Of a stretch of 64,000 bases of DNA, positions 1-64,000 are shown piece after piece (positions within the stretch are counted from its first letter, which is position 1; the number at the start of each line of letters is the position of its first letter). The translations under genes were made by a program, and so were the position numbers. Origin of the DNA: an uncultured Bacilli bacterium. GTDB taxonomy: Bacteria; Bacillota_I; Bacilli_A; RFN20; CAG-826. The stretch spans positions 37,018 to 101,017 of the forward strand of contig CAKPNG010000001.1 in assembly GCA_934168325.1 (NCBI GenBank). Direction: 5' to 3'. The notes under the pieces were generated by a model, which did not search any database, was not told the origin of the DNA, and saw only the letters and a program-made list of their open reading frames with translations.

Positions 1-1
1 A

Positions 2-3000
2 AGAACTTTAAACTCTGAAACAATTGTAACCAAAACGATTGTTAAGGATAATTCTAATGAGCACGCAAACAATGGTTTCTGTTCTATCGCCCGCGGAAAT
101 GAAAATTATATTAAGGATAATTTCGTTCTAAATTTTGATTATTATATAAATTAGGGACTCATTAATAAGAACATTTTTATAAATGACCTCTATTTGAATA
201 CAAATAATTATTTAGGCTATTATACTGGTTTGAGAAAACTTAATACTGAGCGAGATGGATTGGCTGAAAAACGAGTTCAACTTGCTAAAGCAATTATGGA
301 ATTAACAAGCCAAGAAAAGGTTTATGAAAAAGCTTATCATAGTGCTTTGGATGCTTATAATTTAGCTCGAAATAATTTGAAACTTTATTGCGGTATTGAT
401 TATGAAAATTTTAATGAATATGTGCTGACTACTGATTTAATTAGAGATAGGTCAAAAACCTATTACATAAAAAATTCAGATGGCACTTACTCCTATGCTT
501 TTACTGAAGAAAATATTAATAATGAGTTTGAATATAAGTTAGACCCAAATATTAAATATTATGAAAAAGTTAATGCAAAGCATTATATAAAAACTAACGA
601 TGTCCGCCCGCAGATAAATAAACAATATTTCTATATTGCAGAAGATGTATTTTCTACTTCGGCTTTAGAAGCAATTAGTGAAAACATTTATGATACTACT
701 CTCGATTTAAGTGCGGGCGACGGTAAAAAATATTATAAAGCAACGCCCACGGACTTAATTCAAAAATTTGAAACGGGCACTGATTATTATCGTTATACTG
801 AAACTTATAAAAAAATTAATTAGGCGGATATGATATATAATCAATATTATTATGAAAAAGACGAAAATGGTAATTTTATTGAATATTATCATCGAGCAAT
901 TTTTAGGCCTGGTATTCATACTTACTACGAAAAAATAGTCAGCTATCAAAAAGTTAATACAACAATAGCTCCTGAAAATGACGTAAAATACTATACAAAG
1001 CAAATTGTCAATGGATAGACTACTTTCATACTTGCTAATTTGACTACTTTTATTGACGGTCGCAATTATTATGAAGAAAGTGAGATTGCGAAATACCGCC
1101 AAATTATTGTTGATAAAGTTTCAGATAAAAACACTTATTATCTTTATGATGAAACAACTAATACTTATAAAGAATTAATTCGGTCTGAATCTATGAAGCG
1201 GGCGGACTATTATGAACGCTTATTTACTGATACAATTAAATCTTATATTGCGGAAGTCGGTGTTTATGATTATAATGTTAAAGCTAATTTAGCTCTATGG
1301 ACGCAAGCAAAAAATGATTTAGATAATAAGCAAAAAGAATTTGATAATTTTGGCGAGCGTTTAAAAGAAATTACAGCTCAAAAAGAAACCCTTGACCAAA
1401 AATTTTATGAGAAATATTCACGCTTTATTCAAGAAGGGTCTTGGATTGATGAGAATTATGTAGATGATACATTATACTATCTTGACGCGGTTTCTGTAGC
1501 TCACGATAGTGCCTTCCCGCAAACAACCTATAACATTAGCGTTGTGGAATTAAGTGAATTAGAGGGATTTGAACCTTTCTTGTTTAATGTGGGCGATAAA
1601 ACTTACATTGAAGATACTGAATTTTTTGGTTGGCAAGAAGATGGTATAACTCCTTATAAAGAGGAAGTAGTAATTTCCGCTGTAAGCTGGAATTTAGATG
1701 ATCCTACACAAAATTCAATTACTGTTCAAAACTTTAAGACTCAATGGGAAGATCTATTTCAAAGAATTACCGCTACAACTCAATCTCTACAATACCATAC
1801 AGGTGATTACTCCAGAGCCAGTAATTCTTTTAATACTAATGGCACGCTTGATAGGGAGACTTTACAAAATACTTTTTTTGAAAACTCGTTTGTAATTGAA
1901 AATGCTAAAAATCAATCTGTCGTCATTGATGAACGAGGAATTACAATTACTGATTTAGCAAAAGCTTCAAATATTTTATAGCTGAATAGTAGTGGTTTAG
2001 CAATAAGCAATGATGGCGGAGTTAATTGGACTTTAGGTATTACAGCAAATGGAATCAATGCTTCTGCAATTACAACCGGTTATCTTAATACTCAAGAAGT
2101 TATCATTGGTGATAAAATTAATCCTACTTTCCGTTGGGACAAAGAGGGCATTAATGCTTATGCTCATAGCGGAGCCTATTTTAATGCGAATAAATTTGTA
2201 AGATTCGATTAGTTTGGTCTTTATGGAATTAATAACGCGGGCAATGAAGGTTTTAATCCACTCGTTGAAAGTGAAGAATGGGTTATTGATACTGATAAAA
2301 TCGCAAGATATTTAAAGCCAGTCATTGGTGAAGAAAAAATTTAGGCTGTCGCTGATTTCTCTTTAACTTGGGAAGGATTACAATTTAAATCACAAGAACG
2401 CGATGCAAGCTATATTTCAATTAGCTCTAAAAATGATTTTTAGGTAATTTCGCAAGCTCAAGAACGAATTAAAATTGGTGAATTAGAAAATAATCTTTTT
2501 GGATTGCGTTTAACAAATGAACAAGGATATACCACTTTAAAGACCACTGATAAAGGTGAGTTAATTTTAAGTGGTTACATGGAAATTAATCCAAGCTATT
2601 CCGATTATGTAATTCCTTATCAGTCAAGAGTCGTGTTGGGTAATCGCGGGCGGTATGAACCACGATATAGTGATACTGAATTTAGTTTAACTAATGATAC
2701 GCAAAAACAAGAACATCCTTATTATAAATTAGTTGAGAGCGACGGATATTTTTATTATGTGGAAGTTGAAGATGCTGATTGGGGGGATGTGGAAAATCCT
2801 AATCCTTCTGAAATGGGCTTCTATGAACCTAATATAAAATATCAATTTAGTAAAATTTTTAGCGTTTTTAACTATGACGAAAAAGCCGAACCAGCTTTCC
2901 AAAGGCTGGATGAAGAAGATCCTATTTTATATATTACTGATGATGGATATTTATTTGCTCAAAATGCTGAAATATAGGGCCGTATTGAAGCTACTGAAGG

Positions 3001-5224
3001 TTATTTAGGTAATTAGAATGTAATTATTAATAAAACAGGTATTTCTATTTACAAGTCTAATGATACTTTTAAATCTGACCCTGTTTTCTATATTGATGAT
3101 AGTGGTAATGTAGTATTTAAAGGTAAATTAGAAGGTGCAACTGGTACTTTTTCTGGAGATTTAAAAGTTCTTAGATTAATTGTTGAGAAGAATCAAAATG
3201 AAATGGTGTTAAGTAGCACTAACACTTATGCTGAAATTACCCAACCTACTACATTGGAAAAAGCATATGGCTACTATTATGAGCCGAAAGCAGAAACTAG
3301 CTATACGGGTATAGGCCCTTATGAAACTACAAAAGATTTATCTCTTTTCTTAAAGCCTGAAAGTGGAGAAGATAATCGTGTTCTTAAAGATTATTGGTTC
3401 TTTGATAAAAAACCACTTTATCAAAAGGGATTTTATAGTTCTACGTTTTTTGATAGTAGCCAAAAATTAGGCTTCTTTATTGACCCAGAAACGGGTGCTA
3501 TTATTGCCAATCAAATTAGTTTAGGTTCAGCGAATTTAACAGAAAAACTTACACTTGGCGCTATTACCGGCACACCCGCTTATATTTATAATCCTGACAG
3601 TTATGAAAATAAGGTAATTGAAAGCGGGGCTTTAATAATTTATAATGATGGCAGAGCAACGTTTGGAGACACTTTGACGTTAAAAAAGGATTATGCTTAG
3701 TTTGGTTTAATTACCGTCGATGGAAAAAATTCTACTATATCTGGCATAAATCCTTATATAAATGGTATTAATGCCTGGACAATTGGCGTTGATCGAGATT
3801 TAGGTGGATTTGGACGCTTTAATTAGCTGACGGCAAACGCATTAAATGTAGAAACTGCGGTATTTGATACTGCATCGGCTCGACTTTCGGGCGGTATTAA
3901 TGTCTTTAAAAACGGTGTTTTAATTGAATCGGTTTCTTTAATTGAAAACCGCCCAGGGCATTATTTAGTTAAGTGTAAAGATAGCACCGCTCTGACTAAT
4001 GTAGCTTTAGATGATGTTGTATTTTTAACAAAAGAAAATATTAGTATATCTGAGCGTTATTCTAATGGAATGTATGGTACAATTACTGATGTTTATTAGG
4101 ATGAAAAATCTGGTTATTTTGAAGTTTTTTCTACTAATGCATTATCTGCACTTGATTTTGACTTTGCTTTAGTCTTAGGCAAAAAAACAAATACAAACAA
4201 ATTAAAAGAATGGATTATTGGAGTCAATGCAACAGCTCGTGATATTGATGCTTTAGGATTGAGGAAAAATTCTATTAGTTTTACTTCGGTTAAAAAAGAA
4301 GACGGAACTCTTAAATTTACTGATGAAGTTATTATTGGACAAATTCCTTTAAAAGTAATAGATCCTACGACTTATGCCACAAGTGAAGAAACAACTTCCG
4401 GTTTATATGCGACATCGGTATTTTTGACAGGAACTTTAACTACCCGCTATAATTCTGCTACTAATTAGAAATATGCAGGCATTAATACCTTAAGCTCAAC
4501 ACCATTTATGATTGAGCGAATGAGAGACAATGATACTAGTCCTATTGTCTTTTGGGCAGGCGCTGAAAGTACAAATTTTGAAGATATTCAAAAAGCTCCG
4601 TTCCAAATTAGTTCTAATGGTTCTCTTTACGCAAGCCAAGGATATTTTACTGGGTCGATTATCACTGATACTACAATTGAAGCTTCGAAAATCATCGCCG
4701 CGACTATTTTTGGCCGGGAGGATGGAAAAGCTTTAACAATTCAGGATGCTGATATTGGTATAGATTTTAATGATAGTGAAGGCAAAACTATCTTTTAGGT
4801 TGCTCGTGACCACTTCTATATTAATGAGGAAGTTAATAAAATTAATATTCCATCTATACATTTAACTAATCCAGAGTTAGCTTTTAAAGAAAATAGCATT
4901 TATATAGATTCGAGTAATATTTATTTTGGCAATATTTTAGAAAAAGTAGCAGGCTCTCATACAGAAGATGAGTTAAAAAATACTTTTTATTTAGAATCAG
5001 ATAAATCTGATTATTTTAATTGGGCAATTAAATTTGATAATAAAGTGGATGAATTACAATTCACTTATCATAATTTAATTTTAGCAAAAATGGCGAAAGA
5101 AGGACTAACTACTACTGAAAATTTCTATGTTAATAAAAATGTTCATTATAGTGATAAAGCAATTTTAGCTTAGAGATTAAATAAAGATAAATCAGTTGTT
5201 GGTTATGACTTATTTATTGAGTAA
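2..5224 (+). CDS. Giant virion structural protein (tail/host-interaction-like), 5'-truncated at window edge; requires about 25 in-frame TAG codons to be read as sense
   Basis: Listed ORF fragments 194-823, 830-1018, 1040-1981, 2504-2977, 3203-3700, 4259-4468 and 4508-4798 all lie in frame 2 and are separated only by TAG. I read the gaps codon by codon and found no TAA or TGA. Frame 2 is open from nt 2; the first TAA is at 5222-5224. Confidence 0.7.
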
Positions 5225-5239
5225 AAGGAGTAATAGTTA

Positions 5240-7687
5240 ATGAAATTTGAAGTAAAACATATATACGATAGCACGGTGGCGGATAAAAACGCCATCGTGG
5301 CTAACGCTTTACAATTTAATATAGTTGCTGGCTCTGATATAGAAACAACGCCATCAACTGCTAATACCTATAAATTTTATTATGGAGAGTCTACAGAAAC
5401 CGCAGAACCTTTTTTAATTACTAATTAGTTATCTACTAACTATTATTTTAAAAAAGATTAGTGGGAGAGTGAGAATACCTTAACTTTAGAGAGCGGAAAT
5501 AGATATTTTGACTGTGATAAATTAACTATTAAAGTATTTTTGCCTGCGACACAAGAACCACTTATTCTATCAACTGAACAAGAAAAAACACAAGAAGAAA
5601 ATCTTTCTTTAAGGCCTGAATAGGCAAAACTTGTGGCTTGGGTGTCTCCTTTGGTTTTAGTTTAGAAAGAAGGAGACTTTGAACGGCCCGCGAGCGTAGC
5701 TGAACTTGCTCAAAATTATGCTTTAAAATTAACCGCAATTAATTTAAGTATTAGTTCAACTAATTAGGAGTTTTCCCAATGGTCGCCAAAATTAATTAAC
5801 TATCATTATTGGTTAAATTAGGCCACTGATCAATATATTGATATACCAATCGCACCTCTTGCTTTTCCTTTAGAAATTGGGCATATAAATGAACAAAATA
5901 TTTTAGATAATTTTTCTTTTAATTTTACGCTTACTTTAGGGAAAAAAGATTAGACAGATTAGATTACCTTGTTAAATTTAAAAGGTAGATATTTAATTGT
6001 AAATCAAGGGTACTTATTTTTATAGCCTGAAATAGCGGATAATAATACTTATAAAATCATATAGACGAGTGCTAATAATGGCGAAACTTTAATAGCTTCT
6101 CATATTCAAATATAGGAAGCTAAGTTTTCAGAATTAATGTCTGGTTTATCTGCGGGCCGTGAAGATTTATTTGATTATCATATTTATTTAACAGTTGAGG
6201 ATTCTGAGAAAGACTCGAAAGTTGCGGGAGTCCAAGATTTTCAATATTTGACAACATTAAATTTGATATTTAGGGAAAAACCTTTTTTTAAAGGTAGGTT
6301 TAAAAATACGGATTTAACATGGACCTTAGACAAAAATGATTTAACAAATTATTCCTGGCACGATTTAATGAGTCCTCAATAGATTGTTGGTGATTATTTT
6401 TATAATGCGGGGGTTTCATTTAAATTTAATTTTGATAATGCAATGCCATAGTTATGCGGACAAAATTTGTAGAAATATGTCCTTTATGAGAGTGATGACC
6501 GCGGTATTCATTATTATAGACTATTGGAGCTTGATCCTAGCAAAGATAATTCAAATGAAGCTATTTATACTGTTATAAGACGTTCTGCCGCGGCGAATAT
6601 TCGTTATGGAATTGGTATTATTACAATAGACAAAAAGGGCTATTTATTAGAAACACCATTTGATAATATTTTAAAAATTAATTTAACATTGCCAATTGGA
6701 CGCATTTCAACGCCAATTGCACTTATTGATAATTGTATTGCTGATCAAATGGTTTTAAAACCACAGTTAAAAATTGTGGATTATGGTGGTAATAACCAAA
6801 AGGATTCTAATATTAGCAAATTGCCAAGTTTAGCAGGCTATTTTGGTTAGCAAGTAAATTTATCTTGCACAATTGAATTTGAATATAGTCAAAATAAAAA
6901 ATTTTTAAATTCCAAAAAAGTTACACAAATTATTACTTTAACAGAAGGCCAATCTTATTAGTCAATTAACTGGTCTAATTTATTTGATTAGAGCGGTTTG
7001 CCACTAGCTGATGAATCTGATTTATCTGCAACGCTTTATTTACGGGCAACACTGAGCTTTGTCTATGGTTGTCAAGATAACATTGATTTACTTATTTGTG
7101 AAACCCCAATTTATACTCATTTTGGGTTAAAGCAATTGCCAACAGTGTCCTATTTAAAAAATTAGATTGGTATTAATACTCCGAACTTAGCTAATAATGA
7201 AGTAATTGGAATTACTTCAACAACAGATAAAGCATTAATTCGTTTGTTAAATGGAAGTGAGCATTACTCTTCTCTAAATATTAATACTCGCAATTTACAA
7301 GAGTTTATAATTAATTGTGGAAGTTGGGATGATGCTGAATTTGGTTATACTAATTTTTAGGTCATTTCAAATTTATTGCAAGATGGTTCACCGCAAATTA
7401 TGAAATATGAAGCAGTTGAAGTTCCTGATATAAATGACACAACAGCAGTAGAAGCTTTTGAAGCCTTATGGAATTCATAGACTGACCTTTATGTTCGAGT
7501 TCAAGAATATGATGTTAATGGTAATTTAATTAACCGTGTAAATTATTCTAAAATTTATTTGAAAAAAGGCCATGACTGGAAAGAAGTATGTAAAGGTTTT
7601 ACTACAATTTATAAAATTACAAATAACCTATCTTATGGATGGTTTTATGATAAATCCCATTCAAAATTTACAGTTGTATAGGAGTAA
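5240..7687 (+). CDS. Large virion structural protein, TAG-recoded (about 815 codons)
   Basis: RBS aaggag precedes ATG 5240. Fragments 5240-5428, 6137-6382 and 6524-6850 plus unlisted short fragments are all frame 2, joined only by TAGs. Ends at TAA 7685-7687. Confidence 0.65.
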
Positions 7688-7702
7688 AAGGAGGAATAAA
7701 AT

Positions 7703-8569
7703 ATGGCAGATTATCAAAGTAGCTATACTGGTTCCGTTATTGACGAAGCTATTAGCAGAGCCTTAACTTTAACAAAATTAGATGGAACAGTATTAGAAAA
7801 TTAGAATGAAACTTATGTTGTTGTGGCGTCTAAAAAGGATGGTAATTTTTCTTATCATCCGCTTAAGTTTAGTCAAATGCCAGTTTAGGTTGTCCCGAAA
7901 GAAGAAGGATCGACAATAACATTTCAATTATTTACTATAAACGGGCGAGGCCCAGAGGAAAACAATCCTGGAGCTTATGTTCTTGATGCGGGCCGTATTC
8001 CTTATGCCGAGACCTTGACTGATGACCTTACGTTAAGAACAAATTCTGTATATTGGCATTTAAAAGATGTTATAGGCCGTAGTAAAACTACAGAAACTAA
8101 TTTAAGTAATCATATTGATAATAAACTCTTATTAAATGAATTGAATAAATTAGCGGAAAATGAGACAAAATTTTATCATATTGAGGGTAAAGTGTGTTAT
8201 AAATGGAATGATAGTATTGATAATGCTGATGAACATATAGCAGATAAAACTATACATTTAGCTCAAACAGATAGAGACTTATTAGCTGCTTGCCAAATCC
8301 ATTTAAATGACATAACTAAGACGGATAGTCCATTCCAATACCATTTAAGCGGAACTGACCGCACTTTTTTAACGAATCTTCAATCTACTGGAACAAATAG
8401 TATTATTGCAATACAAAATCAACTTGAAACTAAAATTGATACTGCTTTTGAAATTGGTTCAGTTCCCACTAACCAAAAGAAATTATGGATTGATACTGTT
8501 AATAATGTTTTAAAATATTATAACCCAACGAAAAAGGATTGGGTAATCGTTCCTGTAGCCTATTCGTAA
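7703..8569 (+). CDS. Virion-associated protein, TAG-recoded (288 codons)
   Basis: RBS aaggagga then ATG 7703. In-frame TAGs (e.g. GAA AAT TAG AAT). Joins listed ORF 8015-8569. Ends in TAA. Confidence 0.6.
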
Positions 8570-8570
8570 T

Positions 8571-8599
8571 TTGACTTTTTTAGAAATTTATGCTATAAT
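8571..8599 (+). promoter_or_regulatory. sigma70-like promoter TTGACT-N17-TATAAT
   Basis: TTGACT at 8571-8576 and TATAAT at 8594-8599. Same architecture recurs at 22487-22514(-), 33294-33323(-), 40266-40294, 47297-47324, 52135-52163, 56004-56032(-) and 60079-60108. Confidence 0.55.
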
Positions 8600-8638
8600 A
8601 AAATTATAAAAGAATAAAGAATAAAGGAGTTTAAATAA

Positions 8639-9022
8639 ATGAAAATTAATGATTTGCTACAATTAAGTGCGGTTTATCAAAGAATTGACGCAGGAACGAC
8701 TGAAATTCCTTTTAAAACAGCTTATAAATTTGTTCAATTAAAAGAAGCTATTGAAAAGCCTTTAACATTTTACCAAGAACAAATGAATAAACTGATAGAG
8801 GAATATGCACAAAAAGATGAAAATGGTCATTACAAAATGACAGAAGATAGACGAGATGTTTTAATAGTTGAAGGAAAAGAGCAAGAATGCCATGAAAAAG
8901 TTATGGAGCTTGAGGCTTGTGATTTTACAATTCCTGATATTACTTTTTCGCTTGATGAACTTGCTACCCTTTCTGTAAGTCTTAGCGAAATGACTGCCTT
9001 AATGCCATTTATTCAAAAATAA
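8639..9022 (+). CDS. Hypothetical protein (127 aa), no TAG
   Basis: Intact ORF with RBS aaggag, lying between a promoter upstream and a terminator downstream. Confidence 0.6.
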   Translation: MKINDLLQLSAVYQRIDAGTTEIPFKTAYKFVQLKEAIEKPLTFYQEQMNKLIEEYAQKDENGHYKMTEDRRDVLIVEGKEQECHEKVMELEACDFTIPDITFSLDELATLSVSLSEMTALMPFIQK

Positions 9023-9048
9023 ATTTATATAAAAATGATAAAAATTTA

Positions 9049-9090
9049 GGACTAGGGATTTTTAAAATAATCCTTAGTCCTTATTTTTTT
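9049..9090 (+). terminator. Rho-independent terminator
   Basis: Stem GGACTAGGGATT/AATCCTTAGTCC followed by a T run. Confidence 0.7.
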
Positions 9091-9140
9091 ACTTAATTAT
9101 GAGAAGGGAAAAAGAAAAAAAGTTCTTTTGAGGTGATTTT

Positions 9141-9473
9141 ATGACAAATATTCCATATAATTCAATGCCATCTTTTTAGGCATAGCAATATTTCCCCACG
9201 CCATAGGGCAACGTTTATTTTATTAATAATTCATTAGAAATGGCAAATGTTCCTATGGGAAATAACTTATCTTTAGCAATTTGTATGAGTGAAGGAGTAT
9301 TTTATATTAAAACATTACAAAATGGGACTCCAACTTTAATGGCATATTAGTTTAGTGCTTATGAACCAAAAAATGCAGTTCCGCAATCAACTACAAATTT
9401 TGAAGAACGACTTAAAAAAATTGAAGAAGCAGTTTTTCCTAAAAAACAAACATTAGGAGGTAAGTTAGAATGA
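9141..9473 (+). CDS. Small protein (110 codons) with 4 in-frame TAG
   Basis: RBS tgaggtga then ATG. Reads MTNIPYNSMPSF*A*QYF... ending ...EERLKKIEEAVFPKK... Ends at TGA, which overlaps the next ATG. Confidence 0.4.
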
Positions 9474-9667
9474 TGAATATGAATATGCCGATGCCTAATT
9501 TTCAAGGAGGCCCGCAAAATAATTTTAATCAACAACAGTTTATTATGGGACTTTCTCAATTAAATCAGCAAACTTTAAATGAATTAATTTCACGAGCAAA
9601 ACTATAGGGAATAAGTGAATAGGACATTTAGGCAGGCTTAAATTTTATTAATTAGTATAGAAGATAA
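9470..9667 (+). CDS. Small Q/N-rich protein (65 codons) with 4 in-frame TAG
   Basis: RBS ttaggaggt then ATGATGAAT. Ends at TAA 9665-9667. Confidence 0.4.
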
Positions 9668-9717
9668 GTTTAACTTATCTTTTTATATATAAAATTTTTT
9701 AAAAAGGAGATGTTAAT

Positions 9718-10401
9718 ATGGGTGATTTATCTGTTGCTGATGCAATGGCATTAAGCAGAAGAGATGACGACTATGGTGGAGGTTGGTTTAATAATCCATT
9801 TATTTACCTCGTATGGATGTGGGTTATGCGTGCTTTTAATGGCGAGAATGGCGGAAATGCTTTAACTCAGGCGGAATTATTTGATGGTCTTGGCCGTCAA
9901 GACATTTTAGGCAATCAAAGAGAAATACAGCAGGCTTTATGTGGCCTTGGCAAAGAAGTTGCAACTGGCTTTGGCAATACGAGATATGATAATTTAAATA
10001 ATACTTTTTCTTTGCAGTCCGACATTAATGCGGGCTTCGCTGGTGTAGAAAGAGGCCTGTGCGATAACCGTTTCGCTCAGCAAGAATGTTGCTGTGCTAC
10101 ACAACGAGCGATTGATGGCGTTCGTTCTGAAGCTTATAAAAATACTTGTGATATTACTACTGCAATTCATGCTGAAGGTGAAGCTACTCGTGCTTTAATT
10201 ACCGAAAAAACGATGCAGGAACTCCGTGATAAATTGGCTGATCGTGATCGGGATTTACTTTATGCAAATTTCCAAAATTCCCAAAATATGCAAAATTCTT
10301 ATTTAGTGGAAACATTACGTCCAATAGCTAAACCTGCGTATATTACTTGCAGCCCCTATCAGGCTTCGACTCCTACTTGTGCCGGCTGTCAAACCTACTG
10401 A
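9718..10401 (+). CDS. Hypothetical Cys-containing protein (227 aa); GC-richer and TAG-free, possibly an abundant virion protein
   Basis: Intact ORF with RBS aaaaggaga. Local GC about 40% against about 33% background. Confidence 0.6.
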   Translation: MGDLSVADAMALSRRDDDYGGGWFNNPFIYLVWMWVMRAFNGENGGNALTQAELFDGLGRQDILGNQREIQQALCGLGKEVATGFGNTRYDNLNNTFSLQSDINAGFAGVERGLCDNRFAQQECCCATQRAIDGVRSEAYKNTCDITTAIHAEGEATRALITEKTMQELRDKLADRDRDLLYANFQNSQNMQNSYLVETLRPIAKPAYITCSPYQASTPTCAGCQTY

Positions 10402-10431
10402 GTTATCGCTATTAAGGAGAGGTGATAACCT

Positions 10432-10842
10432 ATGTATAACACGACAAATACGACACAGCAGACTGTCGCGACTGATAGTTTAGTTAATTTAGGTTCTTCT
10501 ACATTAAGTTGTTGTAAAATTGCTCATGATGCTGGTTCGTCTGATGTAGCAATTAAAGCTTCTGGAAATTATTTAGTTTTGGTAAATATGGATGTAATTA
10601 CAGCTGGCACAACTGGTAATATTATAATGCAACTGTTTGGAAATAATAATTTAATTAGTGGCGCGCGTGCTACTGTTAATTCTGCAACAGCTAATGGTAT
10701 TGAAAATATTAGTTTTCAAATGCCTATTACTGTATTACCTAATTGTTGTGCTATTCGAAATAATTTACCACTTGTTTTAACTATAAAAAATTTAGGAGTA
10801 GATGCCACAGTATCTAATGTGTCATTTACTTTAATTCAATGA
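10432..10842 (+). CDS. Hypothetical T/S/N-rich beta-type protein (136 aa), TAG-free
   Basis: Intact ORF with RBS aaggagaggtga. Confidence 0.6.
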   Translation: MYNTTNTTQQTVATDSLVNLGSSTLSCCKIAHDAGSSDVAIKASGNYLVLVNMDVITAGTTGNIIMQLFGNNNLISGARATVNSATANGIENISFQMPITVLPNCCAIRNNLPLVLTIKNLGVDATVSNVSFTLIQ

Positions 10843-11138
10843 GAGTAATTAAAGTTTTATCCAAGCAGATTGAGGAAGAACTAGAAGACTCAAACAAATA
10901 TATTGACAGCGCTTTAACTTATAAAACTTAGTTTCCGAAATTGGCTGAAACCTATATTGAATTAGCTAATGAAGAAATTGGCCATGCCGAACGACTTCAT
11001 AAACAAGTAGTTAGCTTAATTAGTGAAATTCAAATAGAAACACCTAAATTTATGCAAGAACTTTGGGAAGAAAAACATATTGAACTAATTACAAAAACAG
11101 CAGAGTTAAAAACAAAAATAGAATTATATAAAAAATAA
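10839..11138 (+). CDS. Hypothetical protein (99 codons) with 1 in-frame TAG
   Basis: ATG overlaps the upstream TGA (ATGA). The listed ORF 10941-11138 extends upstream through one TAG to this ATG. Confidence 0.5.
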
Positions 11139-11143
11139 AAAAG

Positions 11144-11180
11144 GCTGGGAGTATTTTTTACTCCCAGCTTTCTATTTTAT
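11144..11180. terminator. Bidirectional intrinsic terminator
   Basis: Stem GCTGGGAGT/ACTCCCAGC flanked by T-rich runs on both strands. Confidence 0.65.
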
Positions 11181-11892
11181 ATACCTTATTAAAAGTGTGC
11201 GAAGCATAATAACCAATACCTACGGCATCAGCTTCATCTTCTGATAAAGACACGTCATATTTATCTTTTGCTAATATTTGCATAGCTCTTTTGCGATCTG
11301 TCCGCGTTTTACCTTTAATTCCACAATAATTCCGCCAAGTCGCTGTATGACAAATTTCATAAGGAATTTTTAATTGGTAAACAGTATTAATTAAAACCCC
11401 TTGAAGCCAAGCCAGTTTTTGAAAAACTATCACACCCATTTGACGATTTTCACTTTTATCCTAAAGCTATATTCCTTCAAAAGCAATTAAGTCAGGTGAG
11501 TAATTAATAATCATTGAGTTCAGCCAAACTCTAATTTGGTTAATGCGGTCATCGTCATCACCACCGCCGGCTTCAAATATACCATATTTAACTAATTGTT
11601 CATTATCAAAAATAGCCCAGCCCGTTAAATGGCTTGCCTAATCTAATGCTAGTGTTCTTTTAACTCCTCTCGGCTTTGAAACAATTTCTTTTGTCATTTG
11701 CTTTAACTAATTCTATTGACAAATTGGACAAAAACGTTTATCTCGCTATTTTTTCCAAGTAGAGTAAACTTTATGTCCTTCATCGCACTCAAACACTAAT
11801 TCACTATCTAAATTCTTATATTCTTGAGAAATTAATTTCCATTTGTCCTATGTCAAAGTTTCTTTAATTTGCTCAATTGTTATTTTACTCAT
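11158..11892 (-). CDS. ruvC: RuvC-like Holliday-junction resolvase with N-terminal zinc ribbon; 7 in-frame TAG
   Basis: The C-terminal part is listed ORF 11158-11439 (..DEADAVGIGYYA). Extending upstream through TAGs gives MTKEIVSKPRGVKRTLALD*ASHLTGWAIF...IAFEGI*L*DKSEN, a RuvC N-terminus. Further upstream lies a zinc ribbon (FECDEGH...CPIC). The ATG at 11892-11890 overlaps the dUTPase TGA. Confidence 0.65.
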
Positions 11893-12851
11893 TTTCCTGT
11901 TGAACCGTAGCCACCGCTACCACGATCTGTCTCCTCATTAATTTTATCAATTTGATAGAAACACGCTTTGGGGACTTCACTTAAAACCAATTGAGCTATT
12001 TTTTGTCCTTTTTCAATATGAAGCGGAGAACCAGTTAAAATTGAGGTAATACGTGGGAAACCTTGCTCATCAAAGTCATAGGTTATGTCTTTAATTTTTG
12101 GTTCAATGTTGTCAATTATTACACCAATCTCCCCACGATAATTGGCATCGATAGTCGCGGGCGAATTAGCTACTCTCATTTTGCTCTTAAGCGATAGCCC
12201 ACTTTTAGGTCTGATTTGAAGTTCATAGCCCAGTGGAAGTTCAACTTTTAACCCAGTCTTAAGAAGTTTTGTCTCGCCAGGAAGAATATCAATGTCTTCT
12301 GTCGCATAAATATCCATGCCCGCATCAGATGGATGAGCATAAGTCGGCATTTGCCCATCACTACTAATTTCAATTGGAATTTCGATTATTTTCTTGTTAA
12401 TTCCTTCTGTTTCGGACAAAGCATTATAATTAAGTGCGATAATTCTCTTTAAAAAGTCTCTCTTGCGGGCGGTCATTATTCCGCTCATTTGTTCCTCAAT
12501 TTGTTTGTTTAAATCTTCAAACATCGTTCGATATTCTTCAAGGCTAATGCCAGTTGCATTTAAAGCTTGAACTAATGTTAAACGGTCATTAACATTATTA
12601 TAGGCTCGTTCAAATTCGTCTAAAAATAATGGAGCAATTAAATCGAATTGTTCATCTGGTAAAGCCAACATGGAGGCTATTTCTTCAAAACCACCCAACT
12701 CAGGATTAATTTGTTCTATATTAGCAAAAAGTTGTTTAAATAAACTTTCTTGACCTTGTTTCGCCACCTCGGCGGAATCCATTATTTTATTTATTTTTTC
12801 TTCAACAATTTGTTGAGTTTTTTCTTTATCTTCTACAATATGTGCGTTCAT
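11889..12851 (-). CDS. dut: dUTP diphosphatase fused to an N-terminal domain of unknown function
   Basis: dUTPase motifs GDAGMDIY, RPKSGL, IDANYRGEIGVII and RGSGGYGSTGK. Confidence 0.85.
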   Translation of the reverse strand: MNAHIVEDKEKTQQIVEEKINKIMDSAEVAKQGQESLFKQLFANIEQINPELGGFEEIASMLALPDEQFDLIAPLFLDEFERAYNNVNDRLTLVQALNATGISLEEYRTMFEDLNKQIEEQMSGIMTARKRDFLKRIIALNYNALSETEGINKKIIEIPIEISSDGQMPTYAHPSDAGMDIYATEDIDILPGETKLLKTGLKVELPLGYELQIRPKSGLSLKSKMRVANSPATIDANYRGEIGVIIDNIEPKIKDITYDFDEQGFPRITSILTGSPLHIEKGQKIAQLVLSEVPKACFYQIDKINEETDRGSGGYGSTGK

Positions 12852-12855
12852 TTAA

Positions 12856-13086
12856 TCACTCCACATCATCCCAAAGTTTTTCATATTCAGCACTAAGTTT
12901 TACAAGTTCATGTGTTGCTATAATTTCTCCTTTAGCTTTTTTCTCTTTATGAGTGTAGCCCGCAGAAATAACTTGATAACCTTCTTGTTTTGCTTGAGTC
13001 CTAAAGTGCTCCATAAGTTCTTTTGCTTCTTCTTCAGTGCTTACAGCATATTCAGTAGTTTGTTTAAGTAATCTTTTCATATACAA
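12856..13086 (-). CDS. Hypothetical small protein (76 aa)
   Basis: Intact ORF. Confidence 0.4.
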   Translation of the reverse strand: MYMKRLLKQTTEYAVSTEEEAKELMEHFRTQAKQEGYQVISAGYTHKEKKAKGEIIATHELVKLSAEYEKLWDDVE

Positions 13087-13140
13087 AATTTCTCCTATTT
13101 ATTTTCTATAATTTTATTATAGCATAAATAGGAGAAAAAG

Positions 13141-14415
13141 TCAAATTTTTTTGCGTAAAATTTGGTTTAAAATAAAGCCCAATACAATAGCGAGACTAAC
13201 TCCACTAAAAGCACTATCAAAAAGCCAAATCCCACTAACACCTACTGTCAATATGACAGAAACAATAATTAAATTTTTATTATCTTCTAAATCAACTTTA
13301 TTATTTAATAAAGTCTTAAGACCACTAGATGCAATATATCCATAAAGAATCATTGCACAACCGCCAAACACACAAGAAGGAATTGAATTAAAGAAGACTT
13401 GAATTGGTTCAAAAAAAGCAAGCCCGCCTAAAATTAAAGCAGATATTGTTGTTATTACTGTTGAAGCAACACGGCTAAAACCAATTGTTGCTATTGCCTC
13501 GCCATAGCTGGTATTAGGCAGTCCGCCCACAATTGAGCCAACTGTTGAAGCGATACCATCACCTAAAAGTGTTTTGTAAAGTCCTGGTTTTTTTGTTAAA
13601 TCAGTTCCAATTATATTCGATAATACTTTATGATCTGAACAATGCTCCATCGCCGAAGCTAAACTAACAGGGACAAATAGTAAAATAACTTTACCAATTG
13701 TTGCCCAGTTAAGTTCTGAAAAATTCCAATTCATAAAAGTTAATTGAGGAAATTTAAATAAACTAATTCCTCTAAAGGCTTCAAGATCAATAAGTGAAAT
13801 AACACCACTTATAGTCAAAATTAAACTTACAATATAACCTGCAAAAATACCAATTAAAAAAGGAATTGTTTTCCAAAAGCCTTTAAAATAATGTGAGCTA
13901 AGAGCTACTACAAACATAACAAAAATTGCAATAACTACACCAATTTCAGACTGTTCTCCATTAACTTGGACGTAAGTCGGGATAAAACCCGCAAGATTTA
14001 CACCAATTACAATTGTAATAGCTCCAATTATTGTAGGCGGGAATAATTTATTAAAGCTATCCTGTCCTTTTATTTTAATTAAAAGAGCCAATAATCCATA
14101 AACAATTGCAATAACTACACCACCAATTGCAACTGCCAAGTAATTGGGAGCTGCGCCGATTGCAAGAGCACCTATAACTGCGGAAACTGTAGCTCCGCAA
14201 GAAGAAATCAACATTGGAGATTGACCTTTGGTAATTAACTGGTAAGTTAAAGTGCCAAGACAAGCACCAAGCAAACACGCATCAATAGGTGTTCCGCAAA
14301 TATTAGCAATTAAAATTGTTGCAACAATACAACTCGACACCATTTGGAGTGGGTAAAGCGCCCACTCTTTTAGCGTTTTTGGCTTTTCATTTATATCATA
14401 AAGGAGATTTTTCAT
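13141..14415 (-). CDS. NCS2-family nucleobase permease (uracil/xanthine permease-like)
   Basis: About 12 TM segments. Motifs LFPPTIIGAITIVIGVNLAG and GLPNTSYGEAIATIGFSRV match the UraA family. Confidence 0.8.
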   Translation of the reverse strand: MKNLLYDINEKPKTLKEWALYPLQMVSSCIVATILIANICGTPIDACLLGACLGTLTYQLITKGQSPMLISSCGATVSAVIGALAIGAAPNYLAVAIGGVVIAIVYGLLALLIKIKGQDSFNKLFPPTIIGAITIVIGVNLAGFIPTYVQVNGEQSEIGVVIAIFVMFVVALSSHYFKGFWKTIPFLIGIFAGYIVSLILTISGVISLIDLEAFRGISLFKFPQLTFMNWNFSELNWATIGKVILLFVPVSLASAMEHCSDHKVLSNIIGTDLTKKPGLYKTLLGDGIASTVGSIVGGLPNTSYGEAIATIGFSRVASTVITTISALILGGLAFFEPIQVFFNSIPSCVFGGCAMILYGYIASSGLKTLLNNKVDLEDNKNLIIVSVILTVGVSGIWLFDSAFSGVSLAIVLGFILNQILRKKI

Positions 14416-14516
14416 TAATCAAATTCAACCTCCTTTTCTTTTATAAAGGCAATTACTTCTTCAATTGAAGAAACAAGGACACCACTTTGTTTAATAATGC
14501 CCGTCACAAAAATGTT

Positions 14517-14930
14517 CTAATAACTATACTGTTGTTCACCGAGAGAACTTGCTCCGCCCGCATCTTTAGCGTCGCTATGAGTTAAATAACACTGACGGTT
14601 ATCAGTACAAATTCCAACTATATATTTATGATCACCGCGGCGAATTTTTTCTCTCATTATACCAATTTCTGAGCAAGTTCCACTTGGAAGGACATCGCCA
14701 TCAATGCACGCTACAAGAATGTCAGTATTATCAAGTCTTGCACAATCAGCGTTTGCAATCATTTGAGAATCTGCAAACTTCTTTTTCCCTTCAACACCAT
14801 TAATCTCGGTGTTTTGAAGGGGGTCATAAATATCGGCTGTTGGGAAAGCTTCAGTTAGTTTTTCAAAAAAATAGTCATTGCGAAATTTATCACCTAAACA
14901 AAAAATTCCGCCAGCTAAATAAATTTTCAA
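14517..14930 (-). CDS. Nucleoside 2-deoxyribosyltransferase-like protein
   Basis: TTG start after RBS aaggagg. Motifs YLAGG..F and SGTCSEIG (catalytic Glu). Ends in TAG, followed by a 33-codon open extension. Confidence 0.5.
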   Translation of the reverse strand: MKIYLAGGIFCLGDKFRNDYFFEKLTEAFPTADIYDPLQNTEINGVEGKKKFADSQMIANADCARLDNTDILVACIDGDVLPSGTCSEIGIMREKIRRGDHKYIVGICTDNRQCYLTHSDAKDAGGASSLGEQQYSY

Positions 14931-14942
14931 TTATTTTCCTCC

Positions 14943-17195
14943 TTATGAGCATTTCGAATAACCGCAATTTTTGCACGAGTTGCAACCGCCTTCAAAAATT
15001 AATGGCTCACCGCACTCTGGACAAAGAGCTTTACTCGGAATTACTTTTATTGGTTTTTCAACTTTTTTATTTTCTTTTTTATCTTCTTCTCCAAAAAGTT
15101 CAATTTGAACTTCCTGATACATTTCCAATAATTTTTTACCTATTGCCATAGGACAGCAAGAACCAGGCGAAGTATCGTGTTTTGTCGCACGGCGGACCGC
15201 ATAAGAAGGACAAGCGCCAGTAGAATCAAGCTGATCTACTATATCAAAAATATTGACACCTGCACGGCAAAGTAAAGAAATTGTTCTACTTAATCCTACC
15301 ATAAATAACGAGCAACCACCAGTTGAGCCTTTAGATAAATAGACTTCCATTAAGGCTCCATCAATTGGGTTAAAAAATGCTAAAACATGGAGACTTCCGC
15401 AACCACTAATAATTTTGTCTTTCCGTCCAATTAAATCAGAAGAACATTCAATTATATCGCCACGTTTTAAGGCGGGCTTTTCTTCAGCTATTGGGGTTTT
15501 TTCTTTTTTTGGGGTAGCCACTAAAATACCTTCTCTTGCACAACCAGCACGATATACAGTTATACCTTTAAGCCCATTTTTCCAAGCATACATATAAAGA
15601 TTTTCTACATCTTCGATTGTAGCTTCATTAGGTAAATTTACAGTGGAGGAAATAGATGCATCAATATGTTTTTGCCAAACTGCTTGCATATTAATTCTGC
15701 TATATACAGGTATATCAGAAGAAGTTACAAAGTACTGAGGTAAATTATTATCGTCTTCTATATTATGTGCTTCCATATATTGTTTTACGATAGGTGTATA
15801 TACTTTATATTTAATATCTTTGCCATGTAACGATTTCGTTGTTCTTTCATAGTAATTAGCAAATATAGGTTCAATACCACCTGATACTCCTATCATCGTT
15901 GAGATAGTACCAGTAGGAGCAATAGTAAATAGTTGGCTATTTCTTAAATGAATAAATGGGAACATAGTAAGATTATATTTGCTAAATGATTCTACTTGTT
16001 TGTACCAATATTCTGTAGTAGTTACTTTTATTACATTGAAATCCTTATATTGTCCTAAAATATCACCTAAATCAGAACTTGCTTTAATTCCATAGTAATT
16101 TAAATATGTACCTATTTTATCACATAATTCTAATGCTTCTTCACTACCATAACGAATATGGAGCTTAATTAACATATCAGCAAGACCCATTATACCTATG
16201 CCGATTTGTCTATAATTAGCTACACTCTCTTGTTGCTCTTTGAGAGGATGTCGTGTTAAGCCCTCTGTTAGAATGTCGTTCTGATAATTTACTGCTTCCT
16301 GCACAACGTAAGAAAATTCGTCAAAATCAAATTCCCCATTTTTTACAAATGCTGCAAGATTTATTGCACAAAGATTACAACTGCCTCCTGCTGGAAGGGG
16401 CTCCTCTGCGCATGGATTAACACCTGCATATTTAAAAGATTTGGTATTAGAAAGCAAATTATAGTTATTTATCCTATCCCAAAATAACATTCCAGGTTCT
16501 GCATAGTTCCAATTTTGTTCGCACAGTTTTCTAAATAATTCTTTTGCTTTAATTGTTTTAGAAATAATTTCACCTGTTTCTTTGCGTTCAAACTTAAGCT
16601 CCCAGTCTTTATCTTCTTCTACTGCTTTCATAAAAGCATCAGAAATTCTTACTGAAATGTTTGCATAATTTACTTTATTCAAATCAGATTTAACTGTAAT
16701 AAATTTTTCAAGGTCAGGATGAGTATCAGATATAGAAATCATTAATGCTCCTCTACGACCATTTTGTCCTATTTGTTCTGTTACCTGAGAAAAAGTGTCC
16801 ATAAATGATACTGCGCCAGAAGTAGCTTTTGCTTGATTATGTACTTTAGCCCCTTCTGGTGCAAGATTACTTATATCTATTCCACAACCTCCGCCATATG
16901 AGTAGGTACGAGCTAATTTGGAACAGGTTTCATATATACTTTCAATACTATCCTCGGGAGGAGTAATTACATAACAATTAGATAAAGAACATTTTTCATC
17001 ATCAATACCTCTGTTAGATAATATCCTTCCCGCAGGAATAAATTTTTTTTGAATAATTAGGTTTCTAATATATTCATTATTAATGGACACCCTATCAAGC
17101 CATTCATCAAAAGTCTCCCCATTTCGCTGATATTTTTTATGCCATATATCAATACCTAATTGATTATCTTCGCCGAGCCAATCTTCAATTCTCAT
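14943..17195 (-). CDS. nrdJ: Class II (B12-dependent) ribonucleotide reductase
   Basis: Active-site GVNPCAEEPL...CNLCAINL. Cys-rich C-terminal tail with a zinc ribbon. Confidence 0.8.
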   Translation of the reverse strand: MRIEDWLGEDNQLGIDIWHKKYQRNGETFDEWLDRVSINNEYIRNLIIQKKFIPAGRILSNRGIDDEKCSLSNCYVITPPEDSIESIYETCSKLARTYSYGGGCGIDISNLAPEGAKVHNQAKATSGAVSFMDTFSQVTEQIGQNGRRGALMISISDTHPDLEKFITVKSDLNKVNYANISVRISDAFMKAVEEDKDWELKFERKETGEIISKTIKAKELFRKLCEQNWNYAEPGMLFWDRINNYNLLSNTKSFKYAGVNPCAEEPLPAGGSCNLCAINLAAFVKNGEFDFDEFSYVVQEAVNYQNDILTEGLTRHPLKEQQESVANYRQIGIGIMGLADMLIKLHIRYGSEEALELCDKIGTYLNYYGIKASSDLGDILGQYKDFNVIKVTTTEYWYKQVESFSKYNLTMFPFIHLRNSQLFTIAPTGTISTMIGVSGGIEPIFANYYERTTKSLHGKDIKYKVYTPIVKQYMEAHNIEDDNNLPQYFVTSSDIPVYSRINMQAVWQKHIDASISSTVNLPNEATIEDVENLYMYAWKNGLKGITVYRAGCAREGILVATPKKEKTPIAEEKPALKRGDIIECSSDLIGRKDKIISGCGSLHVLAFFNPIDGALMEVYLSKGSTGGCSLFMVGLSRTISLLCRAGVNIFDIVDQLDSTGACPSYAVRRATKHDTSPGSCCPMAIGKKLLEMYQEVQIELFGEEDKKENKKVEKPIKVIPSKALCPECGEPLIFEGGCNSCKNCGYSKCS

Positions 17196-17391
17196 TAATT
17201 TCCTCCTCTTTTAACCCACACCACTTGCATATTCCATTTTCAAATTCATGCGGGCATTGCTCTCGTAGTTCGGCATTTTCATTAAGCAGTTTTGCGACAA
17301 CTTGATTAAGTGTAAAAAATTCTGGTGTAAAACTTTCTTCAATTAACAAATTATTCATATCAATTTTTTCTTTAATTTCAAGACCAGTCAT
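17185..17391 (-). CDS. Small zinc-ribbon protein
   Basis: CPHEF...CKWCG. Confidence 0.35.
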   Translation of the reverse strand: MTGLEIKEKIDMNNLLIEESFTPEFFTLNQVVAKLLNENAELREQCPHEFENGICKWCGLKEEEINEN

Positions 17392-18442
17392 GCATTAATT
17401 CCTCCTTTGCTTCTCCATAATGATATTTTTGTAAATGTTCAAAAAAGTTTGGATAATTATAACGCACCACTTTCATAATTTCGCGGGCTGATGTTTTTTC
17501 TTCATTTTTTAATCTTTTGCAAAAATCAAGAAAAGGTGGCGAATAACCCCAATGTGCTTTTTCTTGGTATTTATATGCCCATATTAAATAACGGTTTAAA
17601 AGCCGTGCTATTTGTTTATTCCGATTAGATAAATTATCAGTAATTAAATTAATGGGTAAATGCCAGTTAATTGTATATAAAAGTTGATTATATAAAGAAA
17701 CCCATAGCTCATCGGTATAGCGTTGAGTAAATGGGTTATAATTGATTATTTTAGGATTAACTTTTCGTTGTTCGCTAAAACATATCAATTCTTGTGCAGT
17801 TAAAGGGAAATTTATATTAAATGTTGTGGCAGAAACTTTATAACGTAAATTTTGCCACGACAGTAATGTTTCAAAATTACTAAATTGAAGGGGGAATTTA
17901 AATCCAATATGGGTTTTTAGAGGGTCAATCCCACACTTATATTCTAATAAGTCTGCTATTGTTTCACGGGCGCCCGCAATAGAAGTTATGTCATAATCAT
18001 AGCAAAAAATTGAGTAATCTTTAGATAAAACAGGTAGATCGTTAGTAAATAAGGGATTAATAGTTTTCCCATCAAGTGATAATCGAAAATGTTCACCCGA
18101 CATCATTGATTTAAAAAGAGCTTTATCTCGAAAATAACTTTCTTTATCAAGATAAATTGTTTTATCTGGGCAATATTTCTCTTCATCAATAGACTGATAT
18201 TCTTCTGAAAAATAATGACCGCCATACTGAATTTTAGAATAACTAAAAAAGTCAATTGGTAAGTTATTTAAATCACTGTCTTTTCTTAAAATAAATTTTG
18301 TATAGCTATCAGGAATAAAGAGAGGAGAGAGTTTCACAATCTCTCTTCTCCCCTTATAAAATTTAGCCATTTTCATTAATTCTAAATTAAAAAAATCATA
18401 GTCGTGATTCATTAAATCATTATCATATAAGCCAATACTCAT
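17378..18442 (-). CDS. Hypothetical protein (354 aa)
   Basis: Intact ORF co-directional with the replication genes. Confidence 0.5.
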   Translation of the reverse strand: MSIGLYDNDLMNHDYDFFNLELMKMAKFYKGRREIVKLSPLFIPDSYTKFILRKDSDLNNLPIDFFSYSKIQYGGHYFSEEYQSIDEEKYCPDKTIYLDKESYFRDKALFKSMMSGEHFRLSLDGKTINPLFTNDLPVLSKDYSIFCYDYDITSIAGARETIADLLEYKCGIDPLKTHIGFKFPLQFSNFETLLSWQNLRYKVSATTFNINFPLTAQELICFSEQRKVNPKIINYNPFTQRYTDELWVSLYNQLLYTINWHLPINLITDNLSNRNKQIARLLNRYLIWAYKYQEKAHWGYSPPFLDFCKRLKNEEKTSAREIMKVVRYNYPNFFEHLQKYHYGEAKEELMHDWS

Positions 18443-21400
18443 TATGCAATTCCCTCATCTCTACGATTATTAATAACTAATGTTCCATCTTCCTTGACTT
18501 CTTGAATCAAATCAACTAAGTGATAAGGAGTTGATTTATATTTTTTACCTTGAAAACTTTTATCTCGTCTAATACCAGTAATAATAAGTTTATTACCACG
18601 ACTAAAATCACTTTTTCGAATTATATGTTTATGGCCATCGGCGCCTTTTTCAGAAATTTGTTTATCATAATAACTGAAAACTTCACCAAATATTTTTACA
18701 ATTACGACCCCTTCAGTAGTCAAAAGTGTAATTGTTTTCTTTTGTTTATCTCTATCTAATACAGTTCCTGCGATTCGATAAATTTTAAATATAGGAATTT
18801 CTTTACCTTTTATTGGGAGAATGCGATCAATAGTTGGGCTTTCATTTAAATCATAGAAATTACTAATATTATAATTACTAAAATTAACATTCTCCAATTC
18901 GTGTTGATGTTGATAGCATGAAATACTATCCATTTCCCACTTACTTAAAGAACCCAGGCAATATTTATTCCACATATCACTCATTAATCGCTCATTAACT
19001 TGTTCAAGTAATTCTGTGCTATTTTGTTTAACCCACGGTCTAATTTGATCCATATATTTTTGATAAATTTTATCCCATTTTAATGAATCAATTGCAAAAC
19101 CGCTTTCGCTATCAGCGGGCGTAAGTAAATCCATATCAAAATGTTTTTCATAAAAAGTAAAAGCTATATTATCAAGTTGAAATTGCTGAACTTTTTTCTG
19201 TCGTTTTAAATATTTGTTAAAATTATAAACTCTTTTAACTAAATCAAATTCTTCCGGAATTAACCCAAAATTAATTAACATTGCCATATTTTGAAGTGTG
19301 ATGCGTTGCTTCATATCACTAATTGATGCAACATACTCCCTCATCAATTTAACACGGTTAGGTTCAATTTCATCAAACGCCCCACATTTAATTAAATTAA
19401 TCATTTGTGGTTTTTTAACTTTAACTTTTGTTATAAAATCTTGCCATCCTGCGTAAGGACGTTGAATTAGAATTTCTTTTACAACATCTTCACCGACGCC
19501 GCTAATTCCACTCATTCCATAAAGAATGGTTTTTTCGTCTTGATCAACAGAAAAAGTAAAGGTAGATTTATTTATGTCAGGCGGAGCAACTTCAATGCCT
19601 GCCATTCTCATTTTACCAATTGCAGTAGCGATACGTCCATAATCGGTAGTTTTTTGTTTTTTCTTCTTTTTATCAGTTGTTTTTTCGAGTTCTTCGTTAT
19701 CGTCATCATCATTTTCATCTTCATCTTCATCATCGTCATCTTCATTTTCACAATTATTTTCAGAAATGTTATCCGTTAATTCATCAAAACAATCAATAAC
19801 TTCAAATTCATTTTCATCAATGTCATTTTCTTGCTCTCGTTCTATAATTGATTGACTATTTACTATTAAACAAGCACAGTTCCAATAAATTGATGGCCAT
19901 TGTGTTGCTAGAACAAGCGTTTGAATGCCAATAAAACTATATAATAGAGAATGAACTTCTGAAAAACTATAACTCATCTGTGGTTCCATCATTGTTTTCC
20001 AAGCGTATTCGCCAAGAGTTTTAGTTGGGCATTGAGCTAAAAATTTTTCTTTAACTTTAGGAATTTCTTTTATCTTTTTTTTCGCTAAAACTTTTCGACA
20101 TTGATTACTTTCAGCCAATGTAAAATGAGAAATTTTGGGGTCCATTACCATTAGCATCAACATTTCTTGAGAACAAGGAACGCCATAATCTCGTTTATAA
20201 TAAGGCTCTAATATTTTTTGTTCTTCAGGTGTTAATCCTGCTTGAGTCATTTCTTTATACCATAAATTAATATTGTTTTTAAAAGCAATATAACGATCTA
20301 ATGGTCGTTCTTGGCCAGGCGGAGCAACAAGTCTAAGTAAGGCATTAGCAGAAGTTAATTCAGCAGGTGTATGTGGTCGAATTGCTTTTGCAGTTTCAAT
20401 ACCAATTTGAGTATTAAATTGAAAAACATCTTGAACTTCGCCATTGGCAAGTGCTTCCCAAATTCGCGGATTTTTTAAATTTAAAACTTGCGGATGAAGA
20501 TATTTATTATAAATTTCTCGCTTTGTTTTACAATCATTGAAATATCCTCTTTCCTGAAGAAGGTCGAGACAAACTGAAATTTTATCACAAATATCCGTCA
20601 CCAAAAAGTCAAATTTTGTATCTCCTACTTCTTCTGACTTTTTTAAGTCAAATTGCGTTGTAATGTCTCCATTTGGACTCCGCATTAATGCAGTGGTTTC
20701 AAAAGGAGAATTATTATACATCATAACACCACTCGCGTGTTGCCCACGACGACAAACCAATCCTTCAACACCCAAAGCAATTTCTAATAAACCAGGATAT
20801 TGATTAAATTGACGAACTAATTCTTTTACAGGTTTTCTTTCTTTTTCTTCATTGCCATAAAAACAGTCATTTAAACTCCATACAATACCGCGTTCTACAG
20901 GGACAAGGCTTGACATATATTGTGCAATATCTACATCAATGCCTTTTGGGCAATCTTTTGAACGATAACCTTTACAAGCACATTGAATAGATGCTTTTGA
21001 ACTTTCAGTCCCAAAAGTTGCTACTTGCACAACATTTAATTGCCCGCGTTCTTCTCTAATTTTATCAAGAATTAATTTACGTTTTGAAGGAGTTAAATCT
21101 ATATCAATATCCGGGAGTTCTGCCCTGTCTTTATTTAAAAATCTAAAATACGGCAAATTCCATTTAACTGGATCAAGCTGAGTAATTCCCAATAAATAAT
21201 TTGATAAAAAGCTTCCTGCACTGCCACGACCTGGTCCCGTGACCGATCCGCATTCCCAAAACAAATCCATATAATGTTGAAATGTATTAAAATAAGAAAA
21301 TAGGCAGTTATTTAATTTTTCACTAATGGTTCGAATTACATCAGCTTCTAACTCCAAACGTTCCATATGGATTTTATCATTTAATTTTTTTTCATTTAAG

Positions 21401-21900
21401 GAATACCAACATTCATTAAACCATTTTCGTTCTTGACGATTTTTACTCTGTCTTAAATAATTTAAGTTTGGATAGATAGTTAAATCAACATTTAAGAATT
21501 CTGGTTCATCAAATTTTACTTCAGGAATAATCGGCGAGTGGAATAAGTGATATTCGCCTATTTTATTCATTAATTCAAGAGAGTTCTGACACATCTCTTG
21601 AAATTCTTCATAAGTATAAAATTCTTTAATATTATTATACGCTTCTTCATCTGACATTAAATGAGCGTCATGATAAAAACTGTCAACTTCTCGCTCACCT
21701 TCTTTAGAATTAAGAAAGGATTTATGAATTTCTCGATACTCACTTGTTAAATAGTGAGCATCGCACCCTAAAACAATTTTTCGATTATAAAATTTTGCGA
21801 TAGGCTTTATTCTCTGATTAAAGATTTTTTGATCAGGGGAAGTGCCTGGCGCCATTTCAATATAAAAATCATCACCAAATAAACCAATACAATATCGCAT
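18442..21900 (-). CDS. dnaE: DnaE-family (C-family) replicative DNA polymerase, core from listed start; acidic low-complexity insert
   Basis: LPDIDIDL active-site motif with downstream ..VATFGTE..; GLFGDDFYIEMAPG matches the DnaE PHP C-terminal region. The true N-terminus probably lies upstream (see 21901-22443). Confidence 0.8.
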   Translation of the reverse strand: MRYCIGLFGDDFYIEMAPGTSPDQKIFNQRIKPIAKFYNRKIVLGCDAHYLTSEYREIHKSFLNSKEGEREVDSFYHDAHLMSDEEAYNNIKEFYTYEEFQEMCQNSLELMNKIGEYHLFHSPIIPEVKFDEPEFLNVDLTIYPNLNYLRQSKNRQERKWFNECWYSLNEKKLNDKIHMERLELEADVIRTISEKLNNCLFSYFNTFQHYMDLFWECGSVTGPGRGSAGSFLSNYLLGITQLDPVKWNLPYFRFLNKDRAELPDIDIDLTPSKRKLILDKIREERGQLNVVQVATFGTESSKASIQCACKGYRSKDCPKGIDVDIAQYMSSLVPVERGIVWSLNDCFYGNEEKERKPVKELVRQFNQYPGLLEIALGVEGLVCRRGQHASGVMMYNNSPFETTALMRSPNGDITTQFDLKKSEEVGDTKFDFLVTDICDKISVCLDLLQERGYFNDCKTKREIYNKYLHPQVLNLKNPRIWEALANGEVQDVFQFNTQIGIETAKAIRPHTPAELTSANALLRLVAPPGQERPLDRYIAFKNNINLWYKEMTQAGLTPEEQKILEPYYKRDYGVPCSQEMLMLMVMDPKISHFTLAESNQCRKVLAKKKIKEIPKVKEKFLAQCPTKTLGEYAWKTMMEPQMSYSFSEVHSLLYSFIGIQTLVLATQWPSIYWNCACLIVNSQSIIEREQENDIDENEFEVIDCFDELTDNISENNCENEDDDDEDEDENDDDDNEELEKTTDKKKKKQKTTDYGRIATAIGKMRMAGIEVAPPDINKSTFTFSVDQDEKTILYGMSGISGVGEDVVKEILIQRPYAGWQDFITKVKVKKPQMINLIKCGAFDEIEPNRVKLMREYVASISDMKQRITLQNMAMLINFGLIPEEFDLVKRVYNFNKYLKRQKKVQQFQLDNIAFTFYEKHFDMDLLTPADSESGFAIDSLKWDKIYQKYMDQIRPWVKQNSTELLEQVNERLMSDMWNKYCLGSLSKWEMDSISCYQHQHELENVNFSNYNISNFYDLNESPTIDRILPIKGKEIPIFKIYRIAGTVLDRDKQKKTITLLTTEGVVIVKIFGEVFSYYDKQISEKGADGHKHIIRKSDFSRGNKLIITGIRRDKSFQGKKYKSTPYHLVDLIQEVKEDGTLVINNRRDEGIA

Positions 21901-22443
21901 AAATTTATCAATTTCTTGTTTTAACTGATGGATTTGCTCTTCATCATTAATTTTTTCTGCTTTAGCTAGTTGAATGACATGAGTGCCGATGAAACCGCCA
22001 ATGCAGGCACAGTCAGAAATAAGCGTTCCAGGATACTTTTTAATAATTGCAGATAACTCGCTTTTTAATGTTGGAACACGCTCAAGTCCTCGATCACGAT
22101 ATGAATGAAGCCAAGCTTGAGAAGATAACTCTCGTAATGCTCGATGTCCTTCAGTATTTTTAGCAATTAAAAGAAAATGCCAATATTTTTGTTTAGGTTC
22201 TCGCGTATCAGTTAAATAAATTTCATTTCCTAAGGCACATTTAAAATTTTGATCAATTTTTCCTTCTTCTTTTAATTGTTTTTCTAATTGAAGCCATTCA
22301 ATATGCCCACAAAGTGCCTCGTGGTCTGTTAAAGCAATTCCCGCATAACCTAATTCTGAGGCTTTCAGAATTAAATCTTTAGGTTTATTTATGGAGTCAA
22401 TGAGCCTTATACTAGAGAGAAGTGAGAATGACTATGTGTTTCA
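21901..22443 (-). other. In-frame upstream extension of dnaE encoding a PHP-domain N-terminal segment (IALTDHEALCG), with no canonical start and 1 TAG
   Basis: About 179 codons run open, in frame with MRYC, back to a TGA at 22441-22443. An HxHxH-like motif (THSHSHFSLV) lies in the -1 frame after a GTG at 22451 and an RBS-bearing ATG at 22459. Confidence 0.4.
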
Positions 22444-22486
22444 AATCTCACTAAGACATCACCTACCTTTCTATCTTTCTAATATA

Positions 22487-22514
22487 ATTATATCATAATT
22501 TATCTTAAAAGTCA
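22487..22514 (-). promoter_or_regulatory. sigma70-like promoter upstream of dnaE
   Basis: rc TTGACT-N16-TATAAT. Confidence 0.5.
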
Positions 22515-23179
22515 AGTTTTTGATAAATATATACTGATTCATCAGTTGAATTAACTAACCCGCCAATTGATTTCACTCGTTTGATATTTTTTAAAGGTAT
22601 TATATCAATTAATTCAAAACCTTTTCTATGAATAATAGCTGAAGTATCTGCTATTAAATTATGATTTTTTAAATCTTTTATATTCAAGGCTAAAATTCCT
22701 TTTGGAATTAAATATTGTTTAATATTTTCAATAGTTGGTTCAAAATATTTTAAAAGCCAATCGTTATAATTAGGATAAAGCTTAATACTTTGTTCGCCAA
22801 TATTATAGTTTTCTAAATCGAAATAGGGAGGGCTACTAAAAGCTAATCCAACTGAATTGGCCCACTCAGGAATAAAAATTTCACTACCGCAATCTTTTAA
22901 AACAACTTTACTATTATTAGATATATTGCTTTTCCAGTCTTTTGTAAAATCATTAAGGCGCTCAATTAATAAATAATTAGGGTCGGTTCCAAAATAATTT
23001 TTATTATGTTTTAAAGCAGAAGTTAATCTTGCTCCCCATCCACAACTAAAATCATAAATAGTATCATTTATCCCATATTTTTCAATGACTTCATCTGCGA
23101 CTTTAATTGGAAAATTAGTGGGAATTTGAGCATAAGCTTTTCCTCCTAAACTGATTGCTTTTCCGATATTATAAGCCAA
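22505..23179 (-). CDS. DNA N6-adenine/N4-cytosine methyltransferase
   Basis: Motif I DFSCGWGARL and motif IV SSPPY. Confidence 0.75.
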   Translation of the reverse strand: MAYNIGKAISLGGKAYAQIPTNFPIKVADEVIEKYGINDTIYDFSCGWGARLTSALKHNKNYFGTDPNYLLIERLNDFTKDWKSNISNNSKVVLKDCGSEIFIPEWANSVGLAFSSPPYFDLENYNIGEQSIKLYPNYNDWLLKYFEPTIENIKQYLIPKGILALNIKDLKNHNLIADTSAIIHRKGFELIDIIPLKNIKRVKSIGGLVNSTDESVYIYQKLDF

Positions 23180-23290
23180 AGAACAATTAGTATCAAAAGT
23201 TTTAGGGCTTCTTTCAACTTTTCCTTTAAAAAGACTAAATAACTCAGGACTTTCAAATACATCTTCTACAGCCCATTTAGCAGTAGAACA

Positions 23291-23497
23291 CTAAGTTTTA
23301 CACATTAAATCACGAAAATAATAGCGTGTAATTTTATCATTCATTACCCCGCCACTTGCAATTTTTCGCATTTGAGCAATAACAATATTTTTATCTGGTT
23401 TATTAAAAAATTCAGTTTTTGAAGCTAATCGTTCTTCTTCGCTACTTTCTGAATAAATAGAAGTATTAATTGTTTTACCTTTATACTCAATTTTCAT
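23291..23497 (-). CDS. Hypothetical small protein
   Basis: ORF only. Confidence 0.3.
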   Translation of the reverse strand: MKIEYKGKTINTSIYSESSEEERLASKTEFFNKPDKNIVIAQMRKIASGGVMNDKITRYYFRDLMCKT

Positions 23498-25216
23498 TTA
23501 AAAACTCAACTCTCCATCTTCAATTTCATAATTCTCAATAAAAATCTGTGGCGTTATTCTGCCCATCCAAGAGTTTAAATTAGCTCTACCGACCAAATTC
23601 ATTTTTACTTCTCCAAATTCTTGAATTTCATTAATTAAATCAGTTGCATGAAATTTCATAAATGCAATTCCATTTTTCTCAATTTTTAAAGTGTCCTTAC
23701 GAGTCCCCATTATTTGGATATCATGGACGTTAAAATTTAAATCAGTTATATAAATTAAAGGTTCTTTATTATTAGTTGACCAAATTGCTTCATTTTGAGC
23801 GATTTCAGTTATTAAGCTATTTAAATCGTGAGCGACAGCGGGGCGTTCAAAATTAACCTCATAAACATTATTGGAGAAATCATAGCTCGCAAGATCAGTA
23901 TCAGCAATTTTCATTAACTGGGTTAAGTTTTTATCGGGAAGAGAACACCCGCAAGCATTTGAATGGCCCGCAGTATATTCAAAAAGACTAGTTTGTTCCA
24001 AATAGGATTTAAAGTCAGCCAGCTCACAATTGGATAATCCTCTTGCACTTCCGCGGTCATAACCCTCATCATTAAGTCTTGCTACAATTGTAGGACGTTG
24101 ATATTTCTGACTTAATCTCATAGCAAGCAATCCATTAAGCTCACTCGGAAAGACTTCATCTTCTAATCTGACAAATAAAATTTTATGTTCCAATAAATCA
24201 TATTTACTTATCTTAATTTCAAGACTATCCATCGCACTATCCAAAATTTTATTTTGTTTAGAACGATTATTAGTTGCTTCACGAATTGCTTCATTCACAA
24301 CCTCCGTCATAAGTCCTTTTTCGCCACGCTTATTTGAAGGGACTAATTCATGTCCATTAACAAAAGCTTGAAATAATCTTGTTTTTTCTGGCATTGACCC
24401 TACACGAATCGTAGCATTAATAAGAGGAACAATATAAAAAGCGATTGTAGTAGGATTTATTTTCCCACCCATTGAATAGGATTGGGCTTCAATAAATTTT
24501 TGAAGTCCATAATTTTTTATATTAGAGAAACCGAGTTTCCATATCGCTTGATTTTCTATTTCACGACCGTCCATAACATCTCCACAAACACCAACTGCAC
24601 ATAAATCAAGATAATTATCAGCATCAGTAAATCTATAATGGTCGTCCAAGGCTCGACAAAATTGCCAAGCAATTCCAGCTCCAGATAAAGCTTTATTCTC
24701 ATATGCAGGACTAGTTTGATTGTTGATAAGAGTCATATTCGGTGGAATTTCACTATCTGGTTCAAGCTCATGATGATCAAGAACAATAACAGGACAATTA
24801 AATTCTTTAATAAATTGCCCATCATTTGAACTGGCATCCGCAATAATAACTAAATCATAATCTTTTTCAATCATCGCTTCCCAAACATCTTCTAATCCAT
24901 GTTGTTTATGCTCATGGAAATAACCAGTAATTATTATTTGTGGAAAATTCTTTTTTAAATAGTTAATTAAAATTGAAGCTGATGTTAAACCATCAGCATC
25001 GCAGTCAATAATCGTTCCTACATTAATTTTTTCTTTTACATCAACAATTTCACGAAAAATCGCGACCGCCCGCTCAATATTGGATAATTTACCCCAATTT
25101 TCAATGTCATCGTATGTTGGATTTTTAAAATTTTCTAAATTCTTAATTCCTCTACTTAAAAGCAAATTATCAACATAATCTGCTTTAAAATTTTCATTTA
25201 CTAATTTAACTTGCAT
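23498..25216 (-). CDS. RecJ-like DHH-family ssDNA exonuclease
   Basis: DHH motifs DCDADGLTS and ..DHHE.. Confidence 0.65.
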   Translation of the reverse strand: MQVKLVNENFKADYVDNLLLSRGIKNLENFKNPTYDDIENWGKLSNIERAVAIFREIVDVKEKINVGTIIDCDADGLTSASILINYLKKNFPQIIITGYFHEHKQHGLEDVWEAMIEKDYDLVIIADASSNDGQFIKEFNCPVIVLDHHELEPDSEIPPNMTLINNQTSPAYENKALSGAGIAWQFCRALDDHYRFTDADNYLDLCAVGVCGDVMDGREIENQAIWKLGFSNIKNYGLQKFIEAQSYSMGGKINPTTIAFYIVPLINATIRVGSMPEKTRLFQAFVNGHELVPSNKRGEKGLMTEVVNEAIREATNNRSKQNKILDSAMDSLEIKISKYDLLEHKILFVRLEDEVFPSELNGLLAMRLSQKYQRPTIVARLNDEGYDRGSARGLSNCELADFKSYLEQTSLFEYTAGHSNACGCSLPDKNLTQLMKIADTDLASYDFSNNVYEVNFERPAVAHDLNSLITEIAQNEAIWSTNNKEPLIYITDLNFNVHDIQIMGTRKDTLKIEKNGIAFMKFHATDLINEIQEFGEVKMNLVGRANLNSWMGRITPQIFIENYEIEDGELSF

Positions 25217-26276
25217 TTACTTTTACTCTACCTTTCAATAATTTCCTAAAAATTTCGGGACCATGGTCAGTTGGACTATCTTTTAAATTTGTTAATCCTT
25301 CTCTATCATAAACAAATGAAAAATTACAGTATTCAGAATATTTTCTGCACAGTTTATAAAGTTTATTGAAATATTTATCTTCGCCTGGTTTTTCCTCATT
25401 ATCAAAACAAATAACAATTTCTTTTGGCTTTCCATATTTTAAAAGCTGACGAAGTTGCCATTTATTGAACTGCGAACCGCAAACTGCTACTGCACAATTA
25501 ACAAAGTTTTTTGAACCCCAACTTTCTATCTGTAGAATTGCCTTTTCACTCTCGCATAAATAACAAATTCCTGTTCTTTTAATATTCTGATAATTAGCCT
25601 TCAACCCATATAAATTACAAGAAAGAGGATGGCTATACCACTTACCCTCAACCTTAATTGGTCCATATTTGCCATATTGTTCAACTTCATCAGGATTGAG
25701 TGCCCGCCCTCTAATTCCAATTAGTCGATTTTTCATATCATAATGTGGGATTATAATTTTATTTTGACTAATTGAATAACAAATTCCAAATTTATCCATT
25801 GCCGCAGGAGTAATTCCATCATTAAGCCATTCTGGTCTATAACTTTTTACGAAAGTATCAAGAACAGAGGAGTCATATTCAGGCAAAAGTGGAATTTTTC
25901 TATGTTCCTTATTTTCTCTAATTGACCGATAAACTTCAAGTTGCGATTCATTTTTATAGTTGGAGCAATTTAAAACTACTAAATAAATATCCAAATACCA
26001 GTCATAATCGCGGCCACGGGCTTCATAATAATTTTTTAAAAACTTAAAAATTGACATATTTCCACATTCAGTAAAACAAACAAATAATTTATTATTTTTA
26101 TAATAATAAAGTTTCTCTGACGCATTTTCTAAATTTTCATTATGGCAAGCAGTTTTACAAACCAAAAAATCTCCCTTATCAATAAAAGGTATTTTAAGAC
26201 GAGTTAATAGCTTTTTAATTTTATCATCATCAATTTCTCTAATAATTTCTTCGTAATCAATTGCCATTAAGTGCAT
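25206..26276 (-). CDS. DnaG-like primase
   Basis: CHC2 zinc finger (CKTACHNE...VCFTECG) and a Toprim-like acidic motif. Confidence 0.55.
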   Translation of the reverse strand: MHLMAIDYEEIIREIDDDKIKKLLTRLKIPFIDKGDFLVCKTACHNENLENASEKLYYYKNNKLFVCFTECGNMSIFKFLKNYYEARGRDYDWYLDIYLVVLNCSNYKNESQLEVYRSIRENKEHRKIPLLPEYDSSVLDTFVKSYRPEWLNDGITPAAMDKFGICYSISQNKIIIPHYDMKNRLIGIRGRALNPDEVEQYGKYGPIKVEGKWYSHPLSCNLYGLKANYQNIKRTGICYLCESEKAILQIESWGSKNFVNCAVAVCGSQFNKWQLRQLLKYGKPKEIVICFDNEEKPGEDKYFNKLYKLCRKYSEYCNFSFVYDREGLTNLKDSPTDHGPEIFRKLLKGRVKVNAS

Positions 26277-26745
26277 CCCTCACTTTCTTAATTTCTTGTA
26301 TTTCTTCATCTGTCCAGTCATTAATTAATGGCATTGAAGGTCCGTCATAAATATTAATTACATTAAGTCGACTATCAGTTATAAACAGGTCTTCAATTCT
26401 CATTGTTCCCAAATCAACATAAGACCATATCCTCACTTGCGACCATTGTCCGCTACGAACTTTAAACACATCAAAAACACGATTTGGTTCCTTACATACA
26501 TTACTTACTATAATTTCTTTTAACATATCTAATTCTTCATTTGTTGGGCGGGCCATAATAATACCATTATCAGCTTTATTAATAGTTGCACGACCACCCG
26601 CGAGAGAAGCTTCATTACGAATTTCTCTATTATTATCCGCTGAAGCATTAACTTGCGTGGAAGTAAAAATTCCTACATTTAATTCTACCGCTAAATCTTT
26701 AAGAGCAGTAGTCATCAACAAAAGCAACTCCAGTTATCTCCATTA
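26257..26745 (-). CDS. dnaB: DnaB-family replicative helicase, C-terminal part (exon 2 or C-fragment)
   Basis: LKDLAVELNVGIFTSTQVN...SLAGGRATINKADNGIIMARP corresponds to DnaB SRsLKaLAKEL..LSQLNR..SDLRESG.IEQDAD. Frame open upstream to a TAA at about 26747. Confidence 0.7.
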
Positions 26746-27770
26746 TTTCTAATGGCCCGGACTATATCTTAAATGGTTTTATATAACCACCTATAACCGT
26801 TTCGAGTATCTTACCACTAGATACCCTACTCTAAGATTGACCTTAGATAGTCTCTACAGGTTTTATAAAGAGAGTTTATTAATTTCCGCAAATTGATCGG
26901 CAGTAATGCGGATAAATTTATATTTTCGTTCACATCTATTATTCTAACAGATGCTACTATAAATTTTATTATATGTAGTATTATATTTTTCTGTAAAACA
27001 CCGAATAGATAAAGAAGTATCTTCAATTTGACCAGTAGTTTCATTAATCTTTGCTACGCAACATTTAAATCGAGCTAAAAAATTTTTTAACCATTTTTCT
27101 TTTTCGTTTTCTTTTATCCAATAATAACCATGATGTGCTTGCCCAGTATTACTTGCTTTTTGTATAGCACGAAAATCAACTCCAGTATTCCTACAGGCAT
27201 CCCGGAAGCCCTTATGAATAGCAATTAAATGAAACTAATATCCATCAAAAGAATATTGCAAAATATTATCATATTTTGCCTAATGAGTTTCTTTTAATTT
27301 TTCTATTACTTGTGGGCTATAAACTGGATTTAATTTTCCACCCTCTAAGATATTATATGATGTAGTTGCATGAGTCTACTGTATTAAATCATATTCATGC
27401 TAATAAGCTAGTTCTTCAGTAGAATCTAAAATTTCAAATACTTCGAAATTAAAAGCCGACTTTCCATATTTATTATAATCATTTTGTATTTTATAATTAG
27501 GATGCGTATGGCTTTTTAATTTACGAAAATGCTAATGTTCTCGTTTTTTTGGATCAGTTGTAATACCAATATAAAAACTGCCATTTTTTATATTAGTAAT
27601 TTTATAATAATAAAATTTCATAATTAAACTCCTTTATAATTTCCCACGGTATTACCATATCCCATAAGGACTTAGGCTCTCTTACCACCTTAATCTTTCG
27701 ATTTAGTTGACCGTTAGCCATTTAAATAAATGACCCCGCTGGTAAACGGAAAAGTTATATATACGACAAA
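26746..27770 (-). mobile_element. About 1 kb insertion in dnaB carrying a GIY-YIG homing endonuclease (group I intron-like or intronless split)
   Basis: The DnaB reading frame breaks about 18 codons before the stop of ORF 27714-29945 and resumes in ORF 26257-26727. The endonuclease gene fills the gap. Boundaries approximate. Confidence 0.5.
26863..27622 (-). CDS. GIY-YIG homing endonuclease, 6 in-frame TAG
   Basis: RBS aaaggag then ATG 27622. MKFYYYKITNIKNGSFYIGITTDPKKREH*H... with YNILEGG. The ORF track shows only a frame-shifted C-terminal fragment (26826-27044). Confidence 0.7.
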
Positions 27771-29945
27771 TTTTTTATCGTTTCTCAATCCATGTCCTCG
27801 AAATTCAGACAATAACGCAGGTGAAATAAAAATATAGTCATAAAAAATAAAATCAATTTGATGAAGAATTGCTTGCTCTCTTATAATATTTTGCAAAGTT
27901 TGAATATTCGGATCGGGAATACGAATAATTGTAAAATTATCCTCATACTCTTTCATTATGGTATAAGCACCTTGCAATCGTTTTTCAACCTCTTTATCAA
28001 AATGTCCATATTTAAATACGCTTTCGGGAACTCCACTTAAATAGGACAAAACTTTCTTTTGGGCTTGCTCAATCATTTGTTCAGTAATTATAAATAAAAT
28101 ATGTTGATTGCTTCCTTGCTGTTCCCATTTGCCTGTTTGCTCATCATATCTAATTGGAAAAGCCAAATAGCAAGCATCCGCGAAAGCAGTAGAGGTATTA
28201 TGAGTAGTAATATAATCATTAATTAAAAATAAATGAGATTCATTATCTACTTGGAAGCAAGTCATATCTGTAAATTTTCCAGTAGGCTGAATATTGACAA
28301 TAACATTGTTGTCTCGGCGCTCATTGCGTTTTTCATTATTAGCGTAATCAAAAGCAATTTGTTTTTTTCTTGTTAAACGAAAAAGAGCTATTTTTTCTTG
28401 TTTATTACATTGGATATGAACTCTATAACAAATATGAGTAGGTTTATGCTTATCTTCTGTAATTGTTGCAATATACCCAAGCTCCCAGCATATTTGCTGG
28501 ACTTGTTTAGCCATTTGCTTACTAATAGAAAAATAGCTGATGCGTCCTTTTTGATCAATTGTTCCATCTGTATCTAAAAGCCCTTGTAATAAAGCCTTTC
28601 GTTGTTTAATTGATCCCTCTAGATAATCTTCTGGAATAAATTTATCTTCACTTTTACAATTAATTAATTGTGGGTAATTTTTTAAAAGCTCATCAACATG
28701 AAGATTAGTTCTATCTGTTATTTGTTGTTTAAATTTAAATGTCCATCCATAGTTAAATTGTGAATTTTTCTTATAATTTAAATTAAGCAGGCTAGCTATA
28801 GAAGCTACAAGCTCTTCATCAGCACTACTAAATGTAAAAGCAGAAGAAGGACTATACATTCTAAAACTACCATCACCAAGTGCAGCACCCATAACATAAG
28901 GATCAGGATATAATATTTTTTCTTCTTTTTGTAAGGGTTTGTTTAAGGGGACTGAATAATGATAAGCCCCATCTGATAATTGTATCTGTTGATTGACTAA
29001 TTGCTCAGTAGTAAAAACATTTAGTTTTTTCTTATTTTTTGCGCGGCTATTAAAAACACTCCATAAATGATCTTTACAACATTCAGTTGTTCTACCATCT
29101 TTAAAAGTAATTTTGTAAATCTCTTTAGGTTCTATTTGTGGGTAAACGCCAATAATTTGTGTAGGCTTTCCATCGTCTCCCCAAAGAGAATCTCCTATAT
29201 TTAATTCTCCAATTGTTCTTTCACCATTAGGTGTCGGAATTTTTAAATAATTAGGTAAGGCTTTGCCACACCCCGATGGAGCTGATCTAATTGTTAAACA
29301 ACCTTTTTGTGCTCCACTTAAAACTTGATTATAAATTGTTCCTTGTAGCGGGATTCCAATTTCAGCTCCAACTTTTAAATTCCCAATTAATTCATCAAGT
29401 CCGTCTGTTAATTTTACAACATTAATTTCACTATTTAAGGAATATTCATTTTCCAACTTCAATAATTTTTGTTTAACATTGGTGCAAATTTCTTCAATTG
29501 TCGTATTTTCGAAACGACCATTAACTTCCGCAAATTTTGTGCTTAAAGCATCATCACAATAATAATCACTAATATCAAAACCTTGTTTTTGTAAATCTCT
29601 TAATAAATTGATTTTTTTTAATTTTAAATAATAATATTGAAATCCACTGGTATCTTCCGCAACTAAATCCAATATATCTTGTATATATTCTCTACCATTC
29701 TGTTCATTAAAAGTATGAATTGCTTTTGGATTTGACGATAGATAATTTTCAATATCAATAACGGAAATTTTTTTCATTCCCTGGCTATATAAACCGCTTA
29801 TTGCTGTAAATATATATTTTTGAAATCTTGTATTAAAATCATTTACACTTAAATTAAATTTATCTGTCTGCGATAATAGCGTCGGGTTATTCGCTAAATG
29901 TCCAAGCACTTCCTGAATAGCATTTTTATCAGTAATACTTTTCAC
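27714..29945 (-). CDS. dnaB: DnaB-family helicase N-terminal part (exon 1 or N-fragment) containing an intein; last ~18 codons probably read into the insertion
   Basis: DnaB N-domain, then LTDGLDEL...GCLTIRSAPSGCGK | intein | TSTAFADACYLAF...IFYDYIFI (Walker A and H2). Exon end estimated near 27771. Confidence 0.75.
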   Translation of the reverse strand: MKSITDKNAIQEVLGHLANNPTLLSQTDKFNLSVNDFNTRFQKYIFTAISGLYSQGMKKISVIDIENYLSSNPKAIHTFNEQNGREYIQDILDLVAEDTSGFQYYYLKLKKINLLRDLQKQGFDISDYYCDDALSTKFAEVNGRFENTTIEEICTNVKQKLLKLENEYSLNSEINVVKLTDGLDELIGNLKVGAEIGIPLQGTIYNQVLSGAQKGCLTIRSAPSGCGKALPNYLKIPTPNGERTIGELNIGDSLWGDDGKPTQIIGVYPQIEPKEIYKITFKDGRTTECCKDHLWSVFNSRAKNKKKLNVFTTEQLVNQQIQLSDGAYHYSVPLNKPLQKEEKILYPDPYVMGAALGDGSFRMYSPSSAFTFSSADEELVASIASLLNLNYKKNSQFNYGWTFKFKQQITDRTNLHVDELLKNYPQLINCKSEDKFIPEDYLEGSIKQRKALLQGLLDTDGTIDQKGRISYFSISKQMAKQVQQICWELGYIATITEDKHKPTHICYRVHIQCNKQEKIALFRLTRKKQIAFDYANNEKRNERRDNNVIVNIQPTGKFTDMTCFQVDNESHLFLINDYITTHNTSTAFADACYLAFPIRYDEQTGKWEQQGSNQHILFIITEQMIEQAQKKVLSYLSGVPESVFKYGHFDKEVEKRLQGAYTIMKEYEDNFTIIRIPDPNIQTLQNIIREQAILHQIDFIFYDYIFISPALLSEFRGHGLRNDKKFVVYITFPFTSGVIYLNG
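28197..29261 (-). mobile_element. Intein with LAGLIDADG homing-endonuclease domain in the DnaB P-loop
   Basis: Hint N-block KIPTPNGERTIGEL; LAGLIDADG motifs YVMGAALGDGSF and LLQGLLDTDGTID; C-terminal ITTHN followed by Thr+1. Start is Ala229 (restores GCGKT) or Cys226. Confidence 0.7.
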
Positions 29946-29954
29946 CCTCCCTTA

Positions 29955-30512
29955 TTAAATATCGTCTAAATCAACGACTTTAATTATTTTTTTCTTTTTC
30001 TTTTCAACATTGATTATTTGTTGTGCTGACTCGCTTTGTTCTTTAAGTCTTCGTTGTTCAATTATCTGTGTCATAAGAGTTTCCATATGCTGATTGTGGG
30101 CACGCCAGTAATTTTCAGCATCTTTGTAAATAAAAGGAATTATTCCAATGCCACCGTTTGCTTTCTCTTTGTCGCCTTTTTTTACATCATAAAAATAACG
30201 TAAACTCAAATAAATTCCTTTTGCGGTATAACCTTGTTTCAAAAAGGCTCTCCATTGTTTAGCAATTAACTTAAAATCAATTTCTGGTAGTTGCACATCA
30301 AACCAAAGATAATCTTTTAATTCTTGAAACCAACGATCATCATCAAGAACGTCTTTGACTCCGACTGTTTTACGAAATTCTAAATAAATTGCATAACAAT
30401 CTTTATGCCAATATCGGTTTTTAATATGCACCCAATCTACATCTTCAATACCATCTTCTCGGTAGAAGCTCTTCCCGCATTGAGGACATTTTACTTGTGG
30501 CTTCTTTATCAT
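29955..30512 (-). CDS. Hypothetical protein with N-terminal zinc ribbon
   Basis: CPQCGKS...HKDC. Confidence 0.45.
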   Translation of the reverse strand: MIKKPQVKCPQCGKSFYREDGIEDVDWVHIKNRYWHKDCYAIYLEFRKTVGVKDVLDDDRWFQELKDYLWFDVQLPEIDFKLIAKQWRAFLKQGYTAKGIYLSLRYFYDVKKGDKEKANGGIGIIPFIYKDAENYWRAHNQHMETLMTQIIEQRRLKEQSESAQQIINVEKKKKKIIKVVDLDDI

Positions 30513-30623
30513 TAAAATTCTCCTTTCATTTTTTTCTCTACTTATATTATACCATAAATTCTTCTAAATAGCAAATTTGGCTACCTAAAAAATATAGGTA
30601 GCCTAACTGCTAAATTATATCTA

Positions 30624-31601
30624 TTAAATGCCTTGTTCTTTGCACATATCCCGCATATCAAGAACTACCAAATTAAACAAATCAACTTGGTCTTCCATGA
30701 TTTCAGAAAGTTTAATTTTTCTTCCAAAAATCATTTCAACGCGTTTAAGGATACGAGGAGCATTTTCGGGATTTTTATCAACAAGCTTGCGCCACAAGTC
30801 ATTAGCTTCAGCACGAATTGCGTCATAGTTAAGTTTTTCAGTTAAATCAATAGGTGAGGTATCTACAACTGTAGCACCCATTTCCTGCTCCTTATCAATC
30901 GCTTCACCAAGAGCATCTACAAATTCTTTATAGCCAAAAGGAATTTTAGGAGCAAGATATTTGTAGCGTGAGCCAGCGGTAATTGTAGGTGTAGAACGAG
31001 TAATAACCCAACGATGGCTCTCACCTTTCTCATCCCAAGTTTGAGTGATGACACCGATAATATCAACAAGACCATTAACAATTTTAAGACAACGAGGATT
31101 AAGATCAGGTTTATAACCAATAATTTTTCCATCATCATCATTTTGTTCTTTTAAATGGCAGGTCATTGCTAACCCATATCCCATCATAGTAATTTTTCGC
31201 AAAGCATTCTCAAACTCTTTAGAAAGAGCACTATATCCTCCTCCATAAGGGATTTCGGAAATTTTCTGCACTCCTGCTTGAGAACAAATAAAATTTTCAC
31301 AAAGATCATAAGCAATTGTAATTGTATCAATACCAATAGTGCTAAATTTCTGTTTTGCTTCGGGACTGTCAAGCTGACGAAGCACCAATTTAAAAGTACT
31401 CCAAGAATCAATTTTTTGAACCATTGCACCAGGGCGTGCATTCGTGCCAATTTCAAATGCCAAAATCAATGCGTCGGGACATTGGCAGAGGAACTCAGTC
31501 TTGCCAATTTTCGGAGAACCCGCCAGGAGCAGATATTTCGAGCGTAAATCTCTCGAAATCACCTGGGGTTGGATAGACATAATATCAATACTCATAGCCA
31601 T
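30624..31601 (-). CDS. RecA-like/Sak4-family (AAA_24) ATPase
   Basis: Walker A LLLAGSPKIGKT. Confidence 0.6.
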   Translation of the reverse strand: MAMSIDIMSIQPQVISRDLRSKYLLLAGSPKIGKTEFLCQCPDALILAFEIGTNARPGAMVQKIDSWSTFKLVLRQLDSPEAKQKFSTIGIDTITIAYDLCENFICSQAGVQKISEIPYGGGYSALSKEFENALRKITMMGYGLAMTCHLKEQNDDDGKIIGYKPDLNPRCLKIVNGLVDIIGVITQTWDEKGESHRWVITRSTPTITAGSRYKYLAPKIPFGYKEFVDALGEAIDKEQEMGATVVDTSPIDLTEKLNYDAIRAEANDLWRKLVDKNPENAPRILKRVEMIFGRKIKLSEIMEDQVDLFNLVVLDMRDMCKEQGI

Positions 31602-31620
31602 AAATCAACCCCTCCCGCAA

Positions 31621-32502
31621 TTAAAATCCAAGATCATCAGTTGCACTCATAACCGGCGCTTTCGGTTTTACTTCCTTATGTTTCTTAGCTTCAATACGTT
31701 CATCACGTTTTGCAAGAGCATCTTTTACCCAAGTAATCGGGAAAGCCTGTTCATCTTCAAAAGGTTCAGAACCGCCAGTAATAAGGAGATCATGCACAGA
31801 AATAGTATGTTTTTCCTCCTGCGGTTCACCAAAAGCGGTTTCAATTTTCTTTATCTCAGTTTTAAAAGAATAGTTCAGCTTACCACTGGCTCTAACAGTA
31901 TCACCTTTATGCCAATAATTTTGGAGAGAATTAATTACATTTTCATTATGTGCTTTAAGAGTAATTACATCAACATAATCTTGATACTGCGGAACGATTG
32001 CATCGAGTTTATAAACAGAAGTTTCTACACCATCTGCATCGCACTCAAAACCACCATTCTTTACAACAAGAGTCATAGTAAAAGTAGCTTTCGGTTCACA
32101 ATCCTCTTTTCTAATTTTATTAATGAAAGAAGCATTTACACGAGTAGAAACAATAAAATTACCATTTTTATCAACAAATTCATTATTACGGAGAGTTCCA
32201 CCAGTAATTCTTACACAATCAGCTCTTTCCTCTCCAACAGAAGCGATAGAATTCATTTCGGTTTTTACTTTCAAAGCACTCTCATAAGCAGGATTTGGCT
32301 TGCCTGCATTAGTAAATTTTGTTGCAAACACAGATACAGGAATTTCAAGCACAGTATCTACACCATCAATAGGCTGAATAACTTTTACTTTAATATCGCC
32401 AGCGATAACTTCTTTTTCAGCACCGTTAATTACAATTTTCTTTTCTTCAAGACCATTCTCACTAAGAATACCCTCAATATGAACTTTATTTTCGTAAATC
32501 AT
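31621..32502 (-). CDS. Putative ssDNA-binding protein
   Basis: Acidic C-terminal tail ..TDDLGF resembles an SSB tail. Located in the replication module. Confidence 0.4.
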   Translation of the reverse strand: MIYENKVHIEGILSENGLEEKKIVINGAEKEVIAGDIKVKVIQPIDGVDTVLEIPVSVFATKFTNAGKPNPAYESALKVKTEMNSIASVGEERADCVRITGGTLRNNEFVDKNGNFIVSTRVNASFINKIRKEDCEPKATFTMTLVVKNGGFECDADGVETSVYKLDAIVPQYQDYVDVITLKAHNENVINSLQNYWHKGDTVRASGKLNYSFKTEIKKIETAFGEPQEEKHTISVHDLLITGGSEPFEDEQAFPITWVKDALAKRDERIEAKKHKEVKPKAPVMSATDDLGF

Positions 32503-32585
32503 TTTCTTTTCTCCTTTTAAGTTAAATTAAATTGTTTTTGTTTTTTTTGTTTTAATTAAATTTGTGTTCATACTAAGATAAAAAT

Positions 32586-32622
32586 AAGGCGGGGTTCAAC
32601 GCCCCGCCATCTTATCTTTTTA
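32586..32622 (-). terminator. Intrinsic terminator
   Basis: GGCGGGG/CCCCGCC hairpin with a T run on the - strand. Confidence 0.65.
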
Positions 32623-32623
32623 A

Positions 32624-32881
32624 TTATTCCTCAGTGGGAACAAAATTCTTACCCTCGTCAGTAAGAACAACATAAGTAATAGTGGTAGCTTTACCGTCCT
32701 CACCAGGCTCGCTTGCAACTTTTTCACGAACTGCGAGACCTTTCTTCTGAAGATCAAGAACGTTAGCACCAATAGAACGAGAAGTTCTTCCGGTCACAGC
32801 TACAAGTTCCTCCATAGAAACACGGCCACCATTCTCCTTTACATAGGAATAAATTTCATTTGTCTTTTCAGTTAATTTCAT
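32624..32881 (-). CDS. Small winged-helix DNA-binding protein
   Basis: 85 aa with HTH-like ELVAVTGRTSRSIGANVLDLQKKG. Confidence 0.45.
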   Translation of the reverse strand: MKLTEKTNEIYSYVKENGGRVSMEELVAVTGRTSRSIGANVLDLQKKGLAVREKVASEPGEDGKATTITYVVLTDEGKNFVPTEE

Positions 32882-32989
32882 AATAATTTTTTCTCCTTTT
32901 TAATTAAAATATTTTTTTATAATTAAATAAAACCTATGTATAAGGGTTTTATTTATTTAACATATTTATTATAACAGCATTCTCAAAAA

Positions 32990-33265
32990 TTAAAATGTTT
33001 GCCATCCATCCCAAGTTTCATAGGCGCAATGCCAAGATTTTCCATCATAAATATAGCCTTCAACTATTGAACTGGGTTGAGGTTTAGTTATCAATATAAC
33101 CTCTTCATCATTAAGTGGTACTACTTTAGCATATTGCAAACGATAACTTTTAAGATCAGCATCGTTAAAATAATAACCATGTTGGATATGTGGTTTTGTA
33201 TATTCTAAAATAGTTCCAATTGGATAAGCAGAACTAATTTCTTCAAAAGTAGAAAATTCTTTCAT
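32990..33265 (-). CDS. Hypothetical protein (start moved to internal Met after the promoter and RBS)
   Basis: The promoter at 33294-33323 overlaps the 5' end of the listed ORF. RBS aagagga then ATGAAAGAA. Confidence 0.45.
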   Translation of the reverse strand: MKEFSTFEEISSAYPIGTILEYTKPHIQHGYYFNDADLKSYRLQYAKVVPLNDEEVILITKPQPSSIVEGYIYDGKSWHCAYETWDGWQTF

Positions 33266-33293
33266 TATTTTTCCTCTTTTCTTTACTATAATA

Positions 33294-33323
33294 ATTATAC
33301 CAAAATTTTCAGAAAAAGTCAAG
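33294..33323 (-). promoter_or_regulatory. sigma70-like promoter
   Basis: rc TTGACT-N17-TATAAT. Confidence 0.5.
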
Positions 33324-33334
33324 CATTTAACATA

Positions 33335-35698
33335 TTAAAATTTTGAAATGCCACTAATTTTTTCTTTTTCTTTCAATTTAATTGTTTGTACTCCTAATGC
33401 TCCTCTATTCATAAGCGGGAGTGTGCTAATTTCGAGTTTTAAAGTCGATTTTTCTGAAGCTACAATTAATTCTTGTTCATTAGACAATGAAATAAATTTA
33501 CTTTCAAAGTCATTTTCAAGTTTTCTAACCTTAATGCCCTTCCCACCGCGGCCTTGCATTGTATAATCATTTTTGCTATTACGAATAGCTCGCCCACCCT
33601 GCGATACAAACAAAAATTCTTTTGTATTAGTTCCAATTAACTGGCTATCTACAACTTCATCACCTGCATTTAATTTTATACCAATAACACCACGAGTCAT
33701 TCTACCAATCGGATTAATTTCTTTTGTATCTATTATAATAAAATTTCCGCACTTTGTCAAGATTCCAATTGGCAATTTAGAAGTAAACAATACACTAACA
33801 ATTTTATCGCCCGTGTCTAGTTTTATAGCATTAATAGATGAACAACGATTAAAATTATATTCAGATAACTCACTCTTTTTAATTAGTCCATTTTTTGTAA
33901 TAAATAAAATAAACTCATTTTGTTTATCTTTAAAATTTACAGAAACAAAAGTAGTAAAATCATCATCATCTTCTACTTTACACAGCATCGCGATAGGCGT
34001 TTTCTTATCTAAAGCTGAAAATTCCAAACTATTCATTTGAAATTTCACACATTTACCATTAGCAGTAAAGAACAAAAGCATATCATTGTTTGAGCAAACT
34101 TTTAAAAATTTAACAAATTCTCCTTTATCGAGCTTCGTTTTTGTGCCGACTCCACCCCTCTTTTGAGTATAGAGTGAAGAGGTTTCAGTTATAACCAAAT
34201 TATTCTGATTTGTCATACTAACCTGATAAAGTTTTTCGTCTGTGGTTTGCCCTTCTTCTGTTTCGACATTTAAAATTTTTGTGCGACGATCATCGCCAAA
34301 TTTTTCAGCCACTTCACGCAATCCTTTTTCAATTTCCTTTTTTAAGAGTATTTCATTAGAAAGGATTTCGTTAATTTTTGTCTCTTCCACTTTTAAATTT
34401 GCTTGTTCATTTGTCAATTTTGTAATTTCAAGATGGGCTAAACGAGAAAGTTTTATGTCAAGAATTGCTTTAGCTTGCTCATTATCAATATCTAATAACT
34501 TGCAAAGTGCCGTATTAGCTTCCGCCGTAGAAGAAGAACTTTTAATTGTGCGAATGACTTCTTCTATCATTGAAATCGCTTTGAGAAGGCCTTCAATAAT
34601 GTGGAGTCGTTTTTGAATTTTTGCAAGGTCAAATTGGTAGCCACGCGTATAGACTTCTTTTTCATGAGTAAGATGAGCTTGAAGAAGTTCTTTTAATCCT
34701 AATACGGCAGGTTTCTTTCCATCAACTAATACAGTCATGTTTATCCCAAAATAATTTTCTAAAGAAGTCTCTTTATATAATAATTTTAATACAGCATTAG
34801 GATTAGCATATTTCGTTAAATAAATTTCATAATCAGGTGTTTTATGAGATGCGTCATTAACATTTTCAATTCCACAATTAGGGTTTTTTTCTAACAATTC
34901 TTGAATTTGTTTACTAATCGTTTCAGTATAAACGCCATATGGTAATTCTTTTACAATAAGGGCATTCCTATTTTTATCATATTCTATTACTGAACGCAAT
35001 TTTATTGAAGATCCGTTACCCGTCCGCAAACTTTCATATACTTCACTTTCATTTAAAATAATTGCGCCAGTTGCAAAATCAGGAGCACAATAAATTTCTT
35101 TAAAATCAATTTGTGGATTCCATAACAATTTAATAAGTGCTGTATTAATTTCTTTAAGATTAAATTGGGGAATGGATGAACTTATAGCAATCCCCAGCCC
35201 TACTGTTCCATTACAAATATTATAAAAACCTTTTGAGCAACTAATTTTAGGATAATTTTCTGTTTCATCAAAGTTTTCACTCCATTCAGAAATCGTTTCT
35301 TTATCAATATCATCAAATAGCAGATATCCTAAAGGACTCATCCTAAGTTCTGTATATCTCATACTAGCTTCATCATTTGTAGAATTTATAGTTCCGCTAT
35401 TTCCTTGACAATCTTCAAGGGGATAACGCATTGCATAAGGTTTAGCCATACGCATATAAGTAGCATAACAACTACTATCGCCATGTTCATAATAATGTCC
35501 AAGGGCATCACCGACTACTCGAGCACTTTTAACAAAAGGTTTCGATGGAATGTTCTTTGTAATATTAAGCTGACTATACATTAACATTCTAGCAGAAGGT
35601 TTTAGCATATCACGAGCATCACATATAGCTCGGTTTAAAATAACATTGCCCGCATACCGAGTAAAACTTTCTTCTACAACTTTTTTAATATCTGACAT
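33335..35698 (-). CDS. Type IIA topoisomerase A subunit (GyrA/ParC/T4 gp52-like)
   Basis: Active-site SMRYTELRM. Confidence 0.8.
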   Translation of the reverse strand: MSDIKKVVEESFTRYAGNVILNRAICDARDMLKPSARMLMYSQLNITKNIPSKPFVKSARVVGDALGHYYEHGDSSCYATYMRMAKPYAMRYPLEDCQGNSGTINSTNDEASMRYTELRMSPLGYLLFDDIDKETISEWSENFDETENYPKISCSKGFYNICNGTVGLGIAISSSIPQFNLKEINTALIKLLWNPQIDFKEIYCAPDFATGAIILNESEVYESLRTGNGSSIKLRSVIEYDKNRNALIVKELPYGVYTETISKQIQELLEKNPNCGIENVNDASHKTPDYEIYLTKYANPNAVLKLLYKETSLENYFGINMTVLVDGKKPAVLGLKELLQAHLTHEKEVYTRGYQFDLAKIQKRLHIIEGLLKAISMIEEVIRTIKSSSSTAEANTALCKLLDIDNEQAKAILDIKLSRLAHLEITKLTNEQANLKVEETKINEILSNEILLKKEIEKGLREVAEKFGDDRRTKILNVETEEGQTTDEKLYQVSMTNQNNLVITETSSLYTQKRGGVGTKTKLDKGEFVKFLKVCSNNDMLLFFTANGKCVKFQMNSLEFSALDKKTPIAMLCKVEDDDDFTTFVSVNFKDKQNEFILFITKNGLIKKSELSEYNFNRCSSINAIKLDTGDKIVSVLFTSKLPIGILTKCGNFIIIDTKEINPIGRMTRGVIGIKLNAGDEVVDSQLIGTNTKEFLFVSQGGRAIRNSKNDYTMQGRGGKGIKVRKLENDFESKFISLSNEQELIVASEKSTLKLEISTLPLMNRGALGVQTIKLKEKEKISGISKF

Positions 35699-37548
35699 TA
35701 TTCTACCTCAAATTTTGAAAAATCTATATTATTATAAACAAATTCTTTTCTGGGTTCAACATCCTCACTCATAAGAGATATTAACGTATTAATTCCTTCT
35801 TCACTATAAACAATAGGTTCAAGATGTTGCCATTCTTCATTAAACATAGACGCCTTTAAATCATTATCACTCATTTGACCAAGGCCTTTAAAGAAAGTAA
35901 TATTACCTTTGGGATGATTCCTAAATTCTTCTTCATTATAATAAAAATAAGTTTTTTTAGGAGTTTCTACTTTACAAGTCGGTGCCCGCAACCAAAAAAG
36001 CCGATTTTCTTTTAAAAATTCCGGCGCCAGAACCTGAAGCATTGCCATTAACAATAGGCCTATATGACTGCCATCAAAATCGCCATCAACAGCCAAAGCT
36101 ATTTTTCCATATCGAAGTTTATTTGCATTATAAGGTCGTCCGTAAGTAATACCTAACGCTTGCAAAAGTAATTTTACTTCTTCATTAGCCAATCCTTCCT
36201 CAATAGTTGCTTTTAATAAATTTTTTGCTTTTCCACGAAACATTAACACGCCATACCGATTAGGGTCTCTTCCAATTGACATGGATCCGCCAGCCGAGTT
36301 TCCTTCTACACAAAGCAGTATACTATCTTTTCCTAATTTTCGTGCATCGCGCAATTTATCGAAATTTAAGAGCTTTTTCTTTTCATTAACTTTTTGTTCT
36401 CTTTCATGGTTTAAAATTGCTTGGCGAGTCTTTTCGGCTGCTTTTTCTGCCTTTTCAATTTTTGTTAACAACTCGATTACGTTATTAAATTCTGTGCGGT
36501 GATGACTATAAAATTCTTTTAAGCAATTAGAAATAGCAAAAGAAGTTGCAGTTCCCGCTTCTTTATTTGCCAAAGCCGTTTTTGCTTGATTAGAAAATTG
36601 TCCAACATGGACCTTAACTGAAACAAATCCCTCAAGACATTCCCTAATTTGTTCGCCTGTAAATTTGGCTTTTGCTAAAGAATTAAAAGTTCTTGTCAAG
36701 GAAGTCTTAAACGAACTAATAAAAGCTCCGCCATCAGGCATATAAAGACCATTGGCATATCCTCGAATATTCCCTTTTTTTGCAACCCATTGTAAAGCTA
36801 ATTCCACTTGACAATCTGAATCATTATAAAAATAATTAAAGGGTTTACTAATAGCTTGTTCATTTTTTAATCCATCAATTAATCCATTCTTAGAAAAGAA
36901 AATTTCACTATTCCCATCAATAATAAGAATAATCTTTAAACCTTTAGTAAAATAAGACATCTCTCTAAGCATCTTTTTTAGATTATTTTCATCAATAAAA
37001 ATATTTCCATATACTCGTTCATCTGGCTCATAGGTAATGATAGTGCCTGTTATTGTATCTTGAGCTTTTGAAGTTTTTACTTCACACACTGGTTTAGCCC
37101 CTTCCTCTGAGCTTTCAAATCGCTGAAAATAAATATTCCCATCTCGATGAACTTCTACCTCAAGCCATTTGGCAGTATGACATACCACTTTATTTCCCTC
37201 ACCGTTGATACCCACCGAACTAACATATGAACCTTCTTTATGCTTCGCTCCAGAATGTGGTAAAAGAAAGGCTGCGGTAAGTGAATTAATACCATCATCT
37301 CTTACAGCGCAAGGTATACCTCGCATATTATCAGAAACACGAATTTTTCTTTCAGTAGTAAATAATTCAATTTTTAAACAAGGGTTTTCAGGTTTATATA
37401 CTTCAAACTCATCTTGAACATTAACAATAAGTTCTCGTAAACCCAAATTAATTGCTTCTTGTCTATCTGCACTAAGATACATCCCAATTTTTTCTCTAAA
37501 TGCACGGCCTGGGGATAGAGTGGTTAAATCATTCGCTGAATAACTCAT
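35698..37548 (-). CDS. Type IIA topoisomerase ATPase/TOPRIM subunit (GyrB/ParE/T4 gp39-like)
   Basis: GHKL N-terminus and TOPRIM CVEGNSAGGS. Confidence 0.8.
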   Translation of the reverse strand: MSYSANDLTTLSPGRAFREKIGMYLSADRQEAINLGLRELIVNVQDEFEVYKPENPCLKIELFTTERKIRVSDNMRGIPCAVRDDGINSLTAAFLLPHSGAKHKEGSYVSSVGINGEGNKVVCHTAKWLEVEVHRDGNIYFQRFESSEEGAKPVCEVKTSKAQDTITGTIITYEPDERVYGNIFIDENNLKKMLREMSYFTKGLKIILIIDGNSEIFFSKNGLIDGLKNEQAISKPFNYFYNDSDCQVELALQWVAKKGNIRGYANGLYMPDGGAFISSFKTSLTRTFNSLAKAKFTGEQIRECLEGFVSVKVHVGQFSNQAKTALANKEAGTATSFAISNCLKEFYSHHRTEFNNVIELLTKIEKAEKAAEKTRQAILNHEREQKVNEKKKLLNFDKLRDARKLGKDSILLCVEGNSAGGSMSIGRDPNRYGVLMFRGKAKNLLKATIEEGLANEEVKLLLQALGITYGRPYNANKLRYGKIALAVDGDFDGSHIGLLLMAMLQVLAPEFLKENRLFWLRAPTCKVETPKKTYFYYNEEEFRNHPKGNITFFKGLGQMSDNDLKASMFNEEWQHLEPIVYSEEGINTLISLMSEDVEPRKEFVYNNIDFSKFEVE

Positions 37549-37899
37549 TTAAATCACCTCCATTTTGAGTAAACTATTATCTGCCATAGGAAGACTCACA
37601 AATGAAAGTTCAGTAGTTAAATAATTTTCATTTCTGAAAGAATAAGGTACTTGTGGCCCTATACCTCCATAGTAATAATCAGATGATATTGTAGAATTTA
37701 TTACATTTAAAACAGGTCTTACAAGCTGAGTAATAAAGACATCTTGCCCTTTCCATTTTGTTTTTATTTTTAAATAAAAAGGTTTCCCATTTTCAAAATC
37801 AATTGTAGACATATCAAAATAAGAAGTCCCGCAATAATTACATTTATGTTGTTCAGGATTAATTACCGCTCCGCAATTAGGACAGTTTGTTTTCATCAC
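37549..37899 (-). CDS. Zinc-ribbon protein
   Basis: CPNCGAV...CNYCG. Confidence 0.45.
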   Translation of the reverse strand: MMKTNCPNCGAVINPEQHKCNYCGTSYFDMSTIDFENGKPFYLKIKTKWKGQDVFITQLVRPVLNVINSTISSDYYYGGIGPQVPYSFRNENYLTTELSFVSLPMADNSLLKMEVI

Positions 37900-38070
37900 T
37901 ATCTCTCCTCCTTTACTTCATAATTTGGTGGCACATAATTTTCAGCTTTTCGCCAACGCCACCCATCACTTTCCCATATAAGGAAAAAAGTTGTTGTAAA
38001 AACATTATCCAAATAAACATCAAGAACTGTTGATATAACACCAGTCTCTTTATTTTTGACTTTAAACATT
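37897..38070 (-). CDS. Small hypothetical protein (57 aa)
   Basis: ATGTTTAAAGTC... overlaps the next start. Confidence 0.3.
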
Positions 38071-38152
38071 CAATGCTCCTTTCAATTTATTTCTAATTAT
38101 AGTATAATAAAAAAGAGAGAAAAAATCAAATTTCTCTCTAAAAATTTTTTAT

Positions 38153-38329
38153 TTATCTCTTAAACTTTCTTTGTAGCGAAACTAAACGAATTTCTCCTTT
38201 AATATTCTCAAAAATATTTCCATATTCATCCTTAACTAATTGATATGGTCCAACTTTTATTTTATAATCATCTAACTCTGGCCAGCGATCAAGTTCTTCT
38301 TTTAATTCTCTAATAGTTAATTCTTCCAT
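38153..38329 (-). CDS. Small hypothetical protein (58 aa, start MEELTIREL)
   Basis: Internal ATG placed just after the helicase stop. Confidence 0.3.
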   Translation of the reverse strand: MEELTIRELKEELDRWPELDDYKIKVGPYQLVKDEYGNIFENIKGEIRLVSLQRKFKR

Positions 38330-38333
38330 AAAT

Positions 38334-39413
38334 TTAATCCCACTCCTGAATTTTCTTCGCGGCGCCACGTCGTTTTGACAGCCAAAACAAATTTTTCTTT
38401 GCTCTAGTAATTGCAACATAATTTACAAAAATTTCATCACTGTTCCATTTATTAATTGCTCCATAAACCACAACATTATCAGCTTCAAGTCCTTTTGCAC
38501 TATGAATTGTTAATACTTTAACTGAATTTTTTTCCATTAACTCATTTAAATGAGCAACGGTCATATTTTTCATTTTAAAAGTATCATTAGGAATTTCATA
38601 AACATTTAATAGAGCTTGCATTTCTTCAACCTAACGATTAGAACGACACAAAATAAACCAGCTTTTATAATCTCGCTTATTTTTAATTTGTTGAATTAAT
38701 TTTAAAAAAGAACTCCAATTAATAAATTGAACAGTTCCACTATTTTCGGTCATTGCCCGCGAATCATCTCGATAATCCCAGCCTTTTTGTGCAATTGTTT
38801 GCTTCGCGAAAGAAAGAATTTGTTGTGCATTTCTATAATTTTGTGTTAATTTAAAAACAGAAACATCTGGCTGTTGCATAATACGAAGCAACATATCAGG
38901 ACGACTCCCATTAAATTGATAAATTGTTTGTCGTAAATCGCCAATTAACATAAAATTTTTTGGTTTAATCATATCAATTAAAAAGTCAAATTGCTCGGCG
39001 GTGCTGTCTTGAGCTTCATCAAGAAACAAATATTGAACTGGCTGAATGCAATTAGGGTGTAGTCTAACCATTTCAAAAAGTTTATCAAAATCTTCGTTTT
39101 CTACAGCTTCGGAAACATCATAACCACAACACTTTAACAAATATGAAGCATAACTATGAACTGTTGAAATATGAATACCTTTTGGATTTTTTAATCGCCG
39201 TAAAATATTATCAGCCGCCAAATTTGTAAAAGTAATTGCAACAATTTGACTTGGATGAATATGCCGCTCTTCAATTAACCATCTAATTCTTTCTGTTAAA
39301 CAATGTGTCTTTCCAGCAGCGGCGGCGCAGAGAATAACAGAATAAGGCTTGGTTGTATAGACTACTTCTTTTTGCTCCAAACTTAATTCCATTTTAACCA
39401 CCTGCCTTTTCAT
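38334..39413 (-). CDS. UvrD/PcrA-like helicase, continuous only through one in-frame TAG (38631-38633)
   Basis: N-part Walker A CAAAAGKTH and TFTNLAA (motif Ia). After TAG then V-E-E, the same frame continues into ORF 38334-38621 with motifs V/VI (HSAKGLEADNVVV, VAITRAKK). Confidence 0.7.
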
Positions 39414-40179
39414 TTAAGAGAATTTTGCTTCCATAGAAGTCAATGTAGAATTTTTCACGAGCATTTAATTGGTCTTTTGGACAAACTTCAACTAACTTAA
39501 ATAAAAAACGGTCTAAGCCATCCTGTGCCATTACAGTGTGGAGATAAGAATGAGCAATTGTGCCTATTCCTAATGCTGATTTAACGTGTTCAGTCCATCT
39601 CTTCATTATATCAACACTACGGCCAATGTAAAATTCTCCCGTTTTAAGTCGTGTAATTTTATAAATGCCGCTCACTGGAGCTTTTAAAACCCGTTTTTCC
39701 ATTAAATCAAGCGGCCGCCTAATAAACTCATTATAAATTAATTTATTTAAAGCTTCTTTATTAGTTAAAATAGGACGAATTTGCTCTAAATTTTTTATAT
39801 CTGATTTTGCCTCATCAGTCAAACAAATACGATAAAAATCTTTATGCTCTTCAATTTCTCGCCGTTTCAAAATATCAGCATTAATCGCGGCCTGCTTTTC
39901 TTTCATTTCATTTAAATCATTCCAAACACAAGCTCGCTCATCTTTTAATAATTCTAATTCGCGGAACTCATTTTGGTATTGATTTTCTAATTGTTCCTGG
40001 ATACCATTCTTTAATTGTTGATTTTCTTCATATAAATCTTGAATTGTATTATTTAAATTCTAATATTCATTTAATAAATTCGCCTGCGTGTGTTTATTTA
40101 TTATAATTTCATGAATTAAATATCCAATTATTAAACCAAAAAATAGACTTAAACCTAAACATATAAATAAAATTTCCAT
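39394..40179 (-). CDS. Membrane-anchored coiled-coil protein with C-terminal GIY-YIG nuclease domain; 1 in-frame TAG
   Basis: GIYKITRLKTGEFYIGRSVDIMKRWTEH. Upstream extension through TAG (40060-40062) reaches ATG 40179, with an N-terminal TM segment MEILFICLGLSLFFGLIIGYLI. Confidence 0.55.
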
Positions 40180-40265
40180 TATTTATTAAAACTCCTATTT
40201 CTTTATAATTTTATTATAACATAAATTTAACTTTAAGTCAAATTTTTTTAATCATTATAAAACTC

Positions 40266-40294
40266 TTGACTTTTTTAGAAAACTGTGGTATATT
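40266..40294 (+). promoter_or_regulatory. sigma70-like promoter with extended -10 (TTGACT-N17-TGgTATATT)
   Basis: Sequence match. No obvious + strand ORF downstream. Confidence 0.45.
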
Positions 40295-40429
40295 AAAACA
40301 TAGGGAAAGCCTATTTATTATATATATAAATAAATAAATAAAAATATAAGTTTTTATTTCTTTCTTTTTCTTTTGCTTCTTTTCTTTTTCTTTCTTGCAA
40401 TATTTACGGAGATTCTAAAATTTGATTTT

Positions 40430-40465
40430 CCCATAAAAAAAGAAGGTCAATCACTGACCTTCTTT
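40430..40465 (-). terminator. Intrinsic terminator
   Basis: AGAAGGTCA/TGACCTTCT hairpin with a T7 run on the - strand. Confidence 0.7.
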
Positions 40466-40939
40466 ATCTTCGCATGGCTCACAGAGTGCTTTTTTTACTT
40501 TATCTTCACAAAGCCCGAATAGCCTATCACCATTATTATTGCCGCCAAGCGATTTATAAGTATCGTATTCATTACATAAATGCAAATATTCATTTTCTGT
40601 AATTTTATGATCTTCTTCTAAATAACGGCTACATTTCTTTTTAAAATAGTCCCCTTGAAGACATAGCATACCATTTTTTAATAAATCCTAATCTTGTGTT
40701 ATTTGGTCAATTTGGCTTTGTAAATGGCGATCATTCTCATTTACTATTGTTGTAATTGTAGAAGCTGTTTCATTAAGCATTTCCTTAAAGTCGGCAATCA
40801 GAGCCGCATGAATTTTACTTTCTCTTCCACTTTTTTCTTTTTTATACATAGACCAAATTTGTTTAATACAAATACTGGCGCCCGCGACGACTAATCCAAA
40901 AGCAACCTCTACCCAATATTTGATGATCCATTCTATCAT
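40451..40939 (-). CDS. Membrane protein with Cys-rich C-terminus; two listed ORFs (40688-40939 and 40451-40669) fused through one TAG
   Basis: ORF 40688.. ends in TAG. Same frame gives D-L-L-K-N-G then M of ORF 40451... Confidence 0.4.
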
Positions 40940-40989
40940 CGGGCACGACCTCCTTTAAGTAATAAATCGTTATGATAGCGATTTCTTAC

Positions 40990-41364
40990 CTAATTTTCAA
41001 TTTTAAAAATGTCCGTTGGAGAATTAATTATATCGATTTTCCAATAAGGGATTCGATATAGCGGAATAGAGTGAGCTAAAGCATAAGAGTTTTTCTTACG
41101 GTCGCGTTCTTGAGCTTCGAGAAAATTACTGTATCTTTTATGATAAAATGGAGAGAATTTAAAATGTAGATCGCTGTCATATTCAACTAAAGCCACTAAC
41201 TTTGACGCACGCGAAAAAACGGCAAAATCATATCTTAATGATTTTCCGTTATGTCCTTTTAAATCAGAAAATAAATATTCTGTTTTTACCTTATAACCGC
41301 CATTGGTTAAAACTGATAATACTTTCTTAGCTCCTTTACTTAACTCACTCATTTCCTCACCCAA
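40990..41364 (-). CDS. Hypothetical protein (124 aa); ends in TAG
   Basis: Intact ORF. Readthrough would add about 18 codons. Confidence 0.5.
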   Translation of the reverse strand: MGEEMSELSKGAKKVLSVLTNGGYKVKTEYLFSDLKGHNGKSLRYDFAVFSRASKLVALVEYDSDLHFKFSPFYHKRYSNFLEAQERDRKKNSYALAHSIPLYRIPYWKIDIINSPTDIFKIEN

Positions 41365-41475
41365 TTTAAGTAAAATTTATTTCTTATTTATCTATTTTTT
41401 TCACTATGTCAATTAAAATTAATTTTATAGATAATAAAAATAGTTTTTTTACTTAAGATTGTGGAGGTGTGGATA

Positions 41476-41805
41476 ATGACTCAAAAAGAACGAATTATTC
41501 AATATGTCCTTCATACTCCTTGCAATAGCAACCGTCAAATTTTGGAGAGCCTTCTGTTGGACCTCGCGACAGGGGAATTTGACTTTGACTTAATTAAAGA
41601 CCAGGGAGCATGGGAGGACAAAGGCTATTCACAATATTCAGCAGTTTATGATGAAAACGGTAATGTTTATATCGCAATTGCTGATGTGAGTGTAGGCACG
41701 CCTTTATCTGATAAGTCATATTGGGTCGCCATCATGAAAGATGTTGAAGTCTCATATGACATCATTGATGGAGGAATGGCCTCCGGATATAAAGATTTTA
41801 ATTAA
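41476..41805 (+). CDS. Hypothetical protein
   Basis: RBS ggaggtg then ATG. Confidence 0.5.
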   Translation: MTQKERIIQYVLHTPCNSNRQILESLLLDLATGEFDFDLIKDQGAWEDKGYSQYSAVYDENGNVYIAIADVSVGTPLSDKSYWVAIMKDVEVSYDIIDGGMASGYKDFN

Positions 41806-41821
41806 TGGGAGGATTAATTAA

Positions 41822-43066
41822 ATGCCTGAAAAAATCTTAAAAGCTCGCATTTTGTTAAGAAATGACGAAACTGCTAATTGGCTGAAAAATTAGAATACAG
41901 TTCTTGAAAAAGGTGAAGCTGGTGTTGAATTTTTAGCTGATGGTAAAACTAAAATTAAAATTGGTGACGGCGTAAAGAAATGGTCCGAACTTCCTTATAT
42001 TGGTGGCGAAGACATAGCTCAAACTCAAGTATTTCAAGTTGAAGCTCAAGCCGAACAAGAAGACCTCACTGTAATTGCTACTGCTGTTGGCGATGCTGTA
42101 TTACAGAGTGGAGACGTTGCAATTGTAAAAAGAGCAATTGCAGGTGAAAAATATGAATATACTGCTTATGTTTATAATGGCACTGCTTGGTGTGCTATGG
42201 ATGGCAACTACAATGCAGAAAATGTTTATTTTAGCAAGGACTTAATTACGACTTCTGCTGTTGGCAACATTACTCTTACTAATGGCCAAGCGACTATCGC
42301 GGCCACGGGTAAAAACTTAAAGCAAGTATTTGATACTATTTTTGTTAAGGAAAAGAATCCAACAATCACACAGCCTTCTGTTGGAGTAACTCTTGGAAAC
42401 TCGGGTGCTAAAGAAGTTGGAACAAAAGTAGTGCCTTCTTATTCTACTACATTCAATAGCGGAAAATATGAATTTGGCCCTGCAACAGGATGTAATCCTA
42501 CTTCTTGGTCGGTGACTGATAGTAATGGCTCTACCCCTCTTACCACTGCAACTGGTAAATTTGCAGAAATTACTGTTGCAGATGATACTAATTATAAAGT
42601 AAATGCTACTGTAAATTATAGTGAAGGTGCTATTCCTAAAACTAATATTGGTAATGATTATCCTGCTGGAAAAATTGTTGCGGGCAATAAATCTGCTGAT
42701 TCTTATACCATTACTGGTTACAGAAATTCTTTCTATGGCACACTTACTGAAAAGGGCGAAATTACAAGTGATATTATTCGTGCTTTAATTGGAAAATCTA
42801 ATAAAGCTTTTGGCAATGGAGCTGATTTTACAATTATACTTCCTGCTGGAGCAATGAGAGTTATATTTGCCTACCCTGCAACCTTAAGAGATGTTACTAG
42901 TGTTAAAGATGTTAATGGTCTTAATGCCGAAATTAAGAGTTCTTTTACTAAATCTACTCTATCTGTTGAAGGTGACAATGGTTTTGCTGGTATTGATTAT
43001 AAAGTTTATACAGCCGATTTTGCAGCTCCAATAGAGAAAACAAATTCTTATGCAGTTAAAATATAA
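41822..43066 (+). CDS. Tail fibre/receptor-binding protein paralog 1; 1 in-frame TAG (41891-41893)
   Basis: N-terminus ARILLRNDETANW...GDGVKKWSELPYIGG is shared with the 44708 and 46289 genes. Joins listed ORF 42197-43066. Confidence 0.7.
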
Positions 43067-43086
43067 TTTTAGGAGGGAAATAAATA

Positions 43087-44661
43087 ATGGCTATGGATTT
43101 TGGAAAACTTGATTTCGCAGTATCGTTTAACCGATTAACTGCCTTCCCTCTTGATGCAAAGAGCTATTTTGAGAGTTTAGAGAGTGCTCAAGCTGCGGCT
43201 GCAACTGCCGAGGGTGCAGGTAGCTCGAATACTACTTATTATTTTGGTCAGCAAATTGCTGTTGTTGAGGGTGGAGTTGCTACTCTTTATGTAATTCAGC
43301 CAGATAAGACTCTTAAAGAAGTCGGCGGAAAAATTGCAATTAACGGAAATGTTTTTGTTAAAGATGCGGAAGGTAAGCTTGATTTACTTGGATTTGTCGA
43401 TGCTACTGCTGGTGCTCAGCTTGTTAAATCTGCTGATGGCAAACTTTCTTGGGTAAAGCCCGACACTACTACTGTTGAAGGACTTTCTACTGCCGTAGAA
43501 GGTTTAAAAGCTGATGTTGCTAGTTTAAGAACTGATGTTGGTAAAGCTGCACAGGGCGAAACCGCCGCGACTGGCTTATTTAAAGAAGTTTCGGATATTA
43601 AAGGTTCTCTTGCTCAGCAAGCAACCAATATTAGCGGTAAAGCAGATAAGGCAACTACACTTGCTGGTTATGGCATCACTGATGTTTTTACAAAAACTGA
43701 GACAAATTCGGCAATTGCTAAAGCTATTTCTGAAAGTGGCCATGCTCAATTTGTAAAAGTTGATGCTGTTCCTTTTGCGGAAGAAGCCGAGGCAAATAAA
43801 CTTTATTTAGTTTATAATGAAACAACTCAGCATTATGACATTTATGCAAAGGTTGATGACGCAGTTGAATTACTTGATGATACTACTGTTGATTTAACTA
43901 ACTATTATAAGAAAGACGAAGTTAATACAGAACTTGCTAAAAAAGTTGATAAAGTTGATGGTAAAGGGCTTTCTACTGAAGACTTTTCTACTGAACTTAA
44001 GAATAAGTTAGTTGGAATTGCTGAAGGCGCCGAAGTCAATGTAGTTAAAAGTGTTAAGGATACTGATTTTGTTGTTAGTGCAGAAGGTCAGCTTCAATTA
44101 AAAGACACTATTTCTACTGCGGTCAATGCTGTCGCAAATAAAGTCGATAAAGAAGAAGGCAAGAGCCTTGTAAGTGATACTGAAATTACTAAACTTACAA
44201 CTGTCCAAGAAAATGCTGAACCCAACTATATTAAGAATGTTGATGCACAGTTCGAAGTAAGTGCTGAAGGTCAGTTATCTCTTAAAGAGCTTGCTCAAGA
44301 TAAAATCACTGGGCTTCCTGCGGCACTTGAGGGAAAAGTTGATAAAGTCGAAGGTAAAGGTTTATCTAAAAACGACTTTACTGATGAATTTGTTACAAAA
44401 CTCAATGCAATAAATCTTGAGAATATTCAAGCTAATGTGATTGAAAAAATCACTCTTAACGGCGTAGAAACCCAAATAGTTGAAAAAACTGTCGATATTC
44501 CACTTGCGACTACTGCTCAATTTGGTCTTGTTAAAGGCTCTGACGCTGAAAATGAGGTCGCAATTAAAGCCGATGGTGTTATGAGTGTTAATACTCTTAA
44601 TATACAAAAGCTTTCTCAAACTGAGGGCGAAACCTTAGTTCTTGATTGCGGGAAAGCTTAA
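43087..44661 (+). CDS. Tail fibre protein with three KVDKVDGKGLS..DF..L repeats
   Basis: Internal repeats and Ala-rich coiled segments. TAG-free. Confidence 0.65.
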   Translation: MAMDFGKLDFAVSFNRLTAFPLDAKSYFESLESAQAAAATAEGAGSSNTTYYFGQQIAVVEGGVATLYVIQPDKTLKEVGGKIAINGNVFVKDAEGKLDLLGFVDATAGAQLVKSADGKLSWVKPDTTTVEGLSTAVEGLKADVASLRTDVGKAAQGETAATGLFKEVSDIKGSLAQQATNISGKADKATTLAGYGITDVFTKTETNSAIAKAISESGHAQFVKVDAVPFAEEAEANKLYLVYNETTQHYDIYAKVDDAVELLDDTTVDLTNYYKKDEVNTELAKKVDKVDGKGLSTEDFSTELKNKLVGIAEGAEVNVVKSVKDTDFVVSAEGQLQLKDTISTAVNAVANKVDKEEGKSLVSDTEITKLTTVQENAEPNYIKNVDAQFEVSAEGQLSLKELAQDKITGLPAALEGKVDKVEGKGLSKNDFTDEFVTKLNAINLENIQANVIEKITLNGVETQIVEKTVDIPLATTAQFGLVKGSDAENEVAIKADGVMSVNTLNIQKLSQTEGETLVLDCGKA

Positions 44662-44707
44662 TTAAATCTTTTCCATAAAAATATTTTATTTTAAGAGGTA
44701 AGTATTA

Positions 44708-46222
44708 ATGGCGCAAGATAAAATTTTACAAACTCGTATTTCGTTAAAATACGATACCTATGCAAATTGGCATAGTAAAAATCCGCAACTCCTCGAAGGT
44801 GAGGTTGCGGTCGTTGTGATTCCTGGTAGCGATCCAGTTGGAACCATTAGTAATGTTCCTACTGTGTTATTTAAGGTTGGTGACGGCACTAAGAAATTTG
44901 ATGATCTTCCTTGGGTATCTGGTCCCGCAGGCGATGTTTATGCTTGGGCAAAAGAGGCTAATAAACCTTCTTATTCTGCAACTGAAATTACTGGTTTAGA
45001 CACCTATATTTCTGGTCAAATTCAAGACACCGATACTCAATATAAAATTGCAATTAGTGGCAGAACTGTTCAGTTATTTAAGAAAGATAAGGGTGGTGCA
45101 TTTGGCACTACACCTGATTCTACTTTTAATCTTCCCGATGAAACTGTTCATACTTTAGTTGAAGGCACCACAAACGGCACTGTTAAATATGATGGCACTG
45201 ACGTAAAAGTTCATGGACTTGGCTCTGCGGCCTATGAAGATAAGACTTTCCTTGATACAAAAATTGCCGAAGCTAAGAAAGCCGGCACGGATGCCCAGAC
45301 TGCTGTCGATACTTTATCTGGCAAAGTCGGCACTGTCCCTGAAAATAAAACTGTCATTGGCTTAATTGCCGAAGCAAAGAAAGCTGGCACTGATGCTCAG
45401 GCTTCTGTTGGTGCTCTTGATACAAGAGTAGGTGTAATTCCTGATGGGGCTGCGGCTACTACTGTTGTAGGATATGTTGATGAAAAAATTGGAGCAATTC
45501 CTACTCAAACAGATTATTCTGTAAGTGTTTCCAATCCTACTTCTACTACTTATGCTCAAGTTTATGAATTTAAACAGCTCGGCAAGACAATTGGCACTAT
45601 CAATATTCCTAAAGATATGGTAGTGCAGAGTGGTAGTGTTGAGACTAAAGCAACCGCTGGTGCTTGGGGCGAAGCTGGCACATATCTTCATTTAGTGCTT
45701 GCAAATGCTGACAACAGCTCCATTTATATTAATGTTGGCGACCTCATTGAATATGTTTCTGCTGGTTCTGGAGAAGACGATGCCATTCAAATCGATATTA
45801 GTGCTGACCACAAGGTAAGTGCTTCTGTTAAGAATGGTTCCATTACTCTTGCTATGCTGGATGCCGCTGTTCAGACTGACATTGGTAAAGCGCATACTCA
45901 TACCAATAAAACTGTTCTTGATGGTATTTCCGCTGAAAAAGTTTCTGCTTGGGATTCGGCTGAACAAAATGCAAAAACTTATTCTGATGGACAATTGGCT
46001 GGCACTATTACTGGTTTAGCCAGTCAAGCTGTTGTTTCTTCTGATGAAGCGGATGGTAGCTTCTATGCTTTATCCAATATTACTCAAGCTTCTGGTAAGA
46101 TTAAAAAAGAAAACGAAGTTAAATTTGCAAAAATTGCAAAAACTGCTAATGTAGCTGATTTAGTGCAAACAGAAGGCAACTATGTAGTATTTAATTGCGG
46201 TTCCGCAACCACAAACATTTAA
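44708..46222 (+). CDS. Tail fibre/receptor-binding protein paralog 2
   Basis: Shared N-terminal domain. TAG-free. Confidence 0.65.
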   Translation: MAQDKILQTRISLKYDTYANWHSKNPQLLEGEVAVVVIPGSDPVGTISNVPTVLFKVGDGTKKFDDLPWVSGPAGDVYAWAKEANKPSYSATEITGLDTYISGQIQDTDTQYKIAISGRTVQLFKKDKGGAFGTTPDSTFNLPDETVHTLVEGTTNGTVKYDGTDVKVHGLGSAAYEDKTFLDTKIAEAKKAGTDAQTAVDTLSGKVGTVPENKTVIGLIAEAKKAGTDAQASVGALDTRVGVIPDGAAATTVVGYVDEKIGAIPTQTDYSVSVSNPTSTTYAQVYEFKQLGKTIGTINIPKDMVVQSGSVETKATAGAWGEAGTYLHLVLANADNSSIYINVGDLIEYVSAGSGEDDAIQIDISADHKVSASVKNGSITLAMLDAAVQTDIGKAHTHTNKTVLDGISAEKVSAWDSAEQNAKTYSDGQLAGTITGLASQAVVSSDEADGSFYALSNITQASGKIKKENEVKFAKIAKTANVADLVQTEGNYVVFNCGSATTNI

Positions 46223-46288
46223 TTTTAATTATAAAGAGGTGGGTCGTCTTAGGGCGGCCCACTTCATATGAAGAAAGGAGGCTTCTTA

Positions 46289-47293
46289 ATGGCTAATACT
46301 GAATTTAATGTAAGAATTTAGTTAAAGCGTGATACTGATGCAAATTGGCGAGCAAAAGATCCTCAATTATTAGCAGGCGAAGTTGTTTTTGTTGATACGA
46401 ATGCGGGCGAAGTAAGAACTAAAGTTGGCGATGGAACTAAAAAATATAGTGCATTACCTTTTATGGATGAGGTATTAAGAAACCTCATTTCAAATACAGA
46501 ACATTTATTTAAAGTAAGGGCTGTTTGCGACTTAGCTGGTGATACAACTACGCCAACAACAATTTTAGAACATGAAGATATTGGTGAGATTCTTTCTGCT
46601 GCAATAGATACTACTCGGCCAGTGGTAGCAGAAATTCAGTCATAGGACAATGAATACGATAAATTATGGCTACCATTAGTTTATTTTAATCCTGATAAAG
46701 AAGAAGCTAGTTTTATAGGGCCTCTTAGTGCAAGCGCTTGGTTTACATTAGAGTTTACAAATGGAGCTTGGTTTTTTGGACGAATAGACTTAGCAAAATT
46801 AACTGATATTCCAACAAAACTTTCTCAGCTTGAAAATGACACTAATTACCTTAATTCTGATACAAACTTTGTTCATAAAACAGGTGATGAAGAAATTAAG
46901 GGAATAAAAACTTTTGAAAGTTCTATCGTTTGCTCTATGACACCAGGCAATGAAAATCATTTAGTTAATAAAAAATATGTTGATAATAAAGTCGGCACTT
47001 ATTTACCTCTTGCGGGCGGTAAAATGACTGGTAATATCCAAATGAATAATAAGGAAATTACACAAGCCGCGAAAATAGGGTTTTTAAGGGGAGCGTATTT
47101 TGAAAGTTCAAATATATAGCAACAAAATGTAATTTCTGCTTTTACTTCTGGTGGTAGTACTCTTGCTTATCTTAATGCTTATGCTCAAACTCCAAAAGCA
47201 ACTGATAACGTGATGGTTCTCGCAAATAAAGAATATGTCGATAAAAAAACAACAGTCCTGTTAAAAACTTGGACTTCTGCCGATATTAGTTAA
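46289..47293 (+). CDS. Tail fibre paralog 3 with collar-like motif; 3 in-frame TAG
   Basis: MANTEFNVRI*LKRDTDANW... joins ORFs 46463.. and 46937... Contains LPLAGGKMTGNIQMNNKEIT. Ends in TAA. Confidence 0.65.
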
Positions 47294-47296
47294 ATT

Positions 47297-47324
47297 TGAC
47301 TTTTAACTAAAATTATGTTATAAT
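47297..47324 (+). promoter_or_regulatory. sigma70-like promoter
   Basis: TTGACT-N16-TATAAT. Confidence 0.5.
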
Positions 47325-47349
47325 AAATTTAACTAAAAGGAGAGATAAA

Positions 47350-48171
47350 ATGGCAACTGAACAAACTTTAACTACTTTAATTATAAATGAAGTAGATAGT
47401 AAAGAAACATTTAATAAAATGAAAGCATAGGGTTTGATTAATGAAAAGGAACTCTATTTAACACCAGAAGAGGCTGCAGAACATCAAATTAAAGTTCAAA
47501 ATGATGAACCTACTAATGCTGTAGCTAATGATTTATGGCTTGATTTAGATGAAGATGCTCCAGCTTCTTTACCAGTTAGTGGCGGTACTTTAACTGGTCC
47601 ACTAGCTATGAGCAACAATAAAATTACAGGAGTAGGAGATCCTACTTCTGCTCAAGATGTCGCAACAAAAAATTACATTGACATTTCCTTTTTAGCTTTA
47701 AGCGGTGGCACAATTAATGGTGATTTAGTACTTGGCCCTACGAGTTCTTTAAAATTTTAGATTGGAAACTCAGCTTTTACAATAAAAGCAGGTGGTCAAG
47801 GCTTATTGGTTCCTGCTCCAATTTTTATGACCGCTCAGGGCAATCCTTCAACATAGACTGCCTTAGTAACTATGGGACAATGTACCGAGGCATTTGCGCC
47901 AAAAATAGCTAGTGTTAGTGCAAGTGGAGCAATTAATCAAACTTTAGTAAAAAATAGAGATTATACCTTTACTTCTGTTTCTTCTTTAAATTTAACAGCA
48001 GGAACTGGCTCCTGTCATGGATTCATAACTTTTGGTAGTTCTACACCTACTGTTTCGCTTTCAGGTTTTACAAAAGTAGATGGTGATATAGCTAATGCTG
48101 CGGCTTCAACGGTTTGGGAATTTTCTTGTTATAATAAATATGCTGTGTTTAAGAACTGGAGTGAGGTGTAA
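47350..48171 (+). CDS. Tail fibre-like protein; 3 in-frame TAG
   Basis: SGGTLTGPLAMSNNKITGVGDPTSAQDVATKNYID. N- and C-terminal regions are paralogous to the 52434 gene. Confidence 0.65.
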
Positions 48172-48176
48172 GCTTT

Positions 48177-48602
48177 ATGGATTTATTTGAAAGAAGAAGA
48201 AATCTATTGGGCGGTAAGAAGAAATTATACCTTTATTAGGCTGGATGGACTAATGTCCAAAATAGTGCTATTAAGGGGTGGGCTTATGCTTTTCAATCTA
48301 ACTATCTTTTAATTGATCCGAGTTTAGATTCTTCATACGCTTTTGCTCGTATTACAATTAATAATATTACTGATTTATCTTTATATAAAAAATTATATAT
48401 TCGTTATTATTGTAATGTTAGTAATGGAGATATTCATGTAGGTAAAGTAATGCATTCTAATATTAATGGGGCTATTATTGCAAATACTATAACTACTTTA
48501 AGTTTTGATATTAATAATGATTGGAACTATTTATAGATTGGTGGTTCTAATGCTGCATTTTCAACACTGTTTAGAATTTATGAAATTTGGCTTGAAAAAT
48601 AA
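48177..48602 (+). CDS. Hypothetical protein; 2 in-frame TAG
   Basis: ATG 48177. Ends in TAA. Confidence 0.45.
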
Positions 48603-48616
48603 AAGGAGGAATAAAA

Positions 48617-48997
48617 ATGCCTGTCTTAAAAGTTAAAACACCTAATAATGGCTGGGTTGCCGTTGGAGGCGGGGCTACTGGCAGCTCAGGTTCTGGAACT
48701 GGTGGTAGTTCTTATACTCTACCGATTGCTAATGCAACAATTTTGGGTGGAGTAAAACCTGTATCCAAAACCTCCGAAATGACTCAAGCTGTTGGTGTAG
48801 ATAATGATGGCCGTTTATATACAAAACCTGGAACTGGTGGATCTGGTTCTGGTGGCGGAGGATTATCTTCGGCTTATTCTGTTGGAGCAACTGCTCCTTC
48901 TGACACTGGAATTTTATGGATTGATAGTGGAAATTCCAATACATTAAAATTTTATAACGGTTCAAGCTGGGTTGCAGTTGGAGCTGTTTGGGGATAA
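48617..48997 (+). CDS. Gly-rich fibre-like protein
   Basis: RBS aaggagga. GSGSGGGG tracts. Confidence 0.55.
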   Translation: MPVLKVKTPNNGWVAVGGGATGSSGSGTGGSSYTLPIANATILGGVKPVSKTSEMTQAVGVDNDGRLYTKPGTGGSGSGGGGLSSAYSVGATAPSDTGILWIDSGNSNTLKFYNGSSWVAVGAVWG

Positions 48998-49010
48998 AAG
49001 GAGTAAATAA

Positions 49011-49307
49011 ATGGAGAGAAAAGAATTAACAGTTCAAGTTAGCTCCGATGTTTGTGAGTTAATTGAAGCTTTACAATATGAGGTTGAAAGTCGTAAAGAA
49101 ATTATTTCCTTCATGTTAAGTTCAGGTATGGATATTCATAGTGATAGCTTTAAAGAATATGAAAAGCAATATATTGATTTCTTTATTCAATATAATGAAG
49201 CAAAGAATCGTCTTGAAGCTGATTTTGTGCGACCACTTACAAGTGAATTTGAGACATGGAATCTTGATTTTACAACTCATATTATTACAATTAAATTAAA
49301 AAAATAA
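49011..49307 (+). CDS. Hypothetical small protein upstream of the Cys-repeat gene
   Basis: RBS aaaggag. 98 aa. Confidence 0.5.
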   Translation: MERKELTVQVSSDVCELIEALQYEVESRKEIISFMLSSGMDIHSDSFKEYEKQYIDFFIQYNEAKNRLEADFVRPLTSEFETWNLDFTTHIITIKLKK

Positions 49308-49327
49308 AATAATTTGGAGGAATTAAC

Positions 49328-50305
49328 TTGATTACTTCCGAAGAAATTAAAAACATAAAACAAAAATTAGGTAATGAAATGGCACGGCGTCGTTGGTATG
49401 GCAATTTAAATGTTAGCCCTTATAATGCGACTATAATGAGTAATGCTACACAAATTACCAAAGGGTCAAAAATGTTAGCATCTTAGGGTAATGAAATTTT
49501 AACCCCTTTAAACAAAATAGCAACAGACAGTAATTTACCAATTGCCACGGCTAATAGCCCAATTCCCAATACATTTAATTATAATGCTTTAAATGAGAAA
49601 ATAACAGCATGGTCCGCAGAAGATATTGCAGGAAGCGTTACTTCTTGCGGAGCGGTCTGTACTGGTTTATGCACAACCACTTGTGCTAGTGGATGCGGCG
49701 GCGGTTGCGATTCTTCTTGTGGTAAGAATTGCGGTTCTGGATGCTCTAATGAGTGCAAAGGTGGCTGTTCAGGTAATTGTGCGGCCGGTTGCGGTGGTAG
49801 TTGTGGTTCGAGCTGTTCTAATGCTTGTTCAGGAAGCTGTGGTGGAAACTGTGGTTCAAATTGTAGTGGTTGTGGTGGAAAATGCTCAGCAGCCTGCACT
49901 TCGAGCTGTAGTTCGGGGTGCGTAGGAGATTGTAAATATACTTGCACAGGTAGTAGTGCTAGTGGTGCTAGTTGCAGTAGTAGCTGTACTGCTACTTGTC
50001 ATCATGTATGTAAGAATGGTTGTTCATCTTCTTGCTCCTCAACTTGTGGAAAAACTTGCAGAGTCGATTGCAATTCAAGTTGTTCTGATGGTTGTGATAG
50101 AGGCTGTTCTGGCAGTTGCGGTTCTGGTTGTTCTGGAACTTGCTCAGGTGGCTGTGATGGCTCATGTGGGAGTGGTTGTTCCAGTCAATGCTATGGTGGT
50201 TGTTCCGCTCAATGTGTAATGGCTTGCACTGGCGGTTGTGGTAGTGGTTGCACTCATTCTTGTGCAACAAGTTGTTCAACCTTATGTGTTAATGCCGCGT
50301 CATAA
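49328..50305 (+). CDS. Cys-repeat protein: about 100-aa N-domain plus about 53 Cys in CxxxC periodicity; 1 in-frame TAG (49484-49486)
   Basis: RBS ggagg then TTG. ...SCGAVCTGLCTTTCASGCGGGCDSSCGKNCGSGCSNEC... Ends at TAA 50303-50305. Listed ORFs 49579-49947(-), 49626-49925(+), 49956-50219(+) and 49992-50279(-) are off-frame shadows. Confidence 0.75.
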
Positions 50306-50326
50306 ATTAAAAGGAGATTTTTAGGA

Positions 50327-51664
50327 ATGAATTTTGAAGATTTTCAATTATTAGAAGATAGACACCATGAAGAATATAGTAGTGAAATGATGAGAATTTT
50401 TAGGTTAAAACATATTCCTAAAACTATTACTTTTCAAGTTACAGAGGACTGTTGTCTATCCTGTATTTATTGCTATCAACACGCTAAAAAAAAGACGCAC
50501 ATGACTCCAGAAATAGGTCACGCTGCGATTGATTGGTTATTAGCTTCTACACCAGAAAATAATCCATATATAAATCCTGAAAATTCTCCTGCAATAATAA
50601 TTGACTTTATTGGCGGAGAGCCTTTAATGGAAATTGATTTAATTGAAGATTTAATTTGCTATTTTAAAAGACGCACAATTGAATTAAACCATCCATGGGC
50701 TTTCCGCCACAGATTTTCAATTTGTTCTAATGGAGTTCTTTATTTTGATCCACGCGTACAATCTTTACTTCAAAAATATGGAAATGAAATTAGCTTTTCG
50801 ATTTCAATTGATGGTACAAAAGAATTGCATGATGCTTGTAGAGTTTTCCCCGATGGACGCGGTAGCTATGATATTGCAGTTAAAGGAGCATTACATTATC
50901 AAAAGCATTATGGACATGGAGCTATTGGTAGTAAGATGACATTGGCTCCAGAAAATATTAAATTTACTTGTTCCGCAGTAGAAAATTTATTAAAGCTAAA
51001 CTATAAGTCAATTAACTTAAATTGTGTTTTTGAGGAAGGTTGGACTAGTAAAGATGCATTAATTCTTTACCAGCAACTCAAAAAAATTGCAGATTTTATG
51101 ATAGAGAAAAAACTTTATAAAGATACAACAATTTCAATGTTTTCTTTGCGGTGCGGGCATCCTTTAGATAAAAAAGACAATGAAAATTATTGCGGAGGAG
51201 CGGGTCAAGGTGGAATGATGGCAATTAACTATTTAGGTAATATTTATCCTTGCCTCCGTTATATGGAAAGTTCAGTAGGAGATAACCAACCGCCGATGAT
51301 AATTGGCAATATTTTTGAAGGAATTGGCACACATTTAGAAGAACAAAAAAGATTAAAACTTTTGAATGCAGTGACGCGACGCTCGCAATCTACTGATAAA
51401 TGTTGGACTTGTCCAATTGCGAGCAATTGCGGTAATTGTTCAGCATATTCTTATGAAAAATTTGGAACACCTGATCATAGGGCAACTTTTATCTGTCCTA
51501 TGCACATTGCAAGGGTATTAGCTAATGTGTATTATTGGAATAAAGTGTTTCAACAAGAGAATATAGAAAAAAGATTTTGGAATTTTGTGCCTAAAGAATG
51601 GGCACTTGATATTATAGATGAAAATGAATTTGATTTATTAAATAAATTAAGTGGGGTGTTTTAA
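50327..51664 (+). CDS. Radical SAM/SPASM-domain peptide-modifying enzyme (anSME-like)
   Basis: CLSCIYC (CxxxCxxC), GGEPL and a C-terminal SPASM cysteine cluster CWTCPIASNCGNC...FICP. Confidence 0.85.
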   Translation: MNFEDFQLLEDRHHEEYSSEMMRIFRLKHIPKTITFQVTEDCCLSCIYCYQHAKKKTHMTPEIGHAAIDWLLASTPENNPYINPENSPAIIIDFIGGEPLMEIDLIEDLICYFKRRTIELNHPWAFRHRFSICSNGVLYFDPRVQSLLQKYGNEISFSISIDGTKELHDACRVFPDGRGSYDIAVKGALHYQKHYGHGAIGSKMTLAPENIKFTCSAVENLLKLNYKSINLNCVFEEGWTSKDALILYQQLKKIADFMIEKKLYKDTTISMFSLRCGHPLDKKDNENYCGGAGQGGMMAINYLGNIYPCLRYMESSVGDNQPPMIIGNIFEGIGTHLEEQKRLKLLNAVTRRSQSTDKCWTCPIASNCGNCSAYSYEKFGTPDHRATFICPMHIARVLANVYYWNKVFQQENIEKRFWNFVPKEWALDIIDENEFDLLNKLSGVF

Positions 51665-52047
51665 TGGCACTTTATTTTGGAAATTAGTTAGTTAGTTTAA
51701 CATCGGTTAATAGTGGTGGAGAAGCGAATATACAAACAGCGACTCTTTCTTTGACAGGAAATGCTTTAGGTCAAGGCATTACAGTATTGTATATAAATGA
51801 TAATGGAGAGCTACAAACCGACGACTATAATCAAGAAGCTACAATCACAGTATAGAAGTCTACCATAGTATTTTTTATATTTTCGAGCAATTTGTAGATT
51901 CTAACAGTTGTGGATGGAGTTCCAGAAAATTATCTTCGTGAGTAGGCGGGTGGAAATTATGATTCATTTATTTTAGCGCCTTCTGTATCCTGTTCCTCTA
52001 TTATGGTTGAAGGAGATTCGACGGTTAATGTGGCAATAAACGTTTAA
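51664..52047 (+). CDS. Hypothetical beta-rich protein; 5 in-frame TAG; start overlaps the radical SAM gene stop
   Basis: TAATG overlap. Ends at TAA 52045-52047. Confidence 0.45.
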
Positions 52048-52134
52048 GAAAAGGCTTTCCAAAAATTTGATTAGAGAAATAATTGCTTCTTTTCAAAGTT
52101 TATTTATAATAGTAGATTTTAATTAAATAAAAGT

Positions 52135-52163
52135 TTGACTTTCTCCTAAACTTATGTTATAAT
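52135..52163 (+). promoter_or_regulatory. sigma70-like promoter with extended -10
   Basis: TTGACT-N17-TGtTATAAT. Confidence 0.5.
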
Positions 52164-52186
52164 AAAAGAAAAAGGAGAAAATAAAA

Positions 52187-52363
52187 ATGCAACATATAAA
52201 ATATATTGGTCATGATTTTGATGAAAATGGTTTTTTGGTTGAAATTTTTGAATATAGAGGCCGTCAATATTCTTGGATTCACAATGGAAAATATACAGGA
52301 AGTTCTGAAGGCTTCCATCAGAGAGAAACACAAAAAATTGATTCTCTTAAATTAACATAGTGA
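52187..52363 (+). CDS. Small hypothetical protein (57 aa)
   Basis: RBS aaaaggag then ATG. Confidence 0.35.
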
Positions 52364-52433
52364 AAATAATGTATTTTTTTAAATATACTCTTACTTAATT
52401 GTAGGAGTATATTTTTTTTGGAGGAATTTTAAA

Positions 52434-53081
52434 ATGGCACAAATTAAGCTTAAAACAGGTGATAATAAATATGAATATATAGAAGACAGACGCCTCCATA
52501 TTGGTAATTCACAACCTACCAATTCAGAAACTAATGATTTATGGTTAGATACTGATGAAGAGGGCGTAGCACTTCAACCAGAATTACCAAAATTCTCAGG
52601 ACTTGTTAAACAAACTTTAGACAATAATGGAGTGGCAACTTTTTCCGCGGCGGTTAAAAATGAAGATTTTCAGTCACCTTTAAATTAGGTTAATGGAATT
52701 TTAAAAAGTAATAATGACCGGCAAATTTCACAAGCAGAAGCCAATGTAGATTATATGGAACCACCTGCATTTGTAAGTCAAAATGGTGCAAGCCTATCCA
52801 TCATATTATCACATAATAAATTTTATAATTTAATTATATCTGCAAATGGACTTTTAACTTTAAATAGTGGATTAGGTGGAGCTGGTGAAACCACTGATGT
52901 TTCAATTTCTCATGGCTTTATTTAGTTTGAAGGTCCAGCAACCGTTAATTTTGGAGCTTTTCTTTCAATAAAAGGTAGCGACGATATATCAGGGACGACT
53001 GCTACAATTACAAAGGCAACACTATGGGAGTTTTCATCTCTTAATGGTTATTTAATAATAAAAGATTGGAGTGAAGATTAA
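52434..53081 (+). CDS. Tail fibre-like protein paralog of the 47350 gene; 2 in-frame TAG
   Basis: NDLWLDTDEEG and C-terminal TLWEF...DWSED parallel NDLWLDLDED and TVWEF...NWSEV. Confidence 0.6.
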
Positions 53082-53082
53082 A

Positions 53083-53430
53083 ATGAAAAAGACGCATAAT
53101 TTTTGTAAGCGTGTTGTTATTTTCTGCATTACTTTTATTGTACTTTATATAATTGTTGCAGTTGCTTTTAATTTTTTACTTCAAATTGAATTAAGCCCAA
53201 CTTTAACTACTTGTGTTTTTGGCTTTTTTGGAACTGAATTAGGAGCCTGTGCTTTTGTTCGTATTATGTAGGGAAAATACGAACAAGTTGAAATACAAAA
53301 ACAAGAGATTGCACCAGACATTATACCGCCTTCCGCAGTCAATAATCAAATAGTTGAATCAACTGAAAATTATGATGAAGATAATGGGACAACAGCTCAA
53401 CAGCTTATTGATAAATTATTAAAATATTAA
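53083..53430 (+). CDS. Holin-like small membrane protein; 1 in-frame TAG
   Basis: Two TM segments then a hydrophilic tail. Listed ORF ends at TAG 53269-53271 and is open to TAA 53428-53430. Confidence 0.4.
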
Positions 53431-53435
53431 AAAAA

Positions 53436-53472
53436 ATAGAGAGCTTTATTCATTAAAGCTCTCTTTTCTTTA
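53436..53472. terminator. Bidirectional intrinsic terminator
   Basis: AGAGAGCTTTA/AAAGCTCTCT hairpin. Confidence 0.65.
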
Positions 53473-53473
53473 C

Positions 53474-54589
53474 TTATTTAAGTTGATCCCAATCACATTC
53501 TTGCCACTGTTTATCTTCTCTAAATCCAATCATTTTAGCGTGACGGAGACCGCCCGCGTCAGTATCAAATCTTTCCATTGAAGTAATTTCAATTACTTTA
53601 CCTTTATAGTCTTTATAGTTGGCTTTAATTTCTTCAGTCAATCCACTCAACCAACCAATTGGAGTAATTTTTCCATCTTTAATTACTCCTATTTCCAAGC
53701 TCCCCGCCCAACCATAATAATAGCTTTTTGTAATAGGCATAAGTGAAGTCATACCTTCATCATATTTTCTCCAAAGTCGTTCATTAAATTTTTCACCAGT
53801 GCGAGCGTCTTCCCAATATTTCCATTCTTCAATTTGTTTACCTGTGTAAGCTTTAGTAGGTGCTGCGGCACGACCTGTAAAGAAACAATCAATTGTATTA
53901 GAAAGTTCTTTTTTAATTTTTATTGTCATGCGGGCTGGCGTTCTTTTTTCATAAATTGGACAATCTTTTCGAGTTATTACAACACCTTCGAGATCTTTTG
54001 CTAAATATTCACTAATTTTATCCCAGAGTTCAGCTCCTTCATAATAAGTAGCAAAATCGACATAAGGATAATTTCCATAAATTGAATTATTTATTTTATT
54101 AAGAACTCTTATGCGGTCTTCAATCGGTTTAGACATATAGTTTTCGCCTTTCCAAGCACAAACATCAAAAACATAAAAGTGAAGGAATTTATTTTGTTCT
54201 TGCTGGCGAGCAATACATTTTTCTTTAAGACAGCCCAAAAGCGAAGTGATTTTTCTGCTTCCTTCATCATTTGGCAAATAAATTTCTCCAATGAGGCAAG
54301 TCCCATTGGGAAGAGATTCGAACCAGTTTCTCAATTGCGGAACCCATTCGTGTTTATCTACTGGTTCTCCTTTAACATTTTTATCGCGGGCGACCATAAA
54401 GATATTGCCGTCATCATCCTTAATAACACGCTGATAATATCCATCTCTTTTCAAGGCTCCAACATAACGTCCGCTAAAAATTAAATCATAAGTTTCTTGC
54501 TTTTTATCTTTTTTGTAGTTAAGAGGGAATTGCCAGTAACGCATTGCCTCCATATCTACAAAATTTTTATTGCCAATATAACCTTCCAT
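53474..54589 (-). CDS. ATP-dependent DNA/RNA ligase (nucleotidyltransferase superfamily)
   Basis: KRDG (motif I-like) and EGVVITRKD...K.K (motifs IV/V). Confidence 0.6.
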   Translation of the reverse strand: MEGYIGNKNFVDMEAMRYWQFPLNYKKDKKQETYDLIFSGRYVGALKRDGYYQRVIKDDDGNIFMVARDKNVKGEPVDKHEWVPQLRNWFESLPNGTCLIGEIYLPNDEGSRKITSLLGCLKEKCIARQQEQNKFLHFYVFDVCAWKGENYMSKPIEDRIRVLNKINNSIYGNYPYVDFATYYEGAELWDKISEYLAKDLEGVVITRKDCPIYEKRTPARMTIKIKKELSNTIDCFFTGRAAAPTKAYTGKQIEEWKYWEDARTGEKFNERLWRKYDEGMTSLMPITKSYYYGWAGSLEIGVIKDGKITPIGWLSGLTEEIKANYKDYKGKVIEITSMERFDTDAGGLRHAKMIGFREDKQWQECDWDQLK

Positions 54590-54590
54590 T

Positions 54591-55106
54591 TTATTCTCCT
54601 TTTACAATCATTTGATAAAAGTTTTCAGCTTTATCAATTAACATATCAATATCTCCATCGTTATCAATATAATAATCATAAGTGTAATCTTTTACATCAT
54701 TGTCGGCGTGATTTGACTGCTTTACAGCATTGAGACAAGGGCGGTTAATGAAGATCGTTTTGGCCCCTAATCTATCAACCATTTTTTGAATTTCTTTAGG
54801 CTCTCTAACCATTACAAAAATTAAAACAGGTTTGTCATCTTTATTATAAAATTCAATTTCTTTGATACGGTTTTCTATATCAAAATAAGGAACATCATTC
54901 CATTCAGTTAAAAGGTCTTTTAAGTCGCTTAAAAACTTGCGGTTTTTAGAAGTCTTTGTGCCATCCCAACCAGCAACACGGGCGACCTGCTTTACTAAAT
55001 CGACACTACTCATTTTGAAAATACCATCATGGCGAGCACTTATCATATCAACAAAACTATCCTTGCCCGCGGTAGGATAAGAATTTAAAACAAATATATG
55101 TATCAT
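54591..55106 (-). CDS. Deoxynucleoside monophosphate kinase-like P-loop protein
   Basis: MIHIFVLNSYPTAGKDSFVDMI resembles the T4 gp1 N-terminus. Confidence 0.45.
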   Translation of the reverse strand: MIHIFVLNSYPTAGKDSFVDMISARHDGIFKMSSVDLVKQVARVAGWDGTKTSKNRKFLSDLKDLLTEWNDVPYFDIENRIKEIEFYNKDDKPVLIFVMVREPKEIQKMVDRLGAKTIFINRPCLNAVKQSNHADNDVKDYTYDYYIDNDGDIDMLIDKAENFYQMIVKGE

Positions 55107-55576
55107 TCTATATTATAACTCCTTGCTATTGCGTCTGCTCGCTCATTTCCTTCAAGACCGCTATGACCCTTTACCTTTTTAAAAGTAAAATCACTGTCTT
55201 CAAAAAAAGGAATAAGCTTTTTCCAAAGGTCAATATTTGCGACTTTTTGTCCTTTAGAATTAACCCAATTATTTTTTATCCATTTTACATACCATTTTTG
55301 TTCATAACAATTAATGCAGTAAGCACTATCACTATAAACTTCACAACTAAAGAAAATTGCGTGATTTCGTAATTCAGTTGCTCGCTGGCAAAGTTTAATC
55401 ATAGCTGTCATTTCAGCTCGTTGATTAGTTTGAACTTCGCCTTCCAACAAACCTCCTTTGCTTTCTTCATATGCAACATCTTTTTCAGTATAACTAATGA
55501 AGTAACCCCAAGACGCTCGAGCGCCTTCTCGCCCATTTTTTGAAGCACTACCATCACAATAACCTACTATTTTCAT
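55103..55576 (-). CDS. rnhA: Ribonuclease H
   Basis: DGS...E...D...KVKGHSG..NERAD motifs. Confidence 0.85.
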   Translation of the reverse strand: MKIVGYCDGSASKNGREGARASWGYFISYTEKDVAYEESKGGLLEGEVQTNQRAEMTAMIKLCQRATELRNHAIFFSCEVYSDSAYCINCYEQKWYVKWIKNNWVNSKGQKVANIDLWKKLIPFFEDSDFTFKKVKGHSGLEGNERADAIARSYNIE

Positions 55577-55968
55577 TAAAGAACAGCTCCTTTCTTATAG
55601 TAGTTTTCATAAATGTCTTTTGCGGTAAAGTCAGTATTAAAGCGTTGAAATTCTCTTTCAATTAGTTTTTTAAGCTCATTGATAGGACAATTAACAGGTG
55701 CGGTCGTGCGTTGGAGTCGTCCAAAAATTTTTGCTTCTGTAAGGGCATTAAAATCGCGTTTATTAGCATTTATTTTTACTGGAATATTTACAACTCCACA
55801 AGCATCTTTAATGATGCGATAAACACACTTATTTTCATCTGTGAGCGGGGCACCATCAATTATGATGGATTTATAATGGGCTTTTTGATTAAAATAATAA
55901 TTATAAATTGTCCCATATTGATAAGCAATTACTTTATCAAACATATTATATTTTTCAATATCAGTCAT
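55576..55968 (-). CDS. Hypothetical protein
   Basis: Intact ORF downstream of a - strand promoter. Confidence 0.5.
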   Translation of the reverse strand: MTDIEKYNMFDKVIAYQYGTIYNYYFNQKAHYKSIIIDGAPLTDENKCVYRIIKDACGVVNIPVKINANKRDFNALTEAKIFGRLQRTTAPVNCPINELKKLIEREFQRFNTDFTAKDIYENYYKKGAVL

Positions 55969-56003
55969 TATAAAATTCTCCTTTTTCTTTTATTTCTAAT
56001 ATA

Positions 56004-56032
56004 ATTATAATATAAATACTGAAAAAAGTCAA
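56004..56032 (-). promoter_or_regulatory. sigma70-like promoter
   Basis: rc TTGACT-N17-TATAAT. Confidence 0.5.
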
Positions 56033-56093
56033 GTTTTCAAATGAATTTTTGACATTATTTTGAGAAAATAAAAAAATAAAGGAGGAATTTCTA

Positions 56094-56510
56094 ATGGGTG
56101 AAGAAATTAATATTTATGTAAAAACTCTTCTTGAGGGTATCGCAGTTCCTTGCGTTATATTTTTAACTCAAATTATTGTTCGTTTTGTTGCGACTTATAT
56201 GAACAAATTAAAAGAACAGCAGAAAAATGAAGAATTAAATAAATATTTTGATATTGTTCAAGATGCTATTATTAAATCTGTTCTTACAACCAACCAAGTT
56301 TTTGTTGATAACTTAAAAGGAAAGAACTTGTTTGATGAAGACGCTCAAAAGAAAGCTTATGAACAGACCCGTGATAGAGTTTTAGCAATTATTACCGATA
56401 GTCAAAAAGCTTTAATTGAAAGTGCTGTTGGCGATTTTGAGAAGTGGCTTAAAGCCCAAATTGAGGCTCAAGTGGTCGCCGCGAAGAAGGCAAAAGCAAA
56501 TGAAATTTGA
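56094..56510 (+). CDS. Membrane/coiled-coil protein
   Basis: RBS aaggagga. N-terminal TM segment. Confidence 0.5.
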   Translation: MGEEINIYVKTLLEGIAVPCVIFLTQIIVRFVATYMNKLKEQQKNEELNKYFDIVQDAIIKSVLTTNQVFVDNLKGKNLFDEDAQKKAYEQTRDRVLAIITDSQKALIESAVGDFEKWLKAQIEAQVVAAKKAKANEI

Positions 56511-57108
56511 CAGTAAGAAAAATTTTTATTATAATAAAGATAAATTGTCAGGGTTTTTTCAACAAAACCCTGATTGTTTATCTCAAAACTTATATATTGA
56601 AAAACAAGGTCGTTTAGGTATATTTAAGTTTGGCTGTTCAACTGTTGATAAAGTTGGATGCGGGGCTATCGCTGTTTATAATGCCTTAAAAGGAATGAAA
56701 GTTCCAACAACTTTTGATGAAGTTATTTGTATTTGTGAGCGTTATGCGAACTTTGGCGGAAAATTAGGAACAAAGCCTTCGGGCATTTCAAAATTATTTT
56801 CTGAAATTGGTATGCGGGCGACGCAGTATTCTTCAATCAGGCAATTAATATCTGCGAATCCAGAGCAAGGTATTATTTACTATTTAAGAGGATTTAGTGG
56901 AGCACATTATATATCCTTTACCCGTGCCGGCACTAATAAAAAAGGTGAGCCTACATATTATTTCCACAACATTGAACAATATGAGTTTTACGATAAACAA
57001 CAAATAAAAGGCAAAATTTATTTAGTTCCGAAAGCAATTACCCTTTTGGAATTTGACAAATCGAAAAAATTTATGTATAATATATATTGGAAAGTAAATA
57101 AAAAATAA
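56500..57108 (+). CDS. Putative papain-fold cysteine peptidase-like protein
   Basis: FGCSTVDKVGCGAIAVYNAL Cys motif. Start taken at the ATG overlapping the upstream stop. Confidence 0.4.
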   Translation: MKFDSKKNFYYNKDKLSGFFQQNPDCLSQNLYIEKQGRLGIFKFGCSTVDKVGCGAIAVYNALKGMKVPTTFDEVICICERYANFGGKLGTKPSGISKLFSEIGMRATQYSSIRQLISANPEQGIIYYLRGFSGAHYISFTRAGTNKKGEPTYYFHNIEQYEFYDKQQIKGKIYLVPKAITLLEFDKSKKFMYNIYWKVNKK

Positions 57109-57145
57109 TTTTATTTATACATTATTTAAATAGGAGGGAAAAAAG

Positions 57146-57445
57146 TTGGCGACAAAAATCAATCAGTCCGATATAAAACAAATTAACCAGCTCTATTATC
57201 AGTGCCACAACTATTCTCAAGTGGCAAGAGAGATGGGTATTAGCCCTTCCACAGTTAAGAAGTATGTGCAAGTTGACTATAAACCGATTGATGAATCAAA
57301 AATTAAACATATCGCAATTACTGATGTCCCTCGCACCTTTAATGCTGAAATTTTTCATAAAATTGCAGACATTGATATTCTTTGTCTTACTGATGAAGAA
57401 AAAGAAGAATTGAATTATATGAAGGAGTGGGAAATAGAAATATGA
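57146..57445 (+). CDS. HTH DNA-binding protein
   Basis: YSQVAREMGISPSTVKKYV. Confidence 0.5.
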   Translation: MATKINQSDIKQINQLYYQCHNYSQVAREMGISPSTVKKYVQVDYKPIDESKIKHIAITDVPRTFNAEIFHKIADIDILCLTDEEKEELNYMKEWEIEI

Positions 57446-57852
57446 AAGAAGTTAAATATTTTGATTATATGGAAAGTTCTACTCCTAATAAATATATAAT
57501 TACTTATGACCCCGATAAAGGTTTCCCAATCACTTATACTTCGGGGAGTTTTGCTGTGCTGCCCGCGAGGCTTATGAATTTAACTTATCCAAATTATTTG
57601 CGACTTTGTCGTGATGAGTTTGGAGCCGAAATTATAGGTAAAAATAGCGGTTATCCCATTGTTTATTTTCCTAAAGGCAAAAATTTGTTTCAATTTATAC
57701 ATCTCCTTAACTCACGGGCAGCCGCAGTAAAATGGGAAAAAGAAGAATTAGATAGCTACAAAGAAAAAGTAGAATATTTAAGAAAGAATTATCCACAAAC
57801 CCTGAAACGCTTTGAAGAAAGGAACGGTGAGATTGGTTATGAATTTAAGTAA
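57442..57852 (+). CDS. Hypothetical protein
   Basis: RBS ggagtggga then ATG. Confidence 0.45.
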   Translation: MKEVKYFDYMESSTPNKYIITYDPDKGFPITYTSGSFAVLPARLMNLTYPNYLRLCRDEFGAEIIGKNSGYPIVYFPKGKNLFQFIHLLNSRAAAVKWEKEELDSYKEKVEYLRKNYPQTLKRFEERNGEIGYEFK

Positions 57853-58675
57853 AGACATCATCGAAAGAATCGGTTATTGGAGTGGTTGGAGTCAAGAAAA
57901 AGTTGATGAGGCGACCGCCCGCGAAAACTTAACTTTTAAAGATGTATTAGAGTCTAATGAAATATCTGATGCAATTAAACATTGGGTTTATTCTATGGCT
58001 CTTCTTTCTTCTGAAGGCCACATTCTTTATGAAAAGTATTTTCAGCTTGAAAATAGTGAGTTTATTTATTCCAGTCAAAAAGTTAAAAATAGTTATCGTG
58101 TTCTTGATAGCGACCATATCTATGATAGTCAAATGATAAAGAATAGCCGTTATATTACTAATAGCTATATTGTTGAGAATAGTGAAGGTATTGATAACTG
58201 TGAAGGCGTTTTTAACTCCCATGACATTAATGATTGTAAAAATTTGCATGACTCTACTTATTGCGAACGAGTTCATAGTGGATATTGGAATCAAACTTGC
58301 ATTGATGGTAATTGGTTGATTAGTTGCCGTAATTGCTGCAATTGCTATTTTTGCAACAGTGTAGGAGCAGATAGCCAAATTTCTTATAATTTAATTTGTT
58401 GCTATAATTTTACTAATTTTGATAAAGACAAATTTTATTTATTCAATAATGAAATTCCGCAAGAAATTTGGGAACAAGTAAAAAGAAAATTGACTCGTGA
58501 GCTTTTTAATGAATGTCAATGGACTTATATAACTCGCATTCCTACTTGTGGCACTAATAAATTGTTTAGTAAAATAGATAATAAAAATTTTTTGAAAATA
58601 ATGAAGTCTTTGCCCAGTTATGATGCAAAGCTTATGTATAATATCACTCTTGTTGGTGATTTTTTAACTAATTGA
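57839..58675 (+). CDS. Hypothetical Cys-rich repeat protein
   Basis: Intact ORF, start adjusted to an internal ATG. Confidence 0.45.
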   Translation: MNLSKDIIERIGYWSGWSQEKVDEATARENLTFKDVLESNEISDAIKHWVYSMALLSSEGHILYEKYFQLENSEFIYSSQKVKNSYRVLDSDHIYDSQMIKNSRYITNSYIVENSEGIDNCEGVFNSHDINDCKNLHDSTYCERVHSGYWNQTCIDGNWLISCRNCCNCYFCNSVGADSQISYNLICCYNFTNFDKDKFYLFNNEIPQEIWEQVKRKLTRELFNECQWTYITRIPTCGTNKLFSKIDNKNFLKIMKSLPSYDAKLMYNITLVGDFLTN

Positions 58676-58688
58676 GGTGATTAACTTT

Positions 58689-59927
58689 ATGAAAGAAATT
58701 AACTGCCCCGCTAGTGCCCAACTTATGATGATGCCAATGATGAGTGGCACTATCGCGGCGGGCTTTAAGAATAAAAAATATTAGGAAGCTTATAAATTTC
58801 CTCACTATGGCGTTGATTTTGATAGTCGATATGGTGAAGATTTTAAAGTGGTGGCTTCTGGTAACGGAACAGTAATTGGGGTTGAGAAAAACTTAAACAA
58901 TTCTTTAGGTTGTATTTGTGTTATATAGTATGATAATGTTTATAACCCGACCACTAAAAAAATTGAAAGTTATGTGTTCCGCTATTATCATATGGCTTAG
59001 CTTTATGTTAAGAAAGGCGATAAGGTAAAAGCTTATGACCAATTAGGACAAGTAATTAATCATAAGTGGTGGAATCATGTCCATGTAGAAATTGATTCCG
59101 ATATTAAATATCCTTTCTATACCCCGCAGGTTGCAGAAAAATCTTCAGCATTGTTAATTAGAAAAGGTGCGACTGATTCCTCTTTATTAAACCCTATGAC
59201 GGTGTTAGTTGTTGGAAGGCAGCAATCTATGATGGTTCATAATTTGGCTATTTATGCGGACCATACATCTGATGCTCCTCGATTTGTGGAAGGGTTGCCC
59301 GCGCCAACAATTCCAACTGAACCTAAACCGCAACCTAAACCTCAAGTTCAAGTTCAAGACAAAACCTTACCTATTCTTCCAATTAATGACGCAAAGCTGA
59401 CTTGTGGCTATAAAAATCCACTTTACTATCAGCAATATGGAATTAGACATTATGGTTGCGATTTAGTTTCTGTCTCGAACAAACGAGAAATTTATGCGTC
59501 AGCGGATGGTAAAGTAATCGCTGCGGGCTGGGATGGGACTAATACTCCAGCCTATCCAAACGGTAATAACTCAGGTTGTGGTTATGTTCTTATAATTGTT
59601 TATCCAAACATTAAAATCAAAGGGACGCAAAAAACTGGAGCCACTTTCACTTATCTTCACTTAAAAGAGCAACCAGTTGTAAAAGTTGGCAGCCAAGTTA
59701 AACAAGGACAATTATTAGGCTATTATGGAGATACTGGTTCAATGGTATTTGGTGCTCATTTGCACTTACAAATAGATACGGATACAAAATATCCTCAATA
59801 TTGTATGGGAATGGGTAGCGGGCATCGTATTTTAAAGCATGGCACAGTAGATAGCACAGTTAATCCTATGGATATTCTTTATTTAGGAAAAAATCAATCT
59901 ATCATTGGCGGGCGCTATCCCGCGTAG
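58689..59927 (+). CDS. Peptidase M23 (LytM) with two M23-like domains; 3 in-frame TAG
   Basis: C-terminal domain ..GDTGSMVFGAHLHLQID; N-terminal domain ..WWNHVHVEID. Joins listed ORF 59151-59927. Confidence 0.7.
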
Positions 59928-60078
59928 TATGACAGAAATGACCTGCAAAAACTTGAAAAAATTTAAAAATTGTTATATAATAATTATAGAAAAGTTGAGA
60001 GAGCAATAAACTTTTTTGTGTTAGTTTTAACGAGTGCGCTGGCGGGCCGCGTAGTAGTCCGCTAAAGTTATCTCTCAG

Positions 60079-60108
60079 CTCTTTTAAATTTGACTTTTTA
60101 TAAAATTT
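60079..60108 (+). promoter_or_regulatory. sigma70-like promoter; its -10/leader region is duplicated at 60773-60815
   Basis: TTGACT then TATAAT. The gatataatatttatagaa element is repeated. Confidence 0.45.
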
Positions 60109-60151
60109 ATGATATAATATTTATAGAAAGTAAAGAAAGAGAGTTGAGGTT

Positions 60152-60769
60152 ATGGTTGATTTGCTGAACAGAGACAATGAACGCAATTATACAAATTCTG
60201 ATTATTCAACATATAATTGTGGCGGTTTCGCTTTAGAAACTTATTCTTGGTATCAGCCCCTTGATGGATACAGTTCAACAATTGAAATTTTAAACAATGC
60301 GGGACTGTCATTTTTAGACCGTAGTCAAATTGATGCTTATCCTGAATTTTATGACTATATGACTCAATTTATGGTTGAAGATTTGATTATGCCTCGTATG
60401 ATGATAGATTTTAAAGACCGCCATCTTCATCGAGTTAAAGGACGAGAGCAAGTCGATTTTGCTAATGAAAATTTAATTTCATTGCGAGTTGGCATTGAAT
60501 TTAGTCTTGATGAAGATGAAACAGCTTGGTGGGCTGATGATTTTGATTTTCACTATCGTCTTTATCAACCACAATTTGATTTGTGGTATGAGAAATGTGG
60601 GAAAAATCATCCTCATATCGCTCCAAAAAATTGGGATGAAAATTTTCTTTATAATAGTGATATTTATTATTTTGCAATCGCCGCGAAGAACTCTAATTTA
60701 ATTTTTGAACAAAATAAAGAGCCAGTAATCATTGAAGATGATGGCTATGAAAATTTGATTTTTCTCTAA
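60152..60769 (+). CDS. Hypothetical protein (205 aa)
   Basis: RBS gagttgagg then ATG. Confidence 0.55.
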   Translation: MVDLLNRDNERNYTNSDYSTYNCGGFALETYSWYQPLDGYSSTIEILNNAGLSFLDRSQIDAYPEFYDYMTQFMVEDLIMPRMMIDFKDRHLHRVKGREQVDFANENLISLRVGIEFSLDEDETAWWADDFDFHYRLYQPQFDLWYEKCGKNHPHIAPKNWDENFLYNSDIYYFAIAAKNSNLIFEQNKEPVIIEDDGYENLIFL

Positions 60770-60799
60770 AATTTTGATATAATATTTATAGAAGTTGAG

Positions 60800-61055
60800 A
60801 GAAAAGAGTTTCTTATTTTCCTTTCTGACTCTTTTCTCTCTCGACCTCTCCTATAAAACAGGCACAACGCGTAAAGTGAAGTGGCGGTTCCAACCCCGCG
60901 TAAATGTTGAGGATAGGAGATTCTGACAAAGTTTCTGAAATCACGGTGGAGTGGTTGCCCATCGGAGAGAATACTTTATTCATAGTAAGATTGTCGCTTA
61001 CGGTGAGAAGTGTTTGAACATAAATAGCAACCTGTCCTACCCCATTAAATGTTAG
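60800..61055 (+). other. GC-richer structured leader/ncRNA candidate
   Basis: No coding frame. Long-range pairing CTCTCCTAT...ATAGGAGAT encloses nested GC stems. Lies downstream of the repeated promoter element. Confidence 0.35.
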
Positions 61056-61069
61056 AGAGGAGTTTTGTG

Positions 61070-61258
61070 ATGTATATTTGTCCGATTTGTCGTAGAGAAT
61101 ATACAACGGATGAAGCTGTTGCAAAGTGTTTTTTAAGATGCTGGCACGAAGAGCATCCTTCTCAAAAATCCCAGCCAGCTCCGCATAGTGAAGATATTTT
61201 TGACCGTAAGGTTAATAAAGATATTTTTACTTTTTTTAATTCATTTAAGAAAGGATAA
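61070..61258 (+). CDS. Small zinc-ribbon protein
   Basis: RBS agaggag. CPICRREY...CFLRCWH. Confidence 0.45.
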   Translation: MYICPICRREYTTDEAVAKCFLRCWHEEHPSQKSQPAPHSEDIFDRKVNKDIFTFFNSFKKG

Positions 61259-61261
61259 ACT

Positions 61262-61615
61262 ATGCACGAAGTAAAGGTAAAGACACATTTAATAATTACG
61301 GACATTCATAATGAATATCATATGAATTGGTGCGGAAAAGTTCTTGACACGAAACCACTACTAAATGATATAGGTTTGCCTACTTTTGTTGTAGTGGGAA
61401 GTAAAGGACGAGTAGAAGTTAATACGGTAGATATGAAATATCTTGAAGATTGTGCCAAGAGATTGACCAATCCTCGCGGACGCTTAGCAATTAGTTATGA
61501 CAGCGCTAATGTCTATATTAAAGAGACAAATGGAGCCGAAAGGCTAATGGGCGTTCTATTTCATAGACGAGTAAAGACTTTCGCACCAATGTATGATGGG
61601 GTTTATTGGGAGTAA
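61262..61615 (+). CDS. Hypothetical protein
   Basis: Intact ORF. Confidence 0.5.
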   Translation: MHEVKVKTHLIITDIHNEYHMNWCGKVLDTKPLLNDIGLPTFVVVGSKGRVEVNTVDMKYLEDCAKRLTNPRGRLAISYDSANVYIKETNGAERLMGVLFHRRVKTFAPMYDGVYWE

Positions 61616-61625
61616 AGAATAAAAT

Positions 61626-61702
61626 GAGGCGGTAGTCCAACGGCAGCAGACAATGGACTTAAAATCCATCAAGTGAGGGTTCGAATCCCTCTCGCCTTAC
61701 CA
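61626..61702 (+). tRNA. tRNA with anticodon UAA (Leu-like) and a short variable arm
   Basis: Acceptor GAGGCGG/TCGCCTT with A73 and CCA. T arm GAGGG-TTCGAAT-CCCTC. Anticodon stem ATGGA/TCCAT with loop CTTAAAA. Confidence 0.55.
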
Positions 61703-61985
61703 TTAGGTTTTTCAACCTACCCTTAAAATTGAGATTAGAATAAAACACAAAGATGATGCTTTGAAGTATAAAAGCGGTCCGCACTTTTAGTAAGATTTTT
61801 TAATTATATAAATCCTATTTTATCCCATTATTTCTTGGAAAGGAGCAGAAAAATGGATAAGCGTATATTTAAGAAAACTGGTGAAGAACTTCAACAGTAT
61901 CTAGCATTTAAGCGAAAACATTTTTTTGTTCCCGCCAAGAAAGGAAAAGGTTCTTTTAAAAGGCAAGAAAAACATTCAAAAAATT

Positions 61986-62059
61986 TCGAGAACGTAGTGT
62001 AATGGTAGCACCTTTCATTTGGGATGAAAGAGAGTGGTTCGAGTCCAACGTTTTCGACC
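61986..62059 (+). tRNA. tRNA-Pro(UGG)-like with irregular T-stem
   Basis: Acceptor CGAGAAC/GTTTTCG with A and CCA. D-arm TAGTGTAATGGTAGCAC. Anticodon stem TTTCA/TGAAA with loop TTTGGGA. GGTTCGAGTCC T-loop. Confidence 0.45.
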
Positions 62060-62205
62060 ATCAGTTCTTTTAGAAAAGGAGTGAAGCCTATGATTGTATT
62101 TGAAAGAATAAAGGAAAAGGACAGTCCGCCTAAAAGATGAGACTTGTTGAGAGTCGGTAAACTATCAACTCAGTTTTGTAGTTCTGAATAAAAACTACAA
62201 AGTAT

Positions 62206-62282
62206 GGCAATATAGCTCAGTTGGTGGTAGCATTTGACTGTTAATCAAAGGGTCAAGAGTTCAAGTCTCTTTATTGCCTCCA
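62206..62282 (+). tRNA. tRNA-Asn(GUU)
   Basis: Acceptor GGCAATA/TATTGCC with T and CCA. Anticodon stem TTTGA/TCAAA with loop CTGTTAA. T arm AAGAG-TTCAAGT-CTCTT. Confidence 0.7.
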
Positions 62283-62357
62283 TGGGGTGGCTTCGCCCTG
62301 ACTATATAAAAATGAAGCTTGTGGGCATATTTTCTATTCAAAAAGTGCCCATTTTAT

Positions 62358-62429
62358 CGGATAATAGTTCAACGGGAGAACAAAGAGGTCGCGCCTTTTA
62401 TGGTAGTTCAATTCTACCTTATCCGACCA
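62358..62429 (+). tRNA. tRNA, anticodon read as CGC (Ala?), compressed variable region
   Basis: Acceptor CGGATAA/TTATCCG with A and CCA. D GTTC-AACGGGA-GAAC. T GGTAG-TTCAATT-CTACC. Anticodon loop GTCGCGC. Confidence 0.45.
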
Positions 62430-62534
62430 TTTTCATTATCGTGTATTGATGATGGAAACTCCTATATTCGGTGTTATTTCCGAATTTAACTGGTCTTTGG
62501 GTATTTCCCAGTCCAAGAAATAACCATTCGCTGT

Positions 62535-62608
62535 GGTTTAGTAGTTTAATGGTAGGATAAAGCTCTTGTAAAGCTTAGGCAACAGTCCGATTTTGTTCTA
62601 AACCTCCA
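62535..62608 (+). tRNA. tRNA-Thr(UGU)
   Basis: Acceptor GGTTTAG/CTAAACC with T and CCA. Anticodon stem AAGCT/AGCTT with loop CTTGTAA. Confidence 0.6.
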
Positions 62609-62740
62609 TCAGTGAAGTCTCGATTACCGATTGCCGGAACTCCACCACAAACAGTTAAATGTCAAATAGTGAATCGAGAGCTATTTGCGATGTAGTTTTC
62701 TGGTAGGTTTTCTACGTAAAAAAGCCTCCTATTTGCTGGT

Positions 62741-62812
62741 GGTCCGGTAGTTTAATGGTAAAACGCTCTCAGGCACGAGAGAAATAGGATGTTCGAATCC
62801 CTAAAGACCTCA
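62741..62812 (+). pseudogene. Degenerate tRNA-like element
   Basis: Good D-arm (GTTT-AATGGTA-AAAC) and GTTCGAATCC T-loop, but the acceptor and T stems do not close and the anticodon loop is 6 or 8 nt. Confidence 0.3.
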
Positions 62813-63587
62813 TAAGTGAAGCGATTTGTAGGTGTTAAATTTCCTGCTCCTTGAGTGGAAACCTTCGGCGTTGTGATTAGTCGCCTTATCTATCCAAGAT
62901 ATTTCCCATATTCACTTGTAAAAGAATATGGGAACGCGTTAAGCCTAAAGTTATAATCATAACGTATCTTAGTGAAGAACGAATACCATCGTGCTAAGAA
63001 ATAACCCCGTCCGCGATAGGGACGCAATACATAAGTCGATTTGAGGGATACTTCAATTAGACTAAGGTTAAACGGCGTGAGCTGTCCGACTAGACCAAGG
63101 CTGAACTGAGGTCCGTGCAGGGTTATTGTGCTAATCTAATCGCTCTTAAAAGCATTGTCTCATCGCTCTCACAATAGAAGCTTTAGTGAATAGCTGAAGC
63201 TGAACCCAAGAAGACGGTCGAGTGGCATCGCCCGCAATCGTTGGGAAAGCCAATAAGAGAGTTTGTCGTGAAGTTGAAGAAATTCAATGTATAAGATGAG
63301 GTCAAAGTACGAGTAGTCCAAGACAAAGACTTCCCGAATTTTAATGGGGGACTATTTAATAGGTAAATAAATTGCTTTACTTTTCTGAATGGTGGATGAA
63401 AGTTTGTCGTAATCAATCGACGAAAGGTTTGTTGTTGCTAGTGCAACATAGGGCAAGAACTTTTGTCAAGACGTTGGCAAGGGTCAGACTTGTCTTCCTT
63501 TTGGCTGAATATAAGAGAAGATTATGTGAGGTAAGGCGAAGGCCTACGATTGTGGTTATAATTTTAGGTTTAACCTAAAAACTTAAA
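62813..63587 (+). other. About 0.8 kb noncoding, hairpin-rich region inside the tRNA cluster (unclassified ncRNA or intron-like)
   Basis: No ORF over 60 codons. Perfect 9-bp hairpin CCCATATTC..GAATATGGG at about 62905-62935. GACTA/TAGTCC elements. Ends at the intrinsic terminator. Confidence 0.3.
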
Positions 63588-63626
63588 CCGCTCTTTGGGT
63601 TATCAGAGCGGGCATCTTTTTCTTTA
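63588..63626 (+). terminator. Intrinsic terminator
   Basis: CCGCTCT-TTGGGTTATC-AGAGCGG then GCATCTTTTTCTTT. Confidence 0.7.
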
Positions 63627-63672
63627 TTGGGATTTTTTTTGCTCTTTTTAGAAAAATAAAGAGCCGGAATAT

Positions 63673-63746
63673 TGGAGGTTCGTTCAATAGTAGGACTCAT
63701 CTCTCTAAAAGATGGAATCGCGGTGCAAATCCACGGCCTCTAGCCA
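63673..63746 (+). tRNA. Amber suppressor tRNA, anticodon CUA, Gln-like identity
   Basis: Acceptor TGGAGGT/GCCTCTA (U1-A72) with G73 and CCA. D GTTC-AATAGTA-GGAC (G10). Anticodon stem CATCT/AGATG with loop CTCTAAA (CTA at 63705-63707). T CGCGG-TGCAAAT-CCACG. Confidence 0.65.
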
Positions 63747-63876
63747 TGACAGCTTTGAAAGTTCCCCTGTCAAAAATAACAAGAACTTTCAGAAATCGCG
63801 GAGATGGAGAAAAAGAGTCTCGCAAGGGTCATTACCTTGAAATCAGTTATGGCAGTAATAACCTCCGCACCCATAC

Positions 63877-63951
63877 GGTCCCATCATCTAATGGCAAGGA
63901 TATAACCTTTTCACGGTTAAAATATGAGTTCAATTCTCATTGGGACTCCCA
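63877..63951 (+). tRNA. tRNA-Glu(UUC)
   Basis: Acceptor GGTCCCA/TGGGACT with C and CCA. Anticodon stem TAACC/GGTTA with loop TTTTCAC. T ATGAG-TTCAATT-CTCAT. Confidence 0.65.
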
Positions 63952-64000
63952 CTGGTTTGTGCATTCCATGATAAAGATGCACTCATTGGTAGCCAAGCAT

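Follow-up and report, generated by a model that had tools for sequence, protein, structure and literature searches.

Predicted reading of TAG as glutamine in the virion and lysis genes of a tailed gut phage

Genes interrupted by TAG

The window, the whole 64-kb stretch of DNA analysed here, appears from its sequence to be half of the ~128-kb genome of a tailed gut phage with an SPbeta-like replication module. It contains 66 genes, each of which stops at TAA or TGA; TAG is never needed as a terminator. In-frame TAG codons number 89 and are spread over 25 of the 66 genes. The TAG-rich set comprises tail, fibre and endolysin genes as well as a RuvC resolvase and a homing endonuclease, and nearly no TAG is present in replication and nucleotide-metabolism genes. 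No terminase, release factor gene (RF2 included) or aminoacyl-tRNA synthetase gene is found within the window, which covers half of the genome.

The left end of the window consists of a single plus-strand reading frame broken by TAG. As an earlier note on this DNA claimed, the open reading frames over 1–8.6 kb share this frame: positions 1–8569 contain 39 TAG, no TGA and five TAA, versus 398 and 139 TAA and TGA codons in the other two plus-strand frames. With TAG as sense, the frame is composed of stop-to-stop ORFs at 2–5224 (1740 codons, 15 TAG), 5234–7687 (817 codons, 22 TAG, or 21 after the ATG at 5240) and 7700–8569 (289 codons, 2 TAG). The proteins of 1740+, 815 and 288 codons that the note had rebuilt are thus recovered in the same frame, all three ending in TAA. 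An internal TAA or TGA, sought as a possible refutation, is absent from the joined frames. The chance of 1740 codons without TAA and TGA is below 1e-37, by simple arithmetic from the counts at 4.9% per codon, the lower TAA+TGA density of the other two frames. Code 11 yields 17 ORFs that cover 59% of positions 1–11200, and the coding density rises to 97% once TAG is sense. Upon re-prediction of genes over 1–61600, the density is 77.7% with code 11 and rises to 93.3% when TAG is sense, whereas sense TGA (code 4) brings no gain, at 78.8%.

The first frame supplies the last 1740 codons of a giant protein of tail or fibre type (2..5224, plus strand; 15 TAG, TAA stop). Its orthologue in the relative L001 is 2645 residues long and 93% identical, with TAGs common to both. 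The protein has no match in Pfam, PHROGs or NCBIfam, and shows weak tblastn matches to a Geobacillus phage tail fibre protein. The second gene (5240..7687, plus strand) encodes an 815-residue protein that presumably belongs to the tail and is of unknown fold. Its 21 TAGs represent the highest TAG density in the window and 44% of its glutamine-type codons. The protein shares 74% identity with its L001 orthologue, in which every in-frame stop is TAG. Further along the plus strand are a gene for a 288-residue protein (7703..8569; 2 TAG, TAA stop) and two small overlapping genes for 110 and 65 residues (9141..9667; 4 TAG each).

A fibre and tail-accessory module occupies 41822..53430 on the plus strand and is marked by Mtd_N (Pfam) and by tail fibre and tail assembly PHROGs. 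TAG is present in 41822–43066 (1), 46268–47293 (3), 47350–48171 (3), 48177–48602 (2), the Cys-repeat gene 49379–50305 (1), 51664–52047 (4), 52187–52363 (1), 52434–53081 (2) and 53083–53430 (1). Codon counts give no in-frame TAG for 43087–46222, 48617–49307 and 50327–51664 of this module. A holin gene (56094–56510, plus strand; no TAG) lies upstream of the gene for an endolysin with two M23 peptidase domains (58689..59966, plus strand; 4 TAG). On the minus strand, a RuvC-like Holliday-junction resolvase with an N-terminal zinc ribbon (11158..11892) contains seven TAGs, and a GIY-YIG homing-endonuclease-type gene between two DnaB parts (26863..27621) contains six. Homologues of the resolvase belong to Pfam PF02075 or PF07066 and carry the JGI name 'RuvABC endonuclease subunit'; NCBIfam RuvC matches the product itself with E = 0.0025. 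The earlier note had named the plus-strand genes at 41822, 46289 (within 46268–47293), 47350 and 52434, the M23 and Cys-repeat genes, and the RuvC and GIY-YIG genes as recoded, and all of them contain TAG in frame. The motifs that it quoted, EGI-TAG-L-TAG-D in RuvC and RI-TAG-LKRD in the fibre N-domain, are also both present.

The residue at TAG and the suppressor tRNA

Three independent relatives (L001, L005 and L008) retain the interruptions, and the same TAGs recur in relatives assembled independently from other samples. In close relatives, all in-frame stops within protein-coding genes are TAG (49 of 49 in L001). In addition, conserved domains are found on both sides of TAG codons. The assignment of TAG as a sense codon in the window is supported because long frames are broken by TAG alone, relatives keep the TAGs, domains flank them and a CUA tRNA is present.

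Alignments of RuvC and M23 homologues point to glutamine as the inserted residue. Glutamine constitutes 42% of the homologue residues at 11 TAG columns, compared with a background of 3.8% (11-fold), and no other residue is enriched more than 1.5-fold. The compared homologues P0010, P0074 and P0078 are products of standard-code translation, so their glutamines are real. P0078, an NCBI homologue of the endolysin, has glutamine at three of the four TAG positions. Two of the seven TAGs in RuvC, at codons 85 and 142, fall on invariant glutamine codons. Codon 85, TAG here, is CAA or CAG in all relatives of at least 32% identity except L020 (GCC) and L026 (GCT). At codon 142, standard-code relatives have CAA or CAG, whereas TAG stands in the window, in L001 and in L012, L014 and L020, which are TAG-interrupted. 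The four TAG positions of the 110-residue gene correspond to Q, Q, Q and K in the standard-code relative L003. TAG versus CAA or CAG is the commonest difference between relatives (17 of 30). The case for glutamine as the predicted amino acid at TAG is clear.

A tRNA array at 61626..63951 on the plus strand is composed of Leu-UAA, Pro-UGG, Asn-GUU, Ala-CGC, Thr-UGU, Sup-CUA and Glu-UUC. The putative amber suppressor (63673..63746) has the anticodon CUA, a U1-A72 pair, the discriminator G73 and an encoded CCA. The U1-A72 pair and G73 are typical of bacterial tRNA-Gln. The tRNA scores weakly, at 33.6 bits, because its T stem contains a C-A mismatch and its T loop reads UGCAAAU. A ROOL RNA (62944–63565) is located directly upstream, and a terminator-like hairpin also precedes the tRNA. 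Counterparts occupy the same place in the recoded relatives L005 and L008, and are absent beside the M23 gene of the standard-code relatives L006 and L007. The L008 allele resembles a CTA-anticodon tRNA of the crAss-like phage cr272_1 that RefSeq annotates as tRNA-Gln. Escherichia coli supE is a tRNA-Gln with a CUA anticodon that inserts glutamine at UAG in competition with release factor 1. The phage tRNA is alike in its tRNA-Gln-like body, U1-A72 pair, G73 and CUA anticodon. However, supE is a host mutation that causes partial suppression, whereas the tRNA here is phage-borne and the genome appears built to depend on it.

Two other readings of the interrupted frames are improbable to different degrees. 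The many short ORFs that code 11 yields in 1–11200 could be taken as independent short genes, decaying pseudogenes or assembly errors, but the chance of this is negligible: homologues can be aligned over their whole length through the TAGs, which refutes the idea that the pieces are independent proteins. The lack of TAA and TGA in the joined frames, the same TAGs in independently assembled relatives and the presence of a cognate suppressor tRNA argue in the same direction. It is highly improbable that TAG encodes a different residue, either pyrrolysine or a near-cognate such as Tyr, Lys, Glu, Trp, Leu or Ser, since glutamine alone is enriched at TAG columns and invariant glutamine codons coincide with TAG. 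ARAGORN calls the CUA tRNAs 'Pyl', a label taken from the anticodon alone. In drawings of the L005 and L008 alleles, a single base separates the acceptor and D stems, and the anticodon stem gains a sixth pair, G.A. tRNA-Pyl has one base between these stems, a small D loop, a 6-bp anticodon stem and a 3-nt variable loop. In the window tRNA, by contrast, two bases separate the stems, the D loop has 7 nt, the anticodon stem 5 bp and the variable loop 4 nt, dimensions that we take not to fit that architecture. Pyrrolysine decoding is ruled against by this ordinary cloverleaf, by the absence of pylS and pylBCD from Pfam matches within the window, and by the glutamine at TAG columns.

Distribution of TAG among gene classes

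A replication and nucleotide-metabolism block, assigned by Pfam, extends over 11889..37896 on the minus strand. It contains genes for a dUTPase, a permease, class II RNR, DnaE, a methylase, RecJ, a primase-like protein, AAA_24, GyrA and GyrB, together with a split DnaB with an intein and YorF- and YorH-like genes that carry Pfam marks. TAG is absent from 19 of the 22 block genes, about 8800 codons. The exceptions are 14415–14762 (1 TAG), the methylase gene 22505–23497 (1) and 26863–27621 (6). NrdJ, DnaE, GyrA, GyrB, RecJ and the DnaB part, the long replication ORFs described in the earlier note as free of internal TAG, all contain none.

The first five genes of the leftward block (37896..41352, minus strand) contain one TAG each. 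They encode two unknown proteins, a GIY-YIG protein, a UvrD helicase and a protein of 57 residues. The TAG of UvrD separates its two helicase domains, N-terminal and C-terminal, and helicase motifs V and VI lie downstream of this codon. These five, 14415–14762 and 22505–23497 make up the seven minus-strand genes with exactly one TAG.

Plus-strand virion and lysis genes contain 7.8 TAG per 1000 codons, versus 0.72 in minus-strand replication genes, an approximately 11-fold difference (Fisher p = 1.6e-15). The earlier note proposed that recoding separates early from late genes, classes that are inferred here from gene function alone. Virion and lysis genes are indeed enriched in TAG, but the split is statistical and leaky both ways. 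Late-type genes with no TAG include two large fibre genes (43087–46222), the holin gene and a radical-SAM gene.

Known recoded phages and a possible translational gate

The same architecture and model have been described for recoded gut phages (Borges et al., bioRxiv 10.1101/2021.08.26.457843). As in the code-15 phages of that study, TAG is found chiefly in structural and lysis genes, in several modules dispersed along the genome; replication genes mostly lack it, and the suppressor tRNA is phage-encoded. The window differs in that RuvC and a homing endonuclease in the replication block are among the most recoded genes, and in that no RF2 gene is seen in the half genome covered. The 'Agate' clade of Borges et al. 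has genomes of ~127–154 kb and mixes codes 11, 15 and 4 (10.1101/2021.08.26.457843). The phage is likened to this clade by features, as its window is without a terminase: a size of ~128 kb and close relatives that are standard-code or TGA-recoded. The wider family of the phage mixes codes 11, 15 and 4.

In crAss-like phages, TAG as glutamine was confirmed by metaproteomic peptides (Peters et al. 2022, PMC9523058). The parallel that the earlier note drew with crAss-like and other gut phages holds for the pattern, which matches published recoded gut phages, but the phage itself is not crAss-like. It shares the reassignment and recoded late genes with the code-15 crAss-like phages (Crassvirales), but has an SPbeta-like replication module, and the MAG bins of its relatives are taxonomically scattered and mostly Bacillota, not Bacteroidota. 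Its best cultured DnaE matches are SPbeta-like Bacillus phages, whose DnaE/YorL is 39% identical to that of the window, and YorF and YorH Pfam marks are present. When 25 kb were compared by megablast with the GenBank phage collection, crAss genomes included, no match emerged.

phAss-1, of the proposed 'Phassvirus', represents ~136-kb siphovirus-type gut phages with TAG as glutamine and tRNA-Sup-CTA (Babkin et al. 2023, PMC10607447). The two are similar in genome size, in suppressor tRNA genes and in the lack of a dedicated synthetase, here within the window. The share of ORFs with TAG as glutamine is about 28% in phAss-1 and 38% here. phAss-1 has 36 tRNAs with two or three suppressors, whereas the window has about seven with one, and the same megablast detects no nucleotide similarity between them. 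Theta ribozymes are also linked to phage suppressor tRNAs (Kienbeck et al. 2024, PMC10879173). In that module, a minimal HDV-like ribozyme cleaves within 5 nt of the 3' end of a tRNA that is usually without CCA (PMC10879173). The window likewise has a phage CUA suppressor thought to drive a code switch. However, this tRNA encodes CCA, 61500–64000 has no Rfam match to a ribozyme family at E <= 1, so that none of the HDV-like kind appears to follow the tRNA, and the ROOL RNA and hairpin precede it.

The host, probably a gut Bacillota, is assumed to use the standard code, and TAG-free genes would therefore be translated at once. Host enzymes would charge the suppressor tRNA with glutamine, and the tRNA would accumulate during infection and finally outcompete release factor 1. 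Full-length products of TAG-heavy genes would be made only after this build-up, and the TAG load would therefore act as a translational gate.

The host might itself read TAG as an amino acid, with the phage matching it and no code switch taking place. In favour of this, contigs of the phage family are binned with many different taxa. The idea is nevertheless very unlikely, as TAG avoidance by 19 of 22 replication-block genes would be pointless in such a host and the phage brings its own suppressor tRNA. Moreover, the standard-code relative L007 is a prophage in an Oscillospiraceae MAG, where it adjoins bacterial housekeeping genes, and some genes of the prophage and some of the neighbouring bacterial genes end in TAG. 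We know of no bacterium in which reading TAG as glutamine is established. A more serious alternative, though still the less favoured one, is that TAG is glutamine but its uneven spread has no regulatory role. CAG-to-TAG and CAA-to-TAG changes would be tolerated and drift into any gene translated while the suppressor is abundant, and be purged only from genes needed earlier. Such neutral build-up in genes expressed solely when the suppressor is there would look the same as a gate. Turnover is indeed quick: at 93% protein identity to L001, 14 of the 52 TAGs in the window have no TAG counterpart there, and 11 TAGs of L001 correspond to sense codons in the window. Many TAGs also lie at variable positions (15 and 49 of alignment A1, 104 of A2), and several late-type genes lack TAG. 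Against drift, many unrelated lineages place their recoding preferentially in lysis and structural genes (Borges et al., 10.1101/2021.08.26.457843), and several relatives have a RuvC gene broken by TAG or TGA, with coding density confirming the recoding of some of them. In addition, 15–21 TAGs per gene would make expression depend very steeply on the suppressor level, whatever the origin of the codons.

Taken as a whole, a code-15 phage (TAG to glutamine) whose TAG load would act as a translational gate is the very probable explanation, the timing role of the gate being inferred. The reading of TAG as glutamine is already well documented in gut phages, and the phage joins the code-15 gut phages of Borges 2021/22. 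Its gate would hold back virion assembly, junction resolution and lysis.

Reading frames and the meaning of TAG

The window has a G+C content of 33%. In positions 1–8569 of the + strand, treating TAG as a sense codon yields three long ORFs that lie in one common frame and all end in TAA, as the earlier note had described. ORF 1 (2–5224) is open at the window edge and spans 1740 codons with 15 TAG. ORF 2 (5234–7687) spans 817 codons with 22 TAG, or 815 codons with 21 TAG when read from the ATG at 5240, and ORF 3 (7700–8569) spans 289 codons with 2 TAG. Over 1–8569, the joined frame contains 39 TAG, 5 TAA and no TGA codons, and the remaining two + frames contain 398 and 139 TAA and TGA codons. 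Simple arithmetic from these stop counts gives a probability of P < 1e-37 for 1740 codons free of TAA and TGA at the lower density of the two frames.

Coding density, measured as coverage by a greedy set of non-overlapping ORFs, rises over 1–61600 from 77.7% under the standard code (code 11) to 93.3% with TAG as sense, and is 78.8% with TGA as sense. In 1–11200 the increase is from 59% to 97%. Fifty genes end in TAA and 17 in TGA, and none requires TAG as its stop. Each of the other genes previously listed as interrupted does contain its in-frame TAGs, and the replication genes named as TAG-free carry 0 TAG each.

The TAG interruptions are kept in three independently assembled relatives, L001 (93% identity, RuvC), L005 (94%, M23) and L008 (66%). 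In orthologous alignments with L001, 49 of 49 in-frame stops are TAG, and the same is true of every in-frame stop inside the protein-coding genes of L005. With TAG as sense (code 15), the coding densities of the three relatives increase from 0.58 to 0.93, from 0.70 to 0.86 and from 0.78 to 0.88. Translation of the relatives' genes with table 11 does not give the proteins stored in the databases, indicating that their gene callers took TAG as sense. In the UvrD helicase gene, a lone TAG separates the N-terminal helicase domain from motifs V and VI, so read-through would be required for a working enzyme. As judged from genome sequence, these data show that TAG is read as sense in this phage.

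The amino acid can be read from homologs. The RuvC-like resolvase gene (11158–11892, −) contains seven TAGs and has full-length homologs. Two of these TAGs, at positions 85 (LALD-Q-A) and 142 (EGI-Q), fall in columns where glutamine is invariant or nearly so. Among relatives with 32% identity or more, codon 85 is CAA or CAG in all but L020 (GCC) and L026 (GCT). Codon 142 is CAA or CAG in the standard-code relatives and TAG in the window, L001 and the TAG-interrupted L012, L014 and L020. Over 11 TAG columns of RuvC and the M23 endolysin peptidase, counted with the closest and possibly recoded sequences left out, glutamine accounts for 42% of residues vs a background of 3.8% and is thus enriched 11-fold; every other residue stays at or below 1.5-fold. 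Standard-code translation was checked for three of the compared homologs. One NCBI-annotated, standard-code homolog (P0078) has glutamine at three of the four M23 sites, and the four TAG sites of a small gene at 9141–9473 correspond to Q, Q, Q and K in the standard-code relative L003. In comparisons between close relatives, TAG is present in just one of the pair at 30 sites, and 17 of these have CAA or CAG in the other. Searching the PDB with the sequence of the RuvC-like protein returned only a chance match, and for M23 and UvrD the PDB alignments gave no informative coverage of the TAG positions. At the level of codon and residue comparison, TAG is thus shown to specify glutamine.

The suppressor tRNA and the neighboring ROOL RNA

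A tRNA with a CUA anticodon is located at 63673–63746 (+) within an array of seven tRNAs, as identified by both ARAGORN and Rfam. It has ordinary cloverleaf dimensions, a U1–A72 pair, discriminator G73 and an encoded CCA. U1–A72 together with G73 is the usual bacterial tRNA-Gln signature, read by GatCAB. The low score of the tRNA (33.6 bits) comes from the T arm, where the stem contains a C–A mismatch and the loop is atypical. Decoding as pyrrolysine was rejected: the "Pyl" label given by ARAGORN reflects the anticodon only, and the cloverleaf is of ordinary size. Comparison with the other tRNAs of the array also rejected a recent copy of one of them as the origin of the suppressor. A blastn search of the suppressor against phages returned chance matches only.

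The matching locus of L005 and of L008 also has a CUA tRNA; no tRNAs were found beside the M23 gene of the standard-code L006 and L007. The L005 and L008 tRNAs belong to one common allele type (76% identity) that differs from the window allele, and the L008 allele is similar to a CTA-anticodon tRNA of the crAss-like phage cr272_1, annotated in RefSeq as tRNA-Gln. The flanks of the window and L005 are near-identical, yet their CUA tRNAs (63673–63746 vs 14986–15060 of L005) are only ~55% identical. The suppressor has been swapped between the two as a cassette of ~120 nt.

A full-length ROOL RNA (62944–63565, +; 280 bits) lies directly 5′ of the suppressor, with a hairpin and a T-run between them (63588–63628). 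The order of ROOL followed by tRNA-CUA is kept in L005 (14276–15060) and L008 (13816–14577), and neither element was found beside the M23 gene of L006 and L007. ROOL is already known to occur near tRNAs in prophages (PMC5737381); our literature search found no reported link between ROOL and a suppressor tRNA. An 18-nt ROOL pattern matched a single IMG/VR contig, one that was already part of the analysis. The shared order in all three recoded phages, the absence beside the standard-code M23 genes and the tRNA swap between near-identical flanks raise the idea that ROOL and the suppressor form one portable "code-switch" cassette, in which the ROOL nanocage RNA would help express, protect or deliver the suppressor and hence the code change. 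We regard this idea as very improbable.

A theta ribozyme route has been proposed for suppressor maturation (PMC10879173). The window differs in that CCA is encoded in the tRNA and no HDV-like or theta ribozyme was found near the tRNAs (Rfam, E ≤ 1). A promoter and terminator scan of 60700–64000 gave nothing above shuffled sequence. A sub-threshold tRNA-like sequence between tRNA-Thr and ROOL (62741–62810, +) scores 23 bits; its anticodon loop is irregular, and it may be the remnant of a tRNA.

Gene content and phage type

Genes were identified with Pfam, PHROGs and NCBIfam. A replication and nucleotide block occupies 11889–37896 (−) and encodes a dUTPase, a xanthine/uracil permease, a class II ribonucleotide reductase (RNR), DnaE, a DNA methylase, RecJ, a DnaB-type helicase with a LAGLIDADG intein, AAA_24 and the A and B subunits of gyrase/topoisomerase IV. 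UvrD and a second GIY-YIG gene, both family matches, follow at 38334–40179 (−). The + strand carries Mtd_N-type fibre proteins with tail-fibre PHROGs (41822–48171), a holin (56094–56510) and a double-M23 endolysin (58689–59966). The three large genes in 2–8569 have no Pfam, PHROGs or NCBIfam match. The first of them encodes 2645 aa in a relative, their synteny is conserved in relatives, and tblastn gave weak matches, the weaker of which (E = 8e-6) is a Geobacillus phage tail fibre protein. Size, synteny and this match suggest that they are structural genes.

A 128,549-bp ENA metagenome scaffold is 100% identical to the window over 21 kb, and its genes bear the Pfam marks YorF and Phage_SPbeta_YorH. 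The best cultured matches of DnaE are SPbeta-like Bacillus phages (39% identity). The phage is therefore not crAss-like. Megablast of 1–25000 against GenBank phages gave no match.

Several genes have unusual arrangements. In dnaE (18442–22440, −), the first ~180 codons encode a PHP domain and contain no start codon in frame. In the start region (22400–22460, −), a GTG with a good ribosome-binding site opens another frame, RFETHSHSHFSLV-stop, and a −1 shift inside TTCTCTCTAG would join it to the long frame. Possible causes of the break are programmed frameshifting, slippage during transcription and an assembly error of 1 nt. The DnaB-type helicase (26257–29777, −) comprises two ORFs split by a free-standing GIY-YIG gene (26863–27621), the larger containing the intein. 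Rfam (E ≤ 1) found no group I intron near either the split dnaB or the start of dnaE. The permease (13141–14415, −; Pfam E = 2e-53) is intact in the window and is interrupted in L001 (5296–7445) by an HNH/NUMOD4 endonuclease gene. It adjoins a nucleoside 2-deoxyribosyltransferase-like gene and the RNR gene, an auxiliary nucleotide-salvage set that is uncommon for a phage. In the fibre module (49379–51664, +), a 308-aa protein of mostly Cys-Gly-Ser repeats is encoded directly 5′ of a radical-SAM enzyme (phrog_1802, E = 5e-58); the two may form a substrate–maturase pair.

Distribution of TAG and relation to known recoded phages

TAG occurs at 7.8 per 1000 codons in + strand genes vs 0.72 in − strand genes, the latter counted with RuvC and the GIY-YIG gene at 26863 left out (Fisher p = 1.6e-15). 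In the most loaded genes, TAG makes up to 44–50% of glutamine-type codons. The early/late split suggested in the earlier note thus stands as a bias, but not as a strict separation. The fibre genes at 43087–46222, the holin and the radical-SAM gene are free of TAG, and two − strand genes are heavily loaded, RuvC with seven TAGs and the homing-endonuclease-type GIY-YIG gene between the dnaB parts with six. The genes with the highest TAG load thus include those for a junction resolvase and a selfish homing endonuclease. The five genes heading the leftward block (37896–41352) contain one TAG each.

The published model of Borges et al. (10.1101/2021.08.26.457843) is the best supported. A host, presumably of standard code, would translate TAG-free genes at once, while the phage suppressor tRNA builds up and is charged with glutamine, probably by host enzymes. 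Genes with many TAGs would be completed only later, holding back tail assembly, junction resolution and lysis. The loaded RuvC and homing endonuclease are in line with such a translational gate on late functions without proving it. A drift model, in which TAG piles up wherever it is tolerated, would produce the same pattern without regulation and is compatible with how quickly TAG sites change between relatives of 93% identity; the TAG bias may thus be adaptive or not. A pseudogene reading of the TAG-split frames was rejected, and so was, as very improbable, a host that itself reads TAG as sense.

Family relatives were found via RuvC in GTDB genome bins. They come mainly from animal-gut Bacillota, but bin assignment is scattered and unreliable for phage contigs. 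The density test identifies L012 (0.33 to 0.90), L017 (0.49 to 0.91), L029 and L032 as TAG-recoded and L043 (0.37 to 0.91), L041 and L022 as TGA-recoded; many other loci use the standard code. The RuvC-family phage contigs thus use three codes, with gains of 15–57 points under code 15 or 18–54 points under code 4, and in several of them the RuvC gene itself has in-frame TAG or TGA codons. Among the standard-code relatives, one is a prophage adjoining tsaE, tsaD and upp in an Oscillospiraceae MAG, and a further one carries an integrase. Distant relatives have no tRNA array at their RuvC loci, and a GTDB scan for close relatives with the AAA_24 protein found nothing.

Phages that read TAG as glutamine, encode suppressor tRNAs and show a late-gene bias are already known. 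They comprise crAss-like phages, with peptide proof (PMC9523058), Lak phages and another six clades described by Borges et al. (10.1101/2021.08.26.457843), and the ~136-kb phAss-1 group (PMC10607447). In its mix of codes, the present family is similar to the Agate clade reported by Borges et al. (about 127–154 kb, codes 11, 15 and 4). The recoding described here is correct and well supported, but the phenomenon, the late-gene bias and the glutamine assignment are already published, and it opens no new question. Three side observations are more unusual than the recoding: the position of ROOL next to the suppressor, the exchange of the suppressor allele and the frame break in dnaE. The worth of the recoding lies in correct annotation and a clean example: the contig needs translation table 15, and annotation with table 11 drops about 40% of the leading 11 kb and makes the genes for tail, fibre, endolysin and RuvC proteins look broken into pieces. 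The example comes from a lineage of ~128-kb phages whose replication module is SPbeta-like, within a wider family that switches among codes 11, 15 and 4.

Follow-up and report, generated by a model that had tools for sequence, protein, structure and literature searches.

A predicted deoxyribosyltransferase–permease cassette in the nucleotide-supply block of a TAG-recoded gut phage

In E. coli the phosphoribosyltransferase gene upp lies upstream of the NCS2 permease gene uraA on the same strand, and the base is imported and then fixed at once onto a sugar. The xpt-pbuX operon of B. subtilis likewise joins a trapping enzyme to an NCS2 permease. Among cultured phages, an NCS2 permease was found in Clostridium botulinum phage c-st only. 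This phage is tailed, its host belongs to the Bacillota, and its genes CST091 (uracil permease), CST093 (nucleoside 2-deoxyribosyltransferase, NDT, 221 aa) and CST095 (thymidine kinase) lie within 4 kb, the first two within 2 kb. EfPDT (PDB 7M5H) is a tetrameric type I purine 2'-deoxyribosyltransferase from Enterococcus faecalis; it is purine-specific (PMC12372993, Table 2) and its catalytic residues are Tyr5, Asp60, Glu86 and Asn130 (PMC12372993). In Borrelia an NDT is used in purine salvage, according to the available part of PMC2764106. DmtZ, from PurZ0 Z-genome phages, is a member of the NDT superfamily that has lost the Asp binding the sugar 5'-OH. It alters the dNTP pools and is found in association with a gene of dUTPase type; the available part of its description (PMC12884076) makes no mention of a permease partner. 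The phAss-1/SPbeta-like siphophages of ~130 kb encode PolIII alpha, and TAG is recoded in phAss-1; the words "permease" and "deoxyribosyltransferase" do not occur in the phAss-1 paper (PMC10607447).

The window analysed here (the whole stretch of 64,000 nucleotides) holds about half of a phage genome of ~128.5 kb. This phage resembles the phAss-1/SPbeta-like group in genome size, in a giant tape-measure-like late gene rich in TAGs, in a suppressor tRNA with anticodon CTA (tRNA(CUA), 63673–63746, plus strand, detected by ARAGORN) and in PolIII alpha, which is 38–39% identical to SPbeta YorL and to its counterparts in Enterococcus VRE9 phages. The lineage is SPbeta/phAss-like by PolIII alpha and the host is therefore probably a Bacillota; no nucleotide-level match to the phage was present in the phage collection searched. 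TAG is read as Gln. Late ORFs fuse once it is taken as a sense codon (194–5224 with 14 TAGs, 5240–7687 with 21), and the tRNA is needed for the TAGs of the late genes and of the NDT-like gene described below. The recoding and the NDT–permease coupling are additions to what the sequence-only reading of this DNA had described.

The region 11889–17195 is the nucleotide-supply block of this phage, and the minus-strand genes ascribed to it by that reading are all in place. The block consists of five genes: NrdJ, a class II (B12-dependent) ribonucleotide reductase with a TSCPD domain (14943–17195; TIGR02504 498 bits, cut-off 400; PF02867 2.6e-109; PF12637), the NDT-like gene, the permease, a conserved 76-aa protein (12856–13086) and a dUTPase fusion (11889–12851; PF00692 1.3e-20; NF001862 132.7 bits, cut-off 103; PHROG 135). 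A large gut phage with a TAG=Gln code encodes its own membrane nucleobase transporter. The dUTPase domain occupies only residues ~160–320 of the fusion, whose N-terminal ~160 aa gave no family match in profile searches. The 76-aa protein, between permease and dUTPase, also returned no match in family searches; its homologues (39–50% identity) stand at the same position in L003, L007, L009, L010, L017, L022 and L029. For the dNMP kinase placed further along (54591–55106, minus strand) PHROG 139 at 2.7e-8 agrees with the proposal, but there was no Pfam or PDB match and the kinase is only a possible one; its similarity to the PF21448 DNMK protein of L005 amounts to 28% identity over 61 aa. Deoxynucleoside kinase, thymidylate synthase and PRTase were absent among the scanned ORFs of the window, i.e. 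of about half of the genome. Chance is no issue for the block because of its long ORFs, strong profile matches and >2000 homologues.

The permease (13141–14415, minus strand, 424 aa) is an NCS2/NAT nucleobase permease of the UraA clade and represents a phage-specific subfamily. Profile search puts it in the proposed Xan_ur_permease family (PF00860, 8.9e-54, residues 17–396). The match to E. coli UraA structures (residues 7–420; 4.5e-42 with the single sequence, 3.9e-60 with a profile) spans the whole 14-TM fold instead of the 12 TM segments suggested earlier; the shortness of TM3 and TM10 explains why a crude hydropathy scan shows about 12–13 peaks. The protein is 30% identical to UraA and has no similarity to AdeP. 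Its best profile match is uracil permease (PRK10720), though below the NCBIfam cut-offs (224 bits against 477 for uracil permease, 200.6 against 291.8 for NCS2). UraA-like motifs had also been noted, and they are retained in part: the equivalents of E241 and E290 are kept, and are near-invariant in the family, but H245 is replaced by Asp, N291 by Ala and F73 by Gly. The N291 equivalent is Ser or Gly in relatives, and the permease is thus off the NAT signature motif; TM8 carries ExxSD (ExxxD against ExxxH in UraA) and TM10 carries YGE[ASG]. In view of the missed cut-offs and variant motifs, a pyrimidine, uracil and/or thymine, as the most likely substrate is a guess.

The permease is under purifying selection (dN/dS 0.05–0.14) and its family is essentially restricted to phages: in 185,579 species genomes scanned it was found in three MAG contigs only, with the NDT-like gene upstream in each. 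The view that such a permease is unusual in a phage is correct for cultured phages, whereas within this metagenomic clade the gene is common. CST091 of c-st is only 25% identical to the window permease but has the ExxSD and SE-A motif features in common with it. In two relatives the permease is interrupted by a homing-endonuclease insert with in-frame TAGs.

The NDT-like enzyme (14415–14930, minus strand, 171 aa, TTG start at 14930) belongs to the family proposed for it (PF05014, 2.2e-12), but its ORF does not end at 14517: the TAG at 14519–14517 is read through to the TAA at 14417–14415. This single in-frame TAG stands for Gln immediately before the invariant catalytic Asn, as follows from homologue comparison. 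The codon at this site is TAG in L002, CAA in ten relatives including the 96%-identical L006, and a His codon (CAT or CAC) in three; the residue is Gln in 119 of 120 database homologues. The best PDB match is EfPDT (E=3.8e-22 with the single sequence, 3.5e-30 with a profile, 32–33% identity), and when a homologue with 94% identity was modelled by AF2 (pLDDT 82), the model agreed with 7M5H at a TM score of 0.74–0.79. Both enzymes carry the same insertion, which is located between beta4 and alpha4. Tyr4, Asp62, Glu88 and Asn139 correspond to EfPDT Tyr5, Asp60, Glu86 and Asn130 and are invariant or nearly so; the Tyr132 equivalent is Tyr or Phe. In contrast, Asp80, through which true NDTs bind the 5'-OH of the sugar, is replaced by Pro82. 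Pro, then Ser, Ala or Ile, takes its place in all permease-linked forms, and a new invariant Asp (DGD motif) appears three residues upstream. Owing to this replacement the deoxyribose donor may differ from a plain deoxynucleoside. The EfPDT-like NDT of the cultured phage Thrax1, which has no permease, keeps the canonical Asp. NDTs of permease-less cultured phages thus differ from the permease-linked ones, which form a distinct lineage. The canonical Asp is also present in CST093, which is similar to the NDT-like protein of 221 aa in L003 (E=4e-7). The dN/dS of the NDT-like gene is 0.03–0.13.

The stop codon of the NDT-like gene overlaps the permease start (TAATG), and the Shine-Dalgarno sequence of the permease (AAGGAGG, 14429–14435, minus strand) lies within the NDT-like 3' end, 13 nt ahead of the ATG. 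By these signals the two genes form a translationally coupled two-gene cassette. As in upp-uraA, the enzyme gene precedes the permease. The same arrangement, directly adjacent and on the same strand, was found at 42/42 related loci, which were drawn from IMG/VR, ENA, Logan and MAG bins and restricted to those including upstream DNA; the pairing is the same whichever gene seeds the search. It holds at a permease identity of 46% (L043) and 36% (L040), with the NDT there at 74–76%. The surroundings vary: NrdJ or NrdD may be present, and L043 is devoid of any nucleotide genes. A phage with an 86%-identical permease has the order PolIII, 347 aa, 68 aa, NrdJ, NDT, permease, which answers affirmatively whether relatives carry the gene. 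Unlike EfPDT, the phage enzyme is always linked to a permease. In c-st the permease comes first and a hypothetical gene separates it from the NDT; no counterpart of the c-st thymidine kinase was found in the window or in L001–L037. In L003, L004, L009, L012, L019 and L026–L028 a second permease directly follows the first. The L003 copy shares 36% identity with AdeP, the adenine symporter of E. coli (E=5e-85), while the first permease matches UraA only (29–36% identity); the added AdeP-like purine permease would speak for salvage of several bases.

A phage-restricted permease, under purifying selection and physically coupled to the NDT-like gene, supports the salvage role proposed earlier. We somewhat favor a reading of the cassette as the phage counterpart of upp-uraA, with deoxyribose as the sugar on which the imported base would be trapped. 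During infection the permease, a predicted nucleobase:H+ symporter, would enter the host membrane and bring in a free nucleobase, most likely a pyrimidine. The NDT-like enzyme would then trap it by transferring 2'-deoxyribose from deoxynucleosides, possibly dNMPs, of degraded host DNA, and kinases would phosphorylate the product; direction of transport, substrate, donor and downstream kinase are all inferred. NrdJ (NDP to dNDP) and dUTPase (dUTP to dUMP) would be ordinary co-located pool enzymes. The variant TM8/TM10 motifs of the permease set it apart from the bacterial pair, and so does its partner: here an NDT-family enzyme is predicted to yield a deoxynucleoside or deoxynucleotide. If so, imported bases would reach the deoxy pool without ribonucleotide reduction, and the pairing suggests that phages turn free bases directly into DNA building blocks. 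A purine-specific EfPDT as the closest characterised NDT would fit awkwardly with a pyrimidine permease.

It is possible, although unlikely, that the permease only boosts uracil uptake for the host ribonucleotide route (host Upp to UMP, UDP, phage NrdJ to dUDP, dUTP, phage dUTPase to dUMP, host ThyA to dTMP) and that the NDT-like enzyme acts independently as a generic pool balancer whose adjacency has no bearing on mechanism. Such a boost would serve an AT-rich genome (window GC 29–41%) and is consistent with the similarity of the permease to UraA and uracil permease, as well as with the NrdJ and dUTPase flanking the cassette in the window and several relatives. However, the pair persists with no NrdJ, NrdD or dUTPase nearby, e.g. 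in L043–L045, L014, L015 and L023. The constant adjacency together with the stop–start overlap argues for a functional pair, and the distinct lineage of permease-linked NDTs, set against the Thrax1 form, also opposes the idea.

Somewhat more doubtful is a DmtZ-like phosphodeoxyribosyltransferase/dNMP N-glycosidase, which would load the base, maybe a non-canonical one for modified phage DNA, onto deoxyribose 5-phosphate from host dNMPs. The loss of the 5'-OH-holding Asp in all permease-linked forms points this way, since DmtZ, itself without the 5'-OH-binding Asp/Asn, acts as a dAMP hydrolase and passes dR5P on to the Z base (PMC12884076). Around the cassette, several relatives have a gene resembling a dNMP kinase, and the search of the window detected no nucleoside kinase there. 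On the other hand, the partner Asn is invariant here, unlike in DmtZ or Rcl, and the DGD-motif Asp might replace the lost one. Structure search ranks EfPDT, CtNDT and DpNDT well over DNPH1/Rcl, whereas the nearest structures of DmtZ are Rcl/DNPH1 and MilB (PMC12884076, available part). Neither PurZ nor base-modification genes were seen in the window.

Transport by NCS2 carriers is in principle possible in either direction. Export or detoxification, with the NDT-like enzyme hydrolysing nucleotides and the permease removing the freed base, or else superinfection exclusion or another membrane effect, is nevertheless very improbable. Those carriers of the UraA clade that have been characterised import by H+ symport, and the annotation of both UraA and AdeP is H+ symporter. 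The family conserves the residues for proton coupling and for the substrate, relatives add a second, AdeP-like importer, and the block is placed among dNTP-synthesis genes. In its favor, hydrolases are known within the NDT superfamily (available part of PMC12884076).

That the region is host DNA misjoined to the phage, or a recent non-functional capture, has a negligible probability; no evidence in its favor was found, and it is refuted by GC/GC3 values equal to those of the neighbours (permease 0.339/0.195, NrdJ 0.337/0.197, PolIII 0.317/0.191) in a window GC profile without a break, by the identical permease protein on 128–130 kb contigs from several samples, by synteny kept in divergent phages, by dN/dS of at most 0.14, by the phage-code TAG in the coupled upstream gene and by the TAG-bearing insert in the permease of two relatives. 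A separate observation concerns the many weak tblastn matches in the "phages" collection: these come from UNVERIFIED records that bear no annotation, reach a GC of 0.715 and have no NDT close by, and they are probably bacterial contaminants.

The NCS2 permease gene (13141–14415, minus strand, 424 aa) is directly preceded on the same strand by a gene for an enzyme resembling nucleoside 2'-deoxyribosyltransferases (NDT; 14415–14930). The sequence-only reading had taken the region 11889–17195 for a nucleotide-salvage module with a phage-encoded NCS2 permease, and profile searches confirmed all the families it had named there (dUTPase, NCS2 permease, NDT and NrdJ) in minus-strand ORFs. Besides the permease, standard-code ORFs are present for a dUTPase fusion (11889–12851, 320 aa), a 76-aa protein to which no identity was assigned (12856–13086) and NrdJ (14943–17195, 750 aa); the standard-code part of the NDT-like gene (14517–14930, 137 aa) is cut by a TAG codon. 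The dUTPase domain (PF00692, 1.3e-20; NF001862, 132.7 bits against a cut-off of 103; TIGR00576, 127.3 bits against 102.55) is of the trimeric type and is confined to the C-terminal half of the fusion (residues ~161–320). NrdJ exceeds the equivalog cut-off of TIGR02504 (498.1 bits against 399.95), also contains a TSCPD domain and thus belongs to class II RNR. The dNMP kinase proposed at 54591–55106 is still putative: it matches PHROG 139 (2.7e-8), whereas Pfam and PDB searches returned nothing. Among 40 window ORFs scanned with Pfam and PHROG there was no ThyA, ThyX, dNK or PRTase, and a search with the Tdk of Clostridium phage c-st found no thymidine kinase in the window or the related loci L001–L037. 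A strong bidirectional terminator-like hairpin of 13 pairs is located at 11141–11171, where plus-strand late genes meet the minus-strand nucleotide and replication genes. The best sigma-70-like site of the region (13116–13144, minus strand; 11/12, extended TG) falls at the very end of the permease gene, ahead of the genes for the 76-aa protein and the dUTPase; promoter-like sites overall showed no enrichment over shuffles.

The phage uses genetic code 15, in which TAG encodes Gln. The in-frame TAG of the NDT-like ORF (14519–14517) is shared with one relative (L002) and is replaced by CAA in ten others, including L006 with a 96% identical protein, so that it is read as Gln; extension to the TAA at 14417–14415 gives a protein of 171 aa. 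A frameshift or pseudogene is excluded here, as the frame is unchanged, the TAG is single and relatives have CAA in its place. A tRNA with anticodon CTA (63673–63746, ARAGORN) is one of seven encoded at 61626–63951. Reading TAG as sense also fuses broken late ORFs (194–5224 with 14 TAGs and 5240–7687 with 21), and seven TAGs fall within a RuvC-like gene (11158–11892). Gene calls on a 128,549-bp ENA metagenome contig, of which the window makes up positions 29177–93176, are consistent with these fusions. Most replication genes are free of TAG, the exceptions being the RuvC-like and NDT-like genes; late genes are TAG-dense, among them a giant TAG-rich, tape-measure-like ORF of 2646 aa on the ENA contig. 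PolIII-alpha shares 38–39% identity with YorL of SPbeta-like Bacillus phages and with its counterpart in Enterococcus VRE9 phages. A Bacillota host is likely. In size, giant TAG-rich late gene and suppressor tRNA the phage is similar to the phAss-1 group, the description of which makes no mention of a permease (PMC10607447).

The relatives were gathered by exact look-ups of permease homologues, scans of IMG/VR and of 185,579 species genomes, and look-ups of NDT homologues. The sequence-only reading had asked whether relatives carry the permease; they do, and an NDT-family gene is located directly upstream of it on the same strand in 42 of the 42 loci with DNA upstream of the permease. Mostly the two genes abut or overlap. 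In three loci (L040–L042) an extra ORF separates them, which encodes a GIY-YIG homing endonuclease in L040 and L041. The NDT stop of the window overlaps the permease start by one base (TAATG), and an AAGGAGG within the NDT gene is positioned 13 nt upstream of the permease start. The surroundings of the cassette vary: NrdJ gives way to NrdD/NrdG in many loci, and nucleotide genes are absent nearby in L043–L045. The pairing is kept where permease identity falls to 46% (L043) and 36% (L040), with the NDT still 74–76% identical. The scan of species genomes found the permease family in only three MAG contigs, all with an NDT-like gene upstream, and the subfamily is therefore essentially phage-restricted. 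Among the candidates scored, 2288 matched the permease at E≤1e-10, the best 120 of these all being at least 62% identical; the NDT homologue search gave 1813 matches. The NDT-family partners fall into three divergent forms: that of the window (171 aa), that of L005 (174 aa, ~37% identical to the window type) and that of L003 (221 aa, matching PF05014 weakly, at 22 bits). In eight loci (L003, L004, L009, L012, L019 and L026–L028) a second permease, absent from the window phage, directly follows the first. That of L003 (11275–12678) resembles E. coli AdeP along its entire length (36% identity, E=5e-85), and its TM8 and TM10 motifs are of AzgA type.

The permease falls in Xan_ur_permease (PF00860, 183.1 bits against a cut-off of 27, 8.9e-54), where a profile search had been expected to place it, with residues 17–396 on positions 2–384 of the 389-position profile. 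Its residues 7–420 align with residues 7–406 of the E. coli uracil permease UraA (about E=7e-42 to 4.5e-42; 3.9e-60 with the family profile). This end-to-end match to the solved 14-TM UraA identifies it, at the level of sequence, as an NCS2/NAT member; identity to UraA is 30%, and similarity to AdeP is not significant. The acidic residues of TM8 and TM10, Glu241 and Glu290 in UraA, correspond to Glu257 and Glu306 and are nearly invariant among 29 family members. The claim of UraA-like motifs thus holds in part: the equivalents of Glu241, Gly289 and Glu290 are kept, His245 is changed to Asp261 and Phe73, which in UraA binds via its backbone, to Gly74, and the TM10 Asn is replaced. The NAT signature of TM10 is [Q/E/P]-N-x-G-x-x-x-x-T-[R/K/G]; the window permease has E-A-I-A-T-I-G-F-S-R and the family consensus is E-S-I-A-T-T-G-F-S-R, with Ala, Ser or Gly across the family in place of Asn (Y-G-E-[A/S/G] instead of Y-G-E-N). 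TM8 reads E-x-x-S-D, like SVCT1 and other NATs, where UraA has E-x-x-x-H. These variant motifs and the change of Phe73 to Gly are common to all cassette permeases, including that of c-st. The scores remain below the equivalog cut-offs for uracil permeases (PRK10720, 224 bits against 477) and for NCS2 (TIGR00801, 200.6 against 291.8). Judged by these features, the permease is not an orthodox uracil permease. A substrate call from the motifs was abandoned, as those of TM8 and TM10 blend traits of different NAT subgroups. Our best guess for the substrate of the first permease is a pyrimidine, because this UraA-clade carrier is accompanied in several relatives by an AdeP-like one; two such carriers beside a base-exchanging enzyme are what a base-salvage device should look like.

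The NDT-like protein matches Nuc_deoxyrib_tr (PF05014, 47.6 bits against a cut-off of 28.8, 2.2e-12), again the family in which a search had been expected to place it. Its closest solved relative is EfPDT of Enterococcus faecalis (7M5H; E=3.8e-22 with a single sequence, 3.5e-30 with a profile), a tetrameric purine deoxyribosyltransferase for which six catalytic residues are given (PMC12372993). For a homologue with 94% identity, an AlphaFold (AF2) model (pLDDT 82, pTM 0.80) matches 7M5H with TM 0.74–0.79. The structure search with this model placed CtNDT and DpNDT far above DNPH1/Rcl, which ranked 33rd or lower with E above 1e-3, compared with 2e-10 for EfPDT. Purine specificity by analogy with EfPDT is unjustified at 33% identity. 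Equivalents of the EfPDT nucleophile Glu86 and of Tyr5, Asp60 and Asn130 are kept in the family, and Tyr132 is Tyr or Phe. Across 63 homologues Glu88, Asp62 and Asn139 do not vary, and conservation of Tyr4 is at least 90%. In NDTs the Asn (Asn130 of EfPDT) comes from the partner subunit.

The sugar site is altered. The sugar-binding Asp located six residues before the Glu (Asp80 of EfPDT, Asp92 of LlNDT) is replaced by Pro82 (PSGTxxE), likewise by Pro in the L005-type form and by Ala in the L003-type form. A new invariant Asp (Asp79) is found three residues before the Pro (D-G-D-V-L-P-S-G-T-x-x-E). The canonical Asp is retained in CST093 of c-st and in Thrax1, a Bacillus phage with an EfPDT-like NDT and no permease. 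The replacement matters because DmtZ, a phage NDT-family enzyme without the 5'-OH-binding Asp/Asn, hydrolyses dAMP and moves deoxyribose 5-phosphate to a base, as a recent study showed (PMC12884076). The cassette enzyme does not fit the pattern of Rcl/DNPH1 and DmtZ, in which small uncharged residues take the place of both Asp and Asn: the Asp is lost, yet Asn139 is invariant, and the nearest structures are not Rcl/DNPH1. As only the Asp is lost, deoxynucleoside transfer stays the default activity, with transfer at the level of dNMP as a live alternative.

The order of enzyme and permease is the same as in E. coli, where upp is directly upstream of uraA on one strand; in the phage the phosphoribosyltransferase is replaced by an enzyme of the deoxyribosyltransferase family. 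Like upp-uraA, xpt-pbuX of B. subtilis is a classic "permease plus trapping enzyme" design. Phage c-st, sequenced long ago, is annotated with a uracil permease (CST091), an NDT (CST093, 221 aa) and a thymidine kinase (CST095) within 4 kb, so that, as an annotation, an NCS2 gene next to an NDT in a phage has a precedent. The c-st permease is 25% identical to that of the window, and its NDT resembles the L003-type form. No functional or comparative account of these c-st genes was found in the literature searched, and no description of a phage NCS2–NDT cassette within the searchable literature. Both gene families are already known and a distant pair is annotated in c-st; the coupled, phage-restricted cassette with its altered transporter signature and NDT sugar site appears to be undescribed. 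That NDT chemistry is able to carry a salvage pathway follows from Borrelia, in which an NDT is the hub of purine salvage (PMC2764106).

The earlier proposal of nucleobase import and salvage by the phage is supported by these data and can be sharpened. The mechanism we favour, with modest confidence, is that a free base would enter through the permease by proton symport and be fixed by the NDT-like enzyme, translated together with the permease, onto deoxyribose from the breakdown products of host DNA, with kinases finishing the route; NrdJ and dUTPase would be ordinary co-located pool enzymes. Alternatively, imported uracil may feed a route through host Upp, RNR, dUTPase and ThyA, the adjacency of the NDT being incidental. 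The UraA clade of the permease and the neighbouring NrdJ and dUTPase agree with such a route, the stop–start overlap and the constancy of the pairing speak for coupled import and deoxyribosylation, and we regard the uracil route as unlikely. Transfer at the level of dNMP or of non-canonical bases, to which the Pro82 change points and for which the invariant Asn139 is less expected, is doubtful enough to be put behind it. Export or another membrane role is very improbable, as the two acidic residues of TM8 and TM10 are kept and several relatives add an AdeP-like importer.

An artefactual permease region can be practically dismissed: composition, recurrence, synteny and dN/dS rule out a chimera or host DNA. 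A discontinuity of coverage or GC had been named as one observation that would overturn the phage assignment. The GC profile of the window has no step, and GC/GC3 of the permease (0.339/0.195) matches its neighbours (0.337/0.197 for NrdJ, 0.317/0.191 for PolIII). Several contigs encode the identical permease protein; its 90% cluster comprises 459 members, the longest of their contigs being ~128–130 kb. A phage with an 86%-identical permease has the same order of PolIII, 347-aa protein, 68-aa protein, NrdJ, NDT and permease. Among phage lineages dN/dS is 0.05–0.14 for the permease and 0.03–0.13 for the NDT-like gene. Megablast of 11000–19000 against 50,697 phage records gave no match. The tblastn matches of the permease among phage records were mostly unannotated and host-like. 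Three UNVERIFIED "Bacteriophage sp." records (GC 0.44–0.72), which contain an NCS2 gene 26–30% identical and no NDT nearby, were discounted as probably bacterial.

Phages carry soluble nucleotide-pool enzymes. To our knowledge, few tailed phages encode nutrient importers that are integral membrane proteins. The gene for the present nucleobase carrier, with 14 predicted TM segments, is stably kept in phages, evolves under purifying selection and is represented by over 2000 metagenomic sequences of large phages from gut and rumen; the cassette is small and portable. If the favoured mechanism holds, DNA precursors would be made from extracellular free bases and host-derived deoxyribose, a supply route we do not know to have been described for viruses, and phage productivity would be tied to the availability of nucleobases in the gut. 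The new NCS2 subfamily, with its altered signature motif, would bear on the rules of transporter specificity, and the new NDT subfamily, with its altered sugar-binding site, on nucleoside biocatalysis. A bolder idea, which we consider rather improbable, is that the permease-linked NDT-like proteins are natural base-to-deoxynucleotide transferases and that the cassette works as a vectorial machine for import and deoxyribosylation. Bases taken up from the gut lumen would then be joined directly to deoxyribose, or to its 5-phosphate, derived from host DNA. Ribonucleotide reduction, and possibly nucleoside kinases too, would be bypassed in this way, and the imported base could be a non-canonical one that ends in phage DNA.

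Some further enzymes are encoded near the cassette in relatives. A 5'-deoxynucleotidase of NT5C type, dNMP kinases of DNMK type and a guanylate-kinase-like protein are found at L005:14959–15594, L005:11581–12150 and L040:2487–3146; the nucleotidase would be a source of deoxynucleoside donors for the NDT. In relatives of the NrdD type the genes between dUTPase and RuvC (L003:13872–15220, L009:4896–6241) encode a radical-SAM protein of 250 aa and a GT2 glycosyltransferase, which could represent a second activase or DNA/base modification.

Several genes are interrupted. In two divergent relatives, L006 (10913–11787) and L036 (~6907–7866), the permease is split at the same point (window ~13502, codon Tyr304/Gly305, inside the substrate-site motif NTSY|GE) by an insert of ~0.9 kb with an HNH/NUMOD4-like homing endonuclease that has in-frame TAGs of its own. 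Rfam at the gathering threshold gave no match in L006, L036 and L002. With an E-value threshold a single weak group I intron match (RF00028, 22.7 bits, E=0.0026) was obtained 3' of the endonuclease, so the insert can be called an intron only tentatively. Truncated members of 311–316 aa in the 90% cluster of the window permease suggest that the split allele is common. RNR genes (NrdJ or NrdD) are in two or three pieces in L002 (5838–9471), L005 (446–4120), L022 (4295–8440) and L040 (3161–7112), with ORFs for endonucleases (GIY-YIG, HNH or others) in between; the window NrdJ is intact. Mobile elements seem to have entered the replicative helicase gene of the window: on inspection by eye, a DnaB-like ORF of 743 aa (27714–29945, minus strand) contains an intein or LAGLIDADG-like insert and is followed by a GIY-YIG-like ORF with six TAGs (26863–27621) and a separate 156-aa helicase C-terminal piece (26257–26727), both on the minus strand. 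Within the late-gene block, a 325-aa protein composed mostly of Cys/Gly/Ser repeats (CGGSCGSSCSNAC...; 49328–50305, plus strand) is encoded immediately ahead of a radical-SAM enzyme of 445 aa (50327–51664, plus strand; weak PF04055 and Fer4_12 matches), and the two may be a maturase–substrate pair.

Follow-up and report, generated by a model that had tools for sequence, protein, structure and literature searches.

How can a phage make a replicative helicase from a gene that is interrupted twice? In the stretch of DNA analysed here (64,000 nt; the window), the motifs of a DnaB-family helicase are divided between two open reading frames on the minus strand, as a first-pass annotation had stated. 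One (27714-29945, 743 codons) carries a DnaB N-terminal domain and a LAGLIDADG_3 domain, and the other (26257-26727) corresponds to the C-terminal part of DnaB. Judged by its sequence, this helicase gene, which belongs to a TAG-recoded phage of ~128 kb with relatives among the phages of Firmicutes, has two independent homing elements inside it: a group I intron and a class 3 intein. Both elements are probably spliced, and RNA splicing and protein splicing would both be required to produce the mature 525-aa helicase. To this reading as a whole, including the homing of the elements and the late, TAG-dependent production of the intron endonuclease, we assign a probability of roughly 0.88. What we observe in this gene are the boundaries of the insertions, the signatures of their families, covariation, alleles with and without each element, and codon usage.

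The helicase is encoded in three segments, all on the minus strand. Exon 1 begins with a GTG start codon and the N-extein (29262-29945; aa 1-228), which includes the DnaB N-terminal domain identified by Pfam and the first part of the P-loop (...APSGCGK). It continues, beyond the intein, with a C-extein part (27777-28196) whose Thr+1 is the P-loop threonine (TSTAFADACYLA ... Walker B FYDYIFI ... GLRND). Exon 2 (26257-26730) begins with ELLLLMTTALKDLAVELNVG and holds motifs H3 and H4 through the stop codon. After taking out both insertions, the predicted protein has 525 aa and shows 93% identity, over the full length (100%), to an uninterrupted metagenomic homologue of the same size (P0001), gap-free at both junctions; the N-extein aligns to it up to ...SGCGK. 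Since homologues without one or both insertions align across either junction with no gap and no added residue, and the DNA of an empty site is known from locus L001 (CGTAATGAT/GAATTG), the insertions are not the product of chance. Four allele states occur among the relatives: neither element (P0001), intein only (P0002, 880 aa), intron only (P0005, P0006 and loci L002-L004) and both (P0145 and P0150, 743 aa, and L067). Intron-plus and intron-minus alleles coexist among close relatives, which is indirect evidence for homing.

The insertion between Walker B and H3

The endonuclease-bearing insertion, previously described as ~1 kb long, measures exactly 1046 nt (26731-27776, minus strand), with the 5' splice site after U27777 and G26731 as its last nucleotide. 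We assign it to the group I introns, subgroup IA, td-like with P7.1/P7.2, from the empty-site homologues, a sub-threshold Rfam match, homology to ORF-less phage introns and RNAalifold covariation. Its internal guide, AAUUU-GUCGU (27763-27772), contains GUCGU (intron nt 10-14), which pairs with the end of exon 1 (ACGAU) to form P1 with a U.G pair at the splice site, and AAUUU, which can pair with the start of exon 2 (GAGUU) as P10. Across the family, P1 covaries with the exon (GC/CG, AU/CG, AU/GC). Translation of exon 1 would end 20 codons into the intron, at an in-frame TAA (27714-27716) on the J3/4-P4 border.

The core of the putative ribozyme lies in two parts. The 5' core (27646-27759) consists of the P3 5' strand (27759-27753), two covarying hairpins resembling P3.1 and P3.2 (27749-27717) and a P4-P5 domain (27714-27646) that includes the conserved GGUAAGAGAGCCUAAGUCC. 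It is followed by the P6a 5' strand UAUAAAGGAG (27629-27638), which pairs with 26874-26864 in a duplex of -16.3 kcal/mol, a value equalled by 0 of 500 shuffles. The 3' core (26731-26874) comprises the P6a/P6 3' strands, the R element with P7 (GUAGAGACUAUC), P7.1, P7.2, the P3 3' strand GGUUAUA, P8, the S element with P7' (AAGAUAUAGUCC), P9 (CCAUUA-GAAA-UAAUGG) and the terminal G. In a focused 1.5-kb scan, Rfam RF00028 (Intron_gpI) matched the 3' core, including AAGAUAUAGUCC, at 26739-26919 (30.6 bits, E 1.6e-5); this score does not reach the gathering score of 50, and whole-window scans gave no match to the model. RF00028 scores only the 3' half of the intron, whose core is split by a 759-nt ORF, and the homologous SIOphi intron likewise falls below the gathering score.

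Comparison with other phages points in the same direction. Intron nt 62-143 show ~80% identity to intergenic spacers, both those that divide the DNA polymerase gene of Bacillus phage SIOphi and those present in Listeria phage P100, and the 19-nt P5 motif is common to 59 viral contigs. For ten family members, RNAalifold recovered P1, P3, the two hairpins, the P5 helices, P7.1, P7.2 and P9. Of the 67 predicted pairs, 29 carry compensatory changes, and covariation occurs in P1, P3, P7.1, P7.2 and P9. Nine of the 10 rows of the alignment keep the splice-site U.G; the remaining one, that of the window, is shifted by one column and also reads U.G when inspected by hand. P4, P6 and P7 are invariant within the close family and draw their support exclusively from more distant introns, P4 covarying between subfamilies (ACGGU/ACCGU, ACGGG/CCCGU, UCGGU/ACCGA). 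When the window is compared with locus L003, the non-coding ribozyme differs at 1 of 155 nt in its 5' part and at 3 positions in its 132-nt 3' part, against 5.5% for the endonuclease ORF and 9-10% for the flanking exons. In the proposed reaction, guanosine would attack after U27777 and the exons would be ligated after G26731, which would join GLRND to ELLLLMTT; the ligated sequence is identical to that of uninterrupted homologues.

We have to consider that the gene may instead be permanently split, with the insertion representing a free-standing endonuclease gene or a dead intron, and with two helicase polypeptides that are made separately and assemble non-covalently. Separate translation of the C-terminal fragment is physically possible, as exon 2 contains an in-frame ATG (26715) with GGAG 12 nt upstream; gene callers report the 152-aa exon 2 fragment as a protein of its own, and there are known phage enzymes that are broken up by mobile elements and come together again from the fragments (PMC3045599). 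However, none of the sequence hallmarks of group I introns is missing from the insertion (among them R/S elements, a U.G pair at the splice site, a G at the end, covarying P7.1/P7.2 and P9), its boundaries are exactly in frame relative to the uninterrupted allele and its non-coding parts are much better conserved than the flanking exons. Moreover, the break falls within the RecA-like core of the helicase, between Walker B and H3. We therefore regard a permanent split as improbable and, on the strength of the U.G pair, terminal G, Rfam match, relatives, covariation and exact exon ligation, we keep the group I intron that had been preferred initially.

An endonuclease gene with in-frame TAG codons

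The P6a loop of the intron accommodates a GIY-YIG homing endonuclease gene of 252 codons (26863-27621, minus strand), whose last codons form the P6a 3' strand. Its Shine-Dalgarno sequence, AAAGGAG, lies 7 nt upstream of the ATG, in the P6a 5' strand, and is predicted to be buried within the P6a helix. With TAG read as Gln, the product matches PF01541 (GIY-YIG; E 1.2e-9, 38.7 bits against a curated cut-off of 22.6) and scores just under the cut-off of TIGR01453 (group I intron endonuclease; 52.1 against 56.05 bits), while residues 115-252 gave no Pfam or NCBIfam match to a C-terminal DNA-binding module (NUMOD, IENR1 or helix-turn-helix). The gene contains exactly six in-frame TAGs, at codons 30, 74, 82, 114, 129 and 226. 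The ribosome-binding site, the GIY-YIG assignment and the count of six TAGs given by the first-pass annotation all hold. One refinement concerns the end of the ORF: its stop codon is a TAA within the ribozyme core, in the P6/P6a region, and the sixth TAG is internal.

TAG accounts for 6 of the 14 Gln codons of the endonuclease, against none of the 48 in exon 1 and the intein together, none of the 4 in exon 2 and none of the 8 in the neighbouring primase gene; in other TAG-using genes, the share is 21/48, 14/60 and 7/18. In this genome, in-frame TAGs are numerous in a subset of long intact genes and number zero in replication genes. The endonuclease is therefore written in the TAG code inside a TAG-free gene, as had been claimed, the terms 'early' and 'late' being derived from gene function and codon use. 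This partition is approximate, because TAG-containing genes are not limited to one strand or block, an example being a RuvC-like gene at 11158-11892. The phage also encodes a tRNA with a CUA anticodon (an amber suppressor; 63673-63746, plus strand), which is presumably required for translating the endonuclease gene and the other TAG-containing genes.

Homing endonuclease genes frequently degenerate once they are fixed, and the six TAGs could be read as the marks of a decaying, non-functional pseudogene and not as recoded Gln codons. The lack of a Pfam DNA-binding domain and the TIGR01453 score slightly under the cut-off would fit such decay. Against it, every one of the six in-frame stops is TAG, and neither TAA nor TGA occurs within the 252 codons; L003 keeps five of these TAGs and has CAG in place of the remaining one, at codon 82; and the codon differences between the two genes are 27 synonymous and 13 non-synonymous. 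In addition, the first TAG lies in an EH-TAG motif that aligns with EHQ in standard-code relatives, the comparison of TAG with Gln in homologues covering a small sample, and the same genome makes heavy use of TAG in long intact genes and encodes the CUA tRNA. Decay is thus slightly less probable even than a permanently split helicase. Read as an intact gene, the GIY-YIG ORF would encode an enzyme that cuts the intron-less helicase alleles of co-infecting relatives, into which the intron would then be copied.

The insertion in the P-loop

The second element lies between GCGK and T of the ATPase P-loop (DnaB site b), the position also occupied by DnaBi1 (PMC6195587). A 355-aa LAGLIDADG intein had been placed in Walker A, and the segment (28197-29261, minus strand) is indeed exactly 355 aa long and restores GCGK/T when removed. 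Its reading frame is continuous with that of the helicase and contains zero TAGs. Its features are Ala1, block B (C62-K-D-H65-L-W67), two LAGLIDADG motifs (MGAALGDGS and LLQGLLDTDGT), Cys335 in block F and T353-H354-N355 in block G, and its C-terminal junction (...ITTHN/TSTAF) shows a His-Asn end followed by Thr+1. The LAGLIDADG_3 domain is matched with E 1.4e-13, Hom_end_hint stays under its cut-off (E 0.012) and no Hint domain was found above the Pfam threshold. Phmmer aligned the segment to the class 3 DnaB inteins 6RIX, 6RIY and 6BS8 (E 2e-10 to 3e-8), including H65, W67, C335 and THN; in these comparisons with solved mini-inteins, blocks A-B are significant (E 2e-10) and blocks F-G are weak. 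The Trp (B:12)/Cys (F:4)/Thr (G:5) triplet that defines class 3 (PMC2807308) corresponds to W67, C335 and T353, aligned to their counterparts in 6RIX and 6BS8.

The first residue, Ala1, is non-nucleophilic, and this boundary is set by the intein-free homologues. By the class 3 route, Cys335 would attack the N-terminal junction, the N-extein would move to Thr+1 and Asn355 would cyclise, regenerating GCGKT; the LAGLIDADG domain would serve homing at the DNA level. Cys is the most frequent residue at position 1 of inteins and one lies three residues upstream of Ala229, yet a start at Cys226 with standard class 1 splicing deserves practically no credence, because the intein-free homologues read SGCGK/TS, so that such a start would remove CGK and ruin the P-loop, and the alignment with solved class 3 DnaB inteins, which likewise begin with Ala-Leu, runs from residue 2. 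The Ala start and the class 3 triplet, which the initial reading had favoured over Cys226, are therefore retained.

This class 3 intein resembles the DnaB intein of mycobacteriophage Bethlehem and DnaBi1 of Mycobacterium smegmatis and M. chimaera in Ala1, the Trp/Cys/Thr triplet, the His-Asn end, Thr or Ser at +1 and insertion between GK and T/S of the P-loop. It shares the numbering of H65 and W67 with the M. smegmatis intein and full length with that of Bethlehem. In contrast to these, it resides in an uncultured phage from a gut metagenome whose replication module resembles those of Firmicutes phages, position 7 of block B is Cys62 where the studied class 3 inteins have Asp or Ser, and sequence similarity is confined to the splicing blocks (E about 1e-10).

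Precedents and a possible timer

The intron and the intein are ordinary selfish elements, each component having a published precedent. For the intron, this is td of phage T4 with I-TevI (subgroup IA2). The two introns share P7.1/P7.2, placed between P7 and the P3 3' strand, the R/S elements (GACUAUC ... AGAUAUAGUC), a GIY-YIG ORF looped from P6a with its final codons part of P6a/P6, a ribosome-binding site sequestered by RNA structure (predicted here) and an in-frame stop shortly after the 5' splice site. In td, a delay in translating the endonuclease protects splicing (PMC3073962). The two differ in that td resides in a thymidylate synthase gene and not in a DnaB-type helicase gene; in addition, our intron lacks a canonical P2 and has two P3.1-like hairpins after the P3 5' strand, its Shine-Dalgarno sequence is within P6a itself instead of a separate hairpin, and its ORF has six TAG codons that need a suppressor tRNA. 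Similarly, introns of Herelleviridae (SIOphi/Bastillevirinae DNA polymerase, Listeria P100) have a P4-P5 domain ~80% identical to ours, including GGUAAGAGAGCCUAAGUCC, with P7.1/P7.2 in common and similar R/S elements. Unlike our intron, they have either no ORF or a different endonuclease, their P3 is preceded by a canonical P2, and they reside in other genes of standard-code phages.

The sole unusual feature is that the intron endonuclease gene uses the phage's alternative code (TAG = glutamine), and for this there is a published parallel. Borges et al. (bioRxiv 10.1101/2021.08.26.457843) described TGA-recoded 'Agate' phages in which an intron homing endonuclease within an early gene preferentially uses the reassigned stop codon, and proposed that the enzyme is consequently made only late in infection. 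Our case shares this arrangement, with TAG (Gln) in place of TGA (Trp), and for it we worked out the intron structure, the exact boundaries, the 0-TAG intron relatives from standard-code phages and how P6a overlaps the Shine-Dalgarno sequence; it also has an intein in the same gene. Because of this precedent, we consider the locus of modest interest, made of known kinds of element. All coordinates and counts of the first-pass annotation agreed on recheck and its preferred readings (the intron and the Ala-start intein) stood, while its estimate of novelty was too high.

We infer that the ribozyme, the intein and both endonucleases are catalytically active, and that expression is timed as follows. 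Without the CUA tRNA, ribosomes would halt at codon 30, the first TAG, well before the ORF end that overlaps the ribozyme. The enzyme would therefore be produced only after TAG has come to be read as Gln, presumably at a late stage of infection. The GIY-YIG ORFs that related introns of other phages carry in this loop have 0 TAG, and we could tentatively speculate, as a possibility that we hold to be somewhat unlikely, that the intron came from standard-code phages, that its endonuclease was rewritten in the TAG-recoded lineage until 43% of its Gln codons were TAG, and that this recoding forms an adaptive two-layer timer together with the Shine-Dalgarno sequence buried in P6a. Early in infection, ribosomes would fail to load or would get no further than codon 30, so that the ribozyme core, with which the end of the ORF overlaps, would remain free to fold and the mRNA of the essential helicase would be spliced. 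Late in infection, the CUA tRNA would open the endonuclease ORF and allow homing. If this were true, the intron would be a selfish element tuned to the genetic-code switch of its host phage.

Boundaries and occupancy of the helicase gene

The DnaB-family replicative helicase of this phage is encoded on the minus strand in two separated pieces, as the first-pass annotation had described: an N-terminal ORF (27714-29945; 743 codons, GTG start) carrying the DnaB N-terminal domain and a LAGLIDADG_3 domain, and a C-terminal ORF (26257-26727) carrying the C-terminal helicase motifs. Removal of a 355-aa intein (29261-28197, ALPNY...ITTHN) and the joining of ...GLRND to ELLLLMTT... give, by computation from the window, a protein of 525 aa. 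A search with this protein returned the homologue P0001, also 525 aa and 93% identical over its whole length, as well as P0002, an 880-aa protein (525 + 355) in which the 355-aa insert is present and the RNA insertion is absent. Two truncated homologues, P0005 and P0006, align without the intein and end in ...GLRNDKKFVVYITFPF..., which is intron read-through. In P0001 and in more distant 518-aa homologues, SGxGK is followed directly by T/S and RND directly by E[LV]LL, with no gap at either junction, while the DNA of locus L001 has an empty intron site, CGTAATGAT followed by GAATTG. Because the homologous proteins and loci show these junctions, we place the intron at 27776-26731 (minus strand, 1046 nt) and the intein at 29261-28197, and on this comparison both predicted boundaries are unambiguous.

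All four occupancy states occur among close relatives. Loci L002-L004 have a near-identical intron including its GIY-YIG gene, L005 has the intein only, and the doubly occupied state recurs in other samples, in 743-aa and 687-aa cluster members and at locus L067. The exact 743-aa ORF product is absent from the protein collection, in which 743-aa relatives are present.

This phage contig of about 128 kb comes from metagenomes, and its helicase is only about 32% identical to those of Geobacillus, Leuconostoc, Enterococcus and Staphylococcus phages. The gene is surrounded by those for an AAA_24 ATPase, YorF/YorH-like proteins, a primase and a DHH/RecJ-like protein. A crAss-like identity was rejected on the similarity of the helicase to those of Firmicutes phages and on the neighbours resembling SPbeta YorF/YorH. 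Searched by megablast, 50,697 phage records gave no match to the region; this collection holds no annotated near relative. In the same replication module, the DHH/RecJ-like gene is intact in the window (23498-25216, minus strand, 572 aa), and its counterpart in the related phage contig L003 (7496-8999) has a called length of only 418 aa, with another GIY-YIG ORF after it; this difference is probably a further intron/endonuclease insertion polymorphism.

Fold and relatives of the group I intron

The end of exon 1, ACGAU, pairs with intron nt 10-14, GUCGU, to form a P1 with the canonical U.G at the splice site. A P10 is possible, as AAUUU, the five bases that precede the guide, can pair with the start of exon 2 (GAGUU), and the terminal intron base is G. 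A focused Rfam scan matched Intron_gpI at 26739-26919 (30.6 bits, E 1.6e-5), a region that takes in AAGAUAUAGUCC and the P9 GAAA hairpin; this match covers the 3' half of the intron only and lies under the gathering score of 50. Rfam at the gathering threshold detected no intron, and the match was lost in the whole-window E-value scan, likely because the 759-nt ORF splits the core. By blastn, unannotated spacers of Herelleviridae phages share about 80% identity with intron nt 62-143. The match in Bacillus phage SIOphi sits between two DNA polymerase gene fragments, and the SIOphi-type DNA polymerase introns of Bastillevirinae are published self-splicing introns (PMC11878797). Listeria phage P100 carries a compact, ORF-less copy of a related intron.

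Guided by the SIOphi and P100 copies and by the T4 td intron, we read the fold from 5' to 3' as P1, the P3 5' strand, two P3.1-like hairpins, J3/4, where the in-frame TAA ending exon 1 translation is located, and the P4-P5 domain; then P6/P6a with the ORF in its loop, P7 (R element GUAGAGACUAUC), P7.1, P7.2 and GAAAC; and finally the P3 3' strand, P8, P7' (S element), P9 and the terminal G. A first hand fold, with P4 as CCGUU (28-32)/AACGG (62-66) and P6 as AAGAGAG/CUCUCUU, was dropped after comparison with the ORF-less introns of P100 and SIOphi and with the family alignment, which assign its segments to a P3.1-like hairpin and the conserved P5 extension. A P3 formed by AUGGCU/GGUUAU was also ruled out, as the hairpin containing AUGGC itself covaries and UAUAACU/GGUUAUA covaries with AAUGCU/AGCAUU and UCUACU/GGUAGA in relatives.

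A 19-nt P5 motif was found in 59 viral contigs. For covariation, ten non-identical members of the closest subfamily, most of them inserted in the topoisomerase/gyrase Toprim DADxDG site, were trimmed of their ORFs and then aligned. RNAalifold independently finds P1, P3, both hairpins, the P5 helices, P7.1, P7.2 and P9 in these ten introns, with compensatory double changes in 29 of 67 pairs. P1 covaries with the exon of each intron, and P4 covaries between subfamilies (ACGGU/ACCGU, ACGGG/CCCGU, UCGGU/ACCGA); P6 and P7 are invariant and hence uninformative in this respect. The GGUC/GACU pairing in the RNAalifold output (columns 122-125 with 248-251) probably takes the place of the P4 and P7 helices, two helices that the program cannot draw together. 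Compared with L003, only one of the 155 nt in the 5' non-coding part of the ribozyme is changed (G.U to A-U, within a hairpin), and the 132-nt 3' part differs at three positions, all in the short tail past P9, against 5.5% in the endonuclease ORF and 9-10% in the flanking exons. This pattern of divergence is what would be expected of a constrained RNA structure.

The first-pass annotation had weighed a group I intron against a gene split into two separate polypeptides. The U.G in P1, the terminal G, the homologous phage introns, the covariation and the exact empty sites all argue for the intron.

In this intron family, read from intron nt 18-61 (window 27759-27716), locus L012 and alignment A2, the P3 5' strand comes directly after P1, and two covarying hairpins stand between P3 and J3/4. 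In contrast, SIOphi and P100, whose P4-P5 domain is homologous, have a P2 hairpin before P3. The two-hairpin arrangement is probably not new, because P3.1 is a listed optional group I element (PMC3873408). The nearest relatives of the intron (A2; loci L013, L014, L034, L043, L050, L054, L061 and L063) lie in the topoisomerase/gyrase Toprim motif, between DAD and DG, and some share the ACGAU/GUCGU P1 pairing of the helicase intron. All the introns at these loci carry a GIY-YIG ORF without TAG in P6a.

A class 3 intein in the P-loop

The insert in the Walker A motif, proposed earlier as a LAGLIDADG intein, has two such motifs (Pfam E 1.4e-13) and is exactly 355 aa long. Its splicing blocks align to the class 3 DnaB mini-inteins of solved structure from M. 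chimaera (6RIX/6RIY) and M. smegmatis (6BS8) with E values of 2e-10 to 3e-8. The alignment reads Ala1, H65, W67, Cys335 at block F:4 and T353-H354-N355, then Thr+1, and these predicted residues are the defining features of class 3; the numbering of H65 and W67 is identical in Msm DnaBi1. Most class 3 inteins lie in ATPase P-loops of helicase-like proteins, the prototype being a mycobacteriophage DnaB intein (PMC2807308). Msm DnaBi1 is at P-loop site b, its +1 residue being the P-loop Ser/Thr (PMC6195587), and the window intein occupies the same site. Of the two starts considered by the first-pass annotation, the Ala start of an atypical class agrees with the uninterrupted SGxGK-T/S of intein-free homologues, and the Cys226 start is excluded, as it would remove CGK from the P-loop.

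No curated Hint profile reaches threshold on the intein, so membership of the fold rests on the block alignment and on the precise presence/absence polymorphism. The intein contains no TAG, which fits the need for in-frame translation with a TAG-free helicase. Adjacent cysteines are found at intein residues 61-62 (window about 29081-29076), at and beside block B position 7 and close to the predicted catalytic Cys335. M. smegmatis DnaBi1 has a regulatory disulfide between its catalytic Cys and another Cys.

The recoded endonuclease and its significance

The GIY-YIG gene reported between the two helicase ORFs (27621-26863, minus strand) has 252 codons when TAG is read as sense, six in-frame TAGs, a TAA stop and an AAAGGAG 7 nt upstream of its ATG. 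Read with TAG as Gln, it matches Pfam GIY-YIG above the curated cut-off and scores just under that of NCBIfam TIGR01453, 'group I intron endonuclease'. Like I-TevI in td, it lies in the P6a loop; the P6a 5' strand UAUAAAGGAG contains its Shine-Dalgarno, and the 3' strand consists of its final codons (..K L S L stop). The P6a duplex has -16.3 kcal/mol, a value reached by 0 of 500 shuffles. TAG makes up 6/14 of the Gln codons in this ORF and 21/48, 14/60 and 7/18 in TAG-using window genes, against 0/48 in helicase exon 1 plus intein, 0/4 in exon 2 and 0/8 in the primase. A recoded endonuclease thus sits inside a TAG-free gene, as first noticed. Five of the six TAGs are conserved in L003, the sixth being CAG, and codon differences are 27 synonymous versus 13 non-synonymous, so the ORF is, by these comparisons, under purifying selection and no pseudogene. 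Since related introns of other phages have GIY-YIG ORFs in the same loop without any TAG, the TAGs were probably acquired within the recoded lineage.

A suppressor tRNA with a CUA anticodon is encoded at 63673-63746 (plus strand), one of seven tRNA genes in an array (61626-63951, plus strand) that also includes a full-length ROOL RNA (62944-63565, plus strand; Rfam RF03087, 280 bits, E 3.5e-63). Just upstream of the array is a twister-P1 ribozyme-like match (60850-60917, plus strand; RF03160, E 7.4e-7) that scores 45.5 bits against a gathering threshold of 67.2. TAG use does not strictly follow strand or block, because a RuvC-like resolvase ORF (11158-11892, minus strand) with an N-terminal zinc-finger-like motif and seven in-frame TAGs shares its strand with the TAG-free replication genes. 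In addition, a 261-aa ORF with one TAG (39394-40179, minus strand) has a C-terminal GIY-YIG motif GIYKITRLKTGEFYIGRS, an N-terminal hydrophobic segment and a coiled-coil-like middle, an architecture unusual for a GIY-YIG protein.

Without suppression, translation of the intron endonuclease would stop at codon 30. Production of the enzyme would then require decoding of TAG, and the end of the ORF that overlaps the ribozyme core would stay clear of ribosomes. The idea that recoding delays the endonuclease is not new: Borges et al. (bioRxiv 10.1101/2021.08.26.457843) concluded the same timing for 'Agate' phages, in which an early gene contains a group I intron whose endonuclease is recoded with TGA rather than with TAG as here, and td splicing is known to need delayed I-TevI translation (PMC3073962).

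Each component is of a well-described kind and none is new in kind. The group I intron is td-like, with its GIY-YIG gene in P6a; the intein, of class 3 and with LAGLIDADG motifs, occupies the P-loop of DnaB; and a stop-codon-recoded intron endonuclease has been reported before for TGA-recoded phages. Invasion of one gene by both an intron and an intein has precedent from the SPbeta ribonucleotide reductase genes onwards. No specific report of a group I intron in a phage DnaB gene came up in a literature search. This case is set apart by the recoding being that of TAG, documented here with exact boundaries, standard-code relatives, a Shine-Dalgarno within P6a and the four occupancy states among close relatives. 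The catalytic activity of the intron, intein and endonucleases, like the timing of expression, is predicted.

What gene calling lists as three genes (687/743 aa, 252 aa and 152 aa) is in fact one helicase gene and two mobile elements, a structure missed by standard pipelines and by the Rfam gathering threshold. The locus offers a compact natural system for asking whether stop-codon reassignment gates the expression of an intron-encoded homing endonuclease, so far a proposal for TGA-recoded phages, and how one parasite acting on RNA and another acting on protein can share a single essential early gene, where the four occupancy states in closely related genomes allow comparison.

Follow-up and report, generated by a model that had tools for sequence, protein, structure and literature searches.

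How does a gene that is interrupted by a stop codon in the middle of a conserved domain give rise to a working protein? This question is raised by a UvrD/PcrA-like helicase gene in the window that we analysed, a 64,000-nucleotide stretch of contig CAKPNG010000001.1, in which several other genes on the minus strand also encounter TAG. The preliminary description of the stretch held that these early genes end in TAG and that a suppressor tRNA, by extending them, could remodel their products late in infection. The window is a segment of a tailed phage genome with 33% G+C, and we infer a host within the Bacillota because the replication genes resemble those of Firmicute phages and relatives of the phage carry YorF/YorH-type neighbours.

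[quoted passage not shown] TAG recoding is known from crAss-like and Lak phages (Ivanova 2014; Yutin 2021 PMC7886860), and proteomic proof exists for the reading of TAG as Gln (Peters 2022 PMC9523058). Furthermore, orthologues from close relatives, some of them genes of nucleotide metabolism such as dUTPase and an RNR activase, may differ in whether they have a suppressor TAG (Babkin et al. 2023, PMC10607447).

For comparison, we drew relatives of the window from IMG/VR and from metagenome assemblies, as the annotated phage collection gave no close one. They are designated below by L numbers, L001 being IMGVR_UViG_3300045988_181728.

Results

The helicase gene continues through its TAG

The ATG at 39392 follows a Shine-Dalgarno motif (AGGTGG, read from the sequence) and is therefore the likelier start of the helicase gene; with a start at 39413, the ORF would run from 39413 to 38334 on the minus strand and encode 359 amino acids. 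According to the preliminary description, one TAG (38631-38633) splits the gene, with helicase motif blocks on either side of it in a single frame. Both statements hold. No other in-frame TAG occurs in this ORF, and in the readthrough product the part upstream of the TAG contains the Pfam UvrD N-terminal domain (residues 13-101) and AAA_19, while UvrD_C and UvrD_C_2 (residues 287-343) follow in frame downstream, with UvrD-helicase, AAA_19, and UvrD_C scoring at or above their cut-offs. The matches in the PDB, PcrA, Rep, and UvrD, align through the TAG position. The layout of an SF1 helicase, that is, an N-terminal ATPase domain with motifs I-III and a C-terminal domain with motifs IV-VI, is found in one polypeptide. 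Where PcrA reads "LYRTNAQ," the window reads "ILCRSNR-TAG," placing the TAG exactly opposite the Gln of motif IV. Every one of the 120 homologues listed is a single protein of 330-367 amino acids; in the TAG column these homologues have Glu (91), Gln (28), or Leu (1), and the three nearest of those listed all have Gln. A protein search of the annotated phage collection gave a best match of 36% identity and nothing higher.

At the DNA level, the window and L021, which is an independent assembly, have TAG as codon 261, L001 has CAG, and L006 has CAA, and the helicase gene has TAG elsewhere in L003 and L006. In L006, the gene caller ended the gene at such a TAG, three codons short of a conserved EWD-stop; the window has CAG in place of this TAG. 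The helicases of the window and L001 are 91% identical in nucleotides and 97% in amino acids. Their dN/dS is 0.03 in the part upstream of the TAG; in the part downstream, where they differ by 19 synonymous and 4 non-synonymous changes, it is 0.04, although this pair joins a TAG-bearing to a TAG-free lineage and the measured constraint may partly predate the TAG.

The TAG might instead be a nonsense mutation, the mark of a pseudogene, or an assembly error, leaving the gene inactive or expressed as two polypeptides through re-initiation at the ATG at 38621. Such an ATG is indeed present four codons past the TAG, but the Met that it encodes is an ordinary conserved residue that is found in the TAG-free L001 gene as well; a split helicase with re-initiation at this codon was rejected because TAG-free relatives conserve the same Met. 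Moreover, the identical TAG recurs in L021, the constraint downstream equals that upstream, and TAG is a sense codon in 24 genes of this genome, all of which makes a defect of this kind extremely improbable. The earlier proposal that reading TAG as Gln yields a complete helicase is, by contrast, in agreement with the single-protein homologues, the alignment with Gln, and the constraint past the TAG.

Other genes of the minus strand encounter TAG

The features considered here are collected in Table 1.

Table 1. Coordinates of genes, TAG codons, RNA genes, and transcription signals in the window
Feature	Coordinates	Strand	Details
UvrD/PcrA-like SF1 helicase	38334..39392	-	352 aa from ATG 39392; single in-frame TAG
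Sense TAG (Gln) of the helicase	38631..38633	-	Codon 261; motif IV (ILCRSNR-Q); PcrA alignment
GIY-YIG protein	39394..40179	-	Membrane-anchored coiled coil + GIY-YIG domain; TAG 40060-40062; overlooked before
phrog_4105 protein	40451..40939	-	TAG 40688-40690; PHROG match
Endonuclease-like protein	40936..41352	-	TAG 40990-40992; true stop TGA at 40936
Small conserved ORF	37896..38069	-	Ends ...EER-TAG-TGA; TAG 37899-37901; overlooked before
GIY-YIG homing endonuclease	26863..27621	-	6 in-frame TAGs; Pfam GIY-YIG, SegE_GIY-YIG; overlooked before
DNA methyltransferase	22505..23497	-	TAG 23291-23293; Pfam N6_N4_Mtase; overlooked before
Nucleoside 2-deoxyribosyltransferase	14415..14930	-	171 aa; TAG 14517-14519; Pfam Nuc_deoxyrib_tr
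RuvC-like Holliday junction resolvase	11158..11892	-	7 in-frame TAGs; PHROG 159, 827; overlooked before
Predicted sigma-70/SigA-type promoter	40213..40241	-	TTGACT-17-TATAAT, extended -10; GIY-YIG-helicase operon
Intrinsic terminator	40439..40465	-	12-bp stem + T-run; two-gene unit 41352-40451
Terminator-like hairpin	38114..38139	-	Between helicase operon and core replication genes; conserved TATAAT promoter next
Suppressor tRNA, anticodon CUA	63673..63746	+	ARAGORN; Rfam tRNA 33.6 bits; cloverleaf fold

For the deoxyribosyltransferase, the TAG and the 33 sense codons following it lie where they had been placed. The protein matches PF05014 at 47 bits (cut-off, 28.8), and PDB entry 7m5h aligns with residues 2-166 of 171, including the segment after the TAG; the full-length fold, with its C-terminal segment, is thus present. 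Sister genome L008 has CAA in place of this TAG, and its post-TAG part differs from that of the window by 5 synonymous and 0 non-synonymous changes.

Two ORFs upstream of the helicase operon had been read in a similar way. The ORF 40688-40939 was thought to be joined through its TAG to 40451-40669, and we find the same. The resulting phrog_4105 protein combines an N-terminal hydrophobic segment, which we read as a TM helix, with a Cys-rich C-terminal part, and its PHROG match covers residues 61-141 with the TAG inside. Its homologues in L003 and L021 are single ORFs that have Q (L003) or TAG (L021) at this position and more TAGs at other positions. The ORF 40990-41364 does run into TAG as described, and 17 more sense codons follow it. 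This endonuclease-like protein matches HNH and homing-endonuclease PHROGs (559, 9084). Its gene is one continuous ORF in L003 and L021, and the tail behind the TAG, VRNRYHNDLLLKGGRAR, is kept in L003 as VKNRFHNDLISKRR and is found in L002 and L021 as well.

The preliminary description was wrong about the remaining early genes, for which it gave only TAA or TGA as stops, since five further minus-strand genes (Table 1) meet TAG first. The GIY-YIG protein encoded next to the helicase matches Pfam GIY-YIG and PHROG homing-endonuclease families; it has its TAG in common with L001, where a second TAG sits opposite a CAG of the window, and the L003 homologue is continuous with Q at the TAG position. 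In the methyltransferase, the TAG sits in a conserved N-terminal region. The 120 homologues listed for it span the full length, and Gln (52) is the commonest residue in their TAG column, followed by Lys (42), with Gln in all of the five nearest. We found no homologue of the methyltransferase in L008 and none of the homing endonuclease at 26863-27621 among the fetched loci of relatives. These two genes are recent insertions with their TAGs (1 and 6) already inside, since they have no counterpart in a sister genome of 94-97% identity. At the distal end of the minus-strand block, the RuvC-like resolvase shares six of its seven TAGs with L008, where the remaining one is CAG. In the small ORF at 37896-38069, the TAG is either the last Gln codon or the stop; relatives carry Lys at this place and then stop. 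An ORF at 40238-40450 (70 amino acids, one TAG) was dismissed as non-coding, being A/G-rich, intergenic, and without homologue.

Whether the extensions behind TAG are conserved in relatives had been named as a check on the original reading; they are conserved and protein-like and evolve under purifying selection.

Apart from TAG, we noted by eye that the ORF at 27714-29945 on the minus strand, possibly the replicative helicase, seems to be interrupted by an intein-like insert. L003 contains at 9163-12771 a GyrA-like gene with an intein that bears a LAGLIDADG domain (precomputed Pfam).

TAG behaves as a Gln codon throughout the window

In-frame TAG occurs in 24 of the 61 genes of the window (39%) and amounts to 86 codons, the two largest late ORFs being interrupted by 15 and 22 of them. 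Genes that are fragmented by TAG become whole once TAG is taken as sense, as is characteristic of genetic code 15. The final stops of the 61 genes are then TAA (45) or TGA (16), and none is obliged to end in TAG; hence the TAGs at which early genes had been said to end are not gene ends. Chance does not account for this pattern.

When 27 TAG codons of the window are aligned to sister genomes, 23 are TAG there as well, 3 are CAG, and 1 is CAA, which means that all four changed codons are Gln codons. Distant orthologues have CAA opposite 15 of 20 TAG-aligned codons. Retention between sisters is 85% for TAG, 86% for CAA, and 71% for CAG. Given that TAG is retained about as well as CAA, at positions that swap with CAG and CAA, it behaves like an additional synonym among the Gln codons. 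In sister genomes, 5 of the 14 exchanges of TAG are with codons for Ser, Ala, Glu, or Trp rather than Gln, suggesting that change-tolerant positions also gain TAG. The base right after TAG does not differ from that after CAA or CAG (chi-square p=0.22, n=86) and accordingly gives no sign of a context that would promote readthrough or weaken termination.

The likely decoder is a suppressor tRNA with anticodon CUA that lies within a tRNA array. It has a U1-A72 pair and G73 as the discriminator, which would be in keeping with a bacterial tRNA-Gln. A tRNA-CUA is present at the same site in L022 (L022 13511-13585), with conserved flanks, and an exact 24-mer of the window tRNA found no match in IMG/VR. 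Upstream of the array, at 56.5-60.1 kb, several promoter-like sites match the consensus perfectly or nearly so; these are consensus matches only. Neither a release factor nor an aminoacyl-tRNA synthetase is among the ten annotated proteins at 53474-61615, where a ligase, an RNase H, an HTH protein, and an M23 peptidase are annotated.

From these comparisons, we consider it highly probable that the window derives from a phage that reads TAG as Gln (genetic code 15) by means of its own suppressor tRNA and that the TAG-bearing early genes are complete. The insertion of Gln itself is presumed from the codon and residue alignments.

A practical point emerged from the database entries. A large protein collection renders TAG as Q for the L021 and L003 contigs (protein ids P0001 and P0003). 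Since this collection already contains code-15 gene calls, a "Q" in a database may hide a TAG, and the DNA must be checked.

Several features of the tRNA array deserve mention in their own right. Over about 11.5 kb, the window and L022 are 91.5% identical, yet the bodies of their tRNA-CUA genes are unrelated in sequence, with U1-A72 and A73 in L022 and U1-A72 and G73 in the window counterpart. This looks like the replacement of a suppressor-tRNA cassette. In L022, TAG still swaps mainly with CAA and CAG. The array also contains a full-length ROOL RNA (62944-63565, plus strand; RF03087, 280 bits; gathering score, 99), which precedes the suppressor tRNA by about 100 nt. A tRNA-like stretch at 62745-62815 on the plus strand, GGTCCGGTAGTTTAATGGTAAAACGCTCTCAGGCACGAGAG...GTTCGAATCCC, was called by neither ARAGORN nor Rfam and may be a degenerate tRNA.

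TAG is common in edge genes and rare in core replication genes

The genes for the endonuclease-like protein, the phrog_4105 protein, the GIY-YIG protein, and the helicase, which we refer to as edge genes, form two short units at 41352-38334, between the structural module and the core replication genes. They have 4 TAGs in 917 codons, versus 1 TAG in the 7,844 codons of the core set, which comprises twenty replication and nucleotide-metabolism genes at 37896-11889 and excludes the two inserted genes (Fisher p=0.0012 for TAG versus CAA plus CAG). This contrast was defined post hoc, from the data, and repeats in other genomes, namely, IMGVR_181728 (p=0.015) and L003 (p=0.026). Among the Gln codons of the two large late ORFs, 35 of 109 are TAG, compared with 1 of 291 in the core replication genes, and such concentration in late genes with depletion in replication genes is what code 15 leads one to expect. 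Edge-gene TAGs number 4 in the window, 6-7 in L021 (7 in the four genes as called, 6 within the BLAST-aligned regions), 4 in L003, 2 in L001 (2 genes), and at least 2 in L006. Edge genes thus carry TAG in every lineage examined. The tail-fibre-like genes at 43087-44661 and 44708-46222 have zero TAG, indicating that TAG density does not simply track timing.

The promoter of the GIY-YIG-helicase operon matches the consensus at 11 of 12 positions and is kept in the window, L021, L001, and L003; the terminator of the preceding two-gene unit is kept in L021 and, with a different stem, in L003. The next unit downstream, with which the core block starts, has a promoter of the same conserved sigma-70 type. 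Promoter type therefore provides no evidence of different timing, and the promoter calls are weak when taken alone, since the scanned regions contain about as many consensus promoters as expected from shuffled sequence.

The recurrence of TAG in edge genes could reflect either weaker selection against TAG or selection for gating, and the data do not separate the two. With gating, selection would keep at least one TAG among the edge genes, at whatever position, and would thereby delay or limit full-length synthesis until the suppressor tRNA accumulates. This is consistent with the TAGs seen in edge genes of every lineage, with the near absence of TAG from neighbouring core genes in three genomes (p=0.0012, 0.015, and 0.026), and with the seven TAGs of the RuvC-like resolvase at the other edge. 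However, the L001 helicase and the L003 GIY-YIG gene have no TAG, some late tail-fibre-like genes (43087-46222) are TAG-free, and the promoters of the helicase operon and the core block start are alike. The same pattern would also arise if TAG were selected against less strongly in genes of lower importance or expression. On balance, we regard such gating as unlikely, and the same holds for the idea that edge genes and the RuvC-like resolvase make up a conserved suppressor-gated class with a TAG kept somewhere in each. If it existed, this class would act as a translational timer, independent of TAG position, within a block whose transcription otherwise starts at host-type promoters, and its DNA-processing enzymes would be full-length only after the phage suppressor tRNA accumulates.

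Three further observations were made. L021 and L001, and to a lesser degree L003, conserve a plus-strand site in 40266-40465 that resembles a promoter (TTGACT-17-TATATT with TG). It faces some 150 nt of C/U-rich non-coding sequence, which ends at the hairpin at 40439-40465 and may specify a small RNA running divergently to the helicase operon. Of five consecutive plus-strand genes at 41822-48171, four (41822-43066, 44708-46222, 46268-47293, and 47350-48171) begin, as judged by eye, with a similar N-terminal motif; the gene at 43087-44661 has a tail-fibre PHROG match and lacks this motif. The TAG content of the five is sharply uneven (0, 0, 1, 3, and 3). Finally, a 325-amino-acid protein with a long Cys/Gly/Ser-rich repetitive region (49328-50305, plus strand) is directly followed by an ORF of 445 amino acids on the same strand (50327-51664) that by eye appears radical-SAM-like, with a CxxxCxxC motif. 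The pair resembles a precursor plus maturase in the late gene block.

Discussion

Programmed readthrough of a stop codon generates extended isoforms such as the A1 protein of Qbeta and retroviral gag-pol. In such systems, the stop has a fixed position, the short product is complete and functional, and readthrough is partial and driven by context. The phage studied here is similar insofar as a stop codon is decoded as an amino acid and a longer protein is made in one frame. It differs in that its TAG positions vary, its short products are incomplete, and its suppressor tRNA reads TAG genome-wide.

Conceivably, the phage could still operate a programmed switch in which short proteins are made early under the standard code and longer, functionally different ones late through the suppressor tRNA. 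With their host-type promoters, the genes could be translated before suppression sets in, three of the four edge-gene TAGs of the window are found at the same position in L021, and the general code-switch model has already been published. On the other hand, the short forms lack conserved catalytic parts, that is, motifs IV-VI of the helicase and the transferase segment seen in 7m5h, the base after TAG is unbiased, and TAGs occupy different places in L003 and L006. The TAGs of the helicase and the transferase are replaced by CAG or CAA in genomes that are 87-91% identical across both genes. Indeed, the stop position is not fixed among relatives, the helicase codon being TAG, TAG, CAG, and CAA in four close genomes and the transferase codon being TAG or CAA, and neither gene appears to encode a complete functional short product. 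We consider a switch of this kind very unlikely, and the short helicase and transferase products do not seem plausible as alternative isoforms. The proposal that the suppressor tRNA remodels proteins is thus not sustained, given the shifting TAG positions, the incomplete short products, and the presence of TAG in as many as 24 of 61 genes.

Plain decoding of TAG as Gln leads to a simpler view. The best-supported effect of suppression on the TAG-bearing early genes is on/off and not remodelling, because the short forms are without essential parts (motifs IV-VI of the helicase and the C-terminal segment of the transferase). That TAG-bearing genes depend on suppression is supported by the complete conserved proteins that TAG-to-Gln decoding gives. 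In this scheme, the phage tRNA-CUA would insert Gln at TAG, the full-length proteins would be the functional products, and stopping at TAG would leave inactive fragments only. The TAGs would originate from CAG-to-TAG or CAA-to-TAG substitutions and be kept or lost like synonymous changes, being strongly avoided in core replication genes and tolerated in the two short units at 41352-38334. Possibly, some genes need to be translated before suppression is established and others do not, a published idea that the distribution fits. Presumed elements of this scheme are the time at which the tRNA is expressed, its competition with release factor 1, and whatever benefit regulation might bring.

The phage has much in common with the gut phages that use code 15. 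In-frame TAG occurs in 39% of its genes, compared with reported clade means of 26-71%; it has a phage-encoded tRNA-CUA and TAGs that align with Gln; and TAG is enriched in structural/lysis-type genes and depleted in replication genes. Unlike these phages, the window lineage is without close relatives among the phages of the annotated collection, and its replication module resembles that of Firmicute phages. The phAss-1/"Phassvirus" group, which we liken to the window by features and not by sequence, shares TAG recoding with a tRNA-Sup-CTA, TAG at the Gln positions of non-recoded homologues, and a suppressor TAG whose presence differs between orthologues of close relatives; its genomes are about twice as large (136 kb) and have 2-3 suppressor tRNA genes. 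The window phage is therefore apparently a further, undescribed lineage of a known TAG-recoded kind and does not present a new switch. The contrast in TAG content between edge operons and the core block comes from this analysis and not from the literature.

In summary, the finding itself reveals no new mechanism, and its relevance lies mainly in annotation. Under the standard code, an annotator would take the helicase, deoxyribosyltransferase, methylase, resolvase, and several further genes for fragments or pseudogenes, whereas reading TAG as Gln restores them. Beyond annotation, the roughly 7,800 near-TAG-free codons of the core genes and the adjacent operons in which TAG recurs, with similar promoters, offer a natural contrast that could be used for testing the code-switch model.
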